The position numbers were made by a program, and so were the translations under genes. A stretch of DNA of 64,000 bases, from positions 704,082-768,081 of the forward strand of contig OZ242329.1 in assembly GCA_965208315.1 (NCBI GenBank), read 5' to 3'. Positions 1 through 64,000 of this stretch are shown piece after piece; within the stretch, counting starts at the first letter, position 1; every line of letters starts with the position of its first letter. Origin of the DNA: Chloroflexota bacterium. Lineage in GTDB: Bacteria > Chloroflexota > UBA11872 > VXOZ01. The notes beneath the pieces were generated by a model. That model was not told the DNA's origin. It saw only the letters and a list, made by a program, of their open reading frames with translations, and did not search any database.

Positions 1-9
1 TGTCTGCGA

Positions 10-1422
10 ATGACCCGAAATGTGTCCAAGTCTGCAAGGGATTCTATTGTGCGGCAAGTCGAGTTAGGGGCCGCGCGAGCGGATGAAGTGCTGCCGGAAC
101 GCGCCCCCCTTTGGGCGGGCGCCGCCAAGACGCAAATCACCCCGCCAATTGGCAGCCTGCTCCAGAGCGGCATGACGGTCGTGTCAACCGGCGTGCACGA
201 CGACCTCTACAGCACCGCCGTCGTCTTGGATGACGGCGAAACGAAGGTCGCGCTGGTAGGCAACGACATCATCTACATGGAAGCCCCGCTGGCGGCGGAA
301 ATTCGCGCCCGCATCGCTGAACAGACCGGAATTCTTGGCGAAAACGTCCTTTTGAATGCTTCTCACACACACTCCGGGCCGAACATCTGCGTCATTTCGC
401 CGTATGAGATCGACATGGAGTACCGTGAATGGCTGATCCGGCAAATCGTGGATACGGTGGCCAAAGCGGAGGCGGCCCTGGAACCCGCTTCACTGGCTAT
501 CGGAGAAGCGGAGGGCATGTTTGCCGTCAATCGCCGCAAGGTGGTGGACGGCACGTCGAGCATGCTGCCGAACTACGCGGCTACCGTCGACAACCGGGCG
601 CGGGTCTTGCGCTTTGATCGTCTGGATGGCTCGGTGCTGGCCGTAGTCTTCTCGGTCGCTTGCCACGGCACCGGCTTCGACTACCGAGGCAACGATTCCC
701 TCATAGGCGGCGACTACATTTCCCCGGCCAAAGACGAGATTGAGCGCTCGTTCGCCACGGAAGGAGCGCCCATTGCAGTCTTTCTCACTGGCTGCGGCGG
801 CAATATTCGCCCGCGCGTGCTCACGCCGGACGGTGAACGCTTTCATCCGTGCACGGCAGCGGAGATTGCGGCCCTCGGCCGCGGCGCGGGCGCGGTGGCC
901 GTGCGCGCCGCCCGCGAGAGCCACATGGCCGTGGGGTATCCGCTTGCGGTGGCTCGAGAGCAGTTTCCGTTGCCCTTTCAAGAGCCGCCAACTATTGAGG
1001 AACTGCGTGCCTACCGCGCGGACCCACGTCGCACCCGTTATCATCCCTGGGCCGACCGTCTCATAAGGAAACTGGAAAACGGCGAGGACCTACCGCGCAC
1101 CGTGGATATGGAAGTGCACGTCCTGCGGCTCGGCGGCGTTTGCATCATCGCTATGGGCGGAGAAGTGTTTGTGGAGATCGGGCTCGCCATTGAGCAGGCG
1201 CTGCAGGAGAATCACGAGGTGCAAATGGCACTCACCCTCGGCTACAGCAACTCGGAAGTGGGCTACGTTTGCACCGCCAGCGCCTATCCCGAAGGCGGTT
1301 CCGAACCGGCCGACTTCTACCGCTGGTTCTGGTATCCCGCGCCGTTCAAGCCGGAGACTGAGGACTTTGTCGTGGATCGGGCCGTCGCGCTCGCTCGGCG
1401 GGTTTGCGATCTACATAACTGA
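10..1422 (+). CDS. neutral/alkaline ceramidase-like hydrolase family protein
   Basis: 470-aa ORF. ITPPIG near the N-terminus and NASHTHSGP motif typical of bacterial neutral ceramidase N-domain proteins. ATG at 10. Confidence 0.6.
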   Translation: MTRNVSKSARDSIVRQVELGAARADEVLPERAPLWAGAAKTQITPPIGSLLQSGMTVVSTGVHDDLYSTAVVLDDGETKVALVGNDIIYMEAPLAAEIRARIAEQTGILGENVLLNASHTHSGPNICVISPYEIDMEYREWLIRQIVDTVAKAEAALEPASLAIGEAEGMFAVNRRKVVDGTSSMLPNYAATVDNRARVLRFDRLDGSVLAVVFSVACHGTGFDYRGNDSLIGGDYISPAKDEIERSFATEGAPIAVFLTGCGGNIRPRVLTPDGERFHPCTAAEIAALGRGAGAVAVRAARESHMAVGYPLAVAREQFPLPFQEPPTIEELRAYRADPRRTRYHPWADRLIRKLENGEDLPRTVDMEVHVLRLGGVCIIAMGGEVFVEIGLAIEQALQENHEVQMALTLGYSNSEVGYVCTASAYPEGGSEPADFYRWFWYPAPFKPETEDFVVDRAVALARRVCDLHN

Positions 1423-1472
1423 ATGATGAGACTGACGATAGTTGTAACGTCTTTGAATTGAGGAAACAGAGA

Positions 1473-2870
1473 ATGTCTGGAAAAGTGCGCATGGGCGCGG
1501 TGAAAGTGAACATCACACCGCCGGTAGGCACCCATCTCGGCGGGTACGGAAACCGCCAGAGACCTTCCGACGATATTCACGATGACCTCTTCGCTTCTGC
1601 CCATGTGTTTGCGGACGAGACAACGACCGTTGCCGTCGTCGGCGCGGATCTCGTCGACATATCACTGCAGCGTACGCGCGCCATTCGCAAGAAGATTGCG
1701 GCTGCGACGGGCATACCGGGCTCCCACGTCATGTTGGGCATGACTCATGCCCATAGCGGGCCCAATACAAAAGACTGGGGCGCGGGATTGCCGGGCGCCG
1801 GCGTCCCGTATCCGGGCGGTATACCGGATGAGGACCTCACCTATGCTTTGCCCATCCTCGACCATGACTACCTTGCCGAGTTGGAAAACAAGATCACCGG
1901 CGCGGTTGCCATGGCGGCGCAACGACTGCGGCCCGTCGTGGGTGACATAGGCACCGGCGAGTACGGCCTCGCCATTAACCGCCGGGGCGAGCGGAACGGC
2001 GAAGTGGTCAATTGCCCACGCCCCGATGGACTCGTTGATCACTCAGTGCCCGTGCTGCGCTTTGATGCGGAAAATGGCCATCCGGCGGGTATCATCTTCA
2101 ACTATGCCTGCCATCCGACGAGCATGAGCGATAACTACGCCATCAGCGCCGACTATATCGGCCCGTCTCGATCCTTCGTAGAGGAGGTCTATCGTGATGA
2201 CTGTGTAGTGGGCTTTCTGCTCGGCTGCCACGGCGACATTCGACCCAACTACACCGACGAAACGGGCAGCCGCTTTCGCTCGGCGACGTTTCCCGAGCTT
2301 GAGAGGGAAGGCCGCATCATGGGCGCGGAAGTTGTGAAGACTCGGGAGCGCATCAGCCCCCGTTCCCTTGAGGGAGTTGCCGCTGCGAGCACGCCCATCG
2401 TCGCCCCTTACAGCGAACCGCCAACCGCTGAGTACCTGTGCGCGTCCCTTGAAAGTGGGGCGTACCCCGATAAGGGAAGAGGGCTGTCATTCTCTAACGC
2501 CCGATGGGCTCAGCGCATTCTCGGTCAGCTCGAAGCCGGTACTTTGGCCGACGGCTTGGAAACAGAGCTCCAAGTGATCCGCGTCGGACACCTGGTATTC
2601 GTCGGCTTTCCCGGAGAATTCTTCTTGGAGTACGGCATGGAGACGCGCACGCGCGTCAAGGAACAGTTTGGGCTGGACGTCGTCCACGTAAGCATGGCCA
2701 ACGACATGATCGGCTATGTGGCTTCGGACCGAGAGATTCCGCGCCGCGGCTACGAAGTCGGCTCCTTTCATGACGATGAATTGGCACCGTCTTACTTCGA
2801 CTATGGCACCCAAGGCCTCTTTGTAAACCGGGCGCTTGAGCTTGTAGGCGAGACTCTTGCGAATTCATGA
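1473..2870 (+). CDS. neutral/alkaline ceramidase-like hydrolase family protein (tandem paralog)
   Basis: Same family as the upstream gene (NITPPVG, GMTHAHSGPN). Track ORF begins at TTG 1458. ATG 1473 is preceded by GAGGAAAC, a likely RBS. Confidence 0.6.
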   Translation: MSGKVRMGAVKVNITPPVGTHLGGYGNRQRPSDDIHDDLFASAHVFADETTTVAVVGADLVDISLQRTRAIRKKIAAATGIPGSHVMLGMTHAHSGPNTKDWGAGLPGAGVPYPGGIPDEDLTYALPILDHDYLAELENKITGAVAMAAQRLRPVVGDIGTGEYGLAINRRGERNGEVVNCPRPDGLVDHSVPVLRFDAENGHPAGIIFNYACHPTSMSDNYAISADYIGPSRSFVEEVYRDDCVVGFLLGCHGDIRPNYTDETGSRFRSATFPELEREGRIMGAEVVKTRERISPRSLEGVAAASTPIVAPYSEPPTAEYLCASLESGAYPDKGRGLSFSNARWAQRILGQLEAGTLADGLETELQVIRVGHLVFVGFPGEFFLEYGMETRTRVKEQFGLDVVHVSMANDMIGYVASDREIPRRGYEVGSFHDDELAPSYFDYGTQGLFVNRALELVGETLANS

Positions 2871-3084
2871 ACAGGCGCCAGGCCGATCCTTGAGACACGT
2901 CTAGTTCACGTAGACAGCCTCCTTGCCCAGGGCAACGTGGATCGATTGCGGTAACCAAGCTAGGGAACGACTGCTGGGTGGGACGGCAGGCACGATTTGA
3001 AGGCTTATAACAGCGCGTGCTACGCTTAGACAGACCTCTCACGTAGCTCTATGCTGCTCTTATGCTCCTACTGAAAGACCCTGC

Positions 3085-4053
3085 ATGCAGACCCCCATCG
3101 AACCCGGCATCTTTCTTCCCGCGCTGGAACTCTGGCTCGATTCGCGGCGCGTGAAGCCGGAAGGGTACATCTCTCATGCCCACAGCGACCACCTGGCCTC
3201 GCACCATCACGTGCTCGCCACCGCCGAGACCATAGCCCTCGCCGCCCAGCGGATGAAGATCAAGCAGGCGCAGCCGCTACGTTTCGGTGAGCCGCTGGAG
3301 CGCGACGGCTATACATTGACACTCCTCCCGGCAGGCCACTGCCTCGGCTCGGCGCAGGTTGTCATAGACGTGCGCGCTACCGGGGAACGTATCGTGTATA
3401 CGGGCGACCTGCACCTTGGGGATGATCTGTTCGGGCAACCGGCGGAACCCATTCCCTGCGACACGCTCATCATCGATGCCACGTTCGGACATCCGGACTA
3501 CGTCTTTCCCGCGCGCGCGACCGTAAGCGAGGACGTGTGCGCGTGGGTGGAAGAAACTCTCCATTACGGTGAAGTACCCGTTGTCCTCGCGTATAGCCTC
3601 GGTAAAGGCCAGGAAGCGCTGTACATCCTGCTTGAAGCCGGTTTCGAGGTGCAAGTGCACGAGTCCACGTTTGCGATGACAGCGGTATACCAACAAATGG
3701 GGGTGCGATTTCCTGGACGGTTCACCCGCTGGCGCGGCAGACGGGAGGCAGGCACGGTAGTGCTGATGCCGCCGCACGTGCGCAGCCGGCGCGAGATGTT
3801 TGCCCTTGCGCCGTACCGCACGCTTCTGCTCAGCGGCTGGGCGGCCGACCCATCCTGCAAGTATCGGATGCGCGTCGATGAGGCACTTCCCCTGAGCGAT
3901 CATTGCGACTGGAATCAACTCAACGACTACGTTGCGCAGTCGCAACCCCAGCGTGTGTTTACGATGTTTGGCCCGCAGCACTTTTCTGCTTTTCTGCGTG
4001 ATAAAGGTATCGATGCCTGGCCCCTGGAAGCCAGGCAACCGGCAATGTTCTGA
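3085..4053 (+). CDS. MBL-fold metallo-hydrolase (beta-CASP-like; possibly DNA-repair associated exonuclease)
   Basis: HAHSDH (HxHxDH) motif at the N-terminus. 322 aa. Confidence 0.5.
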   Translation: MQTPIEPGIFLPALELWLDSRRVKPEGYISHAHSDHLASHHHVLATAETIALAAQRMKIKQAQPLRFGEPLERDGYTLTLLPAGHCLGSAQVVIDVRATGERIVYTGDLHLGDDLFGQPAEPIPCDTLIIDATFGHPDYVFPARATVSEDVCAWVEETLHYGEVPVVLAYSLGKGQEALYILLEAGFEVQVHESTFAMTAVYQQMGVRFPGRFTRWRGRREAGTVVLMPPHVRSRREMFALAPYRTLLLSGWAADPSCKYRMRVDEALPLSDHCDWNQLNDYVAQSQPQRVFTMFGPQHFSAFLRDKGIDAWPLEARQPAMF

Positions 4054-4290
4054 GGCAAACAGCGCGCCACGGCATTTGGGTGTAATTCGTTTTGCACACT
4101 TGTCGCTTTGCTCAGGCGAACTCTTGAGCGATAATAGAGGCGGAGTGCTGACTGAGAGTAGGAATACCCCAACGTATGTGGCGCTAAGTTGATGTATTAG
4201 GTCATATAGTCGGTTGTGCATTCCCGCCACCACTTGGGCTATCCCCACCGATGAGACGGGCATTGGCAACTAACAGATGGAGGAGTAACT

Positions 4291-5076
4291 ATGGCACAGG
4301 CAACAGTTGAAGTAACGACCGAGGAACAAGCCTTCTACCAGGAGAACGGTTATCTCCTGATTAAGGGCTTGGTATCGGCTGAGGGCATAGCGAAACTCAA
4401 GGAGCGGTTGGAAGAGTACATGTACGACCGCTTGCCCGTGCCGGACGGTGTCAGGATCCAGGTTGAGCCGCGTGTGGAGCGTGGCGAAATGCCTTGGCCG
4501 GAGCGGCGCGGCGACGCGTACCGCAAGATTGACCGGCTCGTCATTCACGACGACCGCTTCCGCGCGTTGGGGACGATGCCCGGAGTGGTGGAACGCATGC
4601 AGGCGCTCATCGGCAGCAAGAACCTCAAGCTCTTTCGCGACTCCGCACTTATGAAACCGGCCCAGGTCGGTTCGGCCAAAGGCATGCACCAGGATTCGCC
4701 TTACTGGCCGATTGAGCCGATGGAGTTGAGCTCATGCTGGATGCCCTTTGAGCCTGCCACCCCGGAGAATGGTTGCATTACCGCCATTCCCGGCAGTCAC
4801 AAGCGTGGCCCAGTCCCTCATGAGCGCGTGCCGGACGACTATATCGTCAACGAAAGCAATTACGATCCCAACGACGTGATTGCTGTGCCGATGGAAGCGG
4901 GCGACGGTCTCTTCTTCCATAGCCTTCTGCTCCACGGCACCGCGCCCAATCTTACGGCGAACTCGCGGCGGGCAATCACGATGAGCTATATGGCAACCGA
5001 GTTTCACTACACCGGCGATTCCCCTAAGCCGGACTACCTGCTTATCTGCGGCGAGGACATCCCAGGCGGCGTCTAG
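4291..5076 (+). CDS. phytanoyl-CoA dioxygenase (PhyH) family Fe(II)/2OG oxygenase
   Basis: HQDSPYW (HxD) and distal LHGTAPN His. GGAGG RBS before the ATG. Confidence 0.65.
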   Translation: MAQATVEVTTEEQAFYQENGYLLIKGLVSAEGIAKLKERLEEYMYDRLPVPDGVRIQVEPRVERGEMPWPERRGDAYRKIDRLVIHDDRFRALGTMPGVVERMQALIGSKNLKLFRDSALMKPAQVGSAKGMHQDSPYWPIEPMELSSCWMPFEPATPENGCITAIPGSHKRGPVPHERVPDDYIVNESNYDPNDVIAVPMEAGDGLFFHSLLLHGTAPNLTANSRRAITMSYMATEFHYTGDSPKPDYLLICGEDIPGGV

Positions 5077-5156
5077 CGATCGCGAGGCGACAAATCCCAA
5101 CACATTTCTGGTGAGAGTCCTAATGGAGTTGCCGATGATTCCATAAGGGGTGCTTC

Positions 5157-6893
5157 TTGGCTGTAGCCCGCTTGAATGAGAACATCCGCCATGAGCCGGA
5201 CGAACCGTGCTCGCTGTTTGAGGCGGTTGCGGTTGGAGCGCAGGGCGTACTAATAGTTGTCGCGCCCGCAGTCGTTATCGTTGCTATCACGGCGGTGGCA
5301 TCCGGTCAAGACGAACGCTATCTGACGTGGGCGGTATTTGCGTCACTCATCATTGGCGGGGCAATCACGGCGCTGCAGGCGGCTGGCATCGGCTGGCTGG
5401 GTACTCGCCATCTCTTGATAACCGGCACTACGCCGAACTATGTAGCCGTCTCGGTGCTGGCATTGGACCAAGGCGGCCCGGCCGCACTCGCAAGTCTGAT
5501 CGTCCTTTCGTCGCTGTTCTACCTGGCCATTGCCGTTTGGCTGCCGCGCTTGCGGCGAATCGTCACGCCGGCCGTTTCCGGCACGGTGCTCATGCTTATC
5601 GCAACGATGATCCTGCCGGTGGCGTTAGATCGCATGCATGAAGTGCCCGAAGGCACCCTGCCGATCGCGGGTCCGTTCGTTGCGCTCGTTACACTCATAG
5701 CAACTGCCGTTCTGGCCTTACGCGCGCCCGTGTCTTGGCGGCTGTGGTCACCGCTCCTTGGCATTGGCGCGGGCTGTGTGGTAGCCGCCTTCTTTGGCAT
5801 GTACGATTTCGAGCGACTCGTTACCGCGCCTTGGTTCGGCTTACCCGATGGCGGGTTTCCCGGACTGGAGCTATCCCCGCCGACAGGCTTTTGGGCGTTG
5901 TTGCCGATGTTTTTGGTTGTAGCCCTCGTGCAGGCCATCAAGACCGTAGGCGACGCGATGGTCGTCCAGCAAGTCTCACAGCGCAAACAACGCGCCATCG
6001 ACTTCCGCTTGATTCAGGGGGCTCTCTACGCCAACGGAGTTGGCATACTGCTTTCCGGTCTTGCGGGCACGCCGCCCACGAGCGCATACTCGTCGTCCAC
6101 CGTCTCGCTCATCAATCTTACCGGCATCGCCGCGCGCAGAGTTGGCTACGCCATAGGCGTGATTTTTCTAATTCTGGCGCTATTCCCGAAAGTCACGGGC
6201 TTGCTGCTCACGATTCCTACCCCTATCATGGGTGCCTTCCTGTTGTTCGCCATCGGGATACTGTTCTTCGAAGGAATTCGGACAGTGGCGCGCTCCGGCC
6301 TTAGCTATCAAGATGCTATGATTGTCGGTCTGTCATTTTCCATCGGGGTTGGATTGCAGAACCAGAACATCTTCGCGGGGATACTTAGCTCGCCTTGGGA
6401 CGCCTTGCTCGGCAACGGCATTACCATCGGCGCTGCTGTGGCCATTGGCTTGACTATCCTTTTGGATTTGACCGGCCCACGCCGTCGCCGCTTGGAAACC
6501 CGGCTGGCTGCTTCCAGTATTCCTCACATCGACGAATTCTTGCAGGAGGTTGCCGCCAAGTTGAATTGGGGAAGCGCCGCTACTGAGAAACTGCGCTCTG
6601 CGGGCGAAGAGACACTTTCTAGCCTCCTGCAGCCGGGCAACGAATACCCAACGGACGCTACGCCGCGCTTGATCATCATGGCGCGCACTGATGCGAATGC
6701 GGTGGACCTGGAGTTTCTTGCCGTATTCGCAGAAGACAACCTGGAAGATCGTCTCGCCCACTTGGACGAGCAGTCCGAGACCAGCGACAACAGAGAAGTG
6801 TCATTTCGCCTGCTCCGGCATTATGCATCGTCGGTCCGCCACCAGAAGTATCACGGCTTGGACATTGTCACGGTGCGGGTTGAGGGCTCGTAG
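5157..6893 (+). CDS. nucleobase:cation symporter-2 (xanthine/uracil permease)-like transporter with C-terminal soluble extension
   Basis: Multiple TM helices. QAIKTVGDAMVV and SAYSSSTVSLINLTG-like NCS2 signature regions. Confidence 0.5.
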   Translation: MAVARLNENIRHEPDEPCSLFEAVAVGAQGVLIVVAPAVVIVAITAVASGQDERYLTWAVFASLIIGGAITALQAAGIGWLGTRHLLITGTTPNYVAVSVLALDQGGPAALASLIVLSSLFYLAIAVWLPRLRRIVTPAVSGTVLMLIATMILPVALDRMHEVPEGTLPIAGPFVALVTLIATAVLALRAPVSWRLWSPLLGIGAGCVVAAFFGMYDFERLVTAPWFGLPDGGFPGLELSPPTGFWALLPMFLVVALVQAIKTVGDAMVVQQVSQRKQRAIDFRLIQGALYANGVGILLSGLAGTPPTSAYSSSTVSLINLTGIAARRVGYAIGVIFLILALFPKVTGLLLTIPTPIMGAFLLFAIGILFFEGIRTVARSGLSYQDAMIVGLSFSIGVGLQNQNIFAGILSSPWDALLGNGITIGAAVAIGLTILLDLTGPRRRRLETRLAASSIPHIDEFLQEVAAKLNWGSAATEKLRSAGEETLSSLLQPGNEYPTDATPRLIIMARTDANAVDLEFLAVFAEDNLEDRLAHLDEQSETSDNREVSFRLLRHYASSVRHQKYHGLDIVTVRVEGS

Positions 6894-7106
6894 GGGGAAG
6901 AGTCCGGAAAGACTGTACCGCGCATGAATCGCGCGGAGGGAAGGCGAGCGACAATCAGAGATGGCGGTTTCTTGCAAGTCTACTGTGCTTGTTTGAATGC
7001 TACACCTCCCAAAGCGGATGCCCACGCTCAGGAAGTTGACATGAGTTAGCCGCCATCGTGCGAGTGAATGCTCTCTGCTCGTATTTCGTCCGGCCTGAAG
7101 CTCTGT

Positions 7107-8021
7107 TCAGCCTTGGGTGGTTGTGATCTGATCGACAAACTCCCGCACCACAGCCGCACAGTCCTCCGGTTGTTCCAGGGGGAGAAAGTGTGTGGCATCA
7201 GGCAAGAAGTCGTAGTCCACGCTAAGAATGTCGCTTAGATCTAACGTTGGAAGGTACGAGTAGGGCAGAGTGGGATCAGCCCCGATCACCTTTATGGGAC
7301 AGTGAAACTTCCCAAAATCCACAAGCACAGCGTAGGGGCTGGCGTAGTCCACAATCTGCGCTTCATACTCTGGCGGACACCGCAACTCAAAGCCGGATCC
7401 CCCTTCACTATTGCGCAACGTGGCCTGCGCGATGAGTCTAGTAGTGCCAGGAACGGTGTGCCGGAACGTCGGCGCAAAACTGAGCAGTTCCTCGAAGTCC
7501 TCCCTGGATTTGAAGTGAAAAGTGCGTCTTCTGGCATACCCTGCCGCGCGTGTCGCTGCCGCATCGAACTCCTCGTAGCTGGCTCCTGGCTTGCAGAGCG
7601 GGGGGTCAAAGAGGATGAGCGCCGCGTGCCGGCTGCCCTTCGTCGGCGAAACGAGCGTCGCCAGAGAAGAAACTGAGTGATAAACCCCAGTCAGGGGCTT
7701 CTCGCCAAAGTGGGACTCAATCGCATCCAGGATGAGGTCATGATCGTTGGCGAAGGTCGCAACAGTGTGCTCTCTTATCGAACTGACGGTGTTCCAGCCA
7801 TGGTTTCTCAAGTCATGCACGATGAGGTCGAAGTCGTCGGCGAGCAGAGACCAGAAGGGGTAGTACAGGTCGATGGCCAGACCGTTGCCATGGCACAGCA
7901 CAAGCCGCGGGCCGTCAGGATTGCCGTGGCGTCGCAGAGTGATAGTGGTTTCATCATCCACCGGAACGTCCAACGTGGCGAGGGGTTGGGGTACGTGCCA
8001 AATTGCATCCGAATCTGTCAT
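7107..8021 (-). CDS. alpha/beta-hydrolase fold protein (candidate product-release thioesterase/hydrolase of the PKS cluster)
   Basis: 304-aa ORF. VLCHGNG and TGVYHSVSS nucleophile-elbow-like region. Located just downstream of the PPTase and ACP genes. Confidence 0.4.
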   Translation of the reverse strand: MTDSDAIWHVPQPLATLDVPVDDETTITLRRHGNPDGPRLVLCHGNGLAIDLYYPFWSLLADDFDLIVHDLRNHGWNTVSSIREHTVATFANDHDLILDAIESHFGEKPLTGVYHSVSSLATLVSPTKGSRHAALILFDPPLCKPGASYEEFDAAATRAAGYARRRTFHFKSREDFEELLSFAPTFRHTVPGTTRLIAQATLRNSEGGSGFELRCPPEYEAQIVDYASPYAVLVDFGKFHCPIKVIGADPTLPYSYLPTLDLSDILSVDYDFLPDATHFLPLEQPEDCAAVVREFVDQITTTQG

Positions 8022-8028
8022 TGAGGTG

Positions 8029-8742
8029 CTAGTCTTTCCGCGCTGAGACTCCGCTCAATTCAATTGCTACAGCAGCCGCGAATTCCTGGTTGCCGAGGTC
8101 TTCGATTTGCCACGTGACCTCGGGCAGTCGTGGCAACTGTAGCATACCGCTCTCTCTGCCGCCTACCGTCGCTGCGGGAATCCTGATGCACGTTGCGTCC
8201 AGCACGAATCCTTCGCCCAACGCCTTCAATACCGCTTCTTTGAGGGTCCACAGCTTGAAAAAGAGGTGCGTTCGCGCTTGTCCTTGGGTCAAGGCAAGTG
8301 CCGTCTTCTCTTCCGGGCCAAGCACGGTGTCGATAAGCAAGCTGAGGTCACGCCGCGGGTCGCGTTCCTCGATGTCCACGCCCAAGCGTCCGGTTGGAGC
8401 GCACGCCACCAGCCCATGGTTCCCACTGTGGCTCACGTTGAAGCTAACGGAAGCGGGTTGGTCTTGCACCAGTGCGTACGGTTTTCCAAAGCGGGACGCG
8501 CGAAAGGCAAGCTGCTCGTTCTGGCAATGCAGCTCCTCACAGAGAATGGCGCGCAGAGCGGCGCGACACAGTGTAAAGCGACGGCGCGGCCCATCATACG
8601 CGAAGCGCTGCCGGCGAGCTTGCTCCTGGCCGTCGAGCCATCCCAAGGCTTCACTTTCCCATTCTTTATTCGGGTGATAAGTCAACGTGGATGATAGTCG
8701 TACTGCCAACGTCCCTGAAGTGGTTGCACCAACTGCTGTCAA
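8029..8742 (-). CDS. 4'-phosphopantetheinyl transferase, Sfp-type
   Basis: FNVSHSG, GVDIE and WTLKEAVLKALG motifs. Confidence 0.8.
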   Translation of the reverse strand: MTAVGATTSGTLAVRLSSTLTYHPNKEWESEALGWLDGQEQARRQRFAYDGPRRRFTLCRAALRAILCEELHCQNEQLAFRASRFGKPYALVQDQPASVSFNVSHSGNHGLVACAPTGRLGVDIEERDPRRDLSLLIDTVLGPEEKTALALTQGQARTHLFFKLWTLKEAVLKALGEGFVLDATCIRIPAATVGGRESGMLQLPRLPEVTWQIEDLGNQEFAAAVAIELSGVSARKD

Positions 8743-8802
8743 GTGTTGGCATAATGATACGCGATCAAAGTGGAAAGTATAGGCACTGGCGGATGTCGAA
8801 TT

Positions 8803-8834
8803 TCAAAAAAAGCGCCGCTCCTCATGGAGCGGCG
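8803..8834 (-). terminator. intrinsic terminator after stand-alone ACP gene
   Basis: GC hairpin GCGCCGCTCC-TCAT-GGAGCGGCG followed on the minus strand by a U7 tract. Confidence 0.55.
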
Positions 8835-8892
8835 ACTCTTCCGAACCAAGTGACGAAGACTCAGTCCCAAGTTTCATTGCTTAGGCGCCTGC

Positions 8893-9138
8893 CTAGGCAG
8901 CTTGCGAATCGAGGAACTCGATAAGCTCTTGTAGGTTGTTGATGGTTGGGCACTGCTCGCGAGAAAACTCCAGTTTGAACTCCTGAGCGACCACTTTGGT
9001 AAAGGCGACCACATCCATGGAAGATACGCCCGCCTCCGTCAGACTGACGCTCAAATCGAGCGATGAACTGAGCGGCTTTCCGTCTACTTCAAGATTGTCA
9101 GCGACGAGTTGCCTAATTCGATCTTCCGTTGAAGCCAT
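8893..9138 (-). CDS. stand-alone acyl carrier protein
   Basis: 81 aa, acidic, four-helix ACP-like. Phosphopantetheine serine context LTEAGVSSMDVV. AGGAGGA RBS upstream. Confidence 0.75.
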   Translation of the reverse strand: MASTEDRIRQLVADNLEVDGKPLSSSLDLSVSLTEAGVSSMDVVAFTKVVAQEFKLEFSREQCPTINNLQELIEFLDSQAA

Positions 9139-9310
9139 GCCTGTTTCCTCCTCTTTTGAAATGCTTCATTGCATAGAACTGTTGGCAGCATAGCAAGACA
9201 AGCCGTACTCGTCAAATCTACTGTACCGTCTCTTGTCTACGCTTTTAAACATTGGGCGTAATTCTGGGGCACAATCCTGAAAATCAATCCTGAGACGTAA
9301 TCGCCTTTCT

Positions 9311-12300
9311 TCAGGTCGATGCAATTCCCTTCGATGCCGCTATCCAGTGGCGGCGGCGCTGGAAGGGATAGCTCGGCAGCCCGATGCGCCGCCGAGACTC
9401 CCCGGTGAAGAGTCCTTTGAGTGAGATTGTGAGGCCGGTTTCGTATGCCTTTGCCACCGCCTCGAGAAACCCACGGTCAGAGTCGCAGGGCGGACTATCG
9501 GCTGAAGGACGTAAAAGGCTCTCGATTATCACCGGCATGGGGGCGTTAGACGCCGCTCCGGTCTGAACCGGCCACAAGTCTTGTATGGTAGGAGTGAGCC
9601 CTGGCTGCGGACCAATCTCGATAACCAGGTCTACGCCCAGTTCCGCCAACGTTTCGATGCAGCTTTGGAGATTCGCTGTCTCACCTGCTTGCTGCTCCCA
9701 GTAGGTCCCCTCGAGCAATGCTTCCGGTTCTGCCACGCGCCCCGTTACGCTGCTCACCAGCGGTACGGACGGTTGTGCAGCCTCAACGCCCGCAAAGGCC
9801 GCGTTCAGTTCACTTGAGTTCACTGTATCCGCCTGACCGGCAGTGGCGGCTGTCGACAAAGCGCCTCGCGCTGCGGCAAGGCGCAACCCATCCTCAAGAC
9901 CGAATACACCCGCTGCTTGCGCTGCCGCAAGCTCGCCGAGGTCGTGGCCCACGACCACGCTCGGTTGAATGCCTATGCTCGCCCACAGCGCCGTGAGCGC
10001 GCACTCGAGCGCGTATACGGCCGGCTGCGCCCACGTTGGGTCGTCCAGATCTGCTGCGTCACCGGCCCGACCAAACATCACGTCCAACAACGAGGTACTG
10101 CATTCCTTCAAGAGAAAAGCGTCACAGCGGTCGAGAACCGCGCGAACCACGGGATCTTGATCGTAGAGCGCTTTGCCCATGCCAACCCATTGGCTACCCT
10201 GATCGGTAAACGCAAAGGCTACTGTACTTACTGCCCGCGGTTCAGGTTCCTCGAGGTCTCCTTCCGTTTCGGCGAGATCTTCTAACTGTTCTCGCAATTC
10301 CATAAAATCTTGGAACGTTAATCCTGCACGATGCGGGAAATGGCTGCGTCCGACGCTGGCAGTCCAAGCCATATCCGAGAGCAGGGAAGCAGCAGCGGGG
10401 TCTGCCGGGTCAAGAACCTTGGCATAGCCATCGAGCCAGGTCAAATAGCGTTCTGCCAACTGGCGCAGAGCCTGACGGGTCTTGCCGGAGAGAGGCAACA
10501 GCTTTGTTGATCGTTCAGATTGCGCCTCCGCTACGGGAATTTCTGCGGCATCTTCCGGCAAGGGAGCAGGAACCTCACGTGATGCGCCGGCCGGCCAGCG
10601 GTCATTGGCATGTTCGGCGGAATCATCTTCCGGCGCGCTGTAGCCTTCTACCACCACGTGCGCGTTTGCGCCTGAAATTCCAAAGACATTGACACTTGCG
10701 CGCTGTGGTTGCTTGGCAGCGCGAGGCCAATCCATGGCCTCGGACGTCACCCGCACCGGCAACCGCTCCCAATCGATGTCGGGATTCGGCGTGTGGAAGT
10801 TGAGGTGCCTTGGAATCAGCCCCCGATTCATTGCCAGGACAGTCTTGATCAGGCTGGCGACGCCGCCAGCCGCCTCCAGGTGGCCGATGTTCGTCTTGAC
10901 CGAGCCGATCAACAGGGGGTTTTCAGCCTCGCGGCCTCGGCCATAGACGTTGGCTGCGGCATTGAGTTCGACCGCGTCGCCCAATGCTGTGCCGGGGCCG
11001 TGGGCTTCAAAGTAGTCCACCTCGGCCGGTGCGATACCTGCCTGCGCCAATGCTTCCTCCATAGCGCGCTCTTGGGCCGGCCCGTTGGGTAGCGTGAGAC
11101 CCAAACCGGCGCCGTTCTGGTTCACTGCCGAACCACGCACCACGCCCCAGATGCGGTCGCCGTCCGCTTGAGCATCGCTCAGGCGCTTCAATATCACCAT
11201 GCCGCAGCCCTCGCCCCGCACGTATCCATCCGCTGATGCGTCGAACGTTCTGCACTGTCCGCTCAGCGAAAGCATGCCTGCGTCCGCCAAGAATCGCAGT
11301 ACTGACTGTGAAAGCGCCGCATTTACGCCTCCAGCCAGAGCCATGTCTATCTCGCCACGCTGCAAACTCGTAGCCGCTTGGTGCACCGCCACAAGCGATG
11401 CGGCGCAGGCCAACTCCAGCGGTACGGCCGGCCCTTCCAAACCGAGCGCAAAGGCAATCCGCCCCACGGTTACGCCGCCTGAAGTACCCAGGAAGTCATC
11501 GTCACTACCGCTGGCAGTAATGACGCTCCGATACTCACTGCCGCCAACTCCTGCGTAGACACCGGTGCGGCTCCCCCGTAGACTATCGGGGTCAATCCCG
11601 GCATCCTCGAGGGCTTGCCAGCTCGTCTCCAACAGCAGCCGCTGCTGTGGGTCCATCATGCGTGCCTCGATGGGAGAAATGCGGAAGAACCGCGAATCAA
11701 AGAGGTCAATTCCTTCCAGGAATGCCCCGTGTCGCATCGCAGCGTCTTTGGCCTCTGGGTCGCCGGCGATTCCGTTCCAGGATCCGGCGTCCTGACGCCC
11801 CTCTGTTACCATGTTTCGTTCCGATTGCATCAGCCTCCAGAAGCCATCAAGATCCTCTGCCCCCGGTACCCGGCACGCCATGCCGACAATGGCTATCCCC
11901 TCCTCTACGCTCGCAGCCTGCGGGCGCTGCTCCTGGACGGGCTGCTCGGGCAGTGTTGCCGGTACGTCAGCACCCGTGAATCCGTCGGCGCTGCCAAGTT
12001 CACCTGCCAGGTGGCGGGCAAGACCCGAGATACTCGGATAGTCGAAGACCACTGTATTGGATGCCACATACTCACCGGCAAAGCCGCGGTTGATGCGGTT
12101 GCGCAACTCTACCGCCATCAGCGAATCCATGCCCAAGTCGGAGAACTCGACGGTTGGCGCGGGAGTTGTGTTCAATCTCAGCACTGCTTGCACTTCCTGT
12201 TGCAGGAAGGCCGCCAGCACGTCCTCGCGCTCCGCCGGTGGCGCGTTCCGTAGCCGGGACAACAGGTCTTCCGACGTTGCTGCTTCATCGGCTTGCTCGT

Positions 12301-15300
12301 CAGTGGCCGAGGCGAGCAGGTCTTCCAAGAAAAGCGGACGATCCTCGACAGCCTCTGCAAACACCGACCAATCCATCGACATCACCACGGAGGTTGTGGC
12401 GTCCTGTCGCACCAGCAACTCAAGCGCCTTGATGCCTTGTTGCGGCGTAAACCAGCGACCGCCGAGGGCCGCCCGCCGCTGCTCGATCCGCTCGCGTTGT
12501 TCCGCGGCCTCGCCGATCTCCGACCACGCGCCCCAGGCAATGGCTTGTCCCGGCAGACCCAACGCGCGACGGTAGCCGGCAAGCTGGTCCAGAAAGGCAT
12601 TGGCCGCGGCATGGTTCGCCTGGCCGGGATTGCCCATGACACCGACCCGGCTCGAAAAGAGGATGAACAGATCCAGATCACAGTCCAGGGTTGCGCGGTG
12701 CAGGTGCCAAGCCCCCAGAATCTTCGGCCACAGCACGCGCTCGAAGCTCTCCCAGGTCTGGTTGGTAAGCGCGGCGTCCGACAGCACGCCCACACTGTGA
12801 ATGACACCGCCCAGTGGCGGCAAGCTGGCATCGATGCGCGCCAACATGGCGTCGATGGCTGCAGTATCCGTCACGTCTGCCAGTTCGACTTCGATCCTGA
12901 CCCCGCGATCACGCAGGGCAGCGATGGCTGCCTCCGCCTCGGCATCGGGATTACGGCGGCCGTTCAGCACGATTGTGCCCGCGCCGCAAGCCGCGAGCCA
13001 TTCCGCCACGGCGCAGCCGATGCCGCCCAGACCGCCGGTCACCAGGTAGGTGCGGTCCTGACGCAACTGACCCCGCAAGAGCGGAGGCGGCGTGAGCACG
13101 ATCTTGCCAATGTGCCGGGCTGAGCGCATGAATCCCAAAGCGGCTCCCGCCTCGGCCAGCGGCCAGCGGCTATGGATGAGCGGCGTGAGGTCACCGGATA
13201 CAATGCCATCCATGACCTCGCGCAGTACTTCCCCTACCCACGCCGGGTCGGTTTTCTTCAGAACATCCAGTTCCAGGATGTCGTACTTCACGTCCGGTCG
13301 GACGGCCGCCATCTCCTCGTGGCTGAGGATGTCCCGCCTGGCTAATTCGACAAAGCGTCCGCCCTGCGCCAGGCAGGCTAAACTGGCTTCGATAAAGCCC
13401 TCGCTTGTGAGGCTGTTCAGCACTACATGCACACCCTCGCCGCCGGTGGCTGCGAGGATTTCATCGCCAAACGCGGTCGTGCGGCTGTCGAAAATGTGGT
13501 TGATGCCGACTGACCGGAGATATGCCTGCTTTGGCGCGCTGGCCGTGGCGAATACTTCCACGCCGGCAGCTTGCGCCAACTGGATCGCTGCCAGTCCCAC
13601 GCCACCCGCGCCCGCATGGATCAGTACTCTGTCTCCCGGCTCCAGCCCGGAGTAATGGTATGACAGTGCAGCCGACACGAACGCGCTGGGCACGGTAGCC
13701 AACGCCGAGACTGACATGCCTTCAGGGGCCGGCGCCACCAACTCCTCATGCGTGACCATTTCCGGCGCAAATGCGCCGAAACCTAGTCCAACCACGCTAT
13801 CGCCGACGGACACATTCGAGACATCTGAGCCAACGTCGAGAATGCGACCGCACATCTCCCGGCCCAGATTGCCTTCCTCGATAAAGCCAAGCGAGCGGAA
13901 GACGTCCCAGAAATTCAGCCCGGTGGCCTCGACTGCGACGCGCACCTCATTCGGCTCCAAGGAGTGCGCGGGCAGCATCTTGATCTCCGGCTCGTCGAAC
14001 ACACCTCCTTTGTTAGGGACTAATACCCATTCCGATTCCTCTGGCAGGGAAAGGCGCTCAGACGCGGCAGCGGGCCGCAGCAGGCGTGCCGCATGACGGC
14101 TTCCCAACCGGTAGGCGATGTGGTTCTCGCGGTCGGGATACATGAGCTCATTCGCGAGGTCTGACAGCAGTTCAGGCTCGGCGGGATCCAAATCGATCAT
14201 CCGGGGCTGCAGATGCGGGGCTTCCAAGGATACAACCTTGCCGAGACCCCACAGAGGGGCGCCGGCCAGTTCGCCGGCGTTCTCGCGTTCCAACACTTGT
14301 GCCCCGCGCGTGAAAAACCACACACCGTTTGCGGGAATCACGTCGGATTCGGCCACACCTTGTACCAGCGCCAGCGCACTTGCTCCTGCGCGTTTCACGT
14401 CCGCCGCAATCTCTTGAGTGGTTGCTTCCGCTCCGTGACCGTCCAAGCCCGCGAGGTGCACTACGCCGCTGAATGGAACATCCTGCGGTAGGCTCTCGAT
14501 CAGCGTGCGCCACGCTTCACGAGACGCCATGTCAAATGCAGTTTTGCGAATCGCGTTGCCAACCACTGCCGTCACACCGCTTGCAGGCGCTGCGTCGCTT
14601 GCCAGGACGACTGTTTGATTTCGCTCCGCCAATTGCGCCGCGAGTTCTTCCGCCACGCTACCATTGTCTGCGGTCAGCACCCACACGCCGGGTGGTTCAT
14701 CAATCTTTGCCGGACCGGAAGCTATGATCACACCCTTATCCGGCGTCTTGGATGAGTCGGCCTCGTCCGGCCCTAAGACTTCCGCTTCCGCGAAACCTGC
14801 GTCACTCAGAGCTTGGCGCCACACCGCAGGGCTTGCCAAGGCGTGATGGGGGCGGTAGTCGTCGGCAAACCGCCACCAGCCGTCCAACTGTCCAAACGTC
14901 AGGTCCATCCAGCCCAGGCCGCTGAGATTCTCCAGCGCAATCAACTGTCCCGATGGCGCTAGCAGCGCCCGGCAATGCGCCAGCGTCTCTTCGAGATAGC
15001 GCGTGGCGTGCAGCACGTTGGAGGCAATCAATAGGTCATAGCCGTGGGCAGCGTAGCCCTGCTCGATGGGGTCTTTTTCAATGTCCAACGGACGGTATTC
15101 GATGCACCCGCCGCCATCGCCAAATCTCGCTTCCGCTTCTGCAAAGAAACCCGCTGAGATATCCGTGTACATGTAATCAAACTGGCCAGCAGGTAGCTCC
15201 GGCAGCACGGAGGCGGTTGCCGATCCCGTGCCCGCGCCGACCTCGATGACCCGCAGCCGCCGTCCTGTGGGCAGAGCGGCTACCAATGCCTGAACCGCGT

Positions 15301-18300
15301 CCGCCAGCATCCGGTTTGCCGCGCGGGCCACCGGCGCTTTCAGGTAGAGGTCGGCCGCCGTCGGTTCCCCGCTGCTGAAGAGCAGCGTCAAAGGGTCTTC
15401 CCGGCCGCGGAGCACCTCAGCCAGGGCGAGGCCGGACCGCCGGAAGAGGCCGATTTCAATCTGGCCCTGAGGGTATTGGCCTGTCATCCAATCTGTGAAT
15501 GCTTCAATGTCGCTTGGCATCTCTTCCGGCAGCGGATCATCCGGGCCTACGACGACGACAAAGCCGTCGCTCGTTTCCTCAAGCACTTCTGACTTTGCGA
15601 GCATTTCAAATAGCCGGCGGAAAAGGCGCGTGTGCTCCGGGAGGACGTCAAGCTGCTGCCGCACCTCCTCCGGGTCCACGACAGCGCCCTTGACGCGCTG
15701 CCAGCCCAATTCCTCTAACGTCGCGAGCGCGCGGGACCGAGACCAGCGCTCCAAGTCCGCCAGCAGGGCGTCTCTGCCTTGCGGATCGACTTCCGCGTCC
15801 GTCAGGTATCCGGTGAACAATTGCGTATGGGCCGCAATCTCGGACGGATTTGGGAAGAAGCCCGCAGGCAATACTCCAGACTCAAGCGCATGTTCGCGCC
15901 AGACGACCTCGTACAGCAGGTCGTCGACACCCTCTTCCCCTGCAACCGCCGCCAGCAAGGCCGCCTGTGTGGCGCGCTTCACCGTGTATCCGTTAATCTC
16001 ACCGACTAATGCGCCATTTGGATCGTAGATACGTACTTCGCCACTCAAGACTTCGGGCGGATCACCCCCTTCTGATTCGGCGTCCTGAGATGCTTCACTC
16101 ATGACCACGTGGCAGATCACGCGCTCCGGCAGTCCTCCGGCAAGCCACAGACGCTCCCAGCCGAAGGGCAAATAGGTTGCCTCGCCCGGGGCGCCGGTCA
16201 TGTTGCGTGCAACGCCTACGACCTGAAAGCAGCCATCCAGCACAAGCGGGTGCACGTCTAGGTCATTGCGATCCAAACCCTCGGGCAGGGAGATTTCTGC
16301 CAAAGCCTCGCCAGGACCGGACCAGACCTTGCCAAGCGTACGGAAGAACGGACCCAGGTTGATACCGGTTGCAGCCTTCGCGCCGTATAGGCAGATTTAT
16401 CAGCGGGTGAGAGACTTGCTCGCAGGCTATCCAGGTCAAGGTGTGCTGCGGTCTCCGGCGGTGCAGCGCCCGACGAGACTTGGGCCTCCACATGCAGGGT
16501 CCATTCGCCCTCAGTTCCCTTGCTGTAAATCTGGACGTGGCGCGACGCCGTTTCCTCTGATGCGTCGAGCAAAACCTGCACATGCCGGACCGCATCCTCG
16601 ACCCCGTCACTCGAGTCATTCTCAGCAAATACCAGTGGGCTGTGCAGTTGCATGTCTTCAATCGCTATCGGGCCGTTTCCATCCAGGAACGCTAACGCGG
16701 CTGCCATTGCGCCGTAGAGCGCCCCCGGTACCACGAGTCGTCCGAAGACGCGGTGGTCTTGCAGCCAGGCCGGGTCTGATGGGTATACTTCTGTCTCGAA
16801 GATGATTTCGCCGCGGGCTGATTCATGGCGAAGGCCGAGCAAGGGGTGATCGGTGGTTGTTCGCCGTCGTTTTGCCGGTTGCAGCCAGTGGCGTTCGCGC
16901 TGGAACGGGTAGCCCGGCAAGGAGATGCGACGCCGGGTCTCTCCGGCGAATAAGCCCGCGAAAGAGACTTCGAGTCCCGCCTCGTAGGCCGCGGCTACCG
17001 CATCCACAAAGCTATTTTCAGATTCAGGTGATGATCCATCTCGAGGCGGACGCCGCAGGCTAGAGAGCACAACCGGCGTCCCGACAGCATCTTGGTTCGA
17101 TGCCGCATCAGGCCAGGCCAGCGTCGTCATGGGGCCCAGCACGGCGTGCGGGCCTATCTCGATCACGAGGTCTACGTTGCATTCAGCCAAGACTCGGACT
17201 CCGCTGGCAAACGCCACTGGCTCGCGCGCGTGCCGCCGCCAGTAAGCGCCGTCCAGCGCCATGCCGGAATCGACGGCACTGCCAGTCAGGTTGCTGATCA
17301 CAGTCAAGGTGGGGGAACCAATTGCCACATCATCCAGAGCAGCTTCCAACTCATCCAGGGCCGGTTCCACCAAGGGACTGTGGAAAGCGCGGGTCGTGTT
17401 GAGCCGCCGTACCCGTACCCCCTCCGATTCAAAGCGCTTCACGAGAGATTCAATGTTTGCAACCGGCCCGCTGACCACTGTGTGGGCGCCGTTGTCCGCC
17501 GCAAGGCTGAGACCGATGCCGTCGGACACCGCGTTGAGATCGTCAACCGCTGCCGCCACGCGCGACGCCGGGGCAAAGACGGCAGCCATCGTACCGGGTT
17601 CTGTTTCGGACAGGAGGGTGCCGCGCCGCGCGGCAAACCGCATCCCGTCTTCCAGGCTGAAGACGCCCGTGGCCTGTGCGCGGCCAGTTCCCCGACGCTA
17701 TGTCCCAGCACCACGCTCGGTTGGATGCCCACGCTTGCCCAGAGCGCCGTCAAAGCGCACTCCAGCGCGTACAAGGCCGGCTGCTCCCACGCGGTATCGC
17801 CCAAGTCGTCGCTCGCGCCGGGCCGCCCGAACATAACGTCCAGGAGAGAGGCACCTCTTTCTTCCTGGAATACCGCTTCACAACGGTCCAGCACCGCTCT
17901 CGCTACCGGCTCCGTCTCGTAGAGGGCCTTGCCCATGCCAACCCACTGGCTCCCTTGCCCCGTGTAGACGAACGCCACTTGAGATGGCGGTGAGGACTTC
18001 TCTGTAGCGGTGGCCTCAGTCAGCTCGCTGAGCCGCTCTTTCAATGAGGCGATGTCGTGAAAGACGGCGCTCGCACGGTGGTCGAAGTGGCCCCGTCCGA
18101 TACCCGCTGTCCATGACATGTCCGCAAGCAAAGACTCCAAGTCTGCGACTTCTTCGGAAGTCTCTGCCGCCCGTTCGTCGAGCCACGCGAGATACCGTTG
18201 CGCAAGTTCCCGGAGCGCGCCCTCGGACTTGGCCGACAGTGGCAGGAACCGGGCTTGGCGTTGTGCAAACTCTTCCTGTTGCGGGGCTGAAGCGGTCACT

Positions 18301-19754
18301 GGCTCAGGTAGCGAGACCGCCACAGCCTGTGCCGCGCCCGCCGTCTGAAGCTCCTGACTGGGTTCACCGTTTGTGCCGCGATACTCCCCCACCACAATGT
18401 GGGCATTCGTCCCGGAAATCCCGAAAGAATTCACCCCCGCGAGGCGCGGCCGTTGGCGGTCTTGCGGCCAGTCCATCATGTCTGATGTTATCTGCAGCGG
18501 CAGACGCTCCCAGTCCGTACTGGGATTGGGGTCACGGAAGTGCAGGTGTTTGGGAATCACCCCTGTATTCACCACCAGCGCCGCTTTGATGACCCCTGCG
18601 ATGCCGGCCGCGGATTCCAAGTGGCCGACGTTTGTTTTCACAGAGCCTACGAGCAACGGATGGTTGGGGTCGCGCTCGCGGCCGTACACATTGGCCACGG
18701 CATCTATTTCGATGGGATCGCCAACGGCGGTTCCTGTGCCGTGCGCCTCAAGATAATCGACCTGCGAGGGGAGTACGCCTGCGTCAGCCAAGGCGGTTTC
18801 CATCACTTGTTCCAACGCGGGCGTGTGTGGAACGGTCAGGCCGACGCTGGCGCCGCCGTGATTTACCGCTGAGCTGCGAATCACCGCCCAGATGCGATCC
18901 CCGTCAGCCTCCGCCTCGCTGAGCCGCTTCAAGACAACGACCCCGCAGCCTTCGCCTCGCACGTAGCCGTCCGCAGAGGCATCGAAGGTCTTGCACTGGC
19001 CTTCCGGGGACAGCATCATCGACTCGGCGCGCAATTCGTAAATGCGACCGTTTAAAATGGCCTGCACGCCGCCCGCGATGGCGAGGTCCGCTTTGCCGTG
19101 CTGCAGGTCTGCCACCGCGTCATTTACGGCCACCATGGCTGAGGCGCACGCAGCGTCCACAGCCTTTGCCGGTCCCATGAGACCCAGAACAAAGGAGACT
19201 CGACCGCTGGTGCCATTGAGGTTGGTGCCGCTCAGGGCGTAGAGAGAGCCCGCAGCCTCGCCAGGCTTGGTGGAGTCTACGACCAGCATGCGGTATTCAT
19301 CGTTGCTGATGCCGGTGTACACCCCGGTGCGGCTGCCTTTCAGTCGGCTGGGATCGATGCCCGCGTCCTCGAGGGCGAGCCAGCTTGCCTCAAGCATCAT
19401 GCGTTGCTGTGGGTCTAGCATCTCGGCCTCAACCGGCGAAATGCGGAAGAACTCCGCGTCAAACTTGTCGATGTCATCGACAAAGGCACCGAAGCGGCAT
19501 GCCTGGTTTTGCACGTCAAGATCGCGGAAGATTTCCCCCATGCGACCCTCACCGGAAGCGAGGTCGCCTTCGGTGACCGCATTCTTGCCATCTAGCAGGA
19601 ACTGCCAGAAGGAGTCCAAGTCACCGGCGCCGGGAAAGCGGCACGCCATACCGACAATGGCAATTGGTTCGTCAGGTTGTGAAGTATTCTTATTCACAGG
19701 ACGCGGCCGGCTAGTCGCGTGTGTAGGGCTACTTTGAATATCAGCTGACCCCAT
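9311..19754 (-). CDS. type I polyketide synthase, KS-AT-DH-cMT-ER-KR-ACP-KS-AT(degenerate); reading frame interrupted by two apparent 1-nt indels (possible pseudogene or sequencing errors)
   Basis: Three overlapping minus-strand ORFs form one gene (17439-19760, 16258-17643, 9311-16303). Motifs: KS DAACAS/EAHGTGT/NVGHLE; AT GHSVGE then AFHSPL; DH HRVFGRLVVPG and LDGCFQ; MT VIEVGAGTG; ER HAGAGGVG; KR TGGLGGIG; ACP LGMDSL; KS2 ELACAAS/EAHGPGT; AT2 GHDLGE. Likely start ATG 19754 after GAAAGG. Confidence 0.85.
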
Positions 19755-19943
19755 TGTCAACCTTTCATGGCGTATGCACTGAGCGCTGCGACAGCTCTTT
19801 TGCTTGCTATCGAGCGGATGTGTGATTCGGCTATATTAGTGCAGGGCACGTCGCACATTTGGCGACAACAGCTTTAGAGGTATTTTACACCGAATTGCTG
19901 CCTTGATTCGAGGGTGCTTTTATACCAAAGCAGCGTGAGGCGA

Positions 19944-19990
19944 CATAAAGACCCCCAAGCCGGAAGCATCCGCCATCCGGCTTGGGGGCC
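19944..19990 (-). terminator. intrinsic terminator of SBP gene
   Basis: 12-bp GC stem CCCCCAAGCCGG...CCGGCTTGGGGG followed by a U-rich tract on the minus strand. Confidence 0.5.
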
Positions 19991-20022
19991 TAATCCTCGA
20001 CCGAGCAGGTCAGAGGTTGCTT

Positions 20023-21420
20023 CTATTCGTTATAGAATTCCTGAATAGATGGCTCCTGGAGCACAGCGTCCCAGCGCGCGGCGACGTTATCGAGCGCGTC
20101 GCGGGCGTCGAGTTCGCCGGCGCCGGCTTTCGCCAACTCTTCCAGGATGATGGGGCGCATCTTGTCCCAACCGGGAATGGGTTGGCGGCCGAGGCCGACG
20201 TTTTGGAGATTGCTGAGCAAGCCGGACAGGAAAGCATTCTCCTGCACATACGGGGCCTTGTTTGCCACGGAGACGCGCGGCGGCAAGTAGAACGTCAACT
20301 CGTCATAGGCGATGAGGACGTCGTCCTCATGTACCGTGAGCAAGAGGTCCCACGTCACGTCCGGGTTCTTGGTAGCGGCGCCCATGCCCAGCCAGTCGTT
20401 GAACGAGAGGCTGACAGCCCGCTGGTCGCCCATGGGCTCAGGCGCAACGAGAATTTGGTCAACGTCTTCCGGCGCATCAGTTGAAACACGGCGGCCGATG
20501 GCGGCGTTACCCCAGATCATGGAGACATAGCCGCCGGCAAAGCCCGCACCGTAGCCACTGAATTCCGGACCGACATACGATGAGCCATGAGGATTGAAAC
20601 CGAGCTTGCGACGCAACTGGAATTCCAGCCCCGCGATAGCTTCCGGACCGTTCACAAAGCCCTGTGCCTTGCCATTGGTGACCCATTGCACGCCATTCGA
20701 TTCGACAATGCCGTTCAATTCGGCTTCTTCGGGATCACGGCCGAGATTGCCCGGACTGAAACCGTAGCGCTCGATCTCCTTGCCCAGTACCTTCCACTTT
20801 GTCATCGTGGTGGCGAAGTCGGCTTGGTCGTCCATAGTCCACGCTTCAGGCGGCGTCAATCCCGCCTCCGCCATGTGGTCGTCGCGAAGCCAATACGAGC
20901 GATTGGCCGCCATCATGGGCATGCCCTGCAACTGCCCCTTCACGCGGACGGTATCCAGTGTGCTGGGCAGGAAGTCCGGCTCCATGCCCCAGGTGGCAAA
21001 GTACGGATTGAGCGGGATGGAAAGCCCCGCCATATAAATGGACGGCGCAATCGCCTGCCCCATCTTGAAGAGATCGGGCATCTGTCCGGCGGCCAAGCCA
21101 ACCGAGAGCTCCACAAACGTGTGCGCCTGGCCCCCCGTGCGGGGCGTGAAGACGACCTGACCGTTCGGGTACTTCGCCTGAAAGCGCTCGTTCAGAATGC
21201 CTTCCGCCCACTCTTGCCAGCGCCCGCCATCCTGCACGCTCAGTGTGACTTCCTCCGTCTTTGGTCCTGCTTCCGCGGCCGGCTCCGCAGCCTGCGGCTG
21301 ATCCCCATCCATCTCTGTAGACGACATTTGGGCCTGACCGCAGGCCGCCAGGAGCCCAATCGCACCTACTGTCACGCCCGATCCCAGCAGACCACGGCGC
21401 GTAATGTGCAAGCTTCGCAT
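20023..21420 (-). CDS. ABC transporter extracellular solute-binding lipoprotein (sugar-type), Tat/lipobox signal
   Basis: RRGLLGSG twin-arginine motif plus LLAACG lipobox. Family 1 SBP-like length. AAGGAGAG RBS. Confidence 0.7.
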   Translation of the reverse strand: MRSLHITRRGLLGSGVTVGAIGLLAACGQAQMSSTEMDGDQPQAAEPAAEAGPKTEEVTLSVQDGGRWQEWAEGILNERFQAKYPNGQVVFTPRTGGQAHTFVELSVGLAAGQMPDLFKMGQAIAPSIYMAGLSIPLNPYFATWGMEPDFLPSTLDTVRVKGQLQGMPMMAANRSYWLRDDHMAEAGLTPPEAWTMDDQADFATTMTKWKVLGKEIERYGFSPGNLGRDPEEAELNGIVESNGVQWVTNGKAQGFVNGPEAIAGLEFQLRRKLGFNPHGSSYVGPEFSGYGAGFAGGYVSMIWGNAAIGRRVSTDAPEDVDQILVAPEPMGDQRAVSLSFNDWLGMGAATKNPDVTWDLLLTVHEDDVLIAYDELTFYLPPRVSVANKAPYVQENAFLSGLLSNLQNVGLGRQPIPGWDKMRPIILEELAKAGAGELDARDALDNVAARWDAVLQEPSIQEFYNE

Positions 21421-21763
21421 AATGCATCTCTCCTTGAACTGGAGTTTGAAAACGCCCCACTCTCAACAGGCAATGGGTAGTGGGGGACAAAGCATTGCCA
21501 CTGCCTTGCGAAAACTATACTAAGCCAACACTAAGCCAGTCAAGACTTGCCAACCGGGGCTCGGCAAAATGCGGCGAGCGACATTGCAGTGCCATGACAG
21601 CTCCGGATCCCAAGAGACATGGCGCGGAGCCAATGCGCGCCGCTATGTGGAATCCCAGAAGTTACGATGACCACAGGCGTTCGGCTCGTCTGTTTGCCTC
21701 GCTCCAGGTGCCCTGCTACACTCAGGCCAGCATTTAGCGCTCTATGATGAGGAGATTGCGGGA

Positions 21764-22915
21764 ATGGCGGTCCACACTTTCGCGGTGACGACGCGGGTAC
21801 ACAGCGGACCCGGAGCCGTTGCGGAAATTGGCCCTACGTTGACAGCGCAGGACCACAAGAGCGTATTGGTGGTCACCGACCAGGGCATCGTACGAGCAGG
21901 GCTGCTTACTCCCGTAACGGACTCGCTGCACGAAGCGGGGGTCTCCGCCGCGGTGTTCGATGAGGTCATGCCAGACCCGGAAGAGAGCATAGTCGAGGCG
22001 GTAGTTGCTGCCTATTGCGAGGCCGATTGCGACGGCCTGCTGGCCGTGGGCGGGGGTAGTTCGCTCGACGTGGCCAAGGCTGCCGGCGTGGTCATTACCA
22101 ACGGTGGCGCGGTAGCAGAGTATGAGGGCTTTGACGCGTTTGAGAACGACTTGCCGCCTCTTTACGCAGTGCCGACGACAGTCGGCACCGGCTCGGAGGT
22201 CACCTTTGCCGCGGTAATAACGTTGCCCAGCCAGCAGTTCAAGATGTCCATTCTGAGCACGCGTCTGGCCCCGCGCGCAGCCTTCCTCGATCCCGCCATG
22301 CTGACCACGCTGCCACCCCACGTCGTGGCGCACTCGGGAATGGACGCTCTGACACATTCAGTGGAAGGCATGACGTCGCCGCTCTCAACGCCTTTCACTA
22401 ATGCCTTCAATTTGCACGCAATTCGCCTCATCAGCGAAAACCTACGGGCCGCTGTGGCTAACAGCGGCGATATGGAAGCCATTGGCAACATGCAATACGC
22501 AGCGTGCATTGCCGGTGTGGGATTTGCGCACTCGCGGCTGGGAATCGTTCATGCAATGGCGCACCCCGTCGGCGCTTACCACCACCTGCCCCACGGGCTG
22601 AGCAATGCTCTCCTGCTTCCCCACTGCCTCGACTTCAACCGGATTGGCTGCGAGCCGCAGTTGGCGATTGTGGCGCGTGAATTCGACGCGACCTTCCCCG
22701 GTCAGACCGAGAGAGAAGCCGCGCTTGCCGCAATCGCAGCAATTCGCGACCTAGAGGCTGATATCGGTATTCCCGCATCAATGGGCGATGCCGGTGTGAC
22801 GGACGAGCACTTCGACGCCATCGTCAAAGACACCTTCCGCAGCCGTAATGTTGGCATCAACCCGCGAAGGGTGACCGAAGAAGACATCCGGCAGATTCTG
22901 TATACCGCGCTCTAA
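21764..22915 (+). CDS. iron-containing alcohol dehydrogenase
   Basis: GGGSSLDVAKAAG NAD-binding motif and Fe-ADH His-rich region (HAMAHPVGAYHHLPHG). Confidence 0.8.
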   Translation: MAVHTFAVTTRVHSGPGAVAEIGPTLTAQDHKSVLVVTDQGIVRAGLLTPVTDSLHEAGVSAAVFDEVMPDPEESIVEAVVAAYCEADCDGLLAVGGGSSLDVAKAAGVVITNGGAVAEYEGFDAFENDLPPLYAVPTTVGTGSEVTFAAVITLPSQQFKMSILSTRLAPRAAFLDPAMLTTLPPHVVAHSGMDALTHSVEGMTSPLSTPFTNAFNLHAIRLISENLRAAVANSGDMEAIGNMQYAACIAGVGFAHSRLGIVHAMAHPVGAYHHLPHGLSNALLLPHCLDFNRIGCEPQLAIVAREFDATFPGQTEREAALAAIAAIRDLEADIGIPASMGDAGVTDEHFDAIVKDTFRSRNVGINPRRVTEEDIRQILYTAL

Positions 22916-23024
22916 GGCATAGGATACTATTCTCTCGAGAGGATTCTACGAGAGGAACGGGCTGTAGCGCGTCACCCCCAAACGACCTTATGCCGGCGCA
23001 AGGATGTTATTAGATCCACCGCCG

Positions 23025-23813
23025 CTATTCTACGCGCCACTTCAGCGTTCGCGCGACAATTGCCAGCGACCCCAGGCCAAAGACCGTAAGAATTGCAAGA
23101 TCGCGCAGCAGCGTTGGGGTGATTTCCGGCTGTAGGGCGGCGCGAAAGGCTTGCGCCGCGTAGGTTGGCGGCAGGATCATGCCGGTGTACTGCAATACTG
23201 TGGGAAGCTGATGAAAAGGGATCATCACCGGCGCAAAGAACATGATGAAGAACATCGTCGCCTGCGCCACGAGGCCGGCGACGCGCCAATTCGGGATGCC
23301 GAGGCCGATTGCGGCGCCTAGGCCCGCCAGTGAGATAGCGCTGAGCGGCACCACCGCAAAGATCAGCGGATTGAGTGCCAGCGGAAAGCCGAAGTACCAG
23401 CTACCCACCAGCAGCGTAATAATCATGCCCGGTACGGCGGCGATGCCGTTGCCGGTGACTACCGCCAAGATGAAGGCCGTCTTGCTGATCGGCAGCGAAG
23501 CGTAATAGAGAATGGCGCCGTTGCGCCGCGACTGTGCCATGTCCTGCGCGACCATCATGATGCCCAAGGTCACCAACGACATGACCGCCGCGCCGGAAAC
23601 GAAATAGCGGCCAATCTCGGGCTCTCGCGAACCGCTAATGAAGGAAAAAGCAAAGACCATCCCAAGATTGAGCAGCACCGAGATGGAGAGAATCATCGTG
23701 ATCCACTGCCTGAACTCCAACACGATCACGGCAGACAGATGGTAATAGTTTCGCCAAAAGTGGGCGAAGCGCCTCCAAGCTGCATCCAGGCGTGACGGAC
23801 TTGTACTTGTCAT
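23025..23813 (-). CDS. ABC-2 type transporter permease
   Basis: Six-TM hydrophobic profile. Adjacent to the ABC ATPase gene. Confidence 0.65.
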   Translation of the reverse strand: MTSTSPSRLDAAWRRFAHFWRNYYHLSAVIVLEFRQWITMILSISVLLNLGMVFAFSFISGSREPEIGRYFVSGAAVMSLVTLGIMMVAQDMAQSRRNGAILYYASLPISKTAFILAVVTGNGIAAVPGMIITLLVGSWYFGFPLALNPLIFAVVPLSAISLAGLGAAIGLGIPNWRVAGLVAQATMFFIMFFAPVMIPFHQLPTVLQYTGMILPPTYAAQAFRAALQPEITPTLLRDLAILTVFGLGSLAIVARTLKWRVE

Positions 23814-23822
23814 AAAGTTCCT

Positions 23823-24845
23823 CTAACGCAGGGCGCTCTCAGCGCCAACGTGCTCCTTATCTGAAGGTTGGGCCGCTTCCTCACCCTCGCTCTCATCAAG
23901 GGAGCGGCCCACCAGCTCTACATAGACGTCCTCCAGTGAGGCTGTGGCCAGGCGAAAGTCCTCCACCGCGTCTGCGCCAATCTCAGTTAAGACACTGTCA
24001 ATTGTCCGGCCTACCCGCTCTTGTGGCACGCGCAAGAGGAGGTGCCGGGGTCGCGGCTGATGCAGCGCTCCGAGCATGTGAAGGTGAGATTCTTGGGCCT
24101 TGGTTAGTTCGGCGCCGTCCCGCAGCCAGAGTTCCAAGCGGATTGAGTCACCGAGGCGGCTCTTCATGGCGCCGGGTGTGCCCTCGGCGAGCACGCGGCC
24201 CTCGTCGATGAGAGCGACTCTGTCTACGACCCGTTCGGCTTCGAGGACGTTGTGCGTAACGAGGAGGCAGGCAGCGCCGTCATAGACGACCACCCGGCGA
24301 ATGGCTTCCCAGACTGCCCGGCGGCGCAAAGGATCAAGGTCGTTAGTCGGTTCGTCGAGCACCAGAAGCGGCGGACTGCCAAGCAGAGCCATGATGAAGC
24401 CCGTTATGCGCTGCATGCCGCCGGACAGTTGGTTGATGGGCTTGCGCCGGATTTCATCGACTTCGAATTGCTCGATGTACGAGTCGCGCTGGCGCAAGGT
24501 CTCCTTGTGTGATAGACCCTTCAGGCGACCGGTGAAGTAGATGGCTTCTTCCGCCAGCAGATCGCGCATGGCGAACGACGTCTGTGGCAGGTAGCCGATC
24601 ATGCGCTTGACGCGCTCGGGATCGCTCTCGGCGTCGACGCCAAATACCCAGACCTGGCCGGAGGTGGGCCGGATCAGCCCCAATACTTGCTGGACGAACG
24701 TGCTCTTGCCGGCGCCGTTCGGGCCGAGCAAGCCGTATACCTGACTGCGGCGCACGGCAACGTTTAGGTTGTCATTTGCCAGCACGCCATTGCGGTACTT
24801 CTTGGATAGCTCGTTCGCTTCGACGGCGAGACCGGGTTGCGGCAA
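23823..24845 (-). CDS. ABC transporter ATP-binding protein
   Basis: Walker A GPNGAGKST, signature LSGGMQR, Walker B LLVLDEPT. TTG start. Confidence 0.8.
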   Translation of the reverse strand: MPQPGLAVEANELSKKYRNGVLANDNLNVAVRRSQVYGLLGPNGAGKSTFVQQVLGLIRPTSGQVWVFGVDAESDPERVKRMIGYLPQTSFAMRDLLAEEAIYFTGRLKGLSHKETLRQRDSYIEQFEVDEIRRKPINQLSGGMQRITGFIMALLGSPPLLVLDEPTNDLDPLRRRAVWEAIRRVVVYDGAACLLVTHNVLEAERVVDRVALIDEGRVLAEGTPGAMKSRLGDSIRLELWLRDGAELTKAQESHLHMLGALHQPRPRHLLLRVPQERVGRTIDSVLTEIGADAVEDFRLATASLEDVYVELVGRSLDESEGEEAAQPSDKEHVGAESALR

Positions 24846-24965
24846 TGAAAGTCCTCAGGAGTCTCCAACTGCAATGGGAATGGGAAGAGGGAGACAGCGA
24901 CACTCTCTCTCCATAGTAATGCAAAAGGGTCGCGCGCGCGAAGAGCTTGGGGAAGTGGATAGACT

Positions 24966-26228
24966 TTATGCCACGTGCACTGGATGCGGCAGAGGTTGAT
25001 TGAAGAGGTAGCCCTTTTCATTGAAGGGGATTTCGTCCGGCTGCATATTGCCCTCCACATCCGTAGCTCGCGTGATTAGCGTGTGCTCTCCGGCAGCAGC
25101 ATCCCAATCAAACTCGAAGCGCGCCCAAGAGTACTGTACTTGTGGTTCCAGCACTCTGGCCTCGTGCCAGGTCGCTCCTGAATCTGCGCTCCATTCCACA
25201 AGGGCAATCGGCCCATGCGGAGAGTGGGCATAGCCGTGCAAGCGGTGTGAACCCTCAGCGAGTCTTGCCGGCCAAGGAAGCGCCAGCGCGCTCTTGATGG
25301 ACTGGGTAGTGAGCGGCTTGCCCAAGGCTTCGCCTTCGGGCGCATAATCGTCGCCAATCATCACGTACGAGGATGTGTTATTGCGCGTCCAGAATTGTTC
25401 CGTTGAAACAACAATGTGGCTCAGCCACTTGACGCTGGCGCTGCCAACCCAGCCGGGCACCATCGCGCGCAAAGGATAGCCGTGGTCTCTGGGCAAGTCT
25501 TCGCCATTCAAGGTGTATGCCAGGAGCGTATCAGGATCAAGCGCCTTCTCAATCGGCAATGCCCGACGCCATCCCTTTTCGGGTGACTCGGTGTCCATAC
25601 CAATTAAAAGTACGCTTGCTGCCTCCGCGCTAACGCCTGCCAATTCAAGCACCGTGCGTAAGGGAATGCCCGTCCATATGCCGTTGCCGACAGCGCCCGT
25701 CATCCATTGGGTGTCGTCCGCCGCCTGTCCTTTTATGAGGTCGAACATGGCGCGCTGATTGCCGGCGCATTCCAGGTAGGAAACCACGGTCCGACCGGGC
25801 ATCTGCCGCAATTCCCGGTAGGTAATCTCCTGAGGACTGGCTACAGCATCGCCTTCAATCGATAGGCGCCAATCGTCGGCATTCACGTCGAGACTAACGG
25901 AGTTGTTGCGAACAAATAAGAGATGATTGGGCGTAATGAATCCCTCCATCTGCTCCGAGCGAGTTTCCAGAGTAGTATCACTGTGCTTGATAAAAGGCTC
26001 CGGATCTTTGAAGAAGGGACTCTGTGCTGGAGACTGGTCGGTGTCTGTCGTGGCCGATAGCTCGCCGAGCAGCTCCTGAGCTTCACTGGGCACGGGGACC
26101 TGATTGCACGCCATGAGCACTGCCGCCGCTCCGCCGGATCCGAGCAACTGGAGAAGTGCACGCCGATCAACTCCCATTTCTTGCGCAAGTGCGTTAAGCC
26201 ACGCGTGAACTTCAGGACTGGCTTGCAT
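24966..26228 (-). CDS. sulfite oxidase-family molybdopterin oxidoreductase (Tat-exported)
   Basis: RRALLQLLGSG Tat motif. YLECAGNQRA Mo-ligand Cys motif. C-terminal dimerisation-domain length. Confidence 0.7.
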   Translation of the reverse strand: MQASPEVHAWLNALAQEMGVDRRALLQLLGSGGAAAVLMACNQVPVPSEAQELLGELSATTDTDQSPAQSPFFKDPEPFIKHSDTTLETRSEQMEGFITPNHLLFVRNNSVSLDVNADDWRLSIEGDAVASPQEITYRELRQMPGRTVVSYLECAGNQRAMFDLIKGQAADDTQWMTGAVGNGIWTGIPLRTVLELAGVSAEAASVLLIGMDTESPEKGWRRALPIEKALDPDTLLAYTLNGEDLPRDHGYPLRAMVPGWVGSASVKWLSHIVVSTEQFWTRNNTSSYVMIGDDYAPEGEALGKPLTTQSIKSALALPWPARLAEGSHRLHGYAHSPHGPIALVEWSADSGATWHEARVLEPQVQYSWARFEFDWDAAAGEHTLITRATDVEGNMQPDEIPFNEKGYLFNQPLPHPVHVA

Positions 26229-26348
26229 TAGTTTCCTCTCAGTTCTGTTTCTTTATATATAGGCGAGAAGGGCGGACAAGAAGCCCGCCAACGGCAAAAG
26301 GGTGTTCCCATCCTCGCGGTGGACACATTCCGGAACGAAAGATCTTTG

Positions 26349-26753
26349 CTACTCTTCGGCCCACTTCGCAAGAGCCTTATCCGGAGTGGCGAGTTCTTCA
26401 ATGCTGGTGTAATAGTAGTCTTCCCAGCCGGTCTCAGGCACGCCGGTAAAAAGCATAAGGTTTAGGGGATACATTCCGCTATCAGCTGCGGTACGCAGAT
26501 CGTCGCGGAAGAGAAACGTGGGTTTGCCCAGCGCGATGGCCATGCCCAACTCAACCATCACACCTTCGTCGGGGGGAACGCCATTGACCACGGCAAAGAT
26601 CCCGTCGCAGTCGACGACATCACGATAGTCTGCCTGACCGATCTGGTAAGCCCAACCCGGTTGGGAGAAATCCACTTGGTTATTCCGCGCGAACGGCTCC
26701 CAGACCTCCAACCCTAGCTCTTCAAGCGCCGCGATAAGCAGGGGGAGGAGCAA
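26349..26753 (-). CDS. nucleoside 2-deoxyribosyltransferase-like protein
   Basis: 134 aa. DEGVMVELGMAIALGKP resembles the NDT-family core. Confidence 0.45.
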   Translation of the reverse strand: MLLPLLIAALEELGLEVWEPFARNNQVDFSQPGWAYQIGQADYRDVVDCDGIFAVVNGVPPDEGVMVELGMAIALGKPTFLFRDDLRTAADSGMYPLNLMLFTGVPETGWEDYYYTSIEELATPDKALAKWAEE

Positions 26754-26852
26754 CTCCTTCTGCTGGACGGAAAACCCATAGGGATTAGCGAGATAGATCG
26801 TCTTAGCCAGTGTTTTGCCTCCAGCAGCGGAAATAGCCCTTAGCGATCAAAT

Positions 26853-27275
26853 CTAGTCCGACTGCTTGCGCAGGAGTGAGATTGCAGTGGGTATAAACAG
26901 CAGTGCGAGGGCAATGTCTATATAGATCCAGAGTTGGTTATTACTGTTCACGGGATCGGAGAATTGCACACCGAACCAATTCCACAAATGTGCGATAAGC
27001 ACGGCTGCCGCAGCGTAGAAGAGTACATTGGCTTCAAAATACTCGCGGGAAACTGGAGTATCGTTTGAATCATCGCTGACGGCACGCTTGCGCTCAAACG
27101 CCACAAGCAAAACGATGATCACACCGATAATTTGCAGTGGATTCAAGACTTGCCATACGGGTAAAGACGCGTCCGACCACGTGGGATCATAAAACTGTGT
27201 TGCTAGAAAGTGAAGAGTGACCGCAACACCCACCACAAGTAAATAGAGGCCTGCCAAACGCTTGAGCGCTGCCAT
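26853..27275 (-). CDS. small integral membrane protein
   Basis: Four predicted TM segments. GGAGGG RBS upstream. Confidence 0.5.
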   Translation of the reverse strand: MAALKRLAGLYLLVVGVAVTLHFLATQFYDPTWSDASLPVWQVLNPLQIIGVIIVLLVAFERKRAVSDDSNDTPVSREYFEANVLFYAAAAVLIAHLWNWFGVQFSDPVNSNNQLWIYIDIALALLFIPTAISLLRKQSD

Positions 27276-27338
27276 GCTGAACCCTCCCTACAGCATAGAG
27301 ACACAATCGAGCACATGGTTAGATGAAAAGTGAAATCT

Positions 27339-27413
27339 TGGTAGCGGGGGAGGGATTCGAACCCTCGACCTTCAGGTTATGAGCCTGACGAGCTGCCACT
27401 GCTCCACCCCGCG
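27339..27413 (-). tRNA. tRNA-Met (CAT), initiator-like
   Basis: Manual fold: CGCGGGG acceptor, A11:U24, CUCAUAA anticodon loop, TTCGAAT T-loop, encoded CCA. Non-Watson-Crick 1:72 pair (C:U). Confidence 0.85.
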
Positions 27414-27461
27414 TCGCTGACCCATCTTCGATGGGTACGCATCTTTGATGCGCCCGTATCA

Positions 27462-27797
27462 GAGATGCGTGTTGAGTAGACCGATAAGCCCCATTCTGTC
27501 GCGGACAGCCATCTGTCTTGGGCGGCAGCTTGCGCCGCGCCTCCTTGCGGCCTACCCGGGACTCCGCGAGCAGCCTCTGCGTCCCTCTCTTGGCCTTGCT
27601 CCGGGTAGAGGTTACCCTTTTCACTCCGGCTAATGCCCCACTTGCGTGGAAGCAAGACCGGTCTTGGTCTCTGTGGCCCTATTCCTCGCCTCGCGGCGGA
27701 CGGGAGTTACCCGCTACCCTGCTCTGTGGAGTGGGGACTTTCCTCACTACGCCCACGCTCAATGCGCACGCGCTGCGCGGCTGTCTGGTCTACTCAG
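27462..27797 (-). ncRNA. rnpB: RNase P RNA, bacterial type A
   Basis: Minus-strand GAGGAAAGUCC, CACAGAGCAGGGUAGCGGGUAA, GCCACAGAGAC, AGCAAGGCCAAGAGAGG and ACAGAAUGGGGCUUAUCGG motifs. P1 pairing GAGUAGACC/GGUCUACUC. Confidence 0.9.
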
Positions 27798-27805
27798 CAA
27801 GTGTC

Positions 27806-27834
27806 AGTATAGCATGGCAATCCGGCCCACACAA
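27806..27834 (-). promoter_or_regulatory. sigma70-like promoter of rnpB-tRNA-Met unit
   Basis: Minus-strand TTGTGT-17-TATACT ending about 7 nt before the rnpB P1 5' end. Confidence 0.45.
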
Positions 27835-27982
27835 CCGTCATTGGCTTGGAATCGGCACCGTTTTACGGCCTAGAGACGGCAGACTCTTTTCAGTGCAAGG
27901 GTGCCGCCAGGTGTAGGGAAACCGAAGGAAATAGGCTAATCAGATACACAACCAGCAGGAATACCTGCACTTGCGGTTGGGA

Positions 27983-28671
27983 CTATTCCGTCCATTCCGG
28001 CCGTTCTCGTGCCACTCTCGCGAGAACGCTGTGGGCGTCAAGAACAATGGGTTCCGCGTGCGAGAGCAAGAGCGTTTCAACGGTTAGGTTGCTGAGCAGT
28101 CTTGGCAGGATTGAGCAGAACTCATGGCTTCCAATCCATAGGCGACCGTCCGGCGTTCCCCACAGCGCATCTGCTACGACCAGCGTGCGCGCGGATGTGA
28201 GGTAGAATGCGACTTCCGGATGCGGTGATTCAATGAAGAACACTTGGACACTTCCGGCAAGCAAGTCGCCTTCGCGAAAGGTGTGCGTCGGTTGGCAGTT
28301 GAGCAAGTCCTGCGGCATAGCCTCGTGGACCCAAATACCCGCTCCATATTGCTGGGAGTACCGCTCAAAGACGGCTTGCGCGCTGCGGTCATGCCAGTCG
28401 GTGCTGAGGAGAATGGTCACCGGCTGCCGCTTCGCTTGCACCGCAGCGTCGAGCGTCTGCCAAAGCTGTCGGTGAGCCGGCGTGCCGCAAGGAGGCGCGA
28501 GCGGGTCGATGAGAACCAATCCATCAGGAGTTTCATAGCAGACACTGGCGACCTCCTGCGACCAACCGAAACCGGTCTTCTTCATGGGATCCCACGGAGA
28601 CCAGTCCGGATGCGGCGCAGTCCAGCGCCACACGCCCGGGCGGACGGATTGCATGGTGTCTGCTAGAGACA
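27983..28671 (-). CDS. hypothetical protein, MBL-fold-like
   Basis: ORF 27983-28807. Probable start at an internal Met (MSLADTMQSVRPGVWRW...). LVLIDPL block but non-canonical HxHxDH. Confidence 0.35.
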
Positions 28672-28870
28672 TGGATAAACCTAAGCTCTTTTCAAGTGCT
28701 TTCGGGTTACCAAATTGTGTGCGATCGCACGTTGAAGGGTGGGTGTAAACTGGAGAAGCACAGTATTTATTGGTGTCATTCAACGATGGCAGATTGACCC
28801 CTGTCACTGTGTCGATGCAAGGGTGTCGGAGCCATATCCCATAAGCATTACGGCTGCGTAGCTACTGGTC

Positions 28871-29800
28871 CTACGTGTGTTTGATGACGTAGGCAAGCCG
28901 GGAGACCTCTGTAAATCCCAGTTTTTGGGCGACCCGCAGCGACGCCATGTTGTCTTCACCGCAACTCCAGACCGGGATTCGCCCCGACTCTTGAATTCGT
29001 CTTGCCACAATCGAGGCTGCCGACGTCGCAAACCCGCGATTGCGCCACCGCTCGTCCGTACCGACTCCGATATCGGCGTAACGATCGGTTTGGGCAGTAG
29101 TGTGGGCTGATCCCACGATCCGGCCGTCGACCACTGCGGCTGCGACAGATCCCTCATCGAGCAAGACGGAAAGCCCGCCGAAGTCAGTGCCGTCCACGCC
29201 GGCGGCCTCCAGCAAGCCGATGTCGGCTGCGGTCAGTTCACGTACCGCGTGATCGACGATTTCGGGTACCGGCTTGGTCAACGTATGATAGACATCTCCG
29301 TAGTAACTGACACGCTTTCCAGTGCTAGTCTTGATGAGCGCGCCCAGTTGGGTCGAAACGGCGGGCGAGACATTCACCGCCGTCCAGTTGTCGATATTCT
29401 TTAGCAAGTCCCACAGACCTTGCGCGTTGTGGCCTAGACCGTACGGCTCCTCTGGCAGACTCTCGCTCTGTATGACCACCGCATCCAGAGACTCCGGTTC
29501 GCCGACCGCGTAGGTTTTGCAAGCCCCATGCTTCAGGAGATGGATCGGACCTACAGTCTCGGGCATTTCTTCGATGGCCTCGACGACTCTTTGGGCCTCA
29601 CTAAAGTCCAAGGGTCTAGGTGTCCGGCTAGTTGCTGCCACCAGTTTTCTCACCTCGTGTAAATCTGGATTCTCCGTGCTCTTGAAGCAATAATCGCATT
29701 TGCGCAATGAAGGGTACCTGTTTCGTACTTTCAACCCTGATTCAGCCAGGAGAAGCGCGAGCTCTAGATTGCTTGACTTGCCAACTCGTCTTTCGCCCAA
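28871..29800 (-). CDS. GNAT family N-acetyltransferase (two-domain)
   Basis: C-terminal RNRGFATSAASIVARR...NMASLRVAQKLGF acetyl-CoA-binding fold. Start uncertain. Confidence 0.55.
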   Translation of the reverse strand: MGERRVGKSSNLELALLLAESGLKVRNRYPSLRKCDYCFKSTENPDLHEVRKLVAATSRTPRPLDFSEAQRVVEAIEEMPETVGPIHLLKHGACKTYAVGEPESLDAVVIQSESLPEEPYGLGHNAQGLWDLLKNIDNWTAVNVSPAVSTQLGALIKTSTGKRVSYYGDVYHTLTKPVPEIVDHAVRELTAADIGLLEAAGVDGTDFGGLSVLLDEGSVAAAVVDGRIVGSAHTTAQTDRYADIGVGTDERWRNRGFATSAASIVARRIQESGRIPVWSCGEDNMASLRVAQKLGFTEVSRLAYVIKHT

Positions 29801-29815
29801 GGTCGCGTTTGCCTA

Positions 29816-29837
29816 TCAGGTGTTGCCGACTTTGGTG
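29816..29837. repeat. 22-bp exact copy of an internal 16S rRNA 3'-domain segment
   Basis: TCAGGTGTTGCCGACTTTGGTG is identical to 30216-30237 inside the 16S gene, same orientation. Confidence 0.8.
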
Positions 29838-29953
29838 TGGAGGTCTACAAAGTCACCTGATGACACGGCAAGTAGAATTCGAAGCACTGTCACCCAAAGC
29901 TCTCCAAGGAGTGTACACACAGTGAGAGAGCAAAGGATAGGTAGGGAATTAGG

Positions 29954-29980
29954 AAAACCCCTCTCTTTGGGAGGGGTTTT
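29954..29980 (-). terminator. stem-loop downstream of 16S rRNA (terminator or processing stem)
   Basis: Perfect 10-bp stem AAAACCCCTC/GAGGGGTTTT with a 7-nt loop, about 120 nt past the 16S 3' end. Confidence 0.4.
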
Positions 29981-30100
29981 CACGCAGGTGTCTCTTGCGA
30001 TGATGCAGGCGGCATTTAGCAGGTGGAGGGTGATGAAGGGGGGTGGTGTGTAGGGAGGGAGGGTAAGGATGGGATCGGGCGGGAATGGGTAATGAACCCT

Positions 30101-31627
<1,527 letters not shown>

Positions 31628-31763
31628 ACAAAGCGTTCACAAAAGTAAATGTACCGCCTCATCCCAAATAGCCCAACCCCCGACTCTCCAAACAGATAAA
31701 CACCCTTACCTTCATCACTCTTTACCTGTTAACGTGCCGCCTGTCTAAAAACAGGCAAAAATC

Positions 31764-31793
31764 ATAGTAGCACTCATGGGCCGTAAGAGTCAA
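31764..31793 (-). promoter_or_regulatory. 16S rRNA promoter
   Basis: Minus-strand TTGACT-18-TACTAT, about 130 nt upstream of the mature 16S 5' end. Confidence 0.55.
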
Positions 31794-32019
31794 CTGCGTT
31801 TGGCAGGGGAATAAGTAGCTATTGACTTTTCACTTTCTCCTTCGCGCTTGAAGGTGAACGTCCACGGACGAGGGTTGTTCCCGGTTCTCTGTTGCTCCTT
31901 GCAGATAGTGTCTGCCTCGATGCAAATTGCTGGCAGTTGGCCGTCATATACGACACATATCCTCCGCTTCTTGGGCGTTTCCACTACTGGCGTCATTAGT
32001 CTCTCCTTGGAGGTGTCGT

Positions 32020-32877
32020 GTGAACATCCTACAGATCGCCAAGCGTTTCCCCACTCAAGAATCTTGCATCGACCATTTGGAGCAAGTCAAGTGGGGCGAT
32101 AAGCCTCACTGTCCGTACTGTGGCAGCTTCGACGTGGGCCGCAAGGTTGAGAAGGGCTACCTGAAGCGCTGGAACTGCTACGCCTGCACATCAACGTTCC
32201 GCGTGATGACGGGCACTATCTTTCAGGGCACGAAGATACCTCTGCAAAAGTGGTTCGCTGCCATTGCCATCTTGCTGAACGCTAAGAAGAGTGTCTCCAG
32301 CTATCAACTGGCGCGAGACCTAGACCTGAACCAAAAGACCGCTTGGTACGTGGCGATGCGCATTCGCAAAGCCATGACCGATGATGGCGACATGCTGCAC
32401 GGGATCGTTGAAGCGGACGAGACCTACATCGGCGGCAAGCCACGTGGCAAGAAGGTTCCCGGCCAGCGCCGCAAGAGCAAGAAAACCCCCGTGATTGGTG
32501 CGATTGAGCGCGGCGGCAAGGTCAAGGCAGCGCCCGCGCCTCGTGTTACGACGAAGCTCATCAACTACTTCCTGCGGAGCAACGTGGATCCGCGCTCGGT
32601 GCTCGTGACGGACTACTGGCCTGGCTATAACGAAGTCCGTGACTGGATGCAGCACGTGCGCATCAATCACTCGAAAGAGTACGTGCGGGGTGATGTCTAC
32701 ACGAATACCATCGAGGGCTTCTGGGCGCTGGTGAAGCGGGCAATCTCAGGCCAGCACCACCACTACACGGTCGAGCACGCGGGAATGTACATTGACGAAG
32801 CGGCGTACAAGTACAACACGCGGAAGGCAGAGATGCCTTGGGATGACTTCATGCTGAGAGCTTGCGGAGTTTCTTGA
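32020..32877 (+). CDS. IS1595-family (ISXO2-like) DDE transposase with N-terminal zinc ribbon
   Basis: CPYCGS...CYAC zinc finger. Helix-turn-helix region and DDE-region similarity. GTG start 32020 after GGAGG. Confidence 0.8.
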   Translation: MNILQIAKRFPTQESCIDHLEQVKWGDKPHCPYCGSFDVGRKVEKGYLKRWNCYACTSTFRVMTGTIFQGTKIPLQKWFAAIAILLNAKKSVSSYQLARDLDLNQKTAWYVAMRIRKAMTDDGDMLHGIVEADETYIGGKPRGKKVPGQRRKSKKTPVIGAIERGGKVKAAPAPRVTTKLINYFLRSNVDPRSVLVTDYWPGYNEVRDWMQHVRINHSKEYVRGDVYTNTIEGFWALVKRAISGQHHHYTVEHAGMYIDEAAYKYNTRKAEMPWDDFMLRACGVS

Positions 32878-33216
32878 ACTTCTTCGGCTTCTTGAAGCCC
32901 TTGGGTTTACTGAACTCTAGCAGCCCTGTTTTCCTGTTGCGTTTGGGACGCTTTGGCCTTTCGATCCCTCCGGCCCAAAAGCGCTTGTCGTAAAAGTCGA
33001 GGGTCTTGCCACGCAAGCGACGGCCTGCTACAGTAGACATAGCTTTCCTCCAGGAAGCTGTTCTGATCGGAACTTGGGGCCGCCTGTTGACGCAGGCGGC
33101 TTCGGCTTTTTCTAACCCTATTCTAGCACGAGCCAATCCCTCTGAACCTGTACGGCATACCCCCTGGAAGCACGCTTCCAGGGGGTTCTTTGCGTCAATT
33201 CCGACTATACTGTCTT

Positions 33217-33322
33217 TGTCACACCTCAACCAATACGTGGGCAATCTTCCGAGAAGGAAGGGGCACGTGAAGGTTTACTTGCGTGTCCCCTTGCGGTCCA
33301 CGGATTAGGTTGAGGTGTGACA
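33217..33322. repeat. 15-bp perfect inverted repeat with 76-bp spacer (long hairpin) upstream of passenger metallopeptidase gene
   Basis: TGTCACACCTCAACC / GGTTGAGGTGTGACA, with an inner GGGGCACG...CGTGTCCCC imperfect palindrome. Confidence 0.6.
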
Positions 33323-33357
33323 ATCCAACCTTTCATGTGCTGTAAGGGGGCACCTTT

Positions 33358-34617
33358 ATGTATCGTCTCATCTTCTCAATACTCATCTTTGCACTGACCG
33401 CTACGGCGATCCAAGCCACGGAATGCCAGTTCGTGTTCGGCTTCAAAGCCTACCGTGATTCCGTTGGCCATGCTGTTATCGGCGAATGTTTGGAGAATGA
33501 GTGGTTTCACACCCATGGCACGCAGCAGCGCACCACCAACGGCACGCTCTATTGGAACAGGGACACCAACACCGTTACGTTCGTTGAGGGCCAGCCAGCG
33601 CCTAGCCCTACCCCAGTGCCCAGACCTCCGGATCCACCCGTCATAGACGAGGAGTTTGAAAGCGTCTTGCAAGTTCTGCGCGGCACCGGCCCCATCGGGG
33701 AGTACTGGTACAACCAAGTGTACGCGCTAGGGGTTGACGTTAGATTCGCCCCAATAGAAATATGCGGGGAAACGGCGTGCAATGTCGGCGGCGGCGCCAT
33801 TTGGGTGGCGTGGGGATTCTACGCTAAGTATCAGGATAACCCCAGATTCCTTGCTTCCGTCATCGTGCACGAATTGGCGCACGTCGTCTGGGACAACGAG
33901 GGAAGACCAGACACGACCACTGAGGACTGCTTTGCCAATGAGGCCAACTCAGAGAAGCACCGTGCGCGCTGGCTCATCGAGTACTACGGCGACCGAGTAG
34001 ACCGAATAGGCCATTGGGGCGTGATAAAAGCCTACCGCGCGGGCACCATGCTGGAAAGGGTCAAGTCAAGTTCGGGCTGGCAGAGACATTGCGAGAAGTA
34101 TTATGAATCTGTACCAACACCGACACCCGCGCCAACGGCAGCACCGTCACCCACGCTGGCACCGGAAGCGTGTTTGCTTTCCACTGAGCACGCCTATCTA
34201 GTCGCCGTCGTGAAGTTCAGCAAAGCAATCCAGCCATATCGCGAGGCCATGTGGAAAGCGACCGACAGCGCGGAGAATACCCATACATGGGTCAAGAATC
34301 TTAGCTGGCCTACCGCACGCCAAAGGCTGCGTCTAAGGACGGCCATGAATACTGCTATCCGCAGTTTCAGTGATCTTGCAAATGCCATGGCAACAGAGTA
34401 TCTCAACGTCCCCTCACCTCCCACCGAACGTACAGTCAAGATAGACGAGTACATCAGAGAGGGTTATCGCATAGCGTTTGCGGCGGGGCTTGCTTTAGTG
34501 GACCGGTCAACCGCGTCTTTCTTCATAGAAGCGGGTAAGTACCGTGGAGACATTTCAGGAGTGCAATTTGCGCATTACCGCTACCACAATGGGATTGCGG
34601 AACTGCCATCGTGCTAG
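33358..34617 (+). CDS. secreted putative zinc metallopeptidase (HExxH), IS passenger
   Basis: N-terminal signal peptide. HELAH motif. Two Pro/Thr-rich linkers. AAGGGGG RBS. About 50% GC. Confidence 0.5.
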   Translation: MYRLIFSILIFALTATAIQATECQFVFGFKAYRDSVGHAVIGECLENEWFHTHGTQQRTTNGTLYWNRDTNTVTFVEGQPAPSPTPVPRPPDPPVIDEEFESVLQVLRGTGPIGEYWYNQVYALGVDVRFAPIEICGETACNVGGGAIWVAWGFYAKYQDNPRFLASVIVHELAHVVWDNEGRPDTTTEDCFANEANSEKHRARWLIEYYGDRVDRIGHWGVIKAYRAGTMLERVKSSSGWQRHCEKYYESVPTPTPAPTAAPSPTLAPEACLLSTEHAYLVAVVKFSKAIQPYREAMWKATDSAENTHTWVKNLSWPTARQRLRLRTAMNTAIRSFSDLANAMATEYLNVPSPPTERTVKIDEYIREGYRIAFAAGLALVDRSTASFFIEAGKYRGDISGVQFAHYRYHNGIAELPSC

Positions 34618-34728
34618 AACCGCCTCACATTACTCCCAACCTGAACGGATTCCCATGCTAGAATAAACAAGTGCTCGAAGCAGGAACTTCGAGCACTTGA
34701 AACCTCATCAAACCCCAATTGGAGGGTG

Positions 34729-34952
34729 ATATGTCTACTGTACTTTCCTCTGCTCAGTGCGTCAACAATCATGCCGATCAAAGTTTTGACGCAGCGCTCC
34801 GGGTCTACGTTCGCAACGGCGTGGACATTGCGCGCGCTCTGTTTCTTGTGGCCTACGGCGGTGTCGATGGATGCTTGGCGTGCGCTGCCGAATGGCACGT
34901 GAATCTGATACGGCTTGAAGGGCTTTATGCTGAGGCAAACCAACAAAGATAG
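34729..34952 (+). CDS. hypothetical small protein (IS passenger)
   Basis: GGAGGGTG RBS 6 nt before ATG 34729. 74 aa. Confidence 0.35.
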
Positions 34953-35983
34953 TCAATAGCTACTTATTCCCTTTGGCAGGTCCTCCTCGAGTGATTTACC
35001 AGTTCTCGCGAGCTGTTGTGTCGGCCGGGCAACGTGCACAGCGTTGGTCGATAGCGGGAGGCTCTGAAGCCGGCAGTGGAGCGTTGTCGGCACACGAGAG
35101 TGTAGTAGCCAAACCAAATAAACGCTGCCTTTGCCTGGCGCTAGAGACTCTCGACTTCCTGGGGTGCAGCCTGTTGCCTACACTATCCGGCTGCTGGTCG
35201 GTGAGATACCGGACCGGCAAAACAAGCCTCTCTGGCAAGTGCCGGCGGATTCGCGTGGCAGGCCGATGGTGGTGAGGAATCATGACTGTGGATAACCAAG
35301 ACGCACGCTGGTCGCGAGCGCGACAGGTCAAGGAGAGCACGTCCCTATTCAAGGGATACCGGCAAGCATCGGCCCGTGCTGAGCCGGGTCGCCTTGAGGC
35401 GCCGGCAGAAGTCTAGTGTTATCGAAGCTGGCGGGCGCACCCCTCACTGGACAACGTGCGATGCATAGGTACATTGTCTTCGTCAAGAGGAAGAGTACAT
35501 TGCGTCCGCTATGCGTAAATGTGGACAGTATTGGCTTTATGTCTGTCCGCCGGAGAACTCCCAGGGCTTCTTCTCCCACGGGAGCCGGACGACTGGATCT
35601 AAGAAACTTGCTATGGTCAATGCCAACAAGGAAGACTCAAATGTGGTACGTCGATGCGGCCGCCAATGCGCAAGAGACTACGTGGCGAAACCACAGCGTG
35701 ATGGGTATCAGCGCGAAGACGCAGCGCTAGAAGAAAGGAGCTGAACCGGCAAGGCGGGCACCTTATAATCAAGGAACATCTGGACGCCGTGCAACATACC
35801 GCGGAAACCGCTCTCGAGGAAGGCGGTTACCTCTGCTAAGGTTTTCCAAGCGAGCCAGGCTTTTTTCACTCGCTCGGAAGGCCTTTTGCGAGCGTAATCG
35901 CTATCCAGGTAGGCACAACATGCCAAGGGTATGCTGTTCGGCTGTAGAGACGACTAAACAGGAATCTACTTATTGGAAACACA

Positions 35984-36805
35984 ATGGCCAAGAAAACAAG
36001 CTTAGAGCTGCGACTGCACGGCAGGCACTGGCGTACGCGGACCCTTGCCACCGCCGACTGGGAAGAAGAGGAGTTTGCGCTTGATCCGGATGAGACCGGT
36101 TTCGTGGCTTTACATCTTTGGAACGTCGGTGACGTGGGCGGTCCGCCTGTCCCGGAGAATTTCTCGGTGGATATGGGCAAGCCGGAGACCCAAGCAGAGT
36201 CGGTGCGGATTGCCGAGCAGTATATCCGTCCAGCAATCCACGCGGCACGCGCTGCCGGGCTAGCGATCTTCCACGTTGAGCCGCGCAACATCGCCCTGAA
36301 ATATGACTCTGTCCATCACATGCTGGCGGAGGACGAGCTCAATCCGCCGCGGCGGGAGCCGGGACCGCCGGCGGTCAATCCCGGTTGGCTCAAAGAGCGG
36401 GCGGAGCGGACGCACGGCAAAGGGTATATGGAGTGGGAAGGCTGGCAACAAATGCGCATCCTTTCCTCATGTGAAGCTGAGCCGGGCGACCAGGTGATCC
36501 TTACCAGCGCTCAGTTCGACCGCATTTGCCGCAGCCGGGGCATCAAGAACCTTATCTACACCGGCTTTGCTACCAACATGTGTATTCTTGGCGCAGAAGG
36601 GGCAACCAGGCCCATGCTATCGTACGGATATAGGATTTTCCTCATCCGCGAAGCGACGCTGGGTTCTGAGATCCCAGAGACTTTCCATGACCGCCTGATT
36701 ACCAAAGTAGCGCTCATTGAATTTCAAAAGCACGTAGGCGACACCATCGGCTGCGACCAGTTCATGGCAGCATGCCGCACCGTCGCCGCGGCAAGAATGA
36801 GATAG
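35984..36805 (+). CDS. isochorismatase-family cysteine hydrolase
   Basis: LIYTGFATNMCI catalytic Cys block. Confidence 0.55.
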   Translation: MAKKTSLELRLHGRHWRTRTLATADWEEEEFALDPDETGFVALHLWNVGDVGGPPVPENFSVDMGKPETQAESVRIAEQYIRPAIHAARAAGLAIFHVEPRNIALKYDSVHHMLAEDELNPPRREPGPPAVNPGWLKERAERTHGKGYMEWEGWQQMRILSSCEAEPGDQVILTSAQFDRICRSRGIKNLIYTGFATNMCILGAEGATRPMLSYGYRIFLIREATLGSEIPETFHDRLITKVALIEFQKHVGDTIGCDQFMAACRTVAAARMR

Positions 36806-36811
36806 GGCGCA

Positions 36812-37735
36812 ATGTTTCCGAACGGCGCGGAGTTCTGTCTCAGTCTGCGTCCCGCGGTTGAGATGTGCACGAATTTTCCCTACTGGACTTCCCAGTGGAA
36901 CCACCTGAAGGGCGCATTGGATGACGACAGCAAACACTACGTACTGAAGATGCATGAGGTAGCGCGCTCATACGGGGTGCCTCTCTACTTCCTCTTGGTG
37001 GGAAGCTCCCTCGAGGATCCAGACATTGACTACCTCAAGCAACTGGTAGCCGCCGGTCACGAGGTGGGTAACCACACGTACACACACCTCAACGTCAAGG
37101 CAAAGACGATCGAGAGCTTGCAAGCGGTGTACGCTAACGCGCCGTGGCGGGCACATGGCCGCACGCCGTTGCAGGTAATCCACGACGAGGTGCGCGCGAC
37201 GAACGCCGCTATCCGCGAACGGCTAGGTGTCCCTGTAACTGGATTCGGCACGCCGGGCGCGTTCAGCACCGGACTGCATGACGTAACCGAGGTCCAAGCG
37301 CTGCTCAAAGAAGAAGGCTTCACCCACGTCACCTCGCATTATCTTCATCCGGTGCCGCGGGGAGCCAAGCGCCCGCCGCTCGCTCAAATCGAAGCCGCCT
37401 TGCGCAAGAACATAGACAAGCTCCAACCATATCGCTATCCGAACGGCCTGCTGGAAGTCGCGCCCATGGCTCTTACCGACATCGCGGCCTTTAGGGTTCT
37501 CGATCTGGATCGTTGGGAATACGTTAGACTTCTCAAGACGGCGATCGATCACGCCCACGCGAACCGCTATATCCTGAGTCTTGCCTTCCATCCGCCCGCG
37601 ATGGCCGCGCGCGATCCCCACTGCGACGTGCTCGACACCGTAATCCGCTATGCGCTCGAGAAGCCTGGCGGCTGTTGGATTGCGACCAACAGCGCGATTA
37701 CGTCCTATTTGGAGTCGAGGGAGACAGAAGGCTAG
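36812..37735 (+). CDS. polysaccharide deacetylase (NodB-homology) family protein
   Basis: GHEVGNHTYTH motif. Confidence 0.55.
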   Translation: MFPNGAEFCLSLRPAVEMCTNFPYWTSQWNHLKGALDDDSKHYVLKMHEVARSYGVPLYFLLVGSSLEDPDIDYLKQLVAAGHEVGNHTYTHLNVKAKTIESLQAVYANAPWRAHGRTPLQVIHDEVRATNAAIRERLGVPVTGFGTPGAFSTGLHDVTEVQALLKEEGFTHVTSHYLHPVPRGAKRPPLAQIEAALRKNIDKLQPYRYPNGLLEVAPMALTDIAAFRVLDLDRWEYVRLLKTAIDHAHANRYILSLAFHPPAMAARDPHCDVLDTVIRYALEKPGGCWIATNSAITSYLESRETEG

Positions 37736-37883
37736 TTTAAAGCCCTTGGGGGTTCACCTTGGGAAGTGGGAGTCCGCTTGCCCCGCAGCTTACGGCCGGC
37801 GACCATCGCTCTAGGCAAGTGGCGGCGTCTCGTTCGCAATCCAATAGTCTCTTTGTCCCACCGCCACGCCTGCACTCCTTCAA

Positions 37884-37913
37884 TTGACGAGAGAGTGATT
37901 TGCTTGCTAGACT
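37884..37913 (+). promoter_or_regulatory. promoter of tRNA-His
   Basis: TTGACG-18-TAGACT ending about 22 nt upstream of the tRNA. Confidence 0.5.
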
Positions 37914-37935
37914 GAGCTAGGAATGCTCCCCGCAC

Positions 37936-38010
37936 GGTGGCTGTAGCTCAACAGGTTAGAGCTCTGGACTGTGGCTCCAGCGGTTGGGGGTTCGAGTCCC
38001 CTCAGCCACC
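37936..38010 (+). tRNA. tRNA-His (GTG)
   Basis: Manual fold: G-1 opposite C73, U8 A9, D-arm GCTC/GAGC, anticodon loop CUGUGGC, T-loop TTCGAGT. No encoded CCA. Followed by a hairpin and T6. Confidence 0.85.
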
Positions 38011-38142
38011 CCCTTACTCTCACTTCACCAAATCTTCTTGCCGAAGGTTACCCTATGCGGTCAGCGAATGCAGGCTGCCCGCATGGGTTTTTTCTTACGT
38101 ACCCGTCTCAAGCGGGACTGTCCAAAACACAAGTTTGAGTGG

Positions 38143-38826
38143 ATGATCCTGCTACTGGGAAAGAAGGGCACGAAATTCGTGATTCCTGCGATTGATCCGA
38201 ACGTCGACTACAAGGTATTGGTAAGGCAAGCATATGACGCTTGCGCGGCAGCATACGACGCATCGCGCCGGTCGGAGCCGGGGATAGAGATGCGGGCACT
38301 GCTCGATCGACTGAACGACGGCGACGCGGTGCTCGACGTTGGCTGCGGGGCGGGGGTCCCAATTGCCAAGTCTCTGGCTGCGCGCTACCGCGTCACGGGC
38401 GTGGACATCTCACCTGAAATGATCCAACGGGCACAGCAGAATGTGCCGACCGGCGACTTCATGTGCGGAGACATCATGTCGGCCACATTCCCTCCTTCCA
38501 GCTTTGACGCAGTGATGGCATTCTACTCGATATTCCACCTGCCCAGAGAGGAGCACCCGGACCTGTTTCGGAGAGTGCAGCGGTGGCTCAAACCAGGTGG
38601 ATACCTGCTCTGCACCTTGAGTCACTATAGCGAGGAGGGCTACACGGAGGATGATTTCTTTGGAGAGACGATGTATTGGAGCAACTACAGCCTCCGCGAA
38701 TACGCAGAGATACTGAACACAGCGGGATTCACGCTGCTTGAGACGGATTTAACGGGTTCCGGCTATGAAGAGACAAGCGAGGAAGTCAGCGAGAATCACC
38801 CGCTGGTGCTTGCGCAAAAGCATTGA
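38143..38826 (+). CDS. class I SAM-dependent methyltransferase
   Basis: LDVGCGAGV motif I. ORF track starts at 37984 overlapping the tRNA, so ATG 38143 is preferred. Confidence 0.55.
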   Translation: MILLLGKKGTKFVIPAIDPNVDYKVLVRQAYDACAAAYDASRRSEPGIEMRALLDRLNDGDAVLDVGCGAGVPIAKSLAARYRVTGVDISPEMIQRAQQNVPTGDFMCGDIMSATFPPSSFDAVMAFYSIFHLPREEHPDLFRRVQRWLKPGGYLLCTLSHYSEEGYTEDDFFGETMYWSNYSLREYAEILNTAGFTLLETDLTGSGYEETSEEVSENHPLVLAQKH

Positions 38827-38903
38827 CAGGCAAGGCTAGGAATACCCTCTCAGCCATCAGAAATTTAATTCAAATTTTGTTGGATTTTTGGGGGATTGAC
38901 TGG

Positions 38904-38932
38904 TTGACGGCGGGCCTGTGGAAGATTAGAAT
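38904..38932 (+). promoter_or_regulatory. sigma70-like promoter upstream of the homocysteine-methyltransferase/oxidase genes
   Basis: TTGACG-17-TAGAAT within an AT-rich intergenic stretch. Confidence 0.45.
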
Positions 38933-39027
38933 CTCGCTATCTGCTCGCAGACTTCCATTGTTGGTAGAAGGCGGCAAGATACAGGTAGTTTCAGACAGAG
39001 TGTTGAGCGATAGCGAGGTAGCCGGTC

Positions 39028-40089
39028 ATGGCCAATTATGAGCATCTCAAGAGCCGCTTGGACAACGGTGGTGTGGTCGTCTTAGATGGCGCCATAGGGA
39101 CTGAGCTCCAAGTGATGGGCGCGCCCATGGACCCGGCCTCATGGTGCGGCCCTGCCAATTACACCCACCCGGCAACGGTGCGCCAAATGCACGAGCGCTA
39201 CATTCGCGCGGGGGCCGACATCATTACCACCAATACGTTCAACACGCTCCGACCCGCGCTGGAAGCTTCCGGTTACGGTGCATTGGTGCGAGAGGTGAAC
39301 GTACGCGCCGTCGACGCCGCTATCGAGGCCAGAGACCGGGCCGCTGACGACCGGTCCGTTTACATCGCCGGTTCTATCTCATGCCGCATACCCATTCGCG
39401 ATCGCAAAACCGGGACACTCCTCGGTGGCACCGGCTACGGCTACGGCGCCAGTATTTCGGCGAAAGAGTTGCGTTTTCACGCCAGGGAGCAGGCGGATAT
39501 CCTCGCCGAATCTGGAGTTGACTTTTTCCTAATTGAGAATCTATGGGCCGATAACGAATCCCGGGCAATCGCTGCCGAAGCGGCAAAGAGCACCGGGCTA
39601 CCGGTGTGGGTAGCATTTACCGCCTCACTTGGCCCGGACGGACAGACTGTCAGGATGGATTTCGCAGACGACCGGAACTACAGTGTCGGCTTGGGAATGC
39701 CGATGTGGACCGAAACGTGGCGTACAGTAGATAACGAAAAGACCCTAGGTGAGGCGGTAAGGGAGATTGCCTCTATCGGTCCGGATGTGCTTGGTGTGTT
39801 CCATAGTAGAATTGGGGACACTACCAAGGCTCTTCAGGTCGTCTTGGATGCGTGGAACGGCCCCGTTCTCGCGTACCCGGATGCGGGCAGGGAAGACTAC
39901 CTCGACACCTGGCAAGATAGTAGTGTGATCAATGAAGAGTCTGCAACGGAACTGAAACAGGAAGCCGCGGAGTGGGTCGGTATGGGGGTTCAAGTCATTG
40001 GCACGTGCTGCGGATTTGGCCCCAATTACGTTGGCGCTTTGGCAGACGCGTTGGCGGACGAGGTGACTACGCCGCGGGTAGGCGTATAG
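39028..40089 (+). CDS. homocysteine S-methyltransferase family protein (BHMT/MmuM-like)
   Basis: LDGAIGTEL motif. C-terminal GTCCGFGP zinc-site context. Confidence 0.65.
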   Translation: MANYEHLKSRLDNGGVVVLDGAIGTELQVMGAPMDPASWCGPANYTHPATVRQMHERYIRAGADIITTNTFNTLRPALEASGYGALVREVNVRAVDAAIEARDRAADDRSVYIAGSISCRIPIRDRKTGTLLGGTGYGYGASISAKELRFHAREQADILAESGVDFFLIENLWADNESRAIAAEAAKSTGLPVWVAFTASLGPDGQTVRMDFADDRNYSVGLGMPMWTETWRTVDNEKTLGEAVREIASIGPDVLGVFHSRIGDTTKALQVVLDAWNGPVLAYPDAGREDYLDTWQDSSVINEESATELKQEAAEWVGMGVQVIGTCCGFGPNYVGALADALADEVTTPRVGV

Positions 40090-40168
40090 TTCAGGCTGCT
40101 GAGCTGATGCGCTCGAGTAAGGGCGCATTCGTAAGCAGGGGCTTCGGCATTTTCAGGAGAGAGACCAC

Positions 40169-41698
40169 ATGGAGACCAAGTCGCTAGTTGTCGTAGGGGC
40201 CGGCGTGGCCGGTACTGCCGCTGCCATCGAAGCGGCCCAATCCGGCGTGCAGGTCACGCTGATCGATGAGAACCCCATCAGCGCGTCCATGATGGGACTT
40301 GATGTGCCTCAGTTCTTTGGCAAGAGAGTTGCGGACACGCTCAGCGATAAGGAATCGATGCTCCAGAGGATGACTGCGGCTAACCCTGCACTCGATGAGG
40401 CAGCGGCAGCCGGTGTGGACGTTCAGCTTGGCACGTGCGTCTGGGGCGCTTTTCGCAATACGGAAACCAGCCGGAAACTCGACGGCCCGCAGCTTGGCCT
40501 GGCCGACGACAAGCAGTCGTGGGTAATAAAGTACGACCGGCTCATCGTGGCGGCCGGCTCCCGCGACTTGGTCATTTCCTTTGCCGGGTCGAACTTGGCG
40601 GGAGCAATGGGAGCTAACGGTGCTCACGCGCTGCTGAGTCGCTACCAGGCATCAACTTCGCGGCGCATGGTGATTTTGGGCTCCGGCAACGTGGGACTCC
40701 ACACTGCCAGGATGGCACGCGCAAACGGTATTGAGGTGGTCGCCATTGTGGACGTGTTTCCTTCCGTGCGGGGCGACGGGTCCCTCATGAAGGAACTTCA
40801 GCAAGAAGGCGTTGACTTTTACACATCCCATACCTTAAAGGAAGCCGTGGGCAGTGAAGACGGTATCGAATCCGTCGTGCTCGTCGCAGTAAACGAAGAC
40901 AACGAGCCGGTCAGCGGCTCCGAAAAGACGATCGCTGCCGACACGGTGTGCCTTGCAATCGGCCTCGTGCCCAATATCGAGCTCCTCAGTCTTTTGGACT
41001 GCGACATTTCTTTCAAGTCTGAGCTTGGTGGCTACGTGCCGGACCATGACGACTGCATGCGCACCAGCCTCGAGGGCGTGTATGTCGCGGGTGATGTCGC
41101 CGGTCTTCACGACGGAATGGTCCTGAACCCCGAAATTGCGCGCAATCAAGGCCGACTTGCCGGCATTGGCGCTGCCGAGTCACTGGGTGCCATCGACAGT
41201 GGGGAGGCTCGTGCCCGGCGCGCCGAGATACGGGCCGAGGCTGCCGCAAGACCGGCCGCAGTGCATTTGGTTTGGAATCAATGGCTTCAGTCCCTCGTCA
41301 ATGTCGGCGGCATGGATGTGCTTGCCTGCGAATGCGAGGAGGTTTCCCGCGCGGAGCTTATAGACTTGCAGCCGCCGCGCTACTTGAACTGGCGCTCGGA
41401 GCAGATGAGTAGTCGGAACGTGCGGACTCAAGTAAAGGACGGTCCAGTCGATCCAGACCAAGTCAGGCGCCTGACGCGGGTCGGCATGGGCCAATGTCAG
41501 GGCCGGCGCTGCCGCGAGCAGGTTTCGCTACTGCTGGCTGCAGAGTCCGGTACCGATCTAGCCAAAGTACCGTTCATGTCGTACCGGCCCCCCGTGCGGC
41601 CTCTGCCGCTGAGTGTCATGTGGCCGCACGATGAAACGGATGAGATGCGCGAAAATTGGGTCAAGTGGTTTATTCCCGTGAGTAGAGTGTTGGGGTAG
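40169..41698 (+). CDS. FAD/NAD(P)-binding oxidoreductase with BFD-like [2Fe-2S] domain (HcnB/OoxA-like)
   Basis: GAGVAGTAAA dinucleotide motif, a second GSGNVG motif, and CECEEV...CQGRRC cysteine cluster. Confidence 0.6.
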   Translation: METKSLVVVGAGVAGTAAAIEAAQSGVQVTLIDENPISASMMGLDVPQFFGKRVADTLSDKESMLQRMTAANPALDEAAAAGVDVQLGTCVWGAFRNTETSRKLDGPQLGLADDKQSWVIKYDRLIVAAGSRDLVISFAGSNLAGAMGANGAHALLSRYQASTSRRMVILGSGNVGLHTARMARANGIEVVAIVDVFPSVRGDGSLMKELQQEGVDFYTSHTLKEAVGSEDGIESVVLVAVNEDNEPVSGSEKTIAADTVCLAIGLVPNIELLSLLDCDISFKSELGGYVPDHDDCMRTSLEGVYVAGDVAGLHDGMVLNPEIARNQGRLAGIGAAESLGAIDSGEARARRAEIRAEAAARPAAVHLVWNQWLQSLVNVGGMDVLACECEEVSRAELIDLQPPRYLNWRSEQMSSRNVRTQVKDGPVDPDQVRRLTRVGMGQCQGRRCREQVSLLLAAESGTDLAKVPFMSYRPPVRPLPLSVMWPHDETDEMRENWVKWFIPVSRVLG

Positions 41699-41708
41699 GC
41701 AACGATCA

Positions 41709-42890
41709 GTGGTTCAGCGGAGTGGCAGTATGCCTAGTAACAGAGCAGACGTAGTCGTCATTGGCGGTGGCATTTCGGGCCTCAGCACCGCCTATCATCT
41801 GGCCAGGGTGGGCAAAGACGTCGTCGTCGTCGAGAAAGGGATCGTCGGGGCCGAGGCGTCCGGTCGCAACGGTGGGATGATCAGCGAACGCACTGACGAG
41901 CCGGACTTGGTGCCGTTGGCGGTGGAATCTGTGCGATTGTGGCCGACGCTGGACGATGAATTGGGCTATCCCACCGAGTTCGTGCAGAAGGGTAGGCTCC
42001 AAGTTGCCGTATCCGAAGCGGAAATGGGCCGCTATCTCACCGAGTGTGAGGTTGGGGAGCGTTTCGGCGTGCATGTGGATGTGCTGGATCCAGGAGAAAT
42101 ACGGGACTTGGTGCCTTGCGTCACCGATAGAAACCTCGGCGGGATCTTTTTCCCCAAGGGCGCTCACGCCAACCCGCAGCGGTCGGTTCAGGCATTCGCC
42201 TGGGCGTTTCAAGACAAAGGCGGAAAACTCTACCAACACACCGCCGTCAAGGGTTTCAAGCAAGCAGGTGGAAGGGTCACGGCGGTTGAGACGACCACCG
42301 GCGACATCGAGGCCGACACGGTGGTGTGCGCTGCCGGGCCTCAAACGGCGCTAATGCTCGAGCTGGTGGGTGTGCGCGTGCCCCTAGCGACGGCGAGGGC
42401 AGAGATTATTGCCACTGCGCCCTTGGAGCCACTCTTTGAGATGGCCCTCGTGGGCAACGGTCTCTACGGGCGCCAAGCCAAGAAGGGCAACCTGCTCTAC
42501 GGCGGAGGACCCCACGAATGGATCGATGTGGACTTGACCGGAGATCCCGGCAAACCCAACACGCCCCTCATACGGAATATCGCCAGGCGGCTGGCAGACC
42601 TGTTTCCCGGGGTGGCGGACGTGCCGGCAATCCGGAGTTGGGCCGGGGTGATCGAACAAGCGCCGGATTCCCTGCCTATCATCGACATCCTGGACCGGCC
42701 GAGCAACTTTGTATTTGTCTCCGCATCGGCCCATGGCTTCGCAATCGCCGCCGCCACGGGCAAGGTCGTGAGCGAACTGGTCTTACACGGCGAGTCCAGC
42801 GTTGAGATAAGTGGACTGCGAATGGACAGGTTTAGCGACGTTGCGCCGAACTGGCGTGAAGAGCTTGGTTGGGTTCCGATTCCGAGATGA
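41709..42890 (+). CDS. FAD-dependent oxidoreductase (HcnC/OoxB/DAO-like)
   Basis: VVVIGGGISGLSTAY Rossmann motif. DAO-family length. Confidence 0.65.
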   Translation: MVQRSGSMPSNRADVVVIGGGISGLSTAYHLARVGKDVVVVEKGIVGAEASGRNGGMISERTDEPDLVPLAVESVRLWPTLDDELGYPTEFVQKGRLQVAVSEAEMGRYLTECEVGERFGVHVDVLDPGEIRDLVPCVTDRNLGGIFFPKGAHANPQRSVQAFAWAFQDKGGKLYQHTAVKGFKQAGGRVTAVETTTGDIEADTVVCAAGPQTALMLELVGVRVPLATARAEIIATAPLEPLFEMALVGNGLYGRQAKKGNLLYGGGPHEWIDVDLTGDPGKPNTPLIRNIARRLADLFPGVADVPAIRSWAGVIEQAPDSLPIIDILDRPSNFVFVSASAHGFAIAAATGKVVSELVLHGESSVEISGLRMDRFSDVAPNWREELGWVPIPR

Positions 42891-44107
42891 CAGAACGTGT
42901 GACTGAGAACCAACCAGCTTCCGCTACTACAGCAGAAAGCTCTCACGGATACAACCCTCAGTATTCGATGGCACCCTTCACCACATTCAGTTCTGTTACG
43001 CCCAAAACAGAATTGGAGGTGCTAAATCTAAACTGGCGGGAACAGGATCTACCGGAGCGTATTAGAACAAAGCATGTTCATCGGCTGCATCCATACTTAG
43101 GAAAATTTGTACCTCAGCTTGCCGAAATATTCTTGCGCAAGTATGAACCTGCCACAGTCTGCGACCCGTTCTGTGGGTCGGGCACGGCACTCGTTGAAGC
43201 AGTGGGTCTAGGGATAAATGCCGCCGGATGTGATATCTCTTCATTTAATACGCTCATGTCGCGGGTAAAAACCGACAAGTATGATCTTCAGCAGCTGGAG
43301 TTCGAGATCGGCGACATTTTAAATAGGGTAGCGTCTACAAAACAGATGCGGCTACTTGAAGAGAAACCATCTTACCATTCTAGTGAGTACTTGAATTCGT
43401 GGTTTGCTCCTCCGGCTTTGAAATCGCTGATAGCTTACCGAGAGTTGATAGAAGACTACCAATATAGTGACGTACTTAGGCTTATCCTTTCTCGGTCTGC
43501 CCGGTCCGCGCGCCTTACGACCCACTTCGATCTCGACTTCCCAAAGTACCCTCAGACTGAGCCATACTACTGCTATAAGCACAGGCGGACATGTAAGCCC
43601 ACCGAAAACTCGGCTCAGTTCCTAAAGAGATACAGCAGGGATACCTTGAAGAGGATTCGTGAGTATTCAGCGGTTCGCAGAGATGTGTCGATTTCAATCA
43701 TCAACGGTGATACCCGAAAGGTGCAATTTCCAGAGTGCGATCTGGTAGTTACTTCCCCACCGTATGTAGGCTTGATTGACTATCATGCCCAGCACAGGTA
43801 CTCCTATGAATTATTGGGACTAGAGTGGAAAGCAAATGAAGAGATTGGAGCGGCAGAAAAAGGGGGCTCTCTTCGGGCTCAGGCGGAGTATGTAGACAGC
43901 ATGGTCGAATCTTTTGAGAACGTTAAGAAGAGCCTTTCAAAGGAAGGGCGTATGGTGGTGATCGTAAATGATAAGCACGGCCTCTACGAAGAAATCCAAG
44001 ATCGAGTCGGCATGCGTCTTGAAGCAAGGCTAGAGCGACACGTGAATAGAAGAACGGGAAGAAGAGCGGGCGATTTCTTTGAAAGTGTTCTAATTTGGAC
44101 AAGCTAA
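42887..44107 (+). CDS. DNA amino-methyltransferase (N6A/N4C), alpha-class
   Basis: DPFCGSGT (motif I) about 200 aa before TSPPY (motif IV). About 46% GC. ATG overlaps the upstream stop (ATGA). Confidence 0.7.
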   Translation: MTERVTENQPASATTAESSHGYNPQYSMAPFTTFSSVTPKTELEVLNLNWREQDLPERIRTKHVHRLHPYLGKFVPQLAEIFLRKYEPATVCDPFCGSGTALVEAVGLGINAAGCDISSFNTLMSRVKTDKYDLQQLEFEIGDILNRVASTKQMRLLEEKPSYHSSEYLNSWFAPPALKSLIAYRELIEDYQYSDVLRLILSRSARSARLTTHFDLDFPKYPQTEPYYCYKHRRTCKPTENSAQFLKRYSRDTLKRIREYSAVRRDVSISIINGDTRKVQFPECDLVVTSPPYVGLIDYHAQHRYSYELLGLEWKANEEIGAAEKGGSLRAQAEYVDSMVESFENVKKSLSKEGRMVVIVNDKHGLYEEIQDRVGMRLEARLERHVNRRTGRRAGDFFESVLIWTS

Positions 44108-44117
44108 GGACTACGAT

Positions 44118-44897
44118 TTGAATCCTGCGACAAAGAACGCAGTCATCAGTATATTGCGAGATTTCGCCACTAGCCAGTTACCGAAACTGACCAAATGGAC
44201 GCTGTCAGATATCGGACAAGCCTACCCTTTCCATCGACTCTTCTTTCCTGATAGAGAGATACTTGCTGCAAGAGTCGAAAGAAGCGTCGTCACATCAATG
44301 GGTACAACGCTCTACCCAAGTCTGGCCGAAGCGATATGTAAAGGACGATTTGATTGTGTACACGTTGAGCACCCCATAGAAGGCATGGTCAATGATGCGG
44401 CGATCAACATGATTGAGCAGATAGTCACCGAACTCCGCACATCTCCTAAGAAGCGTGAGTACCCTCGAAATCCAGACCACGACGCTGAATTGAGTGACAT
44501 ATTAAACTCAAGGGGCGGTGGTCAGGCATCTCGTTCGGTTACCGCCGATCTATACGTAGGAGACTTTGATTGTGGCCCTCTGTTCATTGAGCTAAAGAGC
44601 CCGCTTCCCAATCTCGATGTTGCGGCGGAATCTAAAAGGAAACTCCTTTACTACCTAACTATTATGAATAGGCAAGGGAAGATCAATCCACAAGCTTTCT
44701 TGGGCCTAACGTACAATCCTTTCATTACTCGAGAGCAATACGGGCACTCCTACACTAAGCAAATCATGGACATGCGTAAGCAGGTCCTGATTGGTAGCGA
44801 ACTATGGGACTACTTAGGTGGTCCCGGAACCTATTCCGAGTTGTTGGCACTAATTGAGCAAGTCCGGCAGGAATTACCGGGTCTTGCAAACCTATAG
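44118..44897 (+). CDS. putative type II restriction endonuclease, PD-(D/E)xK fold
   Basis: ADLYVGD...FIELK D/ExK core. Low GC, same orientation, 10 bp after the MTase. TTG start. Confidence 0.5.
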   Translation: MNPATKNAVISILRDFATSQLPKLTKWTLSDIGQAYPFHRLFFPDREILAARVERSVVTSMGTTLYPSLAEAICKGRFDCVHVEHPIEGMVNDAAINMIEQIVTELRTSPKKREYPRNPDHDAELSDILNSRGGGQASRSVTADLYVGDFDCGPLFIELKSPLPNLDVAAESKRKLLYYLTIMNRQGKINPQAFLGLTYNPFITREQYGHSYTKQIMDMRKQVLIGSELWDYLGGPGTYSELLALIEQVRQELPGLANL

Positions 44898-45013
44898 CTT
44901 CACTCATTCCTAGGTTTGCCAACGCTCGAATTCTACTGTTTTCATATTGCTTGACCCAGCATCCAATCGCTCTGTTAAAAGTGCATAGACGCTTCTATGA
45001 TTGGAGAAAGCCT

Positions 45014-46513
45014 GTGAAGGCATCGATTCGCTTGGACCTCGACCACCACGTTGGTGATATTGATCGGCGCATTTTCAGTGGGTTTGTAGAACACTTGGGC
45101 CGGGCAGTATACGAGGGGATCTTCGATCCGGCGAGTCCACTGAGCGATGCTAATGGCTTTCGCACGGACGTGGGCAAAGCGCTGCGAAAGCTGGGCATGC
45201 GTTTCATGCGGTATCCCGGCGGCAACTTTGTCAGCAACTACGACTGGCGCGATGGTGTAGGGCCGCTAGCAGAGCGTCCCGTGCGGGCGGACTTCGCATG
45301 GAAGAGCATCGAGCCGAACACGTTTGGGGTTGACGAATTCGTAAATTGGTGCCGCTGGATGGACATTGAGCCCATGATGGCGGTCAACCTTGGCACGCTG
45401 GGGCCGCGTGAAGCCGCAGAACTCGTCGAATATTGCAACTTTCCCGGTGGCACACACTGGTCCGATGCGAGACGACAGAACAGCAGCTCAAACCCACACG
45501 GCATCAACCTTTGGTGCCTGGGCAACGAGATGGACGGCCCGTGGCAGGCCGGCAACTGCACGGCCGCGGAATATGCGGCGAGAGCACAACAGGCGGGCCG
45601 CCTCATGAAGGGTATCGACTCATCCATAGAATTGGTTGCGTGCGGCTCCACCGGTCGTTACATGGATACCTACTTGGAATGGGACCGCGTTGTACTGGAG
45701 ACCTGCTGGGACGACGTTGACTACATATCTGCCCACCGGTACAGCCGCAATTCCCAGGATGATAGCGCGTGGTTCCTGGCTGAAGGCGTGGAAATAGACC
45801 GGGTCTTGAGCGATTACGCCGGTCTGCTGGCCTATGTGCGCGGCGTCAAGAGAAGCGACAAAAAGGTCTACGTTTCTTTCGATGAGTGGAATGTCTGGTA
45901 CAAGGACCGCATGATAGATGGCGCGTGGTCACGGGCGCCGCACCTGCTCGAAGAAATTTACAATCTTGAGGATGCGCTGGTCTGCGCGCAGTTCTTAAAT
46001 AGCTTTCTGCGCCACGCCGATATCGTGAAGATTGCGTGCCTTGCGCAAATCGTCAACGTCATCGCACCCATTCTTACAAAGCCCGACGGCATGCTCATTC
46101 AGAGCATCTACTATCCGTTCCAGCTCTTTTCACAGCATGCAAGCGGGGTATCGCTTAGACCGATTGTGGATGGTCCGACGCATACTGCCGGTGTCAGAGG
46201 TGAGGTGCCAATGTTGGACGTTTCAGCAAGCTATGACCCTCAATGTGAATCCATAAGTGTGTTCGTTGTCAACAGAAGCCTCACGGAGGATATTGAAGCT
46301 CAGGTTTCAGTGGGTGGTCTGCGAGCAAAGCCGGACATAGAGACCATCATGCTCACTGGCGACGACCCCAAGGCTCACAACACGTGGGAAAGACCGGACG
46401 TAATCAGTCCTAATTCTGGCACCGCTACCAGAGGCGCGAACGGTCAAGTGTTCCTGAAAGTGCCGTCGCTTGGGCTGACTGTTGCCCGCGTGCAGCTAGA
46501 ACAGCGGGACTAG
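45014..46513 (+). CDS. alpha-L-arabinofuranosidase, GH51
   Basis: FSGFVEHLGRAVYEGIF, RYPGGNFVSNYDW, GNEMDG and C-terminal beta-sandwich. GTG 45014 after GGAGAAAG. Confidence 0.75.
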   Translation: MKASIRLDLDHHVGDIDRRIFSGFVEHLGRAVYEGIFDPASPLSDANGFRTDVGKALRKLGMRFMRYPGGNFVSNYDWRDGVGPLAERPVRADFAWKSIEPNTFGVDEFVNWCRWMDIEPMMAVNLGTLGPREAAELVEYCNFPGGTHWSDARRQNSSSNPHGINLWCLGNEMDGPWQAGNCTAAEYAARAQQAGRLMKGIDSSIELVACGSTGRYMDTYLEWDRVVLETCWDDVDYISAHRYSRNSQDDSAWFLAEGVEIDRVLSDYAGLLAYVRGVKRSDKKVYVSFDEWNVWYKDRMIDGAWSRAPHLLEEIYNLEDALVCAQFLNSFLRHADIVKIACLAQIVNVIAPILTKPDGMLIQSIYYPFQLFSQHASGVSLRPIVDGPTHTAGVRGEVPMLDVSASYDPQCESISVFVVNRSLTEDIEAQVSVGGLRAKPDIETIMLTGDDPKAHNTWERPDVISPNSGTATRGANGQVFLKVPSLGLTVARVQLEQRD

Positions 46514-46613
46514 CTGCACATACATGAGCGCTACTTTAACGCAGTGGCCTTCAGTACTCTGGCTTAAACGCGGATATCGGGATTCTTCTAGCCCTCTTGA
46601 TTCGATAGCGAGA

Positions 46614-48422
46614 TTACTCTCGATACCACGATGCCTGTTTGCTGTAGAGATCGGCGTACGTGCCGCCCTGAGCCATGAGTTCTGCGTGGCTTCCCTCTTC
46701 AGCAATCGCGCCGTCTTCCAGCACGATTATGCGGTCAGCCATGCGGACTGTTGAAAAACGGTGGCTGATCAGGATCGTGCTGCGGCCCTGGGTGAGTTCT
46801 CTGAACTTCTGATAGACTTCGTACTCTGCCTGTACATCGAGTGCGGCCGTGGGCTCATCCAGAATGAGAATTTGAGCGTCCCGGAAGAATGCGCGCGCCA
46901 GTGCCAACTTCTGCCACTCGCCGATTGAGAGTTCCGCCCCTTCCTCAAACTCTCTTCCCAGTTGATTATCGTAGCCCTTTGGCAGCCGGGCAATCACTTC
47001 ATCGGCGCCGCCCTGCTCAGCGGCTTGAACTATTGCTGATCGGTCATCCATGCGTGCCAGGTTGGCAATGCTGATATTCTGTGCCGCCGTGAGATGAAAA
47101 CGGGCATAGTCCTGAAAAATTGCAGTGATATTCTCGCGTAGGTTTCCTAGGTCATGCTCCCGCAAATCAGTGCCGTCCAAGAGAATAGCCCCTTGTGCAG
47201 GGTCGTAGAGGCGGCAAAGTAGCTTGACCAGCGTGGTCTTGCCAGCCCCGTTGTGCCCCACCAAGGCGACACTCTCTCCCTGTCCCACGCGAAAACTCAC
47301 ATTTTCCAGCACCTTCCGCTCTGTGCCCGGATATGTGAATGAGACATTCCTTACCTCAATCCCTTTGCGCAGCGGCTTTGGCACGCGTTTGCCCACGCCC
47401 TCCGAAACGGGCATTTGCGGCTCTAGGTCCAGAAAGTCCAGGAGATGAGAGACATGAAGTTGACACGTATGCACGGTGCCAGCGGTTTGTAACAGCCGGT
47501 AAAACGTCTGCTGCACTAGGAAGATGACCCCAACATAGAGCACGAGGTTGCCGGGCTCGATTTCTCCAAGAGCTGCTCGCCACACCGTGTAAATAAGGAC
47601 GGCTCCCGCCGTTGCCGGGGATATCAAAGTGAGCAGTGTTACAATTCTTGCCTGGCGGCGGCGGAAACTCTGCACGAGCTTGTAGGACTGCTGGAACAGC
47701 TCCCGATATGAATCGATAAAGAACCCGCCAAGTCCAAAGAGACGAACTTCCTTGGCCGCGTCCTGGGTGGTGAGCACCTGCGCGTAGTAGTCCAGCTTGC
47801 GCTGGTAGGGTGCCTGCGAGCGAAACACGGTTGTACTCTCCACTCCCGTTCTCAAGTACGCAAGGTAGGATGGAATGGTAGCGAGAAACACAACGACTGC
47901 GGCTAAGGGGTGCAGTTGCGAAAGAGTGCCAAACAGCAATACCACCACCACGATGTAGGCCAGCATATTCTTTGTCGCCATAAAGAGCCGCTGCGCCCAC
48001 GTGTCGGTTGCCTGCCGTGCGGTCTGCAACTGGTCGTAGAACTTAGATGACTCAAATAGCGTTAGGTCCTGGATAGATACTGCCTTCTCCATGAGTCTCA
48101 TCTGCAAGGCGAACTGCAAGCGATCAATCTGACCGGGTGTGACGATTTCATATGCCCACGAGGATAGATAGCTACTCAAACGGTATATGACAAGCAGCAA
48201 TGCCACGAGAATTGCCATTTCTACCTGTTGGGCGATTACGGCGTCTACCAGGAACTTCATAAACCATACGCTGAGTGGTTCGAGCGTGGCCATGAGGAGG
48301 TCGAGCACTATCTCCACGGCGGTGTGGCCGGGTGCAGCGGCAATGAACAGCCGCATGCTCGGCACGATGCGACCGTACTCCCCGAGGAAACTCTTTAGTT
48401 GTTCACGATTGATTTTCAGCAT
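46614..48422 (-). CDS. ABC exporter, fused permease/ATPase (MsbA-like)
   Basis: Six TM segments then GHNGAGKTT, LSIGEWQK, ILILDEPTAALD. Confidence 0.8.
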   Translation of the reverse strand: MLKINREQLKSFLGEYGRIVPSMRLFIAAAPGHTAVEIVLDLLMATLEPLSVWFMKFLVDAVIAQQVEMAILVALLLVIYRLSSYLSSWAYEIVTPGQIDRLQFALQMRLMEKAVSIQDLTLFESSKFYDQLQTARQATDTWAQRLFMATKNMLAYIVVVVLLFGTLSQLHPLAAVVVFLATIPSYLAYLRTGVESTTVFRSQAPYQRKLDYYAQVLTTQDAAKEVRLFGLGGFFIDSYRELFQQSYKLVQSFRRRQARIVTLLTLISPATAGAVLIYTVWRAALGEIEPGNLVLYVGVIFLVQQTFYRLLQTAGTVHTCQLHVSHLLDFLDLEPQMPVSEGVGKRVPKPLRKGIEVRNVSFTYPGTERKVLENVSFRVGQGESVALVGHNGAGKTTLVKLLCRLYDPAQGAILLDGTDLREHDLGNLRENITAIFQDYARFHLTAAQNISIANLARMDDRSAIVQAAEQGGADEVIARLPKGYDNQLGREFEEGAELSIGEWQKLALARAFFRDAQILILDEPTAALDVQAEYEVYQKFRELTQGRSTILISHRFSTVRMADRIIVLEDGAIAEEGSHAELMAQGGTYADLYSKQASWYRE

Positions 48423-48671
48423 AGCCGTTTACTGTTTCGGAAAGTGAACGAGAATACACTTAACATAAGTATAAGAACAAGGATATGTTAAGCCAACGCT
48501 TAGATCGAGCGAGGATTGAGATCCTTGGCTTTTGACTTGGCACCGGCGCCATGTGAAGCTACGGTCGTGCTCTCACCCACCCAACGACGAGAGCGTGGCG
48601 CTTGCCAATCCCCGCCTTCTCATGATACAGAAGGAGTGCGAGTTTGCAACGAACCGCAAATTGAGGACACG

Positions 48672-49046
48672 ATGACAAGACGAATACGCATCCGCTGCGG
48701 CGATGTGGAAGCAGCGGCGACGCTCAATGACTCAAGCACCGCCCAGGCGATTTGGGAAGCGCTGCCCATCGAAGGCGACGCCAACGTCTGGGGTGATGAA
48801 ATCTACTTCCGCATCCCCGTGTCGCTTGCAGAAGACGATGCTCAAGAAGTGGTCGAGCTTGGCGATCTTGGATATTGGCCGCCGGGCAATGCCTTCTGTA
48901 TCTTCTACGGGCCGACGCCCATGAGCCGCGGCAGCGAGATTCGGCCTGCTTCGCCGGTAAACGTCTTCGGCCGCATAGAAGGTGATCCATTGGTTTTCAA
49001 AGGCGCAACGAGCGGCGCGACAATCATAATCGAGCGCATTGAATAG
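48672..49046 (+). CDS. cyclophilin-like fold hypothetical protein
   Basis: 124 aa. IRIRCGDVEAAATLNDSSTAQAIWEALP pattern. Start taken at ATG 48672 rather than track start 48516. Confidence 0.35.
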   Translation: MTRRIRIRCGDVEAAATLNDSSTAQAIWEALPIEGDANVWGDEIYFRIPVSLAEDDAQEVVELGDLGYWPPGNAFCIFYGPTPMSRGSEIRPASPVNVFGRIEGDPLVFKGATSGATIIIERIE

Positions 49047-49096
49047 GCGCAGAGATTCTTTGTGGAATGAGTGCATGAGCATCAGGAGTAGTCGGC

Positions 49097-49930
49097 ATGG
49101 CGTATGCATTGGAAGATGAATTTGGCGACATCATCGGTAAGGCGCGGCGGGGACTGGGGTTGAGTGTAGCCGCTGTGGCTGATCAGGTTGGTGTCAGCGC
49201 GGGCGACATTGAAAAGATGGAGAGCTATGAACTTACGCCGGATCAGGCGGGCATTGGCCGTCTTGCGTGCGTTTTGGGCCTGGACAGCGACCGCCTCGGC
49301 GCCATTGCGCGCGAAGAGTGGGAGCCGAAACCCTGCGACTTTGCAGCCGCCGAAAGTGTCGGTATAGAACGCTTCCTCGTCGAGGAATACAACGCGAATG
49401 TTTACTTGCTGGTCAACAGAGACACCAATACCGCGCTACTCATAGATGCCGGCGGCCTCGGTGACGAGGTCGTGCGCCATGTCCAGCAGACCGGCTTGCG
49501 CTTGCTGGCCGTCCTGATTACCCACGGGCACAGCGACCATACGGACTGGGTAAGCGCCATTCGCAGCAAGACCGGAGCAGACGCCTACGTGCATGCTGCC
49601 GACATAGCCATTAACCAGCGCAAGCTGGGGGCCGACGTGAACTCGCTGCAAGGGGGCGAAACCTTGGAGTTCGAAGGTTTCAGCGTGAATGTGGTGCCGA
49701 CTCCCGGTCACACGGCGGGGAGCGTCATGTACGTGATCGGAGCTGCCGCTTTTCTCGGCGACACTTTGTTTGCCGGTTCAATGGGACGGTGCAGTCTTAG
49801 CTATACCAATATGCTGGAGACTATACGCGAGCAGATTCTCGCATTGCCCGCTGCTACAAAGTTGCTGCCGGGACACGGTCCGGCAACGACCGTACAGGAA
49901 GAGCGCGCGCATAACCCCTTCCATGGCTGA
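49097..49930 (+). CDS. XRE-type HTH domain fused to MBL-fold hydrolase (glyoxalase II-like)
   Basis: N-terminal LGLSVAAVADQVGVSAGDIEKME. THGHSDH and TPGHTAGS motifs. Confidence 0.6.
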   Translation: MAYALEDEFGDIIGKARRGLGLSVAAVADQVGVSAGDIEKMESYELTPDQAGIGRLACVLGLDSDRLGAIAREEWEPKPCDFAAAESVGIERFLVEEYNANVYLLVNRDTNTALLIDAGGLGDEVVRHVQQTGLRLLAVLITHGHSDHTDWVSAIRSKTGADAYVHAADIAINQRKLGADVNSLQGGETLEFEGFSVNVVPTPGHTAGSVMYVIGAAAFLGDTLFAGSMGRCSLSYTNMLETIREQILALPAATKLLPGHGPATTVQEERAHNPFHG

Positions 49931-50288
49931 ATCGGCTGGGGGGTGTCCCAACAGCATTGGGCATTGAGCTGGCCAATACTACAACCACCGTTAAATCTCT
50001 ATGTGGAGGCGGAGGGTGCCAATCCGCCTGACCGGCGCGGCCCGAGGGTTGTGTCAGTCTCGACGATGGGATAGCGGCAACTCTCTCCATGTGCCGGCTC
50101 GCAGGCGTGTACGGAAACACGAGCTGTCTCATGGCTTATTGGCCCCTGCACGAGCGATCCGCCAATAATCCCGTAATGTAGGCTCCCGTACAAAACCAAA
50201 TCACAGTGGGTGCTATGCTCAAAATAGGAAAACTCATGCAAGTCAGGGCAGTGCGAATCTCTGCCTGCCACAAAATGGAAGGGGCCGC

Positions 50289-51053
50289 ATGAGGAACATC
50301 CAGGCATCCACGCGCAGGACGAACCTGCGTCCACACCGTCAGGACAACGGTCGGCTGGCTCTCTACAGCCATACCCTTTCCTGCATCTCCAAGTTAGAGA
50401 TCTTTGCGGAGCTCTTGCCCCACGAAATCAGCGAGATCGATCATGCGAGCGCGACCGTAAAGATCGGCAAGGGCGGAGTGATCTACGCGCAGGAAGAGAG
50501 CCGCGAGGTGCTCTTTCTCATCAAAGAAGGCCGTGTCCAGCTCTACCGCATTTCGTTTGAAGGGCGCAAGCTTGTGCTGGCTATGCTCGGGCCGGATATG
50601 TTCTTTGGCGAGATGCCGCTCTTTGGGCAGGCTATGGGTGATTCGGTGGCTCAAGCCGTGGACGACACGACGCTATGCACGCTCGGACGTGCCGAAGTGG
50701 AGCGAATTCTGGTGACTTATCCCCGGATCGGCCTGCGCCTTATTCAGGTGCTCAACGAGCGGCTTCAGGATGCTGAGGAGCGCCTGCATGAGAGCGCGTT
50801 CATGACGATGCCTGCCCGCACTGCCGCGCTGATCTTGCGCCTCGCGGAGGATTCCGATGAAGTGCACGGCCTTACCCACCAGGACTTGGCGGACATGCTC
50901 GGTGTCTATCGTGAAACCGTGACTGCGACACTGGACAAGCTGAAGCATGACGATCTGCTGGAGATCGGCCGCAAGCGGATTACATTGACCAATCGCTCCG
51001 CTCTCGAAGACCTCGTACAGGGTTCTGCAAGCACCCCATTGCAAGGAGAGTAA
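50289..51053 (+). CDS. Crp/Fnr family transcriptional regulator
   Basis: cNMP-binding beta-barrel and C-terminal HTH LTHQDLADMLGVYRETVT. Confidence 0.65.
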   Translation: MRNIQASTRRTNLRPHRQDNGRLALYSHTLSCISKLEIFAELLPHEISEIDHASATVKIGKGGVIYAQEESREVLFLIKEGRVQLYRISFEGRKLVLAMLGPDMFFGEMPLFGQAMGDSVAQAVDDTTLCTLGRAEVERILVTYPRIGLRLIQVLNERLQDAEERLHESAFMTMPARTAALILRLAEDSDEVHGLTHQDLADMLGVYRETVTATLDKLKHDDLLEIGRKRITLTNRSALEDLVQGSASTPLQGE

Positions 51054-51058
51054 CTCGC

Positions 51059-52279
51059 ATGAAGCGACCGACACGCAAACTCATGAGTCGCCGCAACATT
51101 CTGCTGGCTGCCGGCACCGCCACGGCGGCAATCGTAGCGGTAGCAGCCTGCGGACAGATGCCGGAGGAAGCACCCGAAGAGAAAGCTGAACCCGCCGCCA
51201 CATCGCAAGCGGAAGCGGCGCAGCCCACTCCTTCGCCTGATCTGCCTCCTAACGTTCAGTTCTCCACTTTTGGCTGGAAGACAGACTTCTCCAAGCACAG
51301 TGTGCCGTTGGACGAAATCAGCTCCGGTGGACCTGGAAAAGACGGCATTCCATCCATTGACTTTCCGCAATTTAACTCAGTCGACAAGGCATTCTATGCC
51401 GACACGGAACCCGTTGTAGTGGTGGAGGTGAATGGCGAAGCGAAGGCGTATCCCATTGAAATCCTGATCTGGCACGAAATCGTGAATGACACTCTCGGCG
51501 GCGTGCCGGTAACGGTGACGTTTTGCCCGCTGTGCAATACCGCCATCGCATTCGATCGACGCCTCGACGGCATTGTCTATGACTTTGGCGTGAGCGGCAA
51601 CCTGCGCTATAGCGACCTCATCATGTACGACCGCCAAACCGAGAGTTGGTGGCAGCAGATTACGGGAACAGCCATTGTAGGCGAACTCACCGGCAAAAAA
51701 CTCACTTCGATCCCGGCGTCTATCGTCTCTTTTGCAGACTTTCAAAGCACCTACCCGAAAGGCCTGGTGCTCTCAAGCGAGACCGGCTATATGCGGCCCT
51801 ATGGCAGCAATCCATATCCCGGCTACGACAACATTTCCCGCTCTCCTTTTCTGTTCTTCGAGCCTGTTGACAGACGCCTGCCTGCCATGGAGCGGGTGGT
51901 GACGGTATCACTGAATGGTGAGGACGCCGCTTATCCCTTCAACGTGCTGGCGGAACAGAAGGTGGTGGAAGATTCCGTCGGCGGAGAGCCAATTGTGGTC
52001 TTTCATCAACCTGGCGTGGATTCTCCCTTCTCTGCCACGGACATTGGCGCCGCCGGTGTTTTTGCACCCACCCTCGACGGCACAACCCTGAAGTTTAAAG
52101 TGAACGACGACGGGACAATCGTGGATACCGAGACGCAGTCGCAGTGGAACGTCCTCGGCCGCGCTATTGCCGGTCCCCTGGAGGGCAAGCAGCTCCAATC
52201 TATCGTGAACGGCAACCACTTTTGGTTCGCTTGGGCGGTGTTCAAGCCTGAAACGCGAGTCTTTGGCCTATCCGAGTAA
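51059..52279 (+). CDS. lipoprotein, DUF3179-like
   Basis: Lipobox AVAACG. TFCPLCNTAIAFDRR block. Confidence 0.4.
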   Translation: MKRPTRKLMSRRNILLAAGTATAAIVAVAACGQMPEEAPEEKAEPAATSQAEAAQPTPSPDLPPNVQFSTFGWKTDFSKHSVPLDEISSGGPGKDGIPSIDFPQFNSVDKAFYADTEPVVVVEVNGEAKAYPIEILIWHEIVNDTLGGVPVTVTFCPLCNTAIAFDRRLDGIVYDFGVSGNLRYSDLIMYDRQTESWWQQITGTAIVGELTGKKLTSIPASIVSFADFQSTYPKGLVLSSETGYMRPYGSNPYPGYDNISRSPFLFFEPVDRRLPAMERVVTVSLNGEDAAYPFNVLAEQKVVEDSVGGEPIVVFHQPGVDSPFSATDIGAAGVFAPTLDGTTLKFKVNDDGTIVDTETQSQWNVLGRAIAGPLEGKQLQSIVNGNHFWFAWAVFKPETRVFGLSE

Positions 52280-52373
52280 ACTACTCCCAATGGCATGCTA
52301 TGAGTAGTTAGTTGGTGGCAAAGCCGGCACGAAGCCATCGTTAGCGTTTCGAATGGCGGCGCATCATCCTCGG

Positions 52374-53507
52374 TCAATCTCGGTAACCTTCAAAACGAGT
52401 CGGATCCCAATGGGAGATTGAGCGGGAAGTCCGGCCGGTGGTTACGAGATCCCTGATGATTTCGGCGGTGATGGGCGCCTGCTGGATGCCCAGCTTATAG
52501 TGGCCGACTGCGTAGAAGTAGCCAGGGAGCGCAGAGGGCCCGACGAGTGGATAGCCATCGGGGCTAAAGGGGCGGAAACCAGACCAGAGTTCTTCGATGC
52601 TCCCTTCGGCTAGTGCCGGGATAGCTTGAATCGCGGCCTGAAGCATCCCCTGAATTGCTCCTGCGGTGTTACGCCTGTCGTATCCGACCTTTTCGCTCGT
52701 CGCACCCAAGACGATGCGCCCGCTCTTGCGGGGGATGATAATGAACTGCGGCAGGTTTATGAGGTGGGTGAGCGCGACGGAGTCCGCGCGCAAAGAGAGC
52801 ATCTGGCCGCGCTCTGGTTGCACCGGAATGTGCTCTGGCGCTCCCCGCAGAGTGCCGCCCCAACTGCCGGTTGCATTGACTACTGTGCCCGCACTGTATT
52901 CTTGGTTCGCAGTGCGCACACCGGTGACCTTGCCCTCTTCGACTTGCAGCCCTTGGACGTCACAGCCGGTAATGACGTCAACACCCGCCTTGCGCGCGCC
53001 TACATCCAGTGCACGCAGTAGACGCCGGTTCTCAATATTTGCGCATGACGTGACCATGCCGAGTCTCACCGGGAGTGTGACCTCAGGCTGGCGTTTCCGC
53101 ACTTCCCCAGGGGCAATGAACTCGCATCCAAGGTTGGCCCCTTCTAACTGGGGTTGCAGCGCGCGCATGTTGGACTCATCATCCGCAGTAAGGGCGAGGT
53201 GTAGTGCCGGATGGCGCACTGCCTCTATGTCGATGCCAGTCTCTTCCACCAGTACGGGCGCCAAGGCCAACAGCATTTCGCTGCCCTCCACACGCAGGGA
53301 AAAGTCGGCAATGCTCTCGTAGGGATAGGGTCGGCTCATGAGCACACCGGCGGACGCCCACGACGCTTCTTTGCCCACCTCGCTGCGTTCGAGCAGCGCC
53401 ACGGAAAGGCCGGCATTGCGCACGGCGCGCGCGATCATGAGTCCGATGATACCTGCGCCAACGATTACAACATCATAGGTTTTCATGCCGGCATTTAGTC
53501 CCCTCAT
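52374..53507 (-). CDS. FAD-dependent oxidoreductase (glycine oxidase ThiO / DAO family)
   Basis: YDVVIVGAGIIG Rossmann motif. 377 aa. Confidence 0.6.
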   Translation of the reverse strand: MRGLNAGMKTYDVVIVGAGIIGLMIARAVRNAGLSVALLERSEVGKEASWASAGVLMSRPYPYESIADFSLRVEGSEMLLALAPVLVEETGIDIEAVRHPALHLALTADDESNMRALQPQLEGANLGCEFIAPGEVRKRQPEVTLPVRLGMVTSCANIENRRLLRALDVGARKAGVDVITGCDVQGLQVEEGKVTGVRTANQEYSAGTVVNATGSWGGTLRGAPEHIPVQPERGQMLSLRADSVALTHLINLPQFIIIPRKSGRIVLGATSEKVGYDRRNTAGAIQGMLQAAIQAIPALAEGSIEELWSGFRPFSPDGYPLVGPSALPGYFYAVGHYKLGIQQAPITAEIIRDLVTTGRTSRSISHWDPTRFEGYRD

Positions 53508-53796
53508 GCAAAGCCAACTGCGGCGCTGGGTGCTCTGGCTTTCAATTCTACTCTAATCGTGCTGGTGATTATCGCTCTCGCAGACTTGCTTTTGCGTCAG
53601 CGTCCAGGACCGCAAAGCAGCTACACAAAGTCTCTTCACGGCTTACGACCCAAGCCGTCTAAAGGTGTGAGTTGCTTTAGCCCCCTAGTTGAACCTGCAT
53701 CAATCCACTCGGTCTGATTGTGGCATAATCGAACGTGCCGCAACGCGGGTTGCCGCCCACTCATGACATTTGGGAGCGAATGCCAAGAGATTTGTC

Positions 53797-54678
53797 ATGC
53801 CGGAAAAAGTGCTCTTCGACACAGACATCGGCACTGACATCGATGACGCGGTGTGCTTGGCATACCTGCTGGCTCAGCCAGCGTGCGATCTTCTCGGCAT
53901 TACCACCGTGAGCGGTGAGGCCACGAGACGCGCCATGCTGGCAAGCGCCTTGTGCCGGGCGGCTGGCAAGGACGTACCAATTCATCCCGGCGCGGAAGAT
54001 CCGCTGCTCATTGCGCAGAAGCAACCCAGGGCGCAACAAGCGGACGCATTGGGTGACTGGCCGCACAGTTGCACGTTTCCACAGGGATCAGCAGTTGAGT
54101 TTCTGCGGCAGACCATTCGCGCCCATCCCGGTGAGGTAACGCTGCTCGCAGTCGGCCCGTTGACCAATGTCGGTCTCTTATTTCGCGCAGACCCTGAGAT
54201 TCCCAAGCTACTAAAGGGGTTAGTGCTCATGTGCGGCCAGTTCTTTGGTCGTTCACCGGGCAGGGGACCGATGGAATGGAATGCTTCTTGCGATCCCCAT
54301 GCCGCTGCCATTGTCTATCAGAGCGCGGTTGCAGTGCATCGTTCGCATGGCCTCGACGTCACCCATCAGGTCAGCATGCCAGCAAAGGAAGTTCGCGCAA
54401 GGTTTCAAGCGCCACTGCTTCGACCGGTGGCGGCGTTTGCTGAGGTTTTCTTCGAGCATCGGGACGAAATCACATTCCACGATCCACTCGCCGCTGCTAC
54501 GATTTTCGACGATAGCATTTGCACGTTTTCACGTGGCAACGTGCACGTTGAACTGGAGAGCCCGCGCCTTGCGGGCTACATGCACTGGCAGGTTAACGGA
54601 GGAAAGGGTTCACACCAGGTCGCAGACACGGTAGACCCAGATCGATTCTTTGCCCACTATTTTTCAGTGTTTAGCTAA
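53797..54678 (+). CDS. inosine-uridine preferring nucleoside hydrolase family
   Basis: [18 protein letters not shown] aspartate cluster. Confidence 0.7.
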
Positions 54679-54689
54679 GGAGAACGAGC

Positions 54690-55166
54690 ATGTTCGAAGG
54701 TAAGGTTCTAGGCATCTATACCGCCCCGGCCCGCCGGGAGCCCATGGTCTCACACCAAGAAGTGCGTGTCGTCCCAGGCAAGGGCATTGAGGGCGACCGC
54801 TACTACATTGGCAATGCGACGTATTCGGACCGGGCGGGGCCGCATCGGGAGGTTACACTGATTGAGCTTGAATCCATCGACGCTCTGGAACGGGAGTACG
54901 GATACCGCCTTGAGCCTGAACTCTCCCGTCGCAACCTCCTGGTGTCCGGAGTGCCTCTCAACCATCTCATCGAACGAGAATTCTCGATTGGCGCCGTGCG
55001 CCTGCGCGGACTGTTGCTCTGCGAACCGTGCGCGACTCTCGCTGAAACCAGCGGTCACGAGCACATCATCAACCACCTCTTGCATCGCGGGGGTCTACGT
55101 GCGGAGATCTTGACCGAGGGTACGATCCACGTAGGTGAAGCGGTCTTGCCAGGTGGTGGCGAGTAG
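54690..55166 (+). CDS. MOSC domain-containing protein
   Basis: YiiM-like beta-barrel pattern. Conserved Cys in LLCEPC. Confidence 0.5.
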   Translation: MFEGKVLGIYTAPARREPMVSHQEVRVVPGKGIEGDRYYIGNATYSDRAGPHREVTLIELESIDALEREYGYRLEPELSRRNLLVSGVPLNHLIEREFSIGAVRLRGLLLCEPCATLAETSGHEHIINHLLHRGGLRAEILTEGTIHVGEAVLPGGGE

Positions 55167-55227
55167 CGGCTAAGCGCTCACGTATCTGCACCCAAAGGAC
55201 ATATGGATCTTGGCCGGATGCATGCGG

Positions 55228-56004
55228 CTATCCGGTCCTGTACCCTAGCGTACCGCCACCGTCCGCATAGAGTTCGGTACCGGTTATGTACGTCGCCTCA
55301 TCTGAAACGAGAAAGAGCGCGGCGTCGGCCATCTGCTGCGGCGAAGAGATGTAATCCAGCGGAGCCCGCGCCGCAACGCCGGCGCGCATTGCGTCCGGAT
55401 CGGGTTGCATGTTCAGAAAGCTCTCGAAGAGCGGGGTGGCAACGCTTGACGGGCAGAGCGAATTCGCCCGAATGCCATACTGCGCGCAGTCCAGCGCCAG
55501 CGCCCGGGTAAACGTGATTACGGCTCCCTTGGAAGTGCAGTAGGCAATAGAGTGCGGTTGCGCGTGGACGCCCACCATGGAAGCAACGTTGAGCACTACC
55601 CCCTTTGTCTCCTTCAAGGCTGGCAACGCGTACTTGCAGGTCCAGTAGAGGCTCTTGACGTTACTGTTCATAATGCGGTCCCACTCGTCCTCGGTGGTAC
55701 CCTCGACATCATTATCGACATAAATAGCGGCATTGTTTACGAGGATGTCCAACGCCCCAAACTGAGATTGCGTTTCCTTGAGCATAGCGCGCACGTCATC
55801 CTCGCTTGAAACGTCAGCGGCGATGGCAAGTGCCCGCCCACCTGCCTGTCTAATGTCGGACACTACGCGTTCCGCGCCCGCCTGATTTAGCTCTGCAATT
55901 GCTACGGCCGCGCCTTCGGCGGCAAAACGCACCGCCATGGCTTCCCCGATACCGCTGCCACCGCCGGTAATCAGTGCAACTTTGTTCTGCAATCTCATAT
56001 CCAA
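55228..56004 (-). CDS. SDR family oxidoreductase
   Basis: TGGGSGIG cofactor motif, NNAAI, YCTSK catalytic dyad. Confidence 0.8.
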   Translation of the reverse strand: MDMRLQNKVALITGGGSGIGEAMAVRFAAEGAAVAIAELNQAGAERVVSDIRQAGGRALAIAADVSSEDDVRAMLKETQSQFGALDILVNNAAIYVDNDVEGTTEDEWDRIMNSNVKSLYWTCKYALPALKETKGVVLNVASMVGVHAQPHSIAYCTSKGAVITFTRALALDCAQYGIRANSLCPSSVATPLFESFLNMQPDPDAMRAGVAARAPLDYISSPQQMADAALFLVSDEATYITGTELYADGGGTLGYRTG

Positions 56005-56324
56005 GCTCCTGTAGAGTGCTCATTTTGGCCCCCAAGTCTTATGGGAGCACTTCGTCTCTGTGACAACTCTCGTGCAATTATACCGACTACCGGGGTGGAC
56101 TGAGGTCAAGTTAACTACCGAGAAGCAGGCCTGAATTGACGGTTAATTGCCTAGACAGTAGCATGCACTGGAAGCGTCAAGTGTCGGGCACTCCCTGACG
56201 CTGAGCGGTTGCCAAGCATGGCCGTTGCGGCGTGGTATCACTTGTGCCGTCGCCCGCTGCGGGCGTCTTATCGCGGGCCCAGAATCCTTCAATTCTGCAG
56301 CAGACTTTCCCTACGCAATCATAA

Positions 56325-57529
56325 TGAGCGGGACGTTAGTTGTCGGACAATCCGGCGGGTCAACTGCCACGCTGAGCAACACGCTGGCAGGTGTGCTGGA
56401 AGCGGCGCTGCAGAGTGATGCCGTAGACCGCATTTACGGCATGTGCAACGGCATTGAAGGCTTGCTGCAAGAGCGTTTCGTAGATCTGACGAATGCCTCA
56501 ACGCAGCTTCGTGACGCGCTTAGGCGAACTCCTTCTGCCGCCCTGGGATCTTGCCGCTATGGCTTGCAGGAGACTGACGCCGAGCGCGCGCTGGATGTGC
56601 TCAAGGCACATGACGTCCGCTATTTCATCTACATAGGTGGCAATGGCTCGGCCCTCACGGTGCAAGCGGTTGACCGCTGGGCGCAGGAGAGCGGCCACGA
56701 TTTGCATGCTGTCGCAGTGCCCAAGACCATCGACAACGACCTTTGGGGCACGGACCACACCCCCGGCTACGGAAGCGCAGCACGCTTTGCGGCGCTTGCC
56801 GCGCTGGATGGCGGTTCGGATTCCTGGGCGCTCCGCACGCATGATCAGGTTAAGATTCTCGAGACGTTTGGCAGGAATACAGGATGGGTGACGGCTGCGA
56901 CCGCGCTCGCCAAGCGTGAAGAGGCCGACCCACCCCATCTCATCTTTGTTCCCGAACGTCCGCTCACGCAGGAGCGCTTCCTGCAGGAGGTCCAAGCTGC
57001 CTTTGACCGTTTCGGCTACGTCCACGTCGCCGTTTGCGAAGGACTGCGCCGACCCGACGGCGAGTTGCTGTTCGCGTCCGACCGCGCCGTTGACCGGGAT
57101 GCGTTTGGGAGAGGGCAACTTGGCGGTGTGAGCACGCTCCTTGCGGAATTGGTTGCAGATGAGTTGGATCTGAAGAGCCGCACAGACAAGCCCGGCACCA
57201 TGCAGCGGGCGTGCTTGTCGCTCGCTTCATCGGTAGACCTTGAGGAGGCTTACCTAGTTGGCAAGGCTGCGGTGAAGGCGGCAGTCTCCGGCGATACCGG
57301 CAAGATGATTACTTTGGAACGCACGCCCGGCCCAGAATACGCGGTCACTACCGGTCTCATCGATGTTAGCGACGTTGCGGGCAAAGAACGGCCACTCCCT
57401 GACTCGTATCTCAATGAAGCCGGTAACCACGTAACTTCCGCATTCCTGGACTACGTGCGGCCCCTGATTGGCGCGCAGCTGCCGGAATATGTGCGGCTGT
57501 CCCTTCCCACGGTGTCCAAGCTGATCTAG
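56325..57529 (+). CDS. 6-phosphofructokinase family (ATP- or PPi-dependent)
   Basis: GGNGS, PKTIDNDL and MQRAC motifs. Confidence 0.65.
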
Positions 57530-57619
57530 GGGTGGATACCAATCGAAGCAACCTGACTGGGACTCGGGAATGCCAATGCGCCAACCGGCTTGGCCTGTAG
57601 GTAAGAGAGACGATTCTGC

Positions 57620-58810
57620 GTGAAAACTCTTGGGTTTCTTTCGCGGCCAGCGGCCGGGTTACCTCGCACCGTTTTGATTCTCAGCACGGGTTTCTTCTTT
57701 GTCTTCATGGGCGCCAGCGCGTTCCAGCAGTTTCTCATCCCCTACCTGACGGACAAGGGCGTGACGACCGCCTTCCAGGCATCTGCCATACTAGCGTTGG
57801 TGTACATCTCGTTCCTCGTGTGGCGTGCCGTGGTCGCGTATACCCTTTACTACTTGGGCGAGTACTGGAGCACCGTGCTGGGCGCGGTGACGTATTCGCT
57901 CTTTGCCGTGAGCGCCTTTGCATTGAACCGCTTTGAGCTCCTGCTGATTGCTGCCGCGATGTGGGGGTGGGGAGCCGCGGCCATGTGGATCTCGAGCACC
58001 ACCCAACTGCTCGATGCCACGGCCGACACGCACTACGGCCGCGCCAACGGTCTTTTGTACACTGCGACAACCGGGGGGCAAGCAATCGGTGTGCTCTTGC
58101 TCGGTCTCCTTATGAGCGTTACCAGTGTGGAATTTGGGCCACCGGTTGCGGCTGCGATCACAGGAATCGGCGTAGCGACGTTTCTCTTCTTGCCCTATCA
58201 ACATACAAAGCGCGTGAAGCCCCGGCTGGCGCCGATTTTCCAGGTGTTGACTGTGCCAAGGACCGGCCTTGCCGCGCTCTTTCTCTTTCTTTCCTCTCTC
58301 GCCTTTGGCCTTATCCTCGGCAGTTTCAGCCAGATCATCGGCAGCGGCCAGGGGCACGGCATGCTGGCGCTGATAACTGCGGGGTATTGGATCGTCCGCA
58401 TCTTTGGCAGCTATGCGGGTGGCTTTATCGCGGACTGGCTTGGCCGCGAGCAGGTTCTTATACTCTCATTCGGCGTGGCAGGTTTGGGTCTGCTCCTGCC
58501 GACGTTCTATGGTGGCACGCTTACCATGAGCGTTGCGGCGCTGGCAATGGGCTTGCTCAACAGCACGGTGCCGGTGGCAACTAATGCCATGATTGGCGAC
58601 CTCACCACTTTCAGCAATCGTCACCTGGCAATCGCGTCGCTCTTCGTGTGGCGAGACCTGGGCGTAGGCATCGCCATCCTGGCGGGAGCAGCCATAATCT
58701 CACTTGCCGGTAGCGAACAGTTGATCTTCGGGATCTTCGGCGCGGCATTCTTGGTCTCCGCCGGCTTTGCCTACTGGCTCAAAGGGCAGCCCATTGTGAA
58801 GATGGCCTAA
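57620..58810 (+). CDS. MFS transporter
   Basis: 12 TM segments. Loop 2-3 GRxxxR-like. Confidence 0.65.
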   Translation: MKTLGFLSRPAAGLPRTVLILSTGFFFVFMGASAFQQFLIPYLTDKGVTTAFQASAILALVYISFLVWRAVVAYTLYYLGEYWSTVLGAVTYSLFAVSAFALNRFELLLIAAAMWGWGAAAMWISSTTQLLDATADTHYGRANGLLYTATTGGQAIGVLLLGLLMSVTSVEFGPPVAAAITGIGVATFLFLPYQHTKRVKPRLAPIFQVLTVPRTGLAALFLFLSSLAFGLILGSFSQIIGSGQGHGMLALITAGYWIVRIFGSYAGGFIADWLGREQVLILSFGVAGLGLLLPTFYGGTLTMSVAALAMGLLNSTVPVATNAMIGDLTTFSNRHLAIASLFVWRDLGVGIAILAGAAIISLAGSEQLIFGIFGAAFLVSAGFAYWLKGQPIVKMA

Positions 58811-58894
58811 GGTCCCTTGGGAACCGCTTGGTGCTGCAGGGCGCTACGTGACTGCTGCTAAGCGCGAGTTTCAGCGGTGGAGCAAGCAACGGCC

Positions 58895-58933
58895 AAACAA
58901 AAAAAGGCAGAGCGGCATGCATTGCCGTTCTGC
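58895..58933. terminator. bidirectional intrinsic terminator
   Basis: A9 - GGCAGAGCGGCATGCATTGCCGTTCTGCC hairpin between convergent MFS and FmdB genes. Confidence 0.6.
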
Positions 58934-59002
58934 CTCTCTGAATGAAAAAGCCTTCGTCAAAAGTGAATCACGGACACTGCGACTGCTACGGACACAAAAA
59001 GG

Positions 59003-59326
59003 TCAGTTGTCTTTAGTTGGCTTAGCCGACGAGGACTTCGATTCTCCGCCAGAGTCTGAGTTGGCCGTGCCTGCCGCCTTGGACTCGGCTTTGTCCTTTG
59101 CCGGAGCCTCTTTGGGTTTTGGGCTGCCGTTATTCTCGCTCTTGCCGTTATCCGTGCGGTTATCGGTTACGTACCAGCCACTTCCCTTAAATATCACGCT
59201 TGCGGGATGGAACACTTTACGCACCGCCCCGTTGCACTCAGGGCAGTTCGTCACCGGAGGATCGCTGAACCGCTGTTGCCGCTCAAAACTATGGTTACAA
59301 TCATCACACGCATATTCGTACAACGG
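59003..59326 (-). CDS. FmdB-family zinc-ribbon protein
   Basis: MPLYEYACDDCNHSFE...CPECNG motif. Low-complexity Lys/Ser tail. Confidence 0.6.
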   Translation of the reverse strand, partial: PLYEYACDDCNHSFERQQRFSDPPVTNCPECNGAVRKVFHPASVIFKGSGWYVTDNRTDNGKSENNGSPKPKEAPAKDKAESKAAGTANSDSGGESKSSSAKPTKDN

Positions 59327-59581
59327 CATTGAAGACACCTACCTCCGCAGTCAGGTCTTGCGCTCTAGCTATTCGTCAGGCGAGACAAGCAGTCGGCTGC
59401 CTCTAGTCAGACATAAGATTGCCGCACCCGCACTTCATATACGGGCGTCTACCGCAGTTGGCGCGAACAATCTTGTCCGCTCAACGCAATTGAGGTCCAG
59501 CAAGGGCAAACGGAGCCCGGGCTGAACCAGCAACAACCAAGTTCCAAGTATACCATCCACAGCAGGACTTAGTACGGCGCT

Positions 59582-60556
59582 TCACGATGCTTCAGGCAAG
59601 TGCAAAGCAAGGGTCTCTAGGGCAAGCCGGGCGTTGACGTTTGCGCGAACCCACTCGCGCGCTTCATCGATGCGCTTGATCACGCTTACGGCTTCCTGTG
59701 GAGAAATACTGAGTTCGACATCATTGCCCAGGCCATGCCTGCTATTATCGGCGCCGTCCGGCACGCCCGCTTGCGCCAAGAGAAAAGAGCGCCACCATTC
59801 ACTCCAAAGATCGAACAAGCGGTCTACGTCTGACACATCGTCCAAGAGATGGTCTATGAGTTCCATGCGAGAAGCGCGGTCGGCGCGAAGAGTCTGAATG
59901 AGGGCGCGTACGAGTGATTCCTCTCGCTCCCGCAGTTCTGGGTCCATACTTGCCGCAAGCGCCCACCCCATGCGTCCTAGGCTTGCTGCCGCGAGAAACG
60001 CCGCGTCTTCCCGCGCCACCCCTCGCTCTTCTAGTTCAGTCTGGACAAGCCGACGCGGAAGTCCGGTGAGACGCCACACCTGGCAGCGCGAGAGCAGGGT
60101 CTGAGGCATGAGGTGCGTGGAGGTTGCCGTGAGAATTAGCGTGTTGTGTGCGGGTGGCTCCTCCAATGTCTTAAGAAGGCGCTGGCTCGCCTCCGGTTGG
60201 AGCAGATGTGCGTCGAGAATGACCGAGACGCGCTGGACCGCTTGGTAGGGACGCAAGGCGACCGCCTGTTGCAGCGCGGCAACTTGCTCCATGCGAATGG
60301 ACTTGCGTCCTTCTTCCAACTCTACCAAGTGAAGGTCGGGGTGTTGTTGACGCGCGACTCCCTTGCACTGTACGCACTCCCGGCACGGACCGTTCGGTTG
60401 AGCGTTGCACAGCAACGCGGCGGCTAGGTCGAGCGCCAGCGTTTGCTTGCCCACCGCTGCCGGGCCGGCAAAGAGGATGGCATGTCCCAGAGCGTCTTGG
60501 GCAATTGCGCGTTGCAGGAAATGCTGCACCCGTTCATGACCGACTGTACGCCACAT
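59582..60556 (-). CDS. holB: DNA polymerase III subunit delta'
   Basis: GHAILFAGPAAVGK Walker A. CRECVQC zinc module. SRC motif. Confidence 0.75.
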   Translation of the reverse strand: MWRTVGHERVQHFLQRAIAQDALGHAILFAGPAAVGKQTLALDLAAALLCNAQPNGPCRECVQCKGVARQQHPDLHLVELEEGRKSIRMEQVAALQQAVALRPYQAVQRVSVILDAHLLQPEASQRLLKTLEEPPAHNTLILTATSTHLMPQTLLSRCQVWRLTGLPRRLVQTELEERGVAREDAAFLAAASLGRMGWALAASMDPELREREESLVRALIQTLRADRASRMELIDHLLDDVSDVDRLFDLWSEWWRSFLLAQAGVPDGADNSRHGLGNDVELSISPQEAVSVIKRIDEAREWVRANVNARLALETLALHLPEAS

Positions 60557-60568
60557 GTTCCGAATCTT

Positions 60569-61813
60569 CTAAGTGCAATGAATCTCAGCGATGAAGTCCG
60601 CCCAACCTGCCGATTTTTGGGACTCCTCGACATATCCGTTCAGAATCTCCTCGTACCCATTGGCGTTGTACGTGCCTTCAGAGCCCCATAGCGCCTGCCA
60701 AAGCGCCGCTTCGATGCGTAGACCGTCGGCGACTAGCTGTTTGCAGGTTTCACGAGTGTGTTCCAAAGGCACCGGGGAGAGCGTTCGTGCTTCCAGATAC
60801 GTAGCCAAATGAGCGAGCACGGCCGCGACTGCTTCGTAACGCGCATCCTTCAACGCCGGATGTAAATAGATCAGCACCCAATTGCCGACGCGCAGCGCCG
60901 CAGTATCGAGAAGGTCCGGCGCGTAGCCGATTATGGCATGGTCGAGGTGGTGAACGAGGTGAGCCGTTACTTCCTGTTCAGCGAGTAAGGACCGCACTTG
61001 GGCAAGCAAGGCGTCACTTGGTTTATCAAATGGATTAGGAACCGGTCGGTATGCATCCATGGGAATGAGATTGGCTTCTTTGTAGAGTATTCCGGCAAAG
61101 ACCTGTGTCACCGTGCCAGGTTCGGGTTGGCCCGGAACGTTCTCGACCCAGCGTTGGAATGCGGCCCGTTGGAATCGTTGGACCACAAAGGGGCCTAGTT
61201 TCTGCGGATGGGACATAGGGAGTCCGTAAAGCAAGAGAGAAATCTCCAGATTGCCGGGGACCAGTGGATTTTGCAAGAAGCGAGCAGCAATCTCTGGATC
61301 AGTGAGCCAGGAGAGGCGAATAGCACGAGACTCCGCAAACGTTGACCCACCGTCGTCCGTAATCGGCCGCGGAATGCCACGATCGAGGAGCCACTGCTCT
61401 AGTCCCGCATTGTCAAGAAGCTCAAAGGTATTGGCAAGCGAGATCTGGCCGGAAGACTTGTGCCAAACCAGGACCGCATATTGCAGGATCAGGTACACGT
61501 CTCCGGTGGTAGCGTCTGTGAAGGGAGAAGCCAACGGATAGCCCAATACGGAGCCGCCGCCAAGCGCCCGAAACATGACGTAGAACTGAGGGCCATTAGG
61601 AACATCGGGAATTACGTATCCGAAACCCTCGCCGTATCCGGCTGCCTCGCTATAGAAACCCTGGCTTGGTGGATCGGTTTGGTAGAGTATGTCACCCCTC
61701 GCCGCTGCAAAGGCGGTTGAAACACCGAAGAAAAAAAGCCAGAGAGCAACAGAGAGACTAACAGCGCAGCGCCGCCAGCTATCCAACAAGCGATTTCTTG
61801 GCATTGGGATCAT
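60569..61813 (-). CDS. secreted hypothetical protein
   Basis: Signal peptide. No recognised motifs. Confidence 0.4.
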   Translation of the reverse strand: MIPMPRNRLLDSWRRCAVSLSVALWLFFFGVSTAFAAARGDILYQTDPPSQGFYSEAAGYGEGFGYVIPDVPNGPQFYVMFRALGGGSVLGYPLASPFTDATTGDVYLILQYAVLVWHKSSGQISLANTFELLDNAGLEQWLLDRGIPRPITDDGGSTFAESRAIRLSWLTDPEIAARFLQNPLVPGNLEISLLLYGLPMSHPQKLGPFVVQRFQRAAFQRWVENVPGQPEPGTVTQVFAGILYKEANLIPMDAYRPVPNPFDKPSDALLAQVRSLLAEQEVTAHLVHHLDHAIIGYAPDLLDTAALRVGNWVLIYLHPALKDARYEAVAAVLAHLATYLEARTLSPVPLEHTRETCKQLVADGLRIEAALWQALWGSEGTYNANGYEEILNGYVEESQKSAGWADFIAEIHCT

Positions 61814-62435
61814 CGTTGAACACTACGCCAAGTACGTGCGCATCGATCTGCGCCAGCATTGCCTTGGCACGTTGGATTTGATCACGCCTCGCCTGATTGG
61901 CGCGTACCACAAGGAGAACACCGTCAACGTACCGCGCCAGCGCCGCGGCGTCCGCAGCCGTGAGGAGCGGCGGAGTATCGAGGATGACGTGATCGCTTGC
62001 AGCGGCAAGATCCACGATTAAGTCGGCCATGCGCTGGGAGGCGAGAAGGTCGGGAGCATTTTCCGGTACGGCGCCGGCGGCAAGCAGATTCAGCCCTGCT
62101 GTTCCGCAGTTCTCGTGAAACGCTGGGCCGTCCGCGCCACTCAAGTAGTCGGCAAGCCCGGGTTCTTGTGAGACGCCCAGAATGGTGTGTAAGCTGGGCG
62201 TGCGCAAGTTCGCGTCGACAAGCGTAACGCGGAGACCCAGTTGCGCCAAGGAAGACGCAAGACATGCCGAGACGAGGGTCTTGCCTTCTTGCGGGCCCGC
62301 GCTGGTCACTACCAGCGCTTTCTGTGCGTGTTCCTCTGCCTGAAAGCGAATGGTGGTGCGGAGGGAACGGAAGGCCTCGAAAGCAGGGCTATTCGCTCCG
62401 AGCGTTAGCTGAAGTGGTGAGGAGAGTCCTGTCAT
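61779..62435 (-). CDS. CpsD/CapB-type tyrosine autokinase (BY-kinase)
   Basis: P-loop GPQEGKT. Walker A' VLLVVRA and B ILDTPP. C-terminal region present. Confidence 0.7.
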   Translation of the reverse strand: MTGLSSPLQLTLGANSPAFEAFRSLRTTIRFQAEEHAQKALVVTSAGPQEGKTLVSACLASSLAQLGLRVTLVDANLRTPSLHTILGVSQEPGLADYLSGADGPAFHENCGTAGLNLLAAGAVPENAPDLLASQRMADLIVDLAAASDHVILDTPPLLTAADAAALARYVDGVLLVVRANQARRDQIQRAKAMLAQIDAHVLGVVFNDDPNAKKSLVG

Positions 62436-62505
62436 GATTCTTTTTGCCTCATATCCTCAAAGCGGCAATGCAGTGTCCACGCAGTTAGTACACATGTATC
62501 CAAAT

Positions 62506-63183
62506 CTACTTGGGAACTGGAGGGATGCAGGCAACGATAGGCACGCCGAGAATTTGCTCGGCCTCTCGCCGGAGACGGACGCGCGCATCGAGAAACTCGC
62601 TCGCAAGCGCCAAAACAATACCGGCAATTGCGCCAAGTACAAGGGCAACCGCCACATTAAATCTCACGCGAGGGCCTATCTGTGCAGCGTTACTCGCTTC
62701 GTCAAGTATCCGAGCCCGCAAGAAAACGTCACCACCCGGCCCGCTGCTCTGCTCCGATTGCGCGAGTTGTACGAACTCGTATGCAAATCCATTAGCGGCA
62801 TGAACCGCTTGTTGTGGAGAGGCACTCTCTGCCTGGATCACGACTATGTAGCTGTCCTGGACGACAACCGTCCGCAAGCTGCCAAGTACGGTATCGGGTG
62901 ATACATCAAGCTCCTTGCGGTCTACCACACGTTGCGCCACCTCCCCGGTGCGCACGCGCCCTACATAGGTGTTGAGCAGCCGCTCTACAGCCCCCATCGT
63001 CCAGTAGTCGATGACGTTCGGTGTAACGAGAACACTTACCCCCGCTCGGTACATAGGTTGCTGCCGACTGCTATAGAAATAGGCGGCGAGGACGGCAACC
63101 AGGGCAAGGACGATCACAATCCAATACCGCCGTCGAATGACGCCTGTGTAGTCCTGTAACCGTAGAGATGCAAGCTCAAGCAT
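62506..63183 (-). CDS. polysaccharide chain-length determinant (Wzz/CpsC-like) protein
   Basis: N-terminal TM, periplasmic region, C-terminal TM. Adjacent to the BY-kinase. Confidence 0.6.
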   Translation of the reverse strand: MLELASLRLQDYTGVIRRRYWIVIVLALVAVLAAYFYSSRQQPMYRAGVSVLVTPNVIDYWTMGAVERLLNTYVGRVRTGEVAQRVVDRKELDVSPDTVLGSLRTVVVQDSYIVVIQAESASPQQAVHAANGFAYEFVQLAQSEQSSGPGGDVFLRARILDEASNAAQIGPRVRFNVAVALVLGAIAGIVLALASEFLDARVRLRREAEQILGVPIVACIPPVPK

Positions 63184-63192
63184 TCAGCATAC

Positions 63193-63948
63193 CTAGCTTT
63201 CGGTCGCATCCTCAAGTGGGCCCTGCGCAGTTGCCAAGTCTTGTTGAGGAATGGGGGGAATAGTCAGTAATACCGGAATACGAAGCGCTTCCTCAACATC
63301 TTCCCGCGAGCGACAGATGCCCGATAGCACTTCTAGGACAAACGCAAGTCCCGTGATGAGGAGAAAGGCCACCAGCGTGCGAGCGAAAATATCGAGGCCC
63401 AGACGAACCAGCGAGGTGGCTTCCGGATCGGTTGCCGGGTCAATAATCGTGAGGCTCACAAGTCCCTGACGCACAGTGAGAAAATAGTCCTTGGCTTGTG
63501 TCTCGAGTAGCGTCTGCGCAGCGTCTGCCAAGGCCTGCGCGACTAACGGTTCATCACTGACAAAGGTGAGTTCCAAGACTCGATGACTGCGGTTGCTGCG
63601 GAGTGAATCTGCAATCTGCCTTGGCGTAAGCTGCAATCCATAGCGCTCGGCGGCAATTGCGGAAACGCCTGCGGCGAACGCCTGCCCTTGGACGATTTCG
63701 GAGAAGTCTTCAATGTTGGACTGGGCGAGAAGCTGACGGTAGTATTCCTCCGAGTAATGGGACTCTCCGCTCTCAGGTGTCGGAGCGGGAGGTACGGCCT
63801 GAACATGGACGCGCACGGATGACTCATAGGCATTCGGCCAGAGGAGCGCCAAGATCACACTTCCAATAAACGCCACGATAGTGACGCTCAGGATTAGCTT
63901 CCTTCTGGCTCCAAGTATTCTGAGATACGATTGAATGCTCATGGACAA
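63193..63948 (-). CDS. polysaccharide chain-length determinant (Wzz-like) protein
   Basis: Same topology as the preceding Wzz-like protein (N-terminal and C-terminal TM segments). Confidence 0.55.
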   Translation of the reverse strand: MSMSIQSYLRILGARRKLILSVTIVAFIGSVILALLWPNAYESSVRVHVQAVPPAPTPESGESHYSEEYYRQLLAQSNIEDFSEIVQGQAFAAGVSAIAAERYGLQLTPRQIADSLRSNRSHRVLELTFVSDEPLVAQALADAAQTLLETQAKDYFLTVRQGLVSLTIIDPATDPEATSLVRLGLDIFARTLVAFLLITGLAFVLEVLSGICRSREDVEEALRIPVLLTIPPIPQQDLATAQGPLEDATES

Positions 63949-64000
63949 CTCGATTGGCGCGTGAATACCACCTCATTTTAGCAGATTCCTTGCCCATGTC

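Follow-up and report, generated by a model that had tools for sequence, protein, structure and literature searches.

The locus lies on the minus strand between positions 19760 and 7107 of the analysed 64,000 nucleotide stretch (the window), and its genes are referred to here as supA to supE after the sup cluster, to which they are assigned below (Table 1). The Pfam domains found are, in order, KS, AT, DH, cMT, ER, KR, ACP, KS and AT, and they are followed by genes for a discrete ACP, a PPTase of the Sfp type and an alpha/beta hydrolase. Across the PKS and the accessory genes, the Pfam matches had E-values between 1e-7 and 1e-81, well outside what chance would produce. This domain order and the three downstream genes are as described in the initial annotation, as is the end of the PKS, which stops 10 residues past the post-AT linker motif YPFQRRRHW and has no ACP, TE or reductase (R) domain. 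No AMP-binding, FAAL or CoA-ligase domains were found in any window ORF of at least 200 aa, which agrees with the earlier statement that a loading module, FAAL and CoA-ligase are absent. The supE-like permease gene is outside the region originally annotated, yet it is part of the conserved cassette. The PPTase may start at 8709, as in the gene call for contig L084. This contig was assembled separately and shows 13 SNPs and one 2-nt gap relative to the window. It may come from reads of the same sample and would then be only partly independent of the window.

Table 1. Features of the locus (window positions)
Feature	Position	Strand	Details
Piece 1 of supA (frame a)	17679..19760	-	KS1 and the first half of AT1, as far as GHSVGELAA
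KS1 (piece 1)	~19670-18381	-	Cys codon 19148-19146
AT1 active-site Ser codon (piece 1)	17699-17697	-	GHSVGELAA
Frameshift 1, within AT1	17677..17680	-	1-nt deletion relative to L004 and L005
Piece 2 of supA (frame b)	16390..17678	-	C-terminal half of AT1 and N-terminal half of DH
Frameshift 2, within DH	16388..16391	-	1-nt deletion relative to L004 and L005
Piece 3 of supA (frame c)	9311..16389	-	C-terminal half of DH to stop codon 9313-9311
cMT (piece 3)	15412-14735	-	Pfam
ER (piece 3)	14032-13109	-	Pfam
KR (piece 3)	13054-12389	-	His replaces catalytic Tyr, 12613-12611
ACP1 (piece 3)	12226-12023	-	Ser 12124-12122
KS2 (piece 3)	11905-10643	-	Cys 11407-11405
KS-AT linker (piece 3)	10510-10223	-	Precedes degenerate AT0
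Degenerate AT0 (= AT2)	10222-9344	-	Asp at nucleophile position, 9943-9941
supB-like discrete ACP, 81 aa	8893..9138	-	PP-binding; phosphopantetheine Ser in GVSSMD
supC-like PPTase, Sfp/HetI-type 4'-phosphopantetheinyl transferase	8029..8742	-	ACPS/AASDHPPT_N
supD-like alpha/beta hydrolase, 304 aa	7107..8021	-	Abhydrolase_6
supE-like NCS2-family permease, 578 aa	5157..6893	+	Convergent with the hydrolase gene

The PKS had been annotated as one 10.4-kb gene made up of in-frame pieces. This needs to be corrected, as the coding sequence is spread over three frames, with open stretches at 19760-17442, 17697-16261 and 16396-9314, and contains two 1-nt deletions. Relative to the loci L004 and L005, one base is missing at approximately 17679/17678, directly after the GHSVGELAA motif of AT1 (GCCGC-GCACAG in the window, GCTGCAGCGCAG in L004 and L005), and the mechanical ORF of the first piece continues out of frame as far as 17439. 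A second base is missing at approximately 16390/16389 in the DH (GCCTAT-ACGG in the window, GCCTATTACGG in L004 and L005). The piece between the two breaks includes the RAFHS motif of AT1, the post-AT linker YPFQRERHW and the DH motif HRVFGRLVVP. Both deletions are also present in L084. When they were repaired in silico, there was no in-frame stop in the 10.4 kb. The flanking genes in the window, which cover approximately 16 kb, are without frameshifts and match those of locus L001 in length. Programmed frameshifting was rejected, as neither site shows a slippery motif on inspection, intact orthologues carry one additional base and the first break is in the core of AT1.

Sister lineages carry other, independent lesions in supA. 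L005 has a nonsense codon in AT1 (TGG to TAG), supA in L007 has a frameshift, and in L006 supA is cleanly deleted between the same flanking genes. To judge from these sequences, supA is decaying within this Chloroflexota clade via frameshifts in the window, a nonsense codon, a further frameshift and a clean deletion. The dN/dS for the window supA is 0.14 relative to both L005 and L004, and the adjacent genes have equally low values. Any inactivation must therefore have happened very recently, unless the lesions are errors. For the PKS-less locus L006, synonymous sites were saturated in pairwise dN/dS comparisons.

Conservation of the PKS was assessed using 118 full-length orthologues (3273-3481 aa) and the window sequence, 119 in total. 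In KS1, the Cys/His/His residues and the EAHGTGT motif are present in all 119 and the DPQQR motif in 117. The Gln/Ser/Arg/His residues of AT1 and the Ser of ACP1 are also found in 119/119, and AT1 has the malonyl-type motifs GHS[VIL]GE and xAFHS in about 115/119. The cofactor motifs of the DH, cMT, ER and KR are conserved, with ExGxGxG and NVLHAT in the cMT, and the DH is PKS-like in type. Among solved structures, the KR is closest to MAS (166 bits). The position of the KR catalytic Tyr is occupied by His in all 119. To our knowledge, Tyr is found at that position in all characterised KRs, and full reduction is therefore an assumption. This universal His might mark a ketoreductase variant with a new function.

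The second KS and the second AT differ in their conservation. KS2 includes the active-site Cys, and its Cys/His/His residues are retained in 119/119, with a mean identity of 68 % and 22 % invariant columns. As these residues are always kept and the domain is retained even where AT0 has been deleted, KS2 is under selection. The initial annotation described the terminal KS-AT as a didomain paired with a discrete ACP. AT2 in the window has GHDLG at the GHSxG site, approximately 70 residues, including the xAFHS His motif, are missing, and the small subdomain is lacking. Among the 119 sequences, the nucleophile position is occupied by Gly (93), Asp (18), Ser (4), Asn (3) or Glu (1). AT2 is 228-286 aa long compared with 354 aa for AT1, and the middle of the remnant has a mean identity of 39 % and no invariant columns, compared with 68 % mean identity for KS2. 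In 10 orthologues AT2 has been excised completely, leaving KS2, the linker and the post-AT motif. We conclude that AT2 is by all these indications a catalytically dead structural relic, which makes module 2 effectively AT-less, and that AT1 is most likely the only working acyltransferase in the intact relatives, and of the malonyl type. KS2-AT2 is an internal paralogue of KS1-AT1 (50 % identity), and the top score for both KS domains was to the modular CurL (583-655 bits), above MAS, LovB (334-351 bits) and FAS.

Among the accessory proteins, the SupB-like ACP has the phosphopantetheine Ser in 78/78 sequences and weak, below cut-off matches to AcpP models. No other gene of the cassette is as well conserved as that for the SupD-like hydrolase (mean column identity 77 % in 16 sequences from several phyla), and in this protein His115-Ser116, Asp249, Asp271 and His278 are invariant. 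A structure predicted from the 16-sequence alignment was unusable (pLDDT 51), but an alignment of 121 sequences gave a pLDDT of 76. The Foldseek neighbours of this model are generic alpha/beta hydrolases (TM 0.5-0.67, 13-20 % identity), including the CurM TE, a decarboxylating PKS thioesterase (TM about 0.62-0.64). Neither a specific function nor membership of a canonical type II thioesterase family was found via PDB and NCBIfam sequence searches or Foldseek.

The hydrolase is encoded in at least 590 species-representative genomes from many phyla. In the 80 of these loci inspected for synteny, the PKS, ACP and hydrolase genes are colinear in 59, the PPTase gene is in between in 52 and the permease gene is adjacent in 46. 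In 12 of the 80, the hydrolase gene, nearly always with the ACP and/or PPTase gene, has no PKS within 10 kb. L001 and L002 contain an intact PKS (3476 aa and 3455 aa, respectively), each followed by the ACP, PPTase, hydrolase and permease. The 80 genomes are MAGs from ten or more lineages, including Chloroflexota, Latescibacterota, Gemmatimonadota, Acidobacteriota, Binatia and Acidimicrobiia (Ca. Poriferisocius), and almost all of the isolate names, from which the hosts were judged, belong to sponge or coral MAG series. The nearest relatives of KS1 come from sponge MAG series, and one close relative is from a coral (Porites lutea) series. Genes for PhyH, ceramidase-like proteins, SBP, Fe-ADH and an ABC transporter were excluded as cluster members because they accompany the cassette in the closest relatives only. 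The cluster described in the initial annotation is real, given the strong conservation of synteny between PKS, ACP and hydrolase, but it cannot be called compact and novel. The arrangement, which the initial annotation could not map to a named system, corresponds to the sup cluster, and a known cluster type was among the findings that the initial annotation itself had listed as refuting its view.

The sup cluster (supA-supE) is the subject of Fieseler et al. 2007 (AEM 73:2144) and Hochmuth et al. 2010 (ChemBioChem 11:2572), and the abstract of the former reportedly describes a PKS with an MT and an animal-FAS-like architecture. As cited in PMC3908369, PMC4245539 and PMC9426513, Fieseler et al. 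2007 is the source for sup, the sponge symbiont ubiquitous PKS. It is described as an unusual, small monomodular PKS that is ubiquitous in high-microbial-abundance sponges and was amplified with DPQQ primers (PMC4245539). SupE (ABE03914, clone pAPKS18) is listed as a permease (PMC3908369), SUP clusters have been reported in MAGs of Chloroflexota, Acidobacteriota and others (PMC9426513), and the sup KS clade is without a MIBiG member (bioRxiv 10.1101/2023.01.09.523365). Mid-chain methyl-branched fatty acids have been proposed as the product, as a hypothesis only (PMC4245539, PMC8156983), and a correlation of sup with mid-chain-branched fatty acids has been published (PMC4245539, PMC4210886). 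The window locus was matched to sup by description, using architecture, gene content, host distribution and the secondary literature. It has a small PKS with one complete FAS-like reducing module and a methyltransferase, and the five genes, ending in a permease, are adjacent. The occurrence across phyla of sponge symbionts (at least 590 genomes, of which 80 were inspected) agrees with PMC9426513 and bioRxiv 10.1101/2023.01.09.523365. We infer that supB, supC and supD encode the ACP, PPTase and hydrolase, respectively. No Sup-named protein was found among the homologues of the hydrolase, of a 2330-aa PKS piece or of the KS1 amplicon region; the last of these sets is made up of short KS fragments, lacks the known full-length orthologues and was excluded from frequencies. 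Full-text literature searches recovered no description of the supA-E domain architecture.

From the domains present, we propose the following route for the intact relatives. AT1 would load malonate, as its motifs suggest, and module 1 (KS1-AT1-DH-cMT-ER-KR-ACP1) would carry out condensation, SAM-dependent C-methylation and full reduction, leaving a saturated alpha-methyl-branched acyl chain on ACP1. KS2 would take this chain and perform one further decarboxylative condensation onto malonyl-SupB. With only a structural relic of an AT next to KS2, the loading of SupB would have to occur in trans, through AT1 or the FabD of the cell. SupC would prime both carrier proteins. Because SupB is AcpP-like, type II FAS enzymes may process or elongate the chain further, and the methyl group would then be mid-chain. 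SupD would release or transfer the acyl chain. The suggestion of a methyl-branched lipid made in the initial annotation is the published hypothesis for the sup family (PMC4245539, PMC9864124). Overall, we are fairly confident in the combined interpretation, i.e. that the locus belongs to the sup family and is carried by a Chloroflexota symbiont, that the family works as proposed and that supA is here a recent pseudogene.

Other interpretations were weighed against this one. That supA is intact in the organism, with the frameshifts arising from sequencing or assembly errors and the cluster functional, is unlikely. There are just two lesions and no stop in the repaired frame, the dN/dS relative to L005 and L004 is without sign of relaxed constraint, one of the lesions is in a TT run, and in a 454 study 15 % of supA amplicons were frameshifted, with the origin unknown (PMC4245539). 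However, the first deletion lies outside any homopolymer, both are repeated in a separate contig that differs at 13 SNPs, and the flanking genes have no frameshifts and the same lengths as in L001. Furthermore, supA in the closest relatives is disrupted differently and independently, including by a stop substitution and loss of the whole gene. Given the two 1-nt deletions, in AT1 and DH, the window synthase is most likely a recent pseudogene; supA was probably inactivated recently and supB to supE are intact.

The remaining alternatives concern what the intact enzyme is and makes. The order of the Pfam domains and the lack of a MIBiG-type characterised relative would fit a genuinely new, unnamed bimodular PKS in which a fully reducing module is followed by a functional KS-AT that loads a trans ACP, but we regard this as extremely improbable, as the same five-gene cassette is found in hundreds of sponge-symbiont genomes and corresponds to a cluster named in 2007, and AT2 lacks the catalytic Ser in 115/119, lacks the His motif and is absent from ten orthologues. 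Module 1 has the HR-PKS order, the closest solved relative of its KR is MAS and KS2-AT2 is a paralogue of KS1-AT1, all of which favour a MAS-like or HR-PKS-like iterative synthase with an inert duplication remnant at its end. This is very unlikely, as the KS2 catalytic residues and sequence are conserved even where AT0 is deleted, AT1 is malonyl- and not methylmalonyl-type, and both KS domains best match modular CurL rather than MAS, LovB or FAS. Finally, KS2 and SupB could yield an unreduced beta-ketoacyl-SupB that, after hydrolysis by SupD and decarboxylation, would give a methyl-branched methyl ketone rather than a fatty acid, with no transfer of the chain to type II FAS. In favour of this, KS2 is not followed by a KR, DH or ER, the protein stops at the post-AT linker, and the best-conserved cassette protein is the dedicated hydrolase, which has the decarboxylating CurM TE among its fold neighbours. 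However, the fold matches are generic and of low identity, the reducing domains of module 1 or FAS II enzymes could serve SupB in trans, and what has been correlated with sup in the literature is mid-chain-branched fatty acids and not ketones (PMC4245539, PMC4210886). A ketone product is unlikely, and a sup-type synthase with the route proposed above is preferred.

The value of this locus as a discovery is small, as this kind of cluster, which holds the dominant PKS of sponge metagenomes, was already recognised in 2007. However, the sup product has never been demonstrated and the comparative data sharpen the questions for experiment, namely AT1 as the sole working acyltransferase, the conservation of KS2 without an adjoining AT, the His in the KR and the hydrolase as the most conserved component. 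The repeated loss of supA with supB to supE intact, together with the 12/80 cassettes without a PKS, leads us to suggest, tentatively and as an unlikely case, that the carrier, hydrolase and permease half has a selectable role independent of the PKS. An example would be the processing or uptake of a branched lipid from neighbouring symbionts, and the loss of supA would then be a 'Black Queen' gene loss within a consortium in which sup is carried by many phyla. The losses in symbiont lineages are relevant to whether the sponge holobiont shares the product as a common good. They also make KS matches alone an unsafe basis for counting sup clusters as functional.

Among known systems, swf is also a widespread, sponge-symbiont-specific, single-module FAS-like PKS (PMC3908369). 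It consists of SwfA (KS-AT-DH-ER-KR-ACP), SwfB (reductase-sulfotransferase) and SwfC (radical SAM), and the swfA KS lacks the standard DPQQR and HGTGT forms, with DPQQR changed and HATGT in place of the latter (PMC3908369). Unlike the window locus, swf has no cMT, second KS, discrete ACP, PPTase or hydrolase, and membership of this group was rejected because the locus has a cMT, no SwfB or SwfC partners and a KS1 with DPQQR and HGTGT. MAS (PDB 9d2z, 5bp1, 5bp4) shares a fully reducing module and methyl-branched lipids with the locus. However, its branches come from methylmalonyl-CoA, it has no cMT, second KS or discrete ACP, its KR has the canonical Tyr where the locus has His, and the KS domains of the locus are nearer to CurL and DEBS. 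A MAS-like enzyme was ruled out by the malonyl-type AT1, the cMT and the second KS. The fungal HR-PKSs (LovB, PDB 7cpx, and LovF) have the same KS-AT-DH-cMT-ER-KR-ACP order and a SAM-derived alpha-methyl branch, but LovB is distant in sequence, is without a terminal KS-AT0 and has other release partners. A PUFA or heterocyst-glycolipid synthase was excluded, as KS2 keeps its Cys and is thus not a CLF, there is one ACP1 and one discrete ACP, and the DH is PKS-type. A canonical cis-AT KS-AT-ACP second module was likewise rejected, as AT2 has no Ser, His motif or small subdomain. The AT-less (trans-AT type) modules are similar in that KS2 is followed by a vestigial AT or the linker alone and the extender would be loaded in trans on a separate ACP. 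However, KS2 derives by duplication from the cis-AT KS1 (50 % identity) and is not a KS of the trans-AT clade, and the cassette has no dedicated discrete AT gene, the donor presumably being AT1 or FabD. The locus differs from sup in that supA is split by two frameshifts and in its flanks (two ceramidase-like genes, PhyH and an MBL-fold gene), which are peculiar to the Chloroflexota clade. It shares with sup the small FAS-like type I PKS with one fully reducing, C-methylating module, the accessory genes ending in a permease, the spread over many phyla of the sponge microbiome, the DPQQR/HGTGT primer motifs in KS1 and methyl-branched fatty acids as the proposed product, and it is an ordinary, though probably inactivated, member of this known family.

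The polyketide synthase (PKS) region of the window had been described in the initial annotation as a single 10.4-kb gene followed by a discrete acyl carrier protein (ACP). Pfam assigned all of the domains listed there, across three PKS ORFs and three small ORFs. However, the PKS pieces do not share a frame; the three ORFs overlap and each is in a different reading frame. With 1 base added at ~17679/17678 and 1 at ~16390/16389, the pieces join into a 3483-aa protein free of internal stops. The reported lack of a loading module was confirmed, as the domain search found no AMP-binding, FAAL or CoA-ligase domain in window ORFs of ≥200 aa. The genes are referred to here by their sup (sponge symbiont ubiquitous PKS) names, with supA module 1 as KS1-AT1-DH-cMT-ER-KR-ACP1 and the terminal pair as KS2-AT2.

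Positions of the PKS cassette and of other features in the window.
Feature	Position	Strand	Content or basis
supA ORF 1, 773 aa	19760-17439	-	KS and first third of AT (Pfam)
supA ORF 2, 461 aa	17643-16258	-	Remainder of AT and N-terminal half of DH (Pfam)
supA ORF 3, 2330 aa	16303-9311	-	C-terminal half of DH, cMT, ER, KR, ACP, KS, partial AT (Pfam)
KR domain of supA	12389-13054		
Codon at KR catalytic Tyr position	12611-12613		His
Discrete ACP (supB), 81 aa	9138-8893	-	PP-binding protein (Pfam)
Sfp-type PPTase (supC), 237 aa	8742-8029	-	Pfam
Abhydrolase_6 protein (supD), 304 aa	8021-7107	-	Pfam
NCS2-type permease (supE), fifth cassette gene	5157-6893		Conserved synteny
Two tandem ceramidase-like genes, MBL-fold gene and PhyH-family dioxygenase gene	10-5076	+	Adjoin permease gene
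tRNA-Met	27339-27413	-	
RNase P RNA	27469-27796	-	
16S rRNA gene	30103-31629	-	Complete
IS1595-family (ISXO2-like) transposase gene	31927-32877	+	Directly adjoins 16S rRNA gene
tRNA-His	37936-38013	+	
DNA methyltransferase (N6_N4_Mtase), then TdeIII-type restriction endonuclease	42869-44897	+	Lower GC, 0.52-0.54

The organism could be identified from the 16S rRNA gene, which lies 2-3 kb from the RNase P RNA and tRNA-Met genes. There were no 23S or 5S matches in the 64-kb window, and the rRNA operon therefore appears to be unlinked. The methyltransferase and endonuclease genes look like a type II restriction-modification pair.

More than 2700 homologues of the hydrolase were found, the best 120 all being ≥64 % identical to it, and at least 590 loci that encode it were identified when a single genome was scanned for each species. 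The 80 loci retrieved from these are all in metagenome-assembled genomes (MAGs), many with isolate names belonging to sponge or coral MAG series. They represent Chloroflexota/Dehalococcoidia/SAR202, Latescibacterota, Gemmatimonadota, Acidobacteriota, Binatia, Acidimicrobiia (including Ca. Poriferisocius), Thermodesulfobacteriota and Opitutales. Synteny, which the initial annotation had proposed as a check, proved to be strongly conserved, with PKS, ACP and hydrolase genes colinear in 59/80 loci, and it extends to the permease gene, which adjoins the cassette in 46. The ACP gene is immediately upstream of the hydrolase gene in 69 loci, and the PPTase gene lies between them in 52. In 12 of the 80 (L006, L011, L019, L036, L038, L039, L046, L056, L067, L073, L074 and L082) there is no PKS within 10 kb of the hydrolase gene, which is nearly always accompanied by ACP and/or PPTase genes; the ACP serine is kept in all ten of these with an ACP match. 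The ceramidase, MBL-fold and PhyH genes were rejected as cassette members, as only the nearest Chloroflexota relatives (loci L001/L004, L005, L006 and L007) share this neighbourhood.

The frame breaks in supA were located by alignment with two of these relatives, L004 and L005, each of which has a continuous frame at both sites. At the first, directly 3′ of the AT1 active site (GHSVGELAA), the window has GCCGC-GCACAG and the relatives GCTGCAGCGCAG; at the second, within DH, the window has GCCTAT-ACGG and the relatives GCCTATTACGG. One base is missing from the window in each case. We consider it likely that supA of the window is a genuine, recent pseudogene, and unlikely that the frameshifts are assembly or sequencing errors. 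In an ENA contig, ROBB21-1_SAMN13943215_METAG-scaffold_2464 (33.6 kb), an identical 2330-aa ORF is recorded and the PKS is likewise called as three pieces (771, 394 and 2330 aa). This contig shares 99.94 % identity with window positions 1-26301 (13 SNPs and a 2-nt gap) and is a second, non-identical consensus with the same lesions, although it could derive from the same sample. In a 454 amplicon study, frameshifts were found in 15 % of supA sequences, and their origin was left undecided (PMC4245539). The dN/dS of the PKS is 0.14 relative to both L005 and L004, similar to that of neighbouring genes, and hence the decay, if real, would be recent.

The closest relatives also favour genuine lesions, the only intact supA among them being that of L004/L001 (3476 aa). 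In L005 (Chloroflexota MAG Plut_88905), with a hydrolase 91 % identical to that of the window, a conserved Trp codon of AT1 is changed from TGG to TAG (L005:793-795). In L007, there is a frameshift where the degenerate second AT begins (~7830-8010). In L006, supA is cleanly deleted between the solute-binding-protein and ACP genes (7076-9101); the upstream genes are those of the window (molybdopterin oxidoreductase, ABC transporter, Fe-ADH and solute-binding protein), and the ACP, PPTase, hydrolase, permease and PhyH genes come immediately after them. These disruptions are independent, and supB-E are intact in all three; this decay of supA inside a clade that retains supB-E is worth keeping. 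Disruptions were seen in 4/64 other PKS-bearing loci, counting only the visible part of each. Contigs of 0.6-4.8 Mb also carry short KS ORFs of 170-400 aa with 59-93 % identity to KS1 (P0250, P0266, P0297, P0303, P0323, P0346 and P0354), none truncated by contig ends, in a match list biased to short proteins. Fragmented supA genes may thus be common in other MAGs too.

Catalytic motifs were surveyed in 118 full-length orthologues (3273-3481 aa) and the window sequence, 119 in total, with 39 orthologues used for the DH, cMT, ER and KR nucleotide-binding motifs. The KS1 and KS2 Cys/His/His, AT1 Gln/Ser/Arg/His and ACP1 Ser residues are invariant in the 119, and the serine of the discrete ACP is conserved in 78/78. 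AT1 contains GHS[V/I/L]GE and xAFHS, the malonyl-type signature according to established AT specificity motifs. Conserved in the 39 are the motifs of DH (HxxxGxxxxP and DxxxQ) and cMT (ExGxGxG and NVLHAT) and those for nucleotide binding in ER and KR. Both KS domains are of the modular type, not the PUFA or FAS type, scoring best with CurL (655 and 583 bits), then DEBS, followed by MAS, LovB and FAS. KR is the most conserved supA domain (76 % mean identity) and the Ser, Lys and Asn of its tetrad are invariant. The catalytic Tyr (YxxxN) is replaced by His (GQANHAAAN) in 119/119, at a position that aligns with the Tyr in the MAS and AmphB KR structures. This substitution is also worth keeping, and we know of no characterised KR with His in place of this Tyr.

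Within the protein, KS2-AT2 and KS1-AT1 are paralogous (50 % identity). On sequence criteria, the second AT is a relic. It spans 228-286 aa (354 aa in AT1), and the ~70 residues that it has lost correspond to the small subdomain together with the histidine motif xAFHS. The nucleophile position is occupied by Gly in 93 of the 119, Asp in 18, Ser in 4, Asn in 3 and Glu in 1. No column of AT2 is invariant and the remnant middle averages 39 % identity; the figures for KS2 are 22 % invariant columns and 68 % identity. In ten orthologues from Dehalococcoidia and Acidimicrobiia (L048, L052, L055, L058, L060, L066, L068, L077, L078 and L080; PKS C-termini at ~8570-8860), the relic is entirely excised and the protein ends with KS2, a linker and the post-AT motif YPFQRRRxW, a terminal unit of ~590-608 aa. 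Given this degeneration and excision, the terminal unit is functionally an AT-less KS served by the discrete ACP, and the dispensability of AT2 is a further point worth keeping. The arrangement originally noted is real, but was mis-described in its frames and in its terminal KS-AT.

The domain set, catalytic motifs, dead AT2, conserved KS2 and conserved cassette, all established computationally, are compatible with the following scheme. AT1 would supply malonate, and module 1, acting once or iteratively, would carry out condensation, C-methylation and full reduction. KS2 would take the chain from ACP1 and condense it with malonyl-SupB, with AT1 or FabD acting in trans to load SupB. SupC would prime both carrier proteins and SupD would off-load the chain. 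As SupB is AcpP-like, albeit with weak, below cut-off matches to AcpP models, the chain may pass to type II FAS enzymes, which may reduce it and elongate it further. The rival outcome is release of an unreduced β-keto acid. The predicted SupD model (pLDDT 76) has only generic α/β-hydrolases as structural neighbours, among them the CurM thioesterase (TM ~0.62-0.64), and favours neither hand-over to FAS nor β-keto release.

Although the initial annotation could not map the cluster to a named system, the five-gene cassette matches sup, accommodating the designations supA to supE with the permease gene as supE, and KS1 carries DPQQR and HGTGT. The sup ORFs are reportedly similar to the fatty acid synthase genes of animals, and in 2007 Fieseler is said to have suggested methyl-branched fatty acids from their architecture. 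Identities as swf, MAS-like, or PUFA or glycolipid synthase systems were rejected, as a defining feature of each was looked for and not found. The type I PKS that make up the sup group are monomodular and unusually small, and they dominate KS amplicons of high-microbial-abundance sponges (PMC3908369, PMC4245539); SupE (accession ABE03914) is a permease (PMC3908369, Table 1). MAGs found to carry sup belong to Chloroflexota, Spirochaetota, Proteobacteria and Acidobacteriota (PMC9426513). MIBiG contains no member of the group (bioRxiv 10.1101/2023.01.09.523365), for which methyl-branched fatty acids are the 'supposed' or 'proposed' product (PMC8156983, PMC4245539). From these indirect tests, the window cluster very likely belongs to sup, as a new and probably inactivated member of that family.

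Follow-up and report, generated by a model that had tools for sequence, protein, structure and literature searches.

A probable supA-type PKS gene of a Chloroflexota symbiont with histidine at the KR catalytic-tyrosine position and a truncated terminal acyltransferase

The window, the whole stretch of 64,000 nucleotides of Chloroflexota DNA that was analysed, carries a PKS gene that was assigned, on architecture, gene context, host taxa and the secondary literature, as a supA-type PKS of a Chloroflexota symbiont. The Sup family of sponge and coral symbionts is already known, and the residues that appear odd in this copy are, as read from the family alignment, inherited design features and not decay. 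We regard as likely the joint reading that the gene is of supA type, that the His of its KR and its crippled terminal AT are ancestral and selected family-wide, that the synthase works along the lines proposed below, and that the window copy is a recent pseudogene.

Locus, domain layout and family assignment

The gene occupies positions 9311–19760 of the minus strand and is split by two 1-nt deletions into three ORFs, one of which (2330 aa; 16303–9311, minus strand) includes SSRVGVMGNPGQANHAAANAF. After restoration of the two bases, a single protein of 3483 aa was obtained, in which a Pfam scan gave the order KS-AT-DH-cMT-ER-KR-ACP-KS-AT°.

All domains lie on the minus strand. KS1 (18411–19670) has its Cys-His-His set intact, AT1 (17092–17975) carries GQGSQ, GHSVGE, Arg and RAFHS, all family-invariant, and DH (16013–16809) has an intact HxxxGxxxxP motif. 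The SAM motif EVGAGTGSAT of the C-methyltransferase domain (cMT, 14693–15355) and the HAGAGGVG motif of the enoylreductase (ER, 13073–13975) are kept across the family, and TGGLGGIG, Lys, Ser and Asn are intact in the KR catalytic subdomain (12503–13051). These are followed by ACP1 (11993–12205; LGMDSL, with an invariant Ser), KS2 (10793–11902), the KS-AT linker domain of this second KS (10268–10789, from a Pfam-type domain scan), the terminal AT2° (9563–10222) and a post-AT linker (9314–9562) that ends in a conserved YPFQRRRHW. Since Cys2786, His2921 and His2961 of KS2 are invariant, KS2 is predicted to be condensation-competent.

Next to the PKS gene, the minus strand encodes a supB-like free-standing ACP (8893–9138; 81 aa, GVSSMD), a supC-like Sfp-type phosphopantetheinyl transferase (PPTase, 8029–8742) and a supD-like alpha/beta hydrolase (7107–8021), and the plus strand a supE-like permease of the Xan_ur_permease family (5157–6893).

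Searches yielded over 100 full-length orthologues (about 3350–3480 aa) with 66–87% identity and about 100% coverage, originating from MAGs of Chloroflexota, Gemmatimonadota, Nitrospira, Bacteroidota and others. Family comparisons were based on 120 orthologues from several phyla together with the window protein (121 sequences), in all of which KS-AT-DH-MT-ER-KR-ACP precedes a second KS-AT. Downstream of supA, accessory genes were counted at 81 loci, with ACP at 69, PPTase at 63, hydrolase at 67 and permease at 53. Record titles of the orthologues name MAGs of Chloroflexota, Dadabacteria, Latescibacterota, Acidimicrobiia, Spongiisociaceae and Poriferisocius; a sponge or coral origin is suggested by these names. 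The name "SupA" was absent among the database names of the orthologue cluster members, all of which are automatic, and a literature search for SupB–E gave nothing relevant.

The Sup cluster (supA–supE, "sponge symbiont ubiquitous PKS") was reportedly described by Fieseler et al. 2007 and Hochmuth et al. 2010. The window locus resembles it in its small type I PKS, which is essentially monomodular and combines a C-methyltransferase with a complete reductive loop, in the ACP, PPTase, hydrolase and permease genes after the PKS, in the spread over many symbiont phyla and in the frequency of frameshifted copies; it differs in the two 1-nt deletions carried by the window copy. The literature presents sup as a monomodular PKS that is ubiquitous in sponge symbionts and SupE as a permease, and mid-chain methyl-branched fatty acids have been proposed, as a hypothesis, for its product (PMC3908369, PMC4245539).

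Histidine in the KR and its relation to C-methylation

A preliminary description of this DNA had reported His in place of the catalytic Tyr of the KR and regarded the substitution as inactivating. The first part was confirmed: in a phmmer search against the PDB, GNPGQANHAAANAF aligned gap-free with GSPGQGAYAAANSW of MAS and GSGGQPGYAAANAY of AmphB, with His opposite Tyr, which confirms the motif register. The His is residue 1231 of the 2330-aa ORF, with codon CAT at 12611–12613 (minus strand). The orthologues share this His without exception (121/121 sequences), encoded across loci by CAC in 48 and CAT in 25 cases.

Among the domains of the family, KR was the best conserved, with a mean identity of 86% and conservation of at least 95% in 66% of columns, and its GGxGxxG, Lys, Ser2370/2371 and Asn2388 were invariant in the 121 sequences. 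Relative to the reductase-competent set (Lys-Ser-Tyr-Asn), the NADPH motif, Lys, Ser and Asn are present and the Tyr of GxxYAAAN is absent. Because the His is invariant within the most conserved domain and the other elements are intact, it is, on the evidence of the alignment, selected and not a mark of decay.

Decay would mean that the His, and the Asp of the terminal AT described below, are inactivating mutations that accumulated together with the frameshifts in a dying gene. The two frameshifts of the window gene and an independent premature stop in its nearest relative are in line with such a course, but the invariance of the His is not, and neither are the AT2 defects, which are common to all orthologues, including intact genes of other phyla. 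The window protein also showed 6 changes at near-invariant columns vs a median of 4, and therefore no excess. The orthologue alignment thus refutes decay for both substitutions, and we give it almost no credence. It is also improbable, although less remotely so, that the KR is redox-dead family-wide and is kept for structure or another role, with reduction absent or performed by another enzyme. In favour of this, the domain lacks the canonical Tyr and would be flagged by rule-based checks of the active site, and a search of the accessible literature found neither biochemical proof nor an enzyme assay of any His-type KR. Against this stand the high conservation of the domain with its NADPH motif, Lys, Ser and Asn, and the catalytic motifs of DH, ER and cMT, which are invariant or nearly so across the family; the DH and ER depend on the KR product, and the conserved motifs would be pointless behind a dead KR. 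Reductase-incompetent C-type KRs lack the active-site Asn, and the C1-type also lacks Ser and Tyr (PMC7327777), whereas Asn2388 and Ser2370/2371 are invariant in the Sup KR. In addition, the His is shared with yersiniabactin HMWP1, the module of which is described as bearing an NAD(P)H-dependent KR (PMC9547227). With activity read from conservation and from this module description, the term "inactivating" is probably wrong for the Sup KR.

In intact E. coli HMWP1 (KS-AT-cMT-KR-ACP), the motif is GAPGQSAHALACGY, and its His falls in the same HMM column. The HMWP1 gene, irp1, was located via published irp2 PCR primers, and since one irp1 copy was itself frameshifted, the intact copy was used for comparison; no match was obtained when E. 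coli genomes were searched for distant DNA similarity to KS1. HMWP1 and the Sup protein have in common the His at the catalytic-Tyr column, the retained Lys and Ser, and a cMT upstream of the KR. They differ in that the HMWP1 KR is only distantly related (69 bits vs the Sup KR profile), has Cys in place of Asn, and belongs to a hybrid NRPS-PKS without DH and ER. A protein search with the HMWP1 KR, which returned short fragments only, showed His retained in HMWP1 orthologues and Tyr in a Morganella homologue without the methyltransferase. This distribution, with the same His in cMT-bearing modules and Tyr in a cMT-less homologue, likewise argues that the KR was probably wrongly called inactivated. 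The best solved-structure match for the Sup KR was a MAS-like PKS (E 5e-49, phmmer against the PDB); MAS and animal FAS are also single-module, fully reducing megasynthases, but they have the canonical Tyr and no second KS-AT°.

In multimodular proteins, His-KRs and Tyr-KRs were found side by side within one protein. A link between His and cMT in 13/15 cMT modules proved to be overstated, as the proteins had been picked for similarity to a His-KR. When a plasmid PKS sample was chosen by cMT, His was present in 5/10 cMT-then-KR modules and in 0 of the other KRs, about half of the cMT modules in this sample retaining Tyr. Five His-KRs were found in modules without a detected cMT, and the link is not absolute. 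A comparison of independent His-KR lineages for residues co-varying with His revealed only clade-specific differences, and literature searches on HAAAN/YAAAN, on KRs with catalytic Tyr changed to His and on HMWP1 KR residues yielded nothing relevant.

As a tentative proposal, which we hold to be possible but somewhat short of probable, His-for-Tyr KRs may form a catalytically competent subtype, of which no prior description was found, that recurs in modules with a cMT ahead of the KR, namely those of Sup, HMWP1, cyanobacteria, Burkholderia and Ralstonia. The replacement of Tyr by His could adjust the KR to wait for, or to prefer, the alpha-methylated beta-keto intermediate. If the His is a tolerated, probably functional variant tied to C-methylation, it would sharpen product prediction for cMT modules. 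Rule-based annotation would label the KR inactive, leading to wrong chemistry being predicted for a PKS family dominating sponge metagenomes, and HMWP1-like modules would be mispredicted likewise.

The terminal acyltransferase and a proposed working of the synthase

The presence of Asp instead of the AT2 nucleophile Ser, also proposed earlier, was confirmed as GHDLGE, with codon GAC at 9941–9943 (minus strand; residue 2121) at the position of the GHSxG Ser. Orthologues share this Asp only in part. In the family alignment of 121 sequences, the column comprises G93, D20, S4, N3 and E1, so that Asp itself is confined to 20 sequences and Ser to four. The GQGSQ motif of AT2 is degenerate.

Roughly 75 residues of the small subdomain had been estimated as absent from AT2, in agreement with the value measured here. 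When AT1, AT2 and E. coli FabD were aligned, the block from ...GTMAAV... to ...RAFHSPL... was absent from AT2, and the distance from the nucleophile to IEIGP was 106 aa in AT2 vs 178 aa in AT1, which corresponds to 72 missing residues, the catalytic His included; AT1 retains RAFHS. A 14-residue filler, STAATAGQADTVNS (9815–9856, minus strand), replaces the ~86-residue small-subdomain block of AT1. AT2° therefore consists of the AT large subdomain only, and its Pfam match covers only profile positions 2–126 of 319. The deletion was universal in the 121 sequences (66–109 aa between nucleophile and IEIGP vs 177–179 aa in AT1), and AT2 was the least conserved domain, with 57% identity and 17% of columns conserved. 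The AT1 catalytic set (Q602, S688, R713, H794) is invariant across the family.

Structure prediction gave an AlphaFold model of AT2 (pLDDT 78, pTM 0.80) that folds as an AT core. It superposes on the AT domains of KS-AT didomains such as those of CurL and DEBS at a TMq of about 0.7 (CurL 4mz0, 0.72). As judged from the 121 sequences, AT2 is catalytically dead and truncated family-wide, and most likely it is a scaffold for KS2. This dead AT2° provides a clear natural case of a scaffold-only AT, useful for KS-AT boundary design.

Where decay had been offered as one option for this locus, the other, a KS-AT(0) design fed in trans, fared better. The KS-AT(0) part fits the dead, truncated AT2 of all 121 sequences and the free ACP following supA in 69/81 loci. 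The supply in trans needs qualifying, as neither the sup-cluster genes nor the scanned window ORFs included a discrete AT-family ORF, and the likeliest supplier is the intact-type AT1 on the same polypeptide. A stricter version, in which AT2° serves to dock an acyltransferase acting in trans, for example FabD, and AT1 does not load the free ACP, has some attraction. What remains of AT2° is similar to the AT-like stubs located after KS in trans-AT systems and likewise keeps the linker and post-AT linker without catalysis, and related non-Sup proteins contain AT-less modules and, in one case, an AT with the same deletion. AT2° differs from such stubs, however, in retaining the whole large subdomain and in sharing its protein with a fully conserved, competent AT; this, together with the missing discrete AT gene, makes the docking platform rather doubtful.

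With AT2° taken as a scaffold, the synthase may work as follows. The Sfp-type PPTase would prime ACP1 and the free ACP, and AT1, a malonyl-type xAFH AT and the sole competent one, would load both carrier proteins. KS1 would condense, the cMT would then methylate the beta-keto intermediate, and the His-type KR would reduce the methylated intermediate with NADPH, possibly with His as the proton donor instead of Tyr. DH and ER would then complete a 2-methyl-branched saturated unit. KS2, whose Cys-His-His triad is intact, would pass the chain on or elongate it onto the free ACP, and the role of AT2° would be purely structural, holding the KS2 linker and the post-AT linker. The hydrolase and permease would work downstream.

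Frameshifts and state of the window copy

The frameshifts noted earlier are real features of the sequence, and both are single-base deletions. At 17678–17679 (minus strand), one base is missing nine residues after the AT1 Ser, just past GHSVGELAA (GCG GCA to GCGCA), and at 16386–16387 (minus strand), one base is missing in the DH (TAT TAC to TATAC). With AT1 and DH both interrupted in this way, the window copy has most likely become a pseudogene very recently.

An origin of both frameshifts in sequencing or assembly errors, with supA intact in the living cell, appears unlikely. Both deletions fall in dinucleotide runs, no decay is visible elsewhere in the gene, and artefactual frameshifts have been suspected before in supA sequences (PMC4245539). 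On the other hand, the same two deletions were present in a second assembly (L001), 13 SNPs apart, although the two assemblies may share the same reads. About 14 other lineages are also disrupted, among them the nearest relative, L002, in which the independent premature stop is a clean W-to-stop substitution.

The two deletions themselves are absent from L002–L004 and L006, and the lineage-specific damage of the window copy, a very recent pseudogene on the preferred reading, is limited to them. Taken alone, the locus is an ordinary, recently broken copy of a known cluster.

The supA gene and its interruptions

The type I PKS gene occupied three ORFs on the minus strand (19760 to 9311), which according to Pfam encoded KS with half of an AT; the second half of this AT with half of a DH; and the remaining DH portion ahead of methyltransferase-ER-KR-ACP-KS-partial AT. 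With a single base put back at each of the two breaks, the ORFs joined into one 3483-aa protein, SupA, with the order KS-AT-DH-cMT-ER-KR-ACP-KS-AT° (cMT, C-methyltransferase). An 81-aa free ACP (8893-9138) was encoded downstream of the PKS gene, followed by genes for a PPTase of the Sfp type and an alpha/beta hydrolase, and by a permease gene on the opposite strand.

Protein searches returned more than 100 full-length orthologues (about 3350–3480 aa, 66–87% identity, essentially the whole query covered) from MAGs named Chloroflexi, Dehalococcoidia, Gemmatimonadetes, Nitrospira and Bacteroidetes. A genome scan yielded 196 relatives in species-representative genomes, including Dadabacteria/Thermodesulfobacteriota, Latescibacterota, Acidimicrobiia, Arenicellales, Spongiisociaceae and Poriferisocius. 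ACP followed supA in 69 of 81 loci, and PPTase, hydrolase and permease were present in 63, 67 and 53 of them, respectively. In the literature, the sup cluster is a small monomodular PKS dominating sponge metagenomes, with SupE as a permease and mid-chain methyl-branched fatty acids as the proposed product (PMC3908369, PMC4245539, PMC9864124). Judged by architecture, gene context, host taxa and secondary literature, the cluster in the window matches sup; the locus belongs to this already known family, here in broken form.

Two tandem 470-aa neutral/alkaline ceramidase-like paralogues (10-1422 and 1458-2870) adjoined the cluster, and a PhyH-family dioxygenase was encoded at 4291-5076; a connection of these genes with lipid metabolism is possible. 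The window also contained a transposase of the IS1595 family (31927-32877) and, as a type II restriction-modification pair, a DNA methylase and a TdeIII-like endonuclease (42869-44897).

Both frameshifts were single-base deletions on the minus strand, GCG GCA to GCGCA at 17679/17678 and TAT TAC to TATAC at 16387/16386. The same deletions were present in a second assembly (ENA ERZ23495468 scaffold_2464); over 26.3 kb, 13 SNPs and one 2-nt indel separated it from the window. supA was intact in loci L003, L004 and L006, and in the closest relative at species level (Chloroflexota MAG Plut_88905, 89% aa identity) it formed one frame with an independent W-to-stop change in the first AT (AT1). Changes at near-invariant columns were not in excess (6 in the window protein, median 4). 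Given the shared deletions, the intact relatives and the lack of excess changes, the window supA is most likely a very recent pseudogene.

Of 81 species-level loci, about 14 had supA interrupted by a stop or frameshift, namely the window (17678-17679 and 16386-16387), L002, L012, L024, L026, L030, L032, L036, L046, L048, L068, L072, L077 and L080. Six of 15 interruptions lay at aa 694-886, the C-terminal AT1 half that makes up 5.5% of the protein, a clustering with a binomial P of about 1e-4 before post-hoc correction. Frameshifts have been reported in 15.4% of supA amplicons (PMC4245539). The interruptions across loci could represent either real recurrent inactivation or assembly error. In a Dehalococcoidia MAG (L012:4197-5843), supA was broken near aa 1223-1235 by a 1.6-kb insertion, possibly a mobile element, together with a frame change and a stop.

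At three related loci (L004, L006 and L008), the flanking genes for a solute-binding protein, PhyH, hydrolase and permease were 76–95% identical to those of the window (4291-21420), with identities of only 57–72% for SupA, SupB (free ACP) and SupC (PPTase). Their SupA proteins (60–63%) were farther from the window protein than SupA from other phyla (66–73%). It looks as if the supABC cassette had been swapped within a conserved locus.

A conserved histidine in the ketoreductase

The KR histidine (residue 1231 of the 2330-aa ORF) is encoded by CAT, the reverse complement of 12611-12613. In phmmer comparison against PDB, GNPGQANHAAANAF of the window KR paired without gaps with GSPGQGAYAAANSW of MAS and GSGGQPGYAAANAY of AmphB; the histidine therefore sits at the catalytic-Tyr position, where the preliminary description had placed it. 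The other catalytic residues, Lys (WPKILG), Ser (LFSS) and Asn, were present.

MAFFT alignment of the restored window protein with 120 orthologues showed His in 121 of 121 sequences. Its codon was CAC in 48 and CAT in 25 of 73 loci, i.e., synonymous turnover with the residue retained, and the histidine is thus under selection. No SupA domain was more conserved than KR, which averaged 86% identity to the window and had 66% of its columns conserved at 95% or above. The NADPH motif TGGLGGIG, Lys2347, Ser2370/2371 and Asn2388 were invariant, and the catalytic motifs of KS1, KS2, DH, ER, cMT and ACP were likewise conserved. Since a dead KR would deny DH and ER a substrate, such conservation favors a functional KR, in which His would act as proton donor in place of Tyr.

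Yersiniabactin bears a secondary alcohol from the KR of HMWP1, beside a gem-dimethyl carbon. The HMWP1 gene, irp1, was located in E. coli (L083:22174-31665) via published irp2 PCR primers, and the protein contained KS 27-440, AT 553-825, cMT 1060-1271 and KR 1560-1735. The KR of an intact copy (WP_001737295.1) reads LGAPGQSAHALACGYLD. As in SupA, His occupied the identical HMM column and Lys and Ser were retained; unlike in SupA, the Asn column held Cys. His was also retained in fragments of HMWP1 orthologues. The PKS part of HMWP1 is described as KS, AT, MT, KR (NAD(P)H-dependent reduction) and ACP (PMC9547227).

The homologous KS-AT-KR module of a ybt-like cluster in Morganella morganii (L084:6605-10690) lacked a cMT in the interval from AT to KR, which spanned 380 aa as opposed to 735 aa in HMWP1. 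The Morganella KR reads GSTGQTGYALASGYLD, with Tyr present, and shares 48% identity with the HMWP1 KR. HMWP1 is a described precedent for a His-type KR, and the cMT-less Morganella module is a natural control; no paper mentioning His/Cys in HMWP1 versus Tyr in Morganella was found.

The features reported in the preliminary description were all confirmed, and its interpretation was partly supported. It had predicted the KR and terminal AT substitutions to be inactivating and had read them, together with the frameshifts, as either decay or an AT-docking/KS-AT(0) design fed in trans. For the KR, inactivation is probably wrong in view of its invariant NADPH motif, Lys, Ser and Asn, the conserved DH and ER motifs, and the HMWP1 precedent. 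Decay as the cause of His and Asp is contradicted by His in all 121 sequences and by the terminal AT deletion in every orthologue.

His-type ketoreductases and C-methylation

A KR-domain search of a 50%-identity representative library gave 150 proteins with 492 KR domains. His-type and Tyr-type KRs occurred side by side within one multimodular polypeptide, e.g., in the non-Sup proteins P0121, P0125-P0127, P0175, P0205 and P0228. In this sample, skewed to His-KR relatives, the catalytic-Tyr column was H13/Y1/E1 where a complete module had a detected cMT and H5/Y419 plus ten other residues where it had none.

A KR-independent sample was obtained by searching plasmids with the Sup cMT, and 16 loci were read. 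Modules with cMT upstream of KR carried His in five of ten cases (Dolichospermum, Gloeocapsa, Nostoc C052, B. gladioli and Ralstonia) and Tyr in the other five. Every KR in other modules or in KR-then-cMT (trans-AT-style) order had Tyr. His-type KRs are therefore strongly enriched in C-methylating modules, HMWP1 included, although this is no rule. The swap from Tyr to His may favor methylation ahead of reduction. A literature search found no paper discussing a His-type KR; its conservation and its enrichment in C-methylating modules are of specialist interest.

In a Leptolyngbya plasmid PKS (L086:6219-6809), the KR after cMT had Tyr and a two-residue insertion in the preceding loop (GAVGQQLGSYSAANAF), a further case of a cMT-containing module that deviates from the usual motif.

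The terminal acyltransferase

Asp at the nucleophile position of the terminal AT (AT2), also noted in the preliminary description, was located at residue 2121 of the 2330-aa ORF (GAC, reverse complement of 9941-9943). An AT1/AT2/FabD alignment showed that AT2 lacks the block carrying GTMAAV...VSGP...RAFHS. The nucleophile-to-IEIGP distance (106 versus 178 in AT1) sets this small-subdomain deletion at 72 residues, close to the roughly 75 estimated earlier.

Comparison with orthologues for both residues had been proposed earlier as a check: the KR His was shared by all, and the AT2 nucleophile column varied (G93, D20, S4, N3, E1), as did the preceding His column (H55, Q39, others). GQGSQ and Arg of AT2 were degenerate over the family, with Q602, S688, R713 and H794 of AT1 invariant. 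The small subdomain was deleted in every orthologue, including the four Ser-bearing AT2s, and AT2 length ranged from 66 to 109 aa versus a fixed 177–179 aa in AT1. AT2 was the least conserved SupA domain, on par with linkers (57% identity, 17% conserved columns).

Structure prediction, proposed earlier as a check, gave an AlphaFold model, based on 26 diverse AT2 regions, with a confident core (pLDDT 78, pTM 0.80) that matched AT domains of KS-AT didomains (best CurL 4mz0, E 2e-19, TMq 0.72). The invariant columns of the AT2 region included YPF..W of the post-AT linker, and KS2 retained Cys, His, His. The alignments and the model together indicate an AT2 that is catalytically dead throughout the family and kept as a fold, in keeping with the KS-AT(0) design. 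A trans-acting AT may supply the system, but neither the sup-cluster genes nor the scanned window ORFs included a discrete AT gene. The simplest reading is that AT2° would be a scaffold for KS2, with AT1 loading both ACP1 and the free ACP.

Among non-Sup relatives, P0123 had an AT with the identical small-subdomain gap within a full module, and P0124, P0127 and P0128 contained AT-less modules (KS-cMT-KR, KS-DH-cMT-KR and KS-DH-ER-KR). Modules that share an AT or have none are thus common in the proteins most closely related to Sup.

Follow-up and report, generated by a model that had tools for sequence, protein, structure and literature searches.

Two single-base deletions in a supA-type polyketide synthase gene of a sponge-associated Chloroflexota population: a gene very probably inactivated in the recent past

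The type I polyketide synthases (PKSs) known as Sup, for 'sponge symbiont ubiquitous', are ubiquitous in high-microbial-abundance sponges (PMC3908369, PMC4245539), and mid-chain methyl-branched fatty acids have been proposed in the literature as their product (PMC4245539, PMC9864124). Della Sala et al. 2014 reported at least one frameshift in 15.4% of the distinct supA fragments and left open whether such frameshifts are real (PMC4245539). Like the frameshifted supA amplicons from Plakortis halichondrioides (PMC4245539), the gene described here is interrupted by changes of frame; those amplicons, however, are 454 PCR products that cover the KS only and come from a different sponge, whereas the present lesions lie in the AT1 and DH domains, were found in genome assemblies and have been verified across several of them.

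The window, i.e., the whole 64-kb stretch of DNA that was analysed, carries on its minus strand, at 19754..9311, a Chloroflexota gene of 10.4 kb for a polyketide/fatty-acid synthase of the "Sup" type known from sponge symbionts. The canonical SupA reportedly has the domain order KS-AT-DH-MT-ER-KR-ACP followed by a second KS-AT. Pfam recovered the succession of domains of this mono-modular SupA here as well, spread over three open reading frames (ORFs). Discrete genes for an acyl carrier protein (ACP), a 4'-phosphopantetheinyl transferase (PPTase) and a hydrolase lie 3' of the PKS, as they do in the Sup cluster, and the same-species contigs come from metagenome-assembled genomes (MAGs) and metagenomes whose accession numbers belong to series that also contain RHO (Rhopaloeides odorabile) bins. 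Judged by architecture, accessory genes and host range, the locus appears to match the Sup PKS. The present copy differs from it in being disrupted by two frameshifts, and it is a double-frameshift pseudogene, ordinary in kind, of a known PKS family. Very probably, this sponge-associated Chloroflexota population carries a supA-type PKS gene that was inactivated recently.

Three overlapping minus-strand ORFs (17439..19760, 16258..17643 and 9311..16303) tile the PKS. Along the reverse-complemented gene the open frame changes twice, in the order 0 -> 2 -> 1, which means that each junction lacks one base (or has two too many). The start ATG at 19754 is also the one found in the gene calls of two same-species assemblies, L005 and L006 (771 aa). 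Pfam divides the AT1 domain between ORF1 (profile 2-98) and ORF2 (profile 114-272), and the DH domain between ORF2 (PKS_DH_N) and ORF3 (PS-DH 52-164). Addition of one base per site yields a single PKS ORF of 3483 codons with zero internal stops, in which AT1 is recovered as one Pfam match of 214.7 bits (profile 2-272; the split halves reach 110.9 and 76.1) and DH as a near-complete PS-DH of 88.4 bits (profile 10-164), vs 47.1 bits when split. The split of the gene by frame changes is real and far beyond chance. An earlier note on this DNA had claimed that two single-nucleotide frameshifts break the PKS into three ORFs, and the frame order, the Pfam halves and the single repaired ORF bear it out. 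Beyond these two, no further frame-disrupting lesion was found in the window's PKS. The GHDLG motif of AT2 was considered as a third lesion and rejected, since 54 of 56 orthologues have D or G in place of this Ser and the change is thus family-wide. A functional split into three proteins was also rejected, because the breaks fall inside domain cores.

The two indels were placed with contig L007, of 88.7% nucleotide identity to the window, as the reference. At the first site the window reads GCCGC-GCACAG against GCCGCGGCGCAG in L007, and the missing G adjoins window position 17679, within the interval of 17674-17680 that the earlier note had correctly given. The break separates A694 from A695 in AT1 and comes six residues past the catalytic Ser688 of GHSVG; A694 is invariant in 80/80 orthologues. 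At the second site the window reads GCCTA-TACGGC against GCCTATTACCGC. This site corresponds to DH residues Y1125/Y1126, both invariant in 80/80 orthologues, immediately ahead of the LGPFF motif, and it splits the DH His (HxxxGxxxxP) from the DH Asp (LDGCFQ). Here the earlier note was right about the frameshift and slightly off in its position (near 16388-16395), the true site lying 1-2 nt outside that interval; its junction of '...ADKS' followed by 'LYGAK...' also needs a small correction, the restored DH peptide being ...SPADKSAYYGAKAATGINLGPFF... The note also denied a homopolymer at either site, which is essentially correct, both being only dinucleotide runs. The peptides across the restored junctions are GELAAAQATGVF and KSAYYGAKAATG, the junction peptides of the repaired protein are GELAAAQATGVFSLEDGMR and SAYYGAK, and the read signatures of an intact allele are GCCGCGGCACAG and CTATTACGG.

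L007 itself was considered as a sister with independent frameshifts, and this was rejected. Its record name, 'ctg60685_5.97x', points to a coverage of ~6x, and an SBP gene beside the locus is likewise broken, so it was used only for the placement of the indels and was not counted as a pseudogene. The features of the locus are listed in Table 1. Segment 1 is the sole part of the PKS that is reachable from the native start, and its tail consists of ~80 out-of-frame codons up to the stop at 17439. Segment 2 further contains the linker behind the AT and, of DH, the first hot-dog half with HxxxGxxxxP; its frame is open, and it is without a start of its own except for a chance ATG at 17643.

Table 1. 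Features of the PKS locus in window coordinates, with the polymorphisms at invariant residues
Feature	Position	Strand	Remarks
Whole supA-like type I PKS pseudogene	9311..19754	-	KS1-AT1-DH-MT-ER-KR-ACP-KS2-AT2; 3483 codons after both repairs
Segment 1	17439..19754	-	KS1 (~18537..19670), KS-AT linker, AT1 N-terminal third through GHSVGELAA
Frameshift site 1	17678..17680	-	G lost from GG (GCC GCG GCA -> GCCGCGCA); aligned with L007 and four same-species assemblies
Segment 2	16387..17679	-	Frame -1 vs segment 1; AT1 C-terminal two thirds including AFHS His motif
Frameshift site 2	16386..16388	-	T lost from TT (TAT TAC -> TATAC) at 16387/16386; alignment
Segment 3	9311..16386	-	Another -1 shift; DH second half through AT2; Pfam
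DH second half	~15956..16300	-	Pfam, segment 3
MT	~14942..15247	-	Pfam, segment 3
ER	~13094..13954	-	Pfam, segment 3
KR	~12518..13051	-	Pfam, segment 3
ACP domain	~12008..12205	-	Pfam, segment 3
KS2	~10793..11902	-	Pfam, segment 3
Vestigial AT2 (GHDLG)	~9311..10216	-	Pfam, segment 3
Stand-alone ACP gene, 81 aa	8893..9138	-	Directly 3' of PKS; PP-binding match; intact in window
PPTase gene	8029..8742	-	Intact; gene calls give 205-aa form
Alpha/beta-hydrolase gene, 304 aa	7107..8021	-	Intact; protein identical across four other assemblies
Polymorphic deletion, 1479-bp stretch	8825..10303	.	blastn junctions 10304|8824
G603E			AT GQGSQ motif; L008
P1138Q			DH LGPFF motif; L008, L009
L1966M			L002
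A2068V			ER nucleotide-binding region; window
V2373D			Adjoins KR FSS motif; L002, L003

Both 1-nt deletions are present, gap-free, in four further assemblies of the same species. L005 (ERZ23495471, SAMN13943213) and L006 (ERZ23495530, SAMN13943214) are ENA metagenome assemblies from different BioSamples, L008 (GCA_028874195.1, JAPPLM010000080.1) is an NCBI Chloroflexota MAG, and L009 is a Logan contig from run SRR10996925. An exact-protein look-up located the 771-aa and 394-aa split products on the L005 and L006 scaffolds, and the 461-aa split product on L008 (protein MDE2932186.1) and on L009. Over window positions 16250-17800 (1551 bp), the four assemblies are 99.87-99.94% identical to the window with zero gaps. 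At least three SNP haplotypes among these five sequences share both deletions; at 16825 (T/C) the window alone has T, and at 16350 (C/A) only L008 and L009 have A. Scaffold N-gaps account for what looked like additional frame changes in L005 and for the breaks of L002 and L003; none of these is a lesion. The confirming Illumina assemblies probably stem from one study of the same sponge species, and they are therefore independent with respect to BioSample, assembler and haplotype but not with respect to laboratory.

Of the rival explanations, a mixed population survives best, in which the assemblies reflect a frameshifted major allele while certain cells or strains keep an intact, functional one, so that the lineage would not have lost the function. 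The locus is indeed heterogeneous among strains, as seen from the SNP haplotypes and from a variant with AT2 and the ACP deleted, and the searches for an intact allele gave only weak negatives. No protein of at least 95% identity across either site was found among the matches listed from a collection of 15 billion proteins, a weak negative, since every match was at most ~1.75x the query length. Nevertheless, we regard such a mixture as improbable, because both deletions occur in 5/5 assemblies that cover the sites and the single-run contig L009 passes unbroken and unbranched through both of them. An exact-pattern scan of the JGI metagenome contigs with either allele, which returned zero matches, also counts weakly against the mixture and indicates that this collection lacks the lineage.

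Under a sequencing or assembly error, the organism would have an intact gene, and the two missing bases would be consensus artefacts of this assembly. Only two 1-nt lesions in 10.4 kb together with a normal dN/dS are what an error is expected to look like, and the related low-coverage long-read contig L007 has many such breaks. However, the same deletions recur on differing SNP backgrounds in four assemblies that represent different pipelines and at least two BioSamples, which makes an error very unlikely. Moreover, neither site is a long homopolymer, and the comparison of the window with L008 over 21,386 bp revealed 10 mismatches, one 2-nt intergenic indel and zero coding indels, from which we conclude that the assemblies are accurate for indels. 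The earlier note had left the choice between a recent pseudogene and assembly errors; the former is supported, and the latter are effectively excluded by the four assemblies that share the deletions.

Scanning one genome per GTDB species gave 80 related loci. These closest loci are almost all from MAGs of sponge symbionts, belong to more than ten phyla, including Chloroflexota, Dadabacteria, Latescibacterota, Gemmatimonadota, Acidobacteriota and Binatota, and show 63-85% identity over AT-DH. They share the architecture, aligning over residues ~30-3474. Both sites are read through in one frame in 80/80 of these species-representative loci, and the lesions are thus derived. The nearest relative, L010 (89% aa identity), is colinear and has its own nonsense codon in AT1 (W841, TGG->TAG), while the nearest lesion-free relative, L011 (OZ244803.1, 83% aa identity), covers residues 1-3483 in a single HSP. 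The comparison with orthologous loci that the earlier note had suggested gives a divided answer: the same interruptions do recur, only inside one species-level population, and they are absent from the sister species and 80 other lineages, as expected for a recent inactivation confined to one lineage. Programmed recoding by two -1 ribosomal frameshifts or by transcriptional slippage, which would restore the full-length synthase and would agree with both shifts being -1 and with the perfectly kept remaining frame, is scarcely credible, since the sites (G GCC GCG CAC and GCC TAT ACG) offer no X XXY YYZ heptamer and no A/T run, none of the orthologues is frameshifted at either site and the residues are encoded directly, and the population is polymorphic for substitutions of invariant residues in catalytic motifs. 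No PKS gene is known to combine two separate recoding events.

The recent inactivation that we favor is in line with the rates of substitution. Nei-Gojobori (NG86) dN/dS for the three pairs among the window, L010 and L011 was 0.141, 0.144 and 0.138, and a three-taxon split of the pairwise values gave ~0.15 for the window branch, 0.13 for L010 and 0.14 for L011, so that the window is not elevated. A dN/dS as in the relatives implies purifying selection through nearly the whole history of the gene and hence a young inactivation.

There are possible signs of decay after the inactivation, resting on a handful of polymorphisms whose counts are small and all point in the same direction. Between the window and L008, 8 SNPs fall in the 10.4-kb PKS vs 2 in the 10.9-kb flanks, i.e., ~4x the density, from few events. 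The 12 PKS polymorphisms across the assemblies comprise 7 nonsynonymous and 5 synonymous ones, and 5 of the 7 nonsynonymous changes are at residues invariant in 69-80 orthologues (Table 1). Only about one third of the positions (1150/3483) are comparably conserved, and a gene under constraint should therefore show almost no such changes. The SNPs at 14203 and 13867 lie close to a scaffold N-gap in L002. In addition, the 1479-bp stretch is present in the window, L001 and L008 and is missing, with an identical junction, from L002, L003 and L004. Its deletion takes out AT2 and the ACP gene together with the stop codon of the PKS; AT2 and the ACP are kept in sister lineages, which makes this deletion derived.

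The alignments thus show two independent losses of a single base, GG->G in AT1 and TT->T in DH, which have apparently gone to fixation in this population and of which each shifts the frame by -1. Translation from the native start would then yield just KS1 and the N-terminal third of AT1, followed by a nonsense tail of 80 residues. Ser688 of AT1 and the His of AFHS lie in different frames, as do the DH His and Asp, and the MT-ER-KR-ACP-KS2 portion is without its own start. A functional synthase is thus presumably not made, and the locus may be drifting neutrally, as the substitutions at invariant catalytic-motif residues and the 1.5-kb deletion in one haplotype suggest. As a counterpoint to decay, the ACP, PPTase and hydrolase genes remain intact in the window haplotype. 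That the loss is tolerated would be explained by the presumed product, methyl-branched fatty acids, being either dispensable or supplied by the many co-resident symbionts with intact sup clusters.

The locus resembles young pseudogenes of host-associated bacteria in its few lesions, ancestral dN/dS, fixation and incipient deletions, and it would represent a snapshot of gene death, with the frameshifts fixed, the dN/dS still ancestral-looking, and the changes at invariant residues and the 1.5-kb deletion segregating. It differs from those pseudogenes in that genome-wide erosion left no sign within the 64-kb window, where the other genes appear intact and tightly packed. A check of same-strand frame pairs overlapping by more than ~100 nt found no second split gene in the window, and an apparent extra frameshift at 50169-52279 was rejected, as it consists of two neighbouring genes with a 5-nt gap. 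For annotation, the locus should be treated as a supA pseudogene and neither as three PKS genes nor as an intact biosynthetic cluster, and counts of the PKS capacity of this Chloroflexota symbiont should exclude it.

Internal stops or frame changes were found in 16 of the 80 species-representative sup loci (20%), a share close to the 15.4% of frameshifted amplicons of 2014. Several of these lesions are substitutions to TAG, TAA or TGA, which are beyond what indel-type errors can produce. Lesions affect 5 of the 8 representatives from R. odorabile bins vs 11 of the 72 others (Fisher p = 0.007), with assembly quality as a possible confounder. The idea that supA loss is recurrent and community-dependent is offered tentatively, and we lean against it. 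The distribution of lesions, with the separate stop at W841 in the nearest sister species, would fit the 'Black Queen' manner of losing a lipid pathway that is redundant in a consortium whose many phyla share one horizontally spread cluster, possibly according to the host species, and the excess of lesions in R. odorabile, if it holds, would bear on the Sup product as a shared, redundant good of the holobiont. The present case, verified across assemblies, indicates that frameshifted supA copies exist in sponge microbiomes, a point that had been left open (PMC4245539). Two sets of stops in the census were interpreted differently. Those at query position 3475 were rejected as lesions, being natural stop codons read through by tblastn. 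The TAG at W883 common to L059 and L075 was rejected as shared by descent: L033, L047 and L064 (91-93% aa identity), the nearest relatives of L059, have Trp at this position, and the TAG codons are therefore convergent.

The polyketide synthase (PKS) gene supA is interrupted by internal stops or frame changes in 16 of the 80 GTDB species-representative sup loci (L010-L089), and representatives from bins of the sponge Rhopaloeides odorabile (RHO) are affected more often (5/8) than the others (11/72; Fisher p = 0.007). Three further loci (L029, L071, and L072) end abruptly mid-gene. In the nearest sister species (L010, 89% amino acid identity), the gene of 3480 codons is otherwise colinear and carries a nonsense mutation at a conserved Trp of AT1, independent of the lesions in the window. 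The supA genes of L059 and L075, both from one series of sponge samples and sharing only 76% nucleotide identity, each have TAG at another conserved Trp. The closest relatives of L059 have Trp at the position, so this match is convergent and does not reflect common inheritance.

Split PKS ORFs in low-coverage long-read assemblies, such as the contig of L007 (ERZ25068511 ctg60685_5.97x_l), a relative with 88.7% identity, are no evidence of pseudogenes. There, supA is distributed over five or more ORFs and the SBP gene next to it is likewise split, breaks that most likely stem from consensus errors. Between the window and L008, another assembly of the same population, the sole indel over 21.4 kb is a GT difference in the intergenic sequence that separates the ABC-transporter and molybdopterin-oxidoreductase genes. 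In both homologous-protein searches the matches listed did not exceed about 1.75 times the query length (the longest had 1196 aa for a 683-aa query and 245 aa for a 140-aa query), and among them full-length orthologues of 3.5 kaa were absent, with fragments and split genes over-represented.

The window's own population also contains a deletion haplotype, found in three assemblies (L002, L003, and L004), in which 1479 bp are missing and, with them, AT2, the stop codon of the PKS, and the discrete ACP gene. Its junction is free of N-gaps and has an overlap of just 1 bp. The catalytic Ser of AT2 is replaced family-wide, as the position is occupied by Gly in 43, Asp in 11, and Ser and Ala in one each of 56 orthologues, and the AT2 core has been lost in frame in several lineages (L012, L019, L022, and L085). 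From this replacement and these deletions, AT2 looks vestigial across the Sup PKSs in general. The KR domain has His at the position of the usual catalytic Tyr (YAAAN), in 70 of 73 orthologues as well as in the window gene, and this peculiarity is thus shared by Sup KR domains across the family.

The clade formed by the window, L007, L010, and the intact relative L011 has in common a block of substitutions at positions that are invariant in the other 70+ lineages. Since the intact L011 carries them, these substitutions are older than the frameshifts of the window.

Features of supA and neighbouring sequence; residues are numbered on the repaired protein of 3483 aa
Feature	Coordinates	Residue	Detail
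AT2, second acyltransferase	window 9311-10216	3274	catalytic Ser replaced by Asp (GHDLG)
Deleted segment, 1479 bp	window 8825-10303
Deletion junction	L002 3974; L003 2519; L004 570
Clade substitution block	window about 11100-12145	2539-2887	inter-domain region after ACP, and KS2; G2539E, F2541S, A2560G, S2763G, S2788A, S2886G, A2887L
KR motif	window about 12610-12640	2384	GQANHAAAN, His
Nonsense codon of L010	L010:10598 (JAAXIC010000028.1, isolate Plut_88905)	Trp841	TGG to TAG
Nonsense codons of L059 and L075	L059 10868; L075 10871	Trp883	TAG
Intergenic indel	window 24903		2 nt (GT)

Follow-up and report, generated by a model that had tools for sequence, protein, structure and literature searches.

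An intact cargo-carrying IS1595-family insertion sequence from Chloroflexota with a predicted zinc peptidase passenger and a conserved structured leader

Transporter insertion sequences (tIS) of the IS1595 family have been described in the subgroups ISNwi1+ and ISPna2+ (Siguier, Gagnevin & Chandler 2009, Res Microbiol 160:232, cited in PMC7986276). With these elements the locus described here shares a single DDE transposase combining a zinc ribbon at its N-terminus with a DDE_Tnp_IS1595 domain, as well as short terminal inverted repeats (TIRs), 8-bp target duplications, and passenger genes within the ends. The end consensus of ISNwi1 in ISfinder, ggnnatTAT, resembles the GGGAAT(A/T)A of the clade to which the present element belongs. 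That element lies in a 64,000-nt stretch of DNA from a Chloroflexota bacterium, hereafter the window, where positions 31807-34971 constitute one intact, recently active tIS of 3165 bp in the IS1595 family. We consider the locus as a whole quite likely to be best explained as an active tIS of a new clade, with a zincin cargo, a switch leader, and antisense control. Its boundaries are as follows.

31799-31806, no strand assigned: left copy of the 8-bp target-site duplication (TSD), TTTGGCAG, read directly and identical to 34972-34979
31807-31827, plus strand: left TIR, GGGAATAAGTAGCTATTGACT, a perfect 21-nt repeat found in none of the shuffles
34951-34971, minus strand: right TIR, partner of the left TIR
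34972-34979, no strand assigned: right copy of the 8-bp TSD, TTTGGCAG, read directly

The exact 20-nt end GGGAATAAGTAGCTATTGAC occurs twice in the window, at 31807-31826 (plus strand) and 34952-34971 (minus strand), and none of 100 dinucleotide-preserving shuffles matched it with three mismatches allowed. The precise ends proposed in an initial annotation are thus confirmed, with a perfect repeat of 21 nt rather than 20, as is the 8-bp direct repeat said to bracket them, which lies directly outside both TIRs; TIRs and TSD this perfect greatly exceed what chance would give. Another assembly holds a second-site copy (L002/L006) with 0 mismatches over 3165 bp and a different left flank, the divergence beginning exactly at the TIR; one Logan contig spans exactly TIR to TIR, and others break within the element. 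Between its TIRs the element carries the cargo gene, a 73-aa ORF and a 68-aa ORF, all unchanged in the second-site copy, so that the proposed identity as a passenger-carrying IS holds, reinforced by that copy and by the 8-bp duplications of related elements. Because the suggested search for an empty site, run across related assemblies, found none, we infer the insertion event from the TSD and the second site. By analogy with other members of the IS1595 family, the element would move by DDE transposition, with the transposase recognizing the 21-bp GGGAAT...TTGACT ends and cutting the target with an 8-bp stagger.

The insertion point lies 6 nt upstream of the -35 box of a candidate 16S rRNA promoter, with the 5' end of mature 16S rRNA at 31629. 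This promoter-adjacent insertion, like the passenger leader and the left-end 68-aa ORF discussed below, is additional to the initial annotation.

31764-31793, minus strand: candidate 16S rRNA promoter, TTGACT-18-TACTAT with an upstream TG, a consensus match only, in the flank outside the IS
32020-32877, plus strand: IS1595-family DDE transposase gene, 285 aa, with a GTG start and a GGAGGT ribosome-binding site, identified by profile matches

The annotation of the transposase as IS1595-family and ISXO2-like is borne out by matches to PF12762 (9.7e-34, profile positions 1-153 of 153), PF12760 (1.7e-8, the N-terminal zinc ribbon) and NF033547 (6.2e-55, 186 bits against a cutoff of 75). Among 15 homologues the zinc-ribbon cysteines C31, C34, C53 and C56 are invariant, as are D133, D198, E232 and K239, which by their position are the putative catalytic residues. 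The gene is intact and, judging from its dN/dS of 0.10 against the sister element L007, under purifying selection.

Nine related element types were recognized at ten insertion sites, each with a perfect 8-bp duplication: L007 has its own, CTTGTCGC, as do L009, L010, L011, L012, L017, L018, L019 and L020; L010 and L011 are identical copies at separate sites of one genome, and L019 and L020 likewise of another. Because all of these element types carry passengers, they constitute a new clade of cargo-carrying, or transporter, IS. The clade, previously unnamed, is found in Chloroflexota and related metagenome-assembled genomes, and its members share GGGAAT termini. In the canonical layout, both TIRs contain a -35 box whose promoter faces inward, that on the left being directed toward the transposase and that on the right toward the passenger via a structured 5' leader of ~110 nt that begins just 51-52 nt from the right tip. 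TIR-embedded promoters are seen in L009, L012, L017, L018 and L019, and in canonical relatives the transposase promoter takes its -35 box from the inner TTGAC of the left TIR. Passenger orientation varies among elements. The window element and L007 are rearranged derivatives of this layout, in which leader and cargo are internal and point in the same direction as the transposase, and the cargo is flanked by two mirrored modules, each consisting of a promoter, a hairpin and a ribosome-binding site. In the window copy no recognizable sigma-70 promoter was found for transposase or cargo, and the -10 box that would match the TIR -35 box is missing. The modules and the small ORFs associated with the element are listed here.

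31790-31996, minus strand: 68-aa ORF pointing away from the transposase gene; an L017 ORF of equal length shares 55% identity with it (E 1e-22)
32849-33040, minus strand: basic 63-aa ORF, convergent with the transposase gene and overlapping its 3' end by 29 nt
33074-33105, plus strand: intrinsic terminator 3' of the transposase gene, a 14-bp stem followed by CTTTTTCT
33120-33128, minus strand: module A, extended -10 box TGCTAGAAT facing the transposase 3' end, mirroring module B
33159-33186, plus strand: perfect hairpin of 13 bp, 3' of the transposase terminator and 5' of the cargo leader, from a repeat search
34656-34664, plus strand: module B, extended -10 box TGCTAGAAT for the 73-aa ORF, the mirror image of module A
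34668-34699, no strand assigned: 13-bp hairpin serving, in the plus-strand direction, as 5' stem-loop in the transcript of the 73-aa ORF
34731-34952, plus strand: 73-aa ORF containing Cys and His, 78% identical in amino acids to an ORF of L007

The module A box keeps its position and orientation in L007, L010 and L012 (four elements with the window), and the module B box is conserved at position 5174 of L007, which also has a hairpin similar to that at 33159-33186. On the minus strand, the terminator hairpin at 33074-33105 becomes the 5' stem-loop of a predicted antisense transcript, and the hairpin at 34668-34699 reads as a terminator with the tail TTTATTCT. The conserved module A promoter, directed at the transposase 3' end, probably makes an antisense RNA that damps transposase expression. 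The basic 63-aa ORF has a GGAGG ribosome-binding site and begins MSTV at 33040, not at 33039 as annotated; at the same position L007 has an unrelated acidic 53-aa ORF (26% identity), and nucleotide conservation is absent across 32868-33104. Put forward as a possible gene, this ORF is without protein conservation in L007 and probably encodes no conserved protein, being more likely a marker of the antisense transcript.

By sequence comparison the other two small ORFs are conserved genes, neither of which has a match in Pfam, NCBIfam, PADLOC or PHROGs. The 73-aa ORF has a dN/dS of 0.11 against L007, its homologue is absent from the remaining clade members, and its stop codon falls within the right TIR; the small passenger ORF of the initial annotation is therefore present, with 73 codons from its ATG instead of the 74 proposed. 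The 68-aa ORF runs out across the left TIR and takes its final codons from the flank, and its L017 homologue sits downstream of the transposase. The suggestion that the passengers are of lower GC content is marginal overall (cargo 0.557 and 73-aa ORF 0.541, as compared to transposase 0.571 and remainder of the window 0.585) and clearer at third codon positions (0.63 and 0.54, respectively, versus 0.75).

33214-33360, plus strand: structured cargo leader, from fold, covariance model and covariation
33358-34617, plus strand: cargo gene, encoding a 419-aa HExxH protein, from sequence, profile and structure comparisons

The leader, ~110 nt directly 5' of the cargo start codon, is predicted to form a three-way junction, in which an outer stem P1 (33216-33231 with 33308-33323) encloses an inner stem P2, the junction, and hairpins A and B. 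Transcription is predicted to start at the base of P1, and a TATACT -10-like box lies at 33206-33211. An anti-Shine-Dalgarno (anti-SD) motif, GUCCCCUUG, is found at 33285-33293, followed by the Shine-Dalgarno (SD) region of the cargo, AAGGGGGC, at 33344-33351 and the ATG at 33358. The fold z-score is -5.7 in the window and -5.0 to -9.6 across elements. Rfam left the leader unmatched, both for the window at gathering thresholds and for 31700-35100 at E up to 1. A covariance model, R1, built solely from the near-identical leaders of the window and L007, finds three diverged leaders (in L019/20, L017 and L010/11), each ending at a passenger ATG. The leader is thus present in five elements, and four of the nine element types have none; where it occurs, it precedes zincin genes and an Imm_superinfect gene. 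In an alignment fitted to the model and comprising only four independent lineages, 26 of 41 pairs have compensatory two-sided changes, a count reached by none of 500 shuffles, and 96.2% of cells are paired as compared to 78.8% in shuffles (again 0/500) and 26-46% in slide controls. Model scores are far higher on the sense than on the antisense strand. In all five leaders the anti-SD can form a 12-15-bp duplex with the SD, with an energy of -23 to -29 kcal/mol versus -8 to -13 for shuffled SD regions, and L017 has a matched C-to-U and G-to-A change in the two partners. Such structure, conserved at a fixed position upstream of a start codon, is that expected of a cis-regulatory RNA, and by these comparisons the leader is a new conserved structured RNA outside the known RNA families.

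The ~419-aa HExxH ORF of the initial annotation was found as described. Its product begins with a signal-peptide-like N-terminus (residues 1-20, judged by eye), followed by an LGFP-like module at about residues 22-79 with a match to the PS1 LGFP domain, a first Pro/Thr linker, a zincin-fold HExxH domain at about residues 95-250 (H171, E172, H175, C191, E195, W205 and C245), another Pro/Thr linker, and a C-terminal helical part of low conservation (residues 270-419). The homology and structure search proposed for the cargo supports the zincin fold and not membership in a curated peptidase family, since no Pfam or NCBIfam family matched at E < 0.1; relatives of the cargo do match DUF6782, SprT-like and LGFP, and a PDB profile search returned M48 at E 0.02. 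Within the cargo subclade, H171, E172 and H175 are at least 90% conserved, E195, a putative ligand, is nearly invariant, and the Cys pair is conserved. Against L007, dN/dS is 0.43 in the centre of the protein and saturated in the N- and C-terminal parts. The same HExxH domain is a passenger in the window, L007, L009, L010/11 and L019/20, and belongs to a family of 971 proteins, largely from Chloroflexota. The cargo is probably an exported protein tethered to the envelope or to glycan, and its zincin-type domain makes a zinc peptidase the most likely prediction.

Two of these conclusions can be weighed against other accounts. Fortuitous repeats, a decayed and immobile relic, or a piece of a larger island would accord with the unrecovered empty site and with the lack of an obvious transposase promoter in the window copy. 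Such an origin is extremely improbable for a block that exists as an identical copy elsewhere, with a different flank from exactly the TIR onward, in a clade with perfect 8-bp TSDs at ten insertions and with a transposase that is intact and under purifying selection. Rather less remote, and still unlikely, is the idea that the cargo is a non-catalytic surface or binding protein or another HExxH enzyme, such as a 2-oxoglutarate/Fe oxygenase like ChlH: most of the 971-protein family has lost HExxH and kept the Cys pair, and the curated peptidase families went unmatched. Yet all five IS-borne versions, together with their closest relatives, retain HExxH and the Glu downstream of it, the other top structural neighbours are almost all zinc hydrolases, the relatives match DUF6782 and SprT-like, and a 2-oxoglutarate-dependent oxygenase would be unexpected as an exported, disulfide-bonded protein.

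For the action of the leader there are likewise several readings. Because it holds both an anti-SD and an SD mimic, a translational switch is suggested: hairpin B would pair the anti-SD with the mimic and leave the real ribosome-binding site free, and the opening of hairpin B would allow the anti-SD to close that site, such that the leader could serve as a translational on/off device for the passenger. Forcing the anti-SD onto the SD costs 10-18 kcal/mol in stability relative to the folded (ON) state, so a switch would need a trigger. The stability of the folded state is also what a passive RNA would be expected to have, namely a 5' stem-loop protecting against 5'-end-dependent decay or an RNase III site insulating the passenger from read-through, with no switching at all. 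This is a reasonable if doubtful reading: transcription is predicted to start at the base of P1, 5' hairpins also follow the element's two other promoter modules, and a perfect helix of 16-18 bp is a plausible RNase III substrate. A simple stabilizer, however, needs neither a three-way junction with invariant junction sequence nor a covarying 12-15-bp complement of the ribosome-binding site. The palindromic P1, perfect over 16-17 bp in every lineage, might instead be maintained by concerted processes at the DNA level, with the leader serving as a subterminal hairpin or cruciform, a binding site for transposase or a host factor, or an attC-like site of passenger capture or inversion. In integron attC sites it is structure, not sequence, that is conserved, and by eye the CCTCAAC...GTTGAGG of P1 loosely resembles attC core sites; the closeness of the canonical leader to the right tip, the variable passenger orientation, and the inverted modules flanking the window cargo would fit as well. 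Even so, a role as DNA is improbable, because neither an integrase nor a second recombinase is present in the element, extrahelical bases of the kind usual in attC are missing from the stems, and 13 G-U pairs versus 3 A-C mismatches indicate better folding on the sense strand. Moreover, the leader always ends in a ribosome-binding site and ATG, the anti-SD/SD covariation makes sense in RNA only, and the leader of the window and L007 is conserved at ~1.4 kb or more from either end. Returning to the switch, we tentatively propose, as a possibility short of an even chance, that the leader represents a new cis-regulatory RNA class of the IS cargo slot, a three-way-junction switch transcribed from an IS-end promoter that sets the expression of any passenger. 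Because the canonical passenger transcript converges on the transposase gene, such a leader would also tie passenger expression to repression of the transposase by antisense RNA. If this is true, the IS1595 clade is a portable, self-regulating expression cassette, and may have helped to spread and diversify the 971-member secreted protein family in Chloroflexota.

The clade differs from described IS1595 tIS in its transposase, which shares no more than 40% identity with plasmid-borne IS1595 transposases (35.5% with that of ISPepr2, the closest to have a name). It also differs in having TIR-embedded promoters at both ends, a conserved structured passenger leader, and one protein family carried repeatedly, none of which, to our knowledge, has been described for IS1595. 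As compared to the small zincins (DUF6782, SprT-like/Wss1, M48, M56 BlaR1 and minigluzincins), the cargo is without direct sequence-family membership, has a conserved disulfide pair (C191-C245), is predicted to be exported and joined to an LGFP-like module by Pro/Thr linkers, and comes from a family in which most members lack HExxH. Like IS10 RNA-OUT and the antisense RNAs of IS200 and IS30, the element has a conserved internal promoter directed against its transposase gene, but this promoter faces the 3' end of the gene rather than the translation start, and the antisense transcript predicted from sequence includes a ribosome-binding site as well as a short ORF that varies. Finally, the leader shares with translational riboswitches and RNA thermometers the three-part arrangement of SD mimic, anti-SD and SD in a structured 5' UTR with a conserved junction, and differs from them in matching no Rfam family, in an ON state strongly favoured thermodynamically, and in being tied to the cargo slot of a mobile element instead of a metabolic gene.

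The ends of the insertion are defined to the base. The window holds exactly two occurrences of the 20-mer GGGAATAAGTAGCTATTGAC, one inverted relative to the other, and 100 dinucleotide-preserving shuffles gave no match, even when up to three mismatches were allowed; a repeat finder extends the arms of this terminal inverted repeat (TIR) to 21 perfect bases. Because the octamer TTTGGCAG stands directly outside both arms, the element measures 3165 bp (31807-34971). The 20-bp TIRs and the 8-bp bracketing repeat described in the initial annotation are thus both borne out, and so is the assignment to a cargo-carrying IS1595-family element, for which transposase domains, ends, duplications and passengers agree. 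The features discussed here are the following.

27339-27413, minus strand: tRNA-Met gene
27469-27796, minus strand: RNase P RNA gene
30103-31629, minus strand: 16S rRNA gene
31793-31764, minus strand: candidate 16S promoter
31790-31996, minus strand: 68-aa left-end ORF
31807-31826 and 34952-34971: left and right TIR
32020-32877, plus strand: transposase gene (285 aa)
33020-33140, minus strand, and 34645-34765, plus strand: two mirror-image modules
33159-33186: 13-bp perfect hairpin
33214-33360: structured leader
33216-33231 and 33308-33323: 16-bp perfect inverted repeat (outer stem P1)
33285-33293: anti-SD segment, in hairpin B of the leader
33358-34617, plus strand: cargo gene (419-aa HExxH protein)

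The transposase matches PF12762 (9.7e-34), the IS1595 zinc ribbon PF12760 (1.7e-8) and NCBIfam NF033547 (6e-55), and when it is aligned with 14 homologues of 54-79% identity, the four zinc-ribbon cysteines and residues D133, D198, E232 and K239 are invariant. The window element is an IS1595 transporter IS (tIS), and it has clearly moved recently. It is present at the same site in several other assemblies, and on a 44.7-kb contig (loci L002 and L006) a copy with 0 mismatches over 3165 bp adjoins a wholly different left flank, the divergence starting exactly at the first TIR base and the contig's final base coinciding with that of the right TIR. Since another contig from the sample of L006 carries the 16S-side junction, the element occupies at least two sites in that sample; one Logan contig spans it exactly from TIR to TIR. 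A check for the empty site in related genomes recovered none, either with the junction 20-mer or among contigs bearing the neighbouring 273-aa gene, all of which carry the IS or break inside it. Only two Bryobacterales contigs matched the junction 20-mer, and as their flanks are unrelated they were set aside as chance matches.

The insertion site is about 170 nt upstream of the mature 5' end of a 16S rRNA gene. The only promoter-like site aimed at this gene is a candidate promoter with the form TTGACT-18-TACTAT and an upstream TG, and 6 nt upstream of its -35 box starts the duplicated octamer, where an UP element would lie. That place is now taken by the AT-rich end of the IS. Every assembly of this locus examined carries the insertion, which appears fixed and constitutes a natural test of how an rRNA promoter tolerates replaced upstream sequence. 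No 23S or 5S gene follows the 16S gene within the 64-kb window; the RNase P RNA and tRNA-Met genes lie downstream on the same strand, and the arrangement suggests unlinked rRNA genes.

A search with the transposase listed about 7,700 proteins that are at least 55% identical to it. Related elements, reached through transposases of 72-91% identity, all have GGGAAT... termini and a perfect 8-bp target-site duplication (TSD), with no consensus found among the TSD octamers of the clade. A transposase alone would take up roughly 1.1 kb; all members are longer, and thus all carry passengers.

Related elements at loci from other assemblies: length, TSD, passengers, and full-length hits of R1, a covariance model built from the window and L007 leaders only
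L007 (sister element): 3321 bp; CTTGTCGC; counterpart of the window cargo
L009: 2829 bp; CTGAATTG; 274-aa HExxH-domain ORF (E 4e-19 to the window cargo), together with a SocA_Panacea-domain protein (5868-6684) beside a 128-aa membrane protein
L010 and L011 (identical copies, one genome): 2406 bp; GAAATAGA and CACACTTG; 274-aa HExxH-domain ORF; R1 27.2 bits, E 2e-4
L012: 3051 bp; CAATACAC; N6_N4 methyltransferase-HNH fusion (6547-7911)
L017: 2204 bp; GGCGCGTA; Imm_superinfect membrane protein (5799-6161); R1 41.1 bits, E 6e-8
L018: 2008 bp; GTCTAGTC; two small ORFs
L019 and L020 (identical copies, one genome): 2070 bp; GGTTTCGC and CTTTTGGT; 230-aa HExxH-domain ORF (E 2e-29 to the family profile); R1 41.5 bits, E 5e-8
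L021: N6_N4 methyltransferase-HNH fusion (5700-7112)

A domain of the form HExxH...C..E...WW..YG is therefore carried by five distinct elements, the window element, L007 and three others, and in those three (L009, L010/L011, L019/L020) the passenger is opposed in direction to the transposase. L009, L012, L021 and L017 carry passengers of defence or addiction type. Directly left of one IS copy, at L019 2341-4100, stands a restriction-modification pair, an N6_N4 methyltransferase and an SfiI-like restriction enzyme.

The canonical members of the clade share a compact design, with promoters at both ends, one of which feeds a conserved structured leader with an exchangeable passenger. In L009, L012, L017, L018 and L019 the left TIR itself provides TTGAC as a -35 box; an extended -10 box (TGnTAnAAT) follows after 17 nt, then TAGGAGGT and the ATG of the transposase, and the whole array takes up no more than 71-73 nt from the tip. 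The right TIR is likewise a promoter in L010, L019 and L017, where the leader begins 51-52 nt from the tip. The window and L007 elements are rearranged: their transposases start 213 and 441 nt from the tip, respectively, with an accessory ORF in antisense filling the gap, and their leader and cargo are internal and run in the same direction as the transposase. In the window element the -10 boxes beside both TIRs are gone, and no recognisable sigma-70 promoter for the transposase was found in this copy. The L007 transposase gene has lost the canonical start (ATG/GTG AAC ATC...; region 2540-2600): a stop codon closely precedes that point, and the earliest start in frame is a TTG 21 codons further on. 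A non-standard start may be used here, or the copy may be inactive.

In the window element, the leader and cargo stand between two mirror-image modules, each consisting of GTGCTAGAATA, a hairpin, a ribosome-binding site and an ATG, and both of their ORFs start ATG TCT ACT GTA. The L007 module arms (3569-3611 and 5172-5214) are 43 nt long and 81% complementary, and through such arms the cargo segment could have been inverted as compared to the canonical elements. The right-hand module serves as promoter module to a small ORF that the initial annotation had given as 74 aa and that measures 73 aa from its ATG. This ORF is a real gene, 78% identical in L007 with a dN/dS of 0.11 and conserved Cys and His residues, and it ends with a stop codon within the right TIR. 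The basic 63-aa ORF on the opposite strand is present (with its start at 33040, not 33039), but it was discarded as a conserved gene, since L007 has no counterpart, its place there being taken by an acidic 53-aa ORF of no relation, and conservation is missing at the DNA level too. An extended -10 box, TG(C/T)TAGAATA, is aimed at the transposase 3' end in the window element, L007, L010 and L012, and the hairpin that follows it is the transposase terminator on the other strand; from these motifs we infer a putative antisense transcript against the transposase gene. Between that terminator and the leader lies the 13-bp perfect hairpin (ACCCCCTGGAAGC/GCTTCCAGGGGGT), whose form is kept in L007.

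The left-end ORFs have relatives elsewhere in the clade. The 68-aa ORF of the window, of a family that begins MTP..ETPKKR, is 55% identical (E 1e-22) to an L017 ORF (5075-5281, plus strand) located 3' of the transposase, and the 92-aa left-end ORF of L007 (2236-2514, minus strand) matches an 85-aa ORF of L021 (5400-5657, plus strand), both with a C-terminal hydrophobic segment. Matches at such differing positions and orientations indicate that accessory genes have been shuffled between positions in the clade. The lower GC content ascribed to the passengers is only slight in total GC (0.557 and 0.541, against 0.571 for the transposase and 0.585 for the surroundings) and is clearer at third codon positions.

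The cargo, annotated in the source record only as "hypothetical protein" (locus tag OXM03_06630), had been described as a secreted HExxH metallopeptidase. The motif stands (V170-H171-E172-x-x-H175, kept in the central domain with C191, E195, W205 and C245), while secretion and a peptidase role are putative readings of the sequence. The homology search proposed for it yielded 2 relatives by word index and 427 by exhaustive search, the latter revealing a modular protein: an N-terminal module (aa 4-79) is common to hundreds of proteins, the central domain (aa ~88-262) to about ten and the C-terminal part to one. A profile search reached at least 971 proteins, mostly hypothetical and from Chloroflexota MAGs, often several per genome, in which the Cys pair is kept and HExxH is usually absent. 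The family includes the proteins P0133, P0144 and P0272-P0360 and one at L008 8001-9530. Many of its members have the central domain in two tandem copies, and in L010 chromosomal paralogues of the cargo (2300-3589 and 7257-8651) directly adjoin the IS.

The cargo itself matched no Pfam, NCBIfam, PADLOC or PHROGs family, and PADLOC and PHROGs gave no match for any ORF. Among 13 relatives, three match DUF6782 ("putative metallopeptidase", 1.4e-5), three match SprT-like and one matches LGFP; a PDB profile search returned M48 and the PS1 LGFP domain as weak matches. With an N-terminus (MYRLIFSILIFALTATAIQA/TE) that looks like a Sec signal peptide, the cargo is, as predicted from these features, an exported zincin-fold protein with an LGFP-like anchoring module; it is probably a zinc peptidase, and actual peptidase activity seems reasonably likely. 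Between the window and L007 elements, the cargo centre (dS 0.47) and the transposase (dS 0.58) have kept pace in their divergence, with dN/dS of 0.43 and 0.10, respectively. The N- and C-terminal parts of the cargo are saturated, a sign that domains were replaced by recombination. That these elements are repeatedly paired with one secreted zincin-like family suggests a contribution of IS transport to surface-protein expansion and domain shuffling in Chloroflexota.

Before the cargo gene, the arms of the P1 repeat are 76 nt apart and the second arm stops 34 nt short of the ATG. The predicted RNA fold of the leader combines a long and an inner stem with a three-way junction (z = -5.7), with no match to Rfam families. 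The L007 leader is almost unchanged, and those of L010 and L019 have the same architecture with other stem sequences (z = -6.7 and -9.6). The R1 hits in L019/L020, L017 and L010/L011 all end at the passenger ATG; no leader was found in L009, L012, L018 or L021, also with the second-iteration model R2. The motif is absent from the rest of the window and from upstream of the chromosomal cargo paralogues (L008 and the L010 flanks), and on the latter ground the idea that it is a general property of the cargo gene family was rejected. Since it precedes the Imm_superinfect gene of L017 and is absent before the L008 paralogue, the leader belongs to the cargo slot of the IS and not to the zincin gene. 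Leader 20-mer matches in two unrelated metagenome contigs were dismissed as chance.

We consider it likely that the leader is a functional RNA structure. In a covariance-model alignment, used because MAFFT misaligned the diverged stems, standard pairs occupy 96.2% of cells as compared to 78.8 +/- 1.7% in shuffles (0/500 reach 96.2%), and 26 of 41 pairs have changed on both sides as compared to 10.6 +/- 2.3 (0/500), figures that rest on four independent lineages and an alignment fitted to the model. Sliding the partners by 1-3 columns lowers the paired cells to 26-46% and leaves 0-5 compensatory pairs. Perfect P1 stems in which 12 of 16 positions have changed are visible without any alignment. 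An inverted repeat of this kind might instead act at the DNA level; the excess of G-U pairs over A-C mismatches (13 vs 3) favours the sense strand, and we regard a DNA-level role as improbable.

What such an RNA might do is suggested by its invariant junction GUC(C/U)CCUUG, which complements the invariant ribosome-binding region CAAGG(G/A)GGC. A continuous anti-SD:SD duplex of 12-15 bp (-23 to -29 kcal/mol) is possible in five of five leaders, shuffled SD regions give -8 to -13 kcal/mol with 0-1 of 500 reaching the observed value, and in L017 both partners have changed together. In the folded leader the anti-SD is paired within hairpin B to an SD-mimic strand, AAGGGGCAC, the real site being AAGGGGGCAC; once freed from hairpin B, the anti-SD would pair with the real SD, making the leader a translational switch. 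Enforcing the anti-SD:SD state costs 10-18 kcal/mol relative to the folded state, so the leader would be ON by default and would switch only upon a trigger. As a passive 5' stabiliser or RNase III site the leader would require a stable fold, which it has; the anti-SD and SD partners that changed together tell against this role, which we hold to be rather unlikely. A regulated translational switch is a tentative proposal, somewhat less than an even prospect. If the leader is a true switch, it would be a rare regulatory RNA dedicated to mobile-element cargo and a candidate new Rfam family.

The TIR 20-mer had no match in 185,579 GTDB representative genomes or in JGI metagenomes, and the literature search found no paper on these samples, nor any linking IS1595, Chloroflexi and sponge. 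Among plasmid-borne transposases even the closest share no more than 40% identity with that of the window element, the sole named example being ISPepr2 (35.5%); together with the absence of the TIR from the genomes and metagenomes searched, this low identity marks the clade as rare and unnamed. Transporter IS occur in several IS families (PMC7986276). Cargo-carrying IS straddle the boundary between insertion sequence and transposon and have been little studied beyond resistance genes. As compared to known IS1595 tIS, three traits of the clade are, to our knowledge, new: both TIRs contain promoters, the structured passenger leader covaries and shows anti-SD logic, and a zincin passenger recurs.
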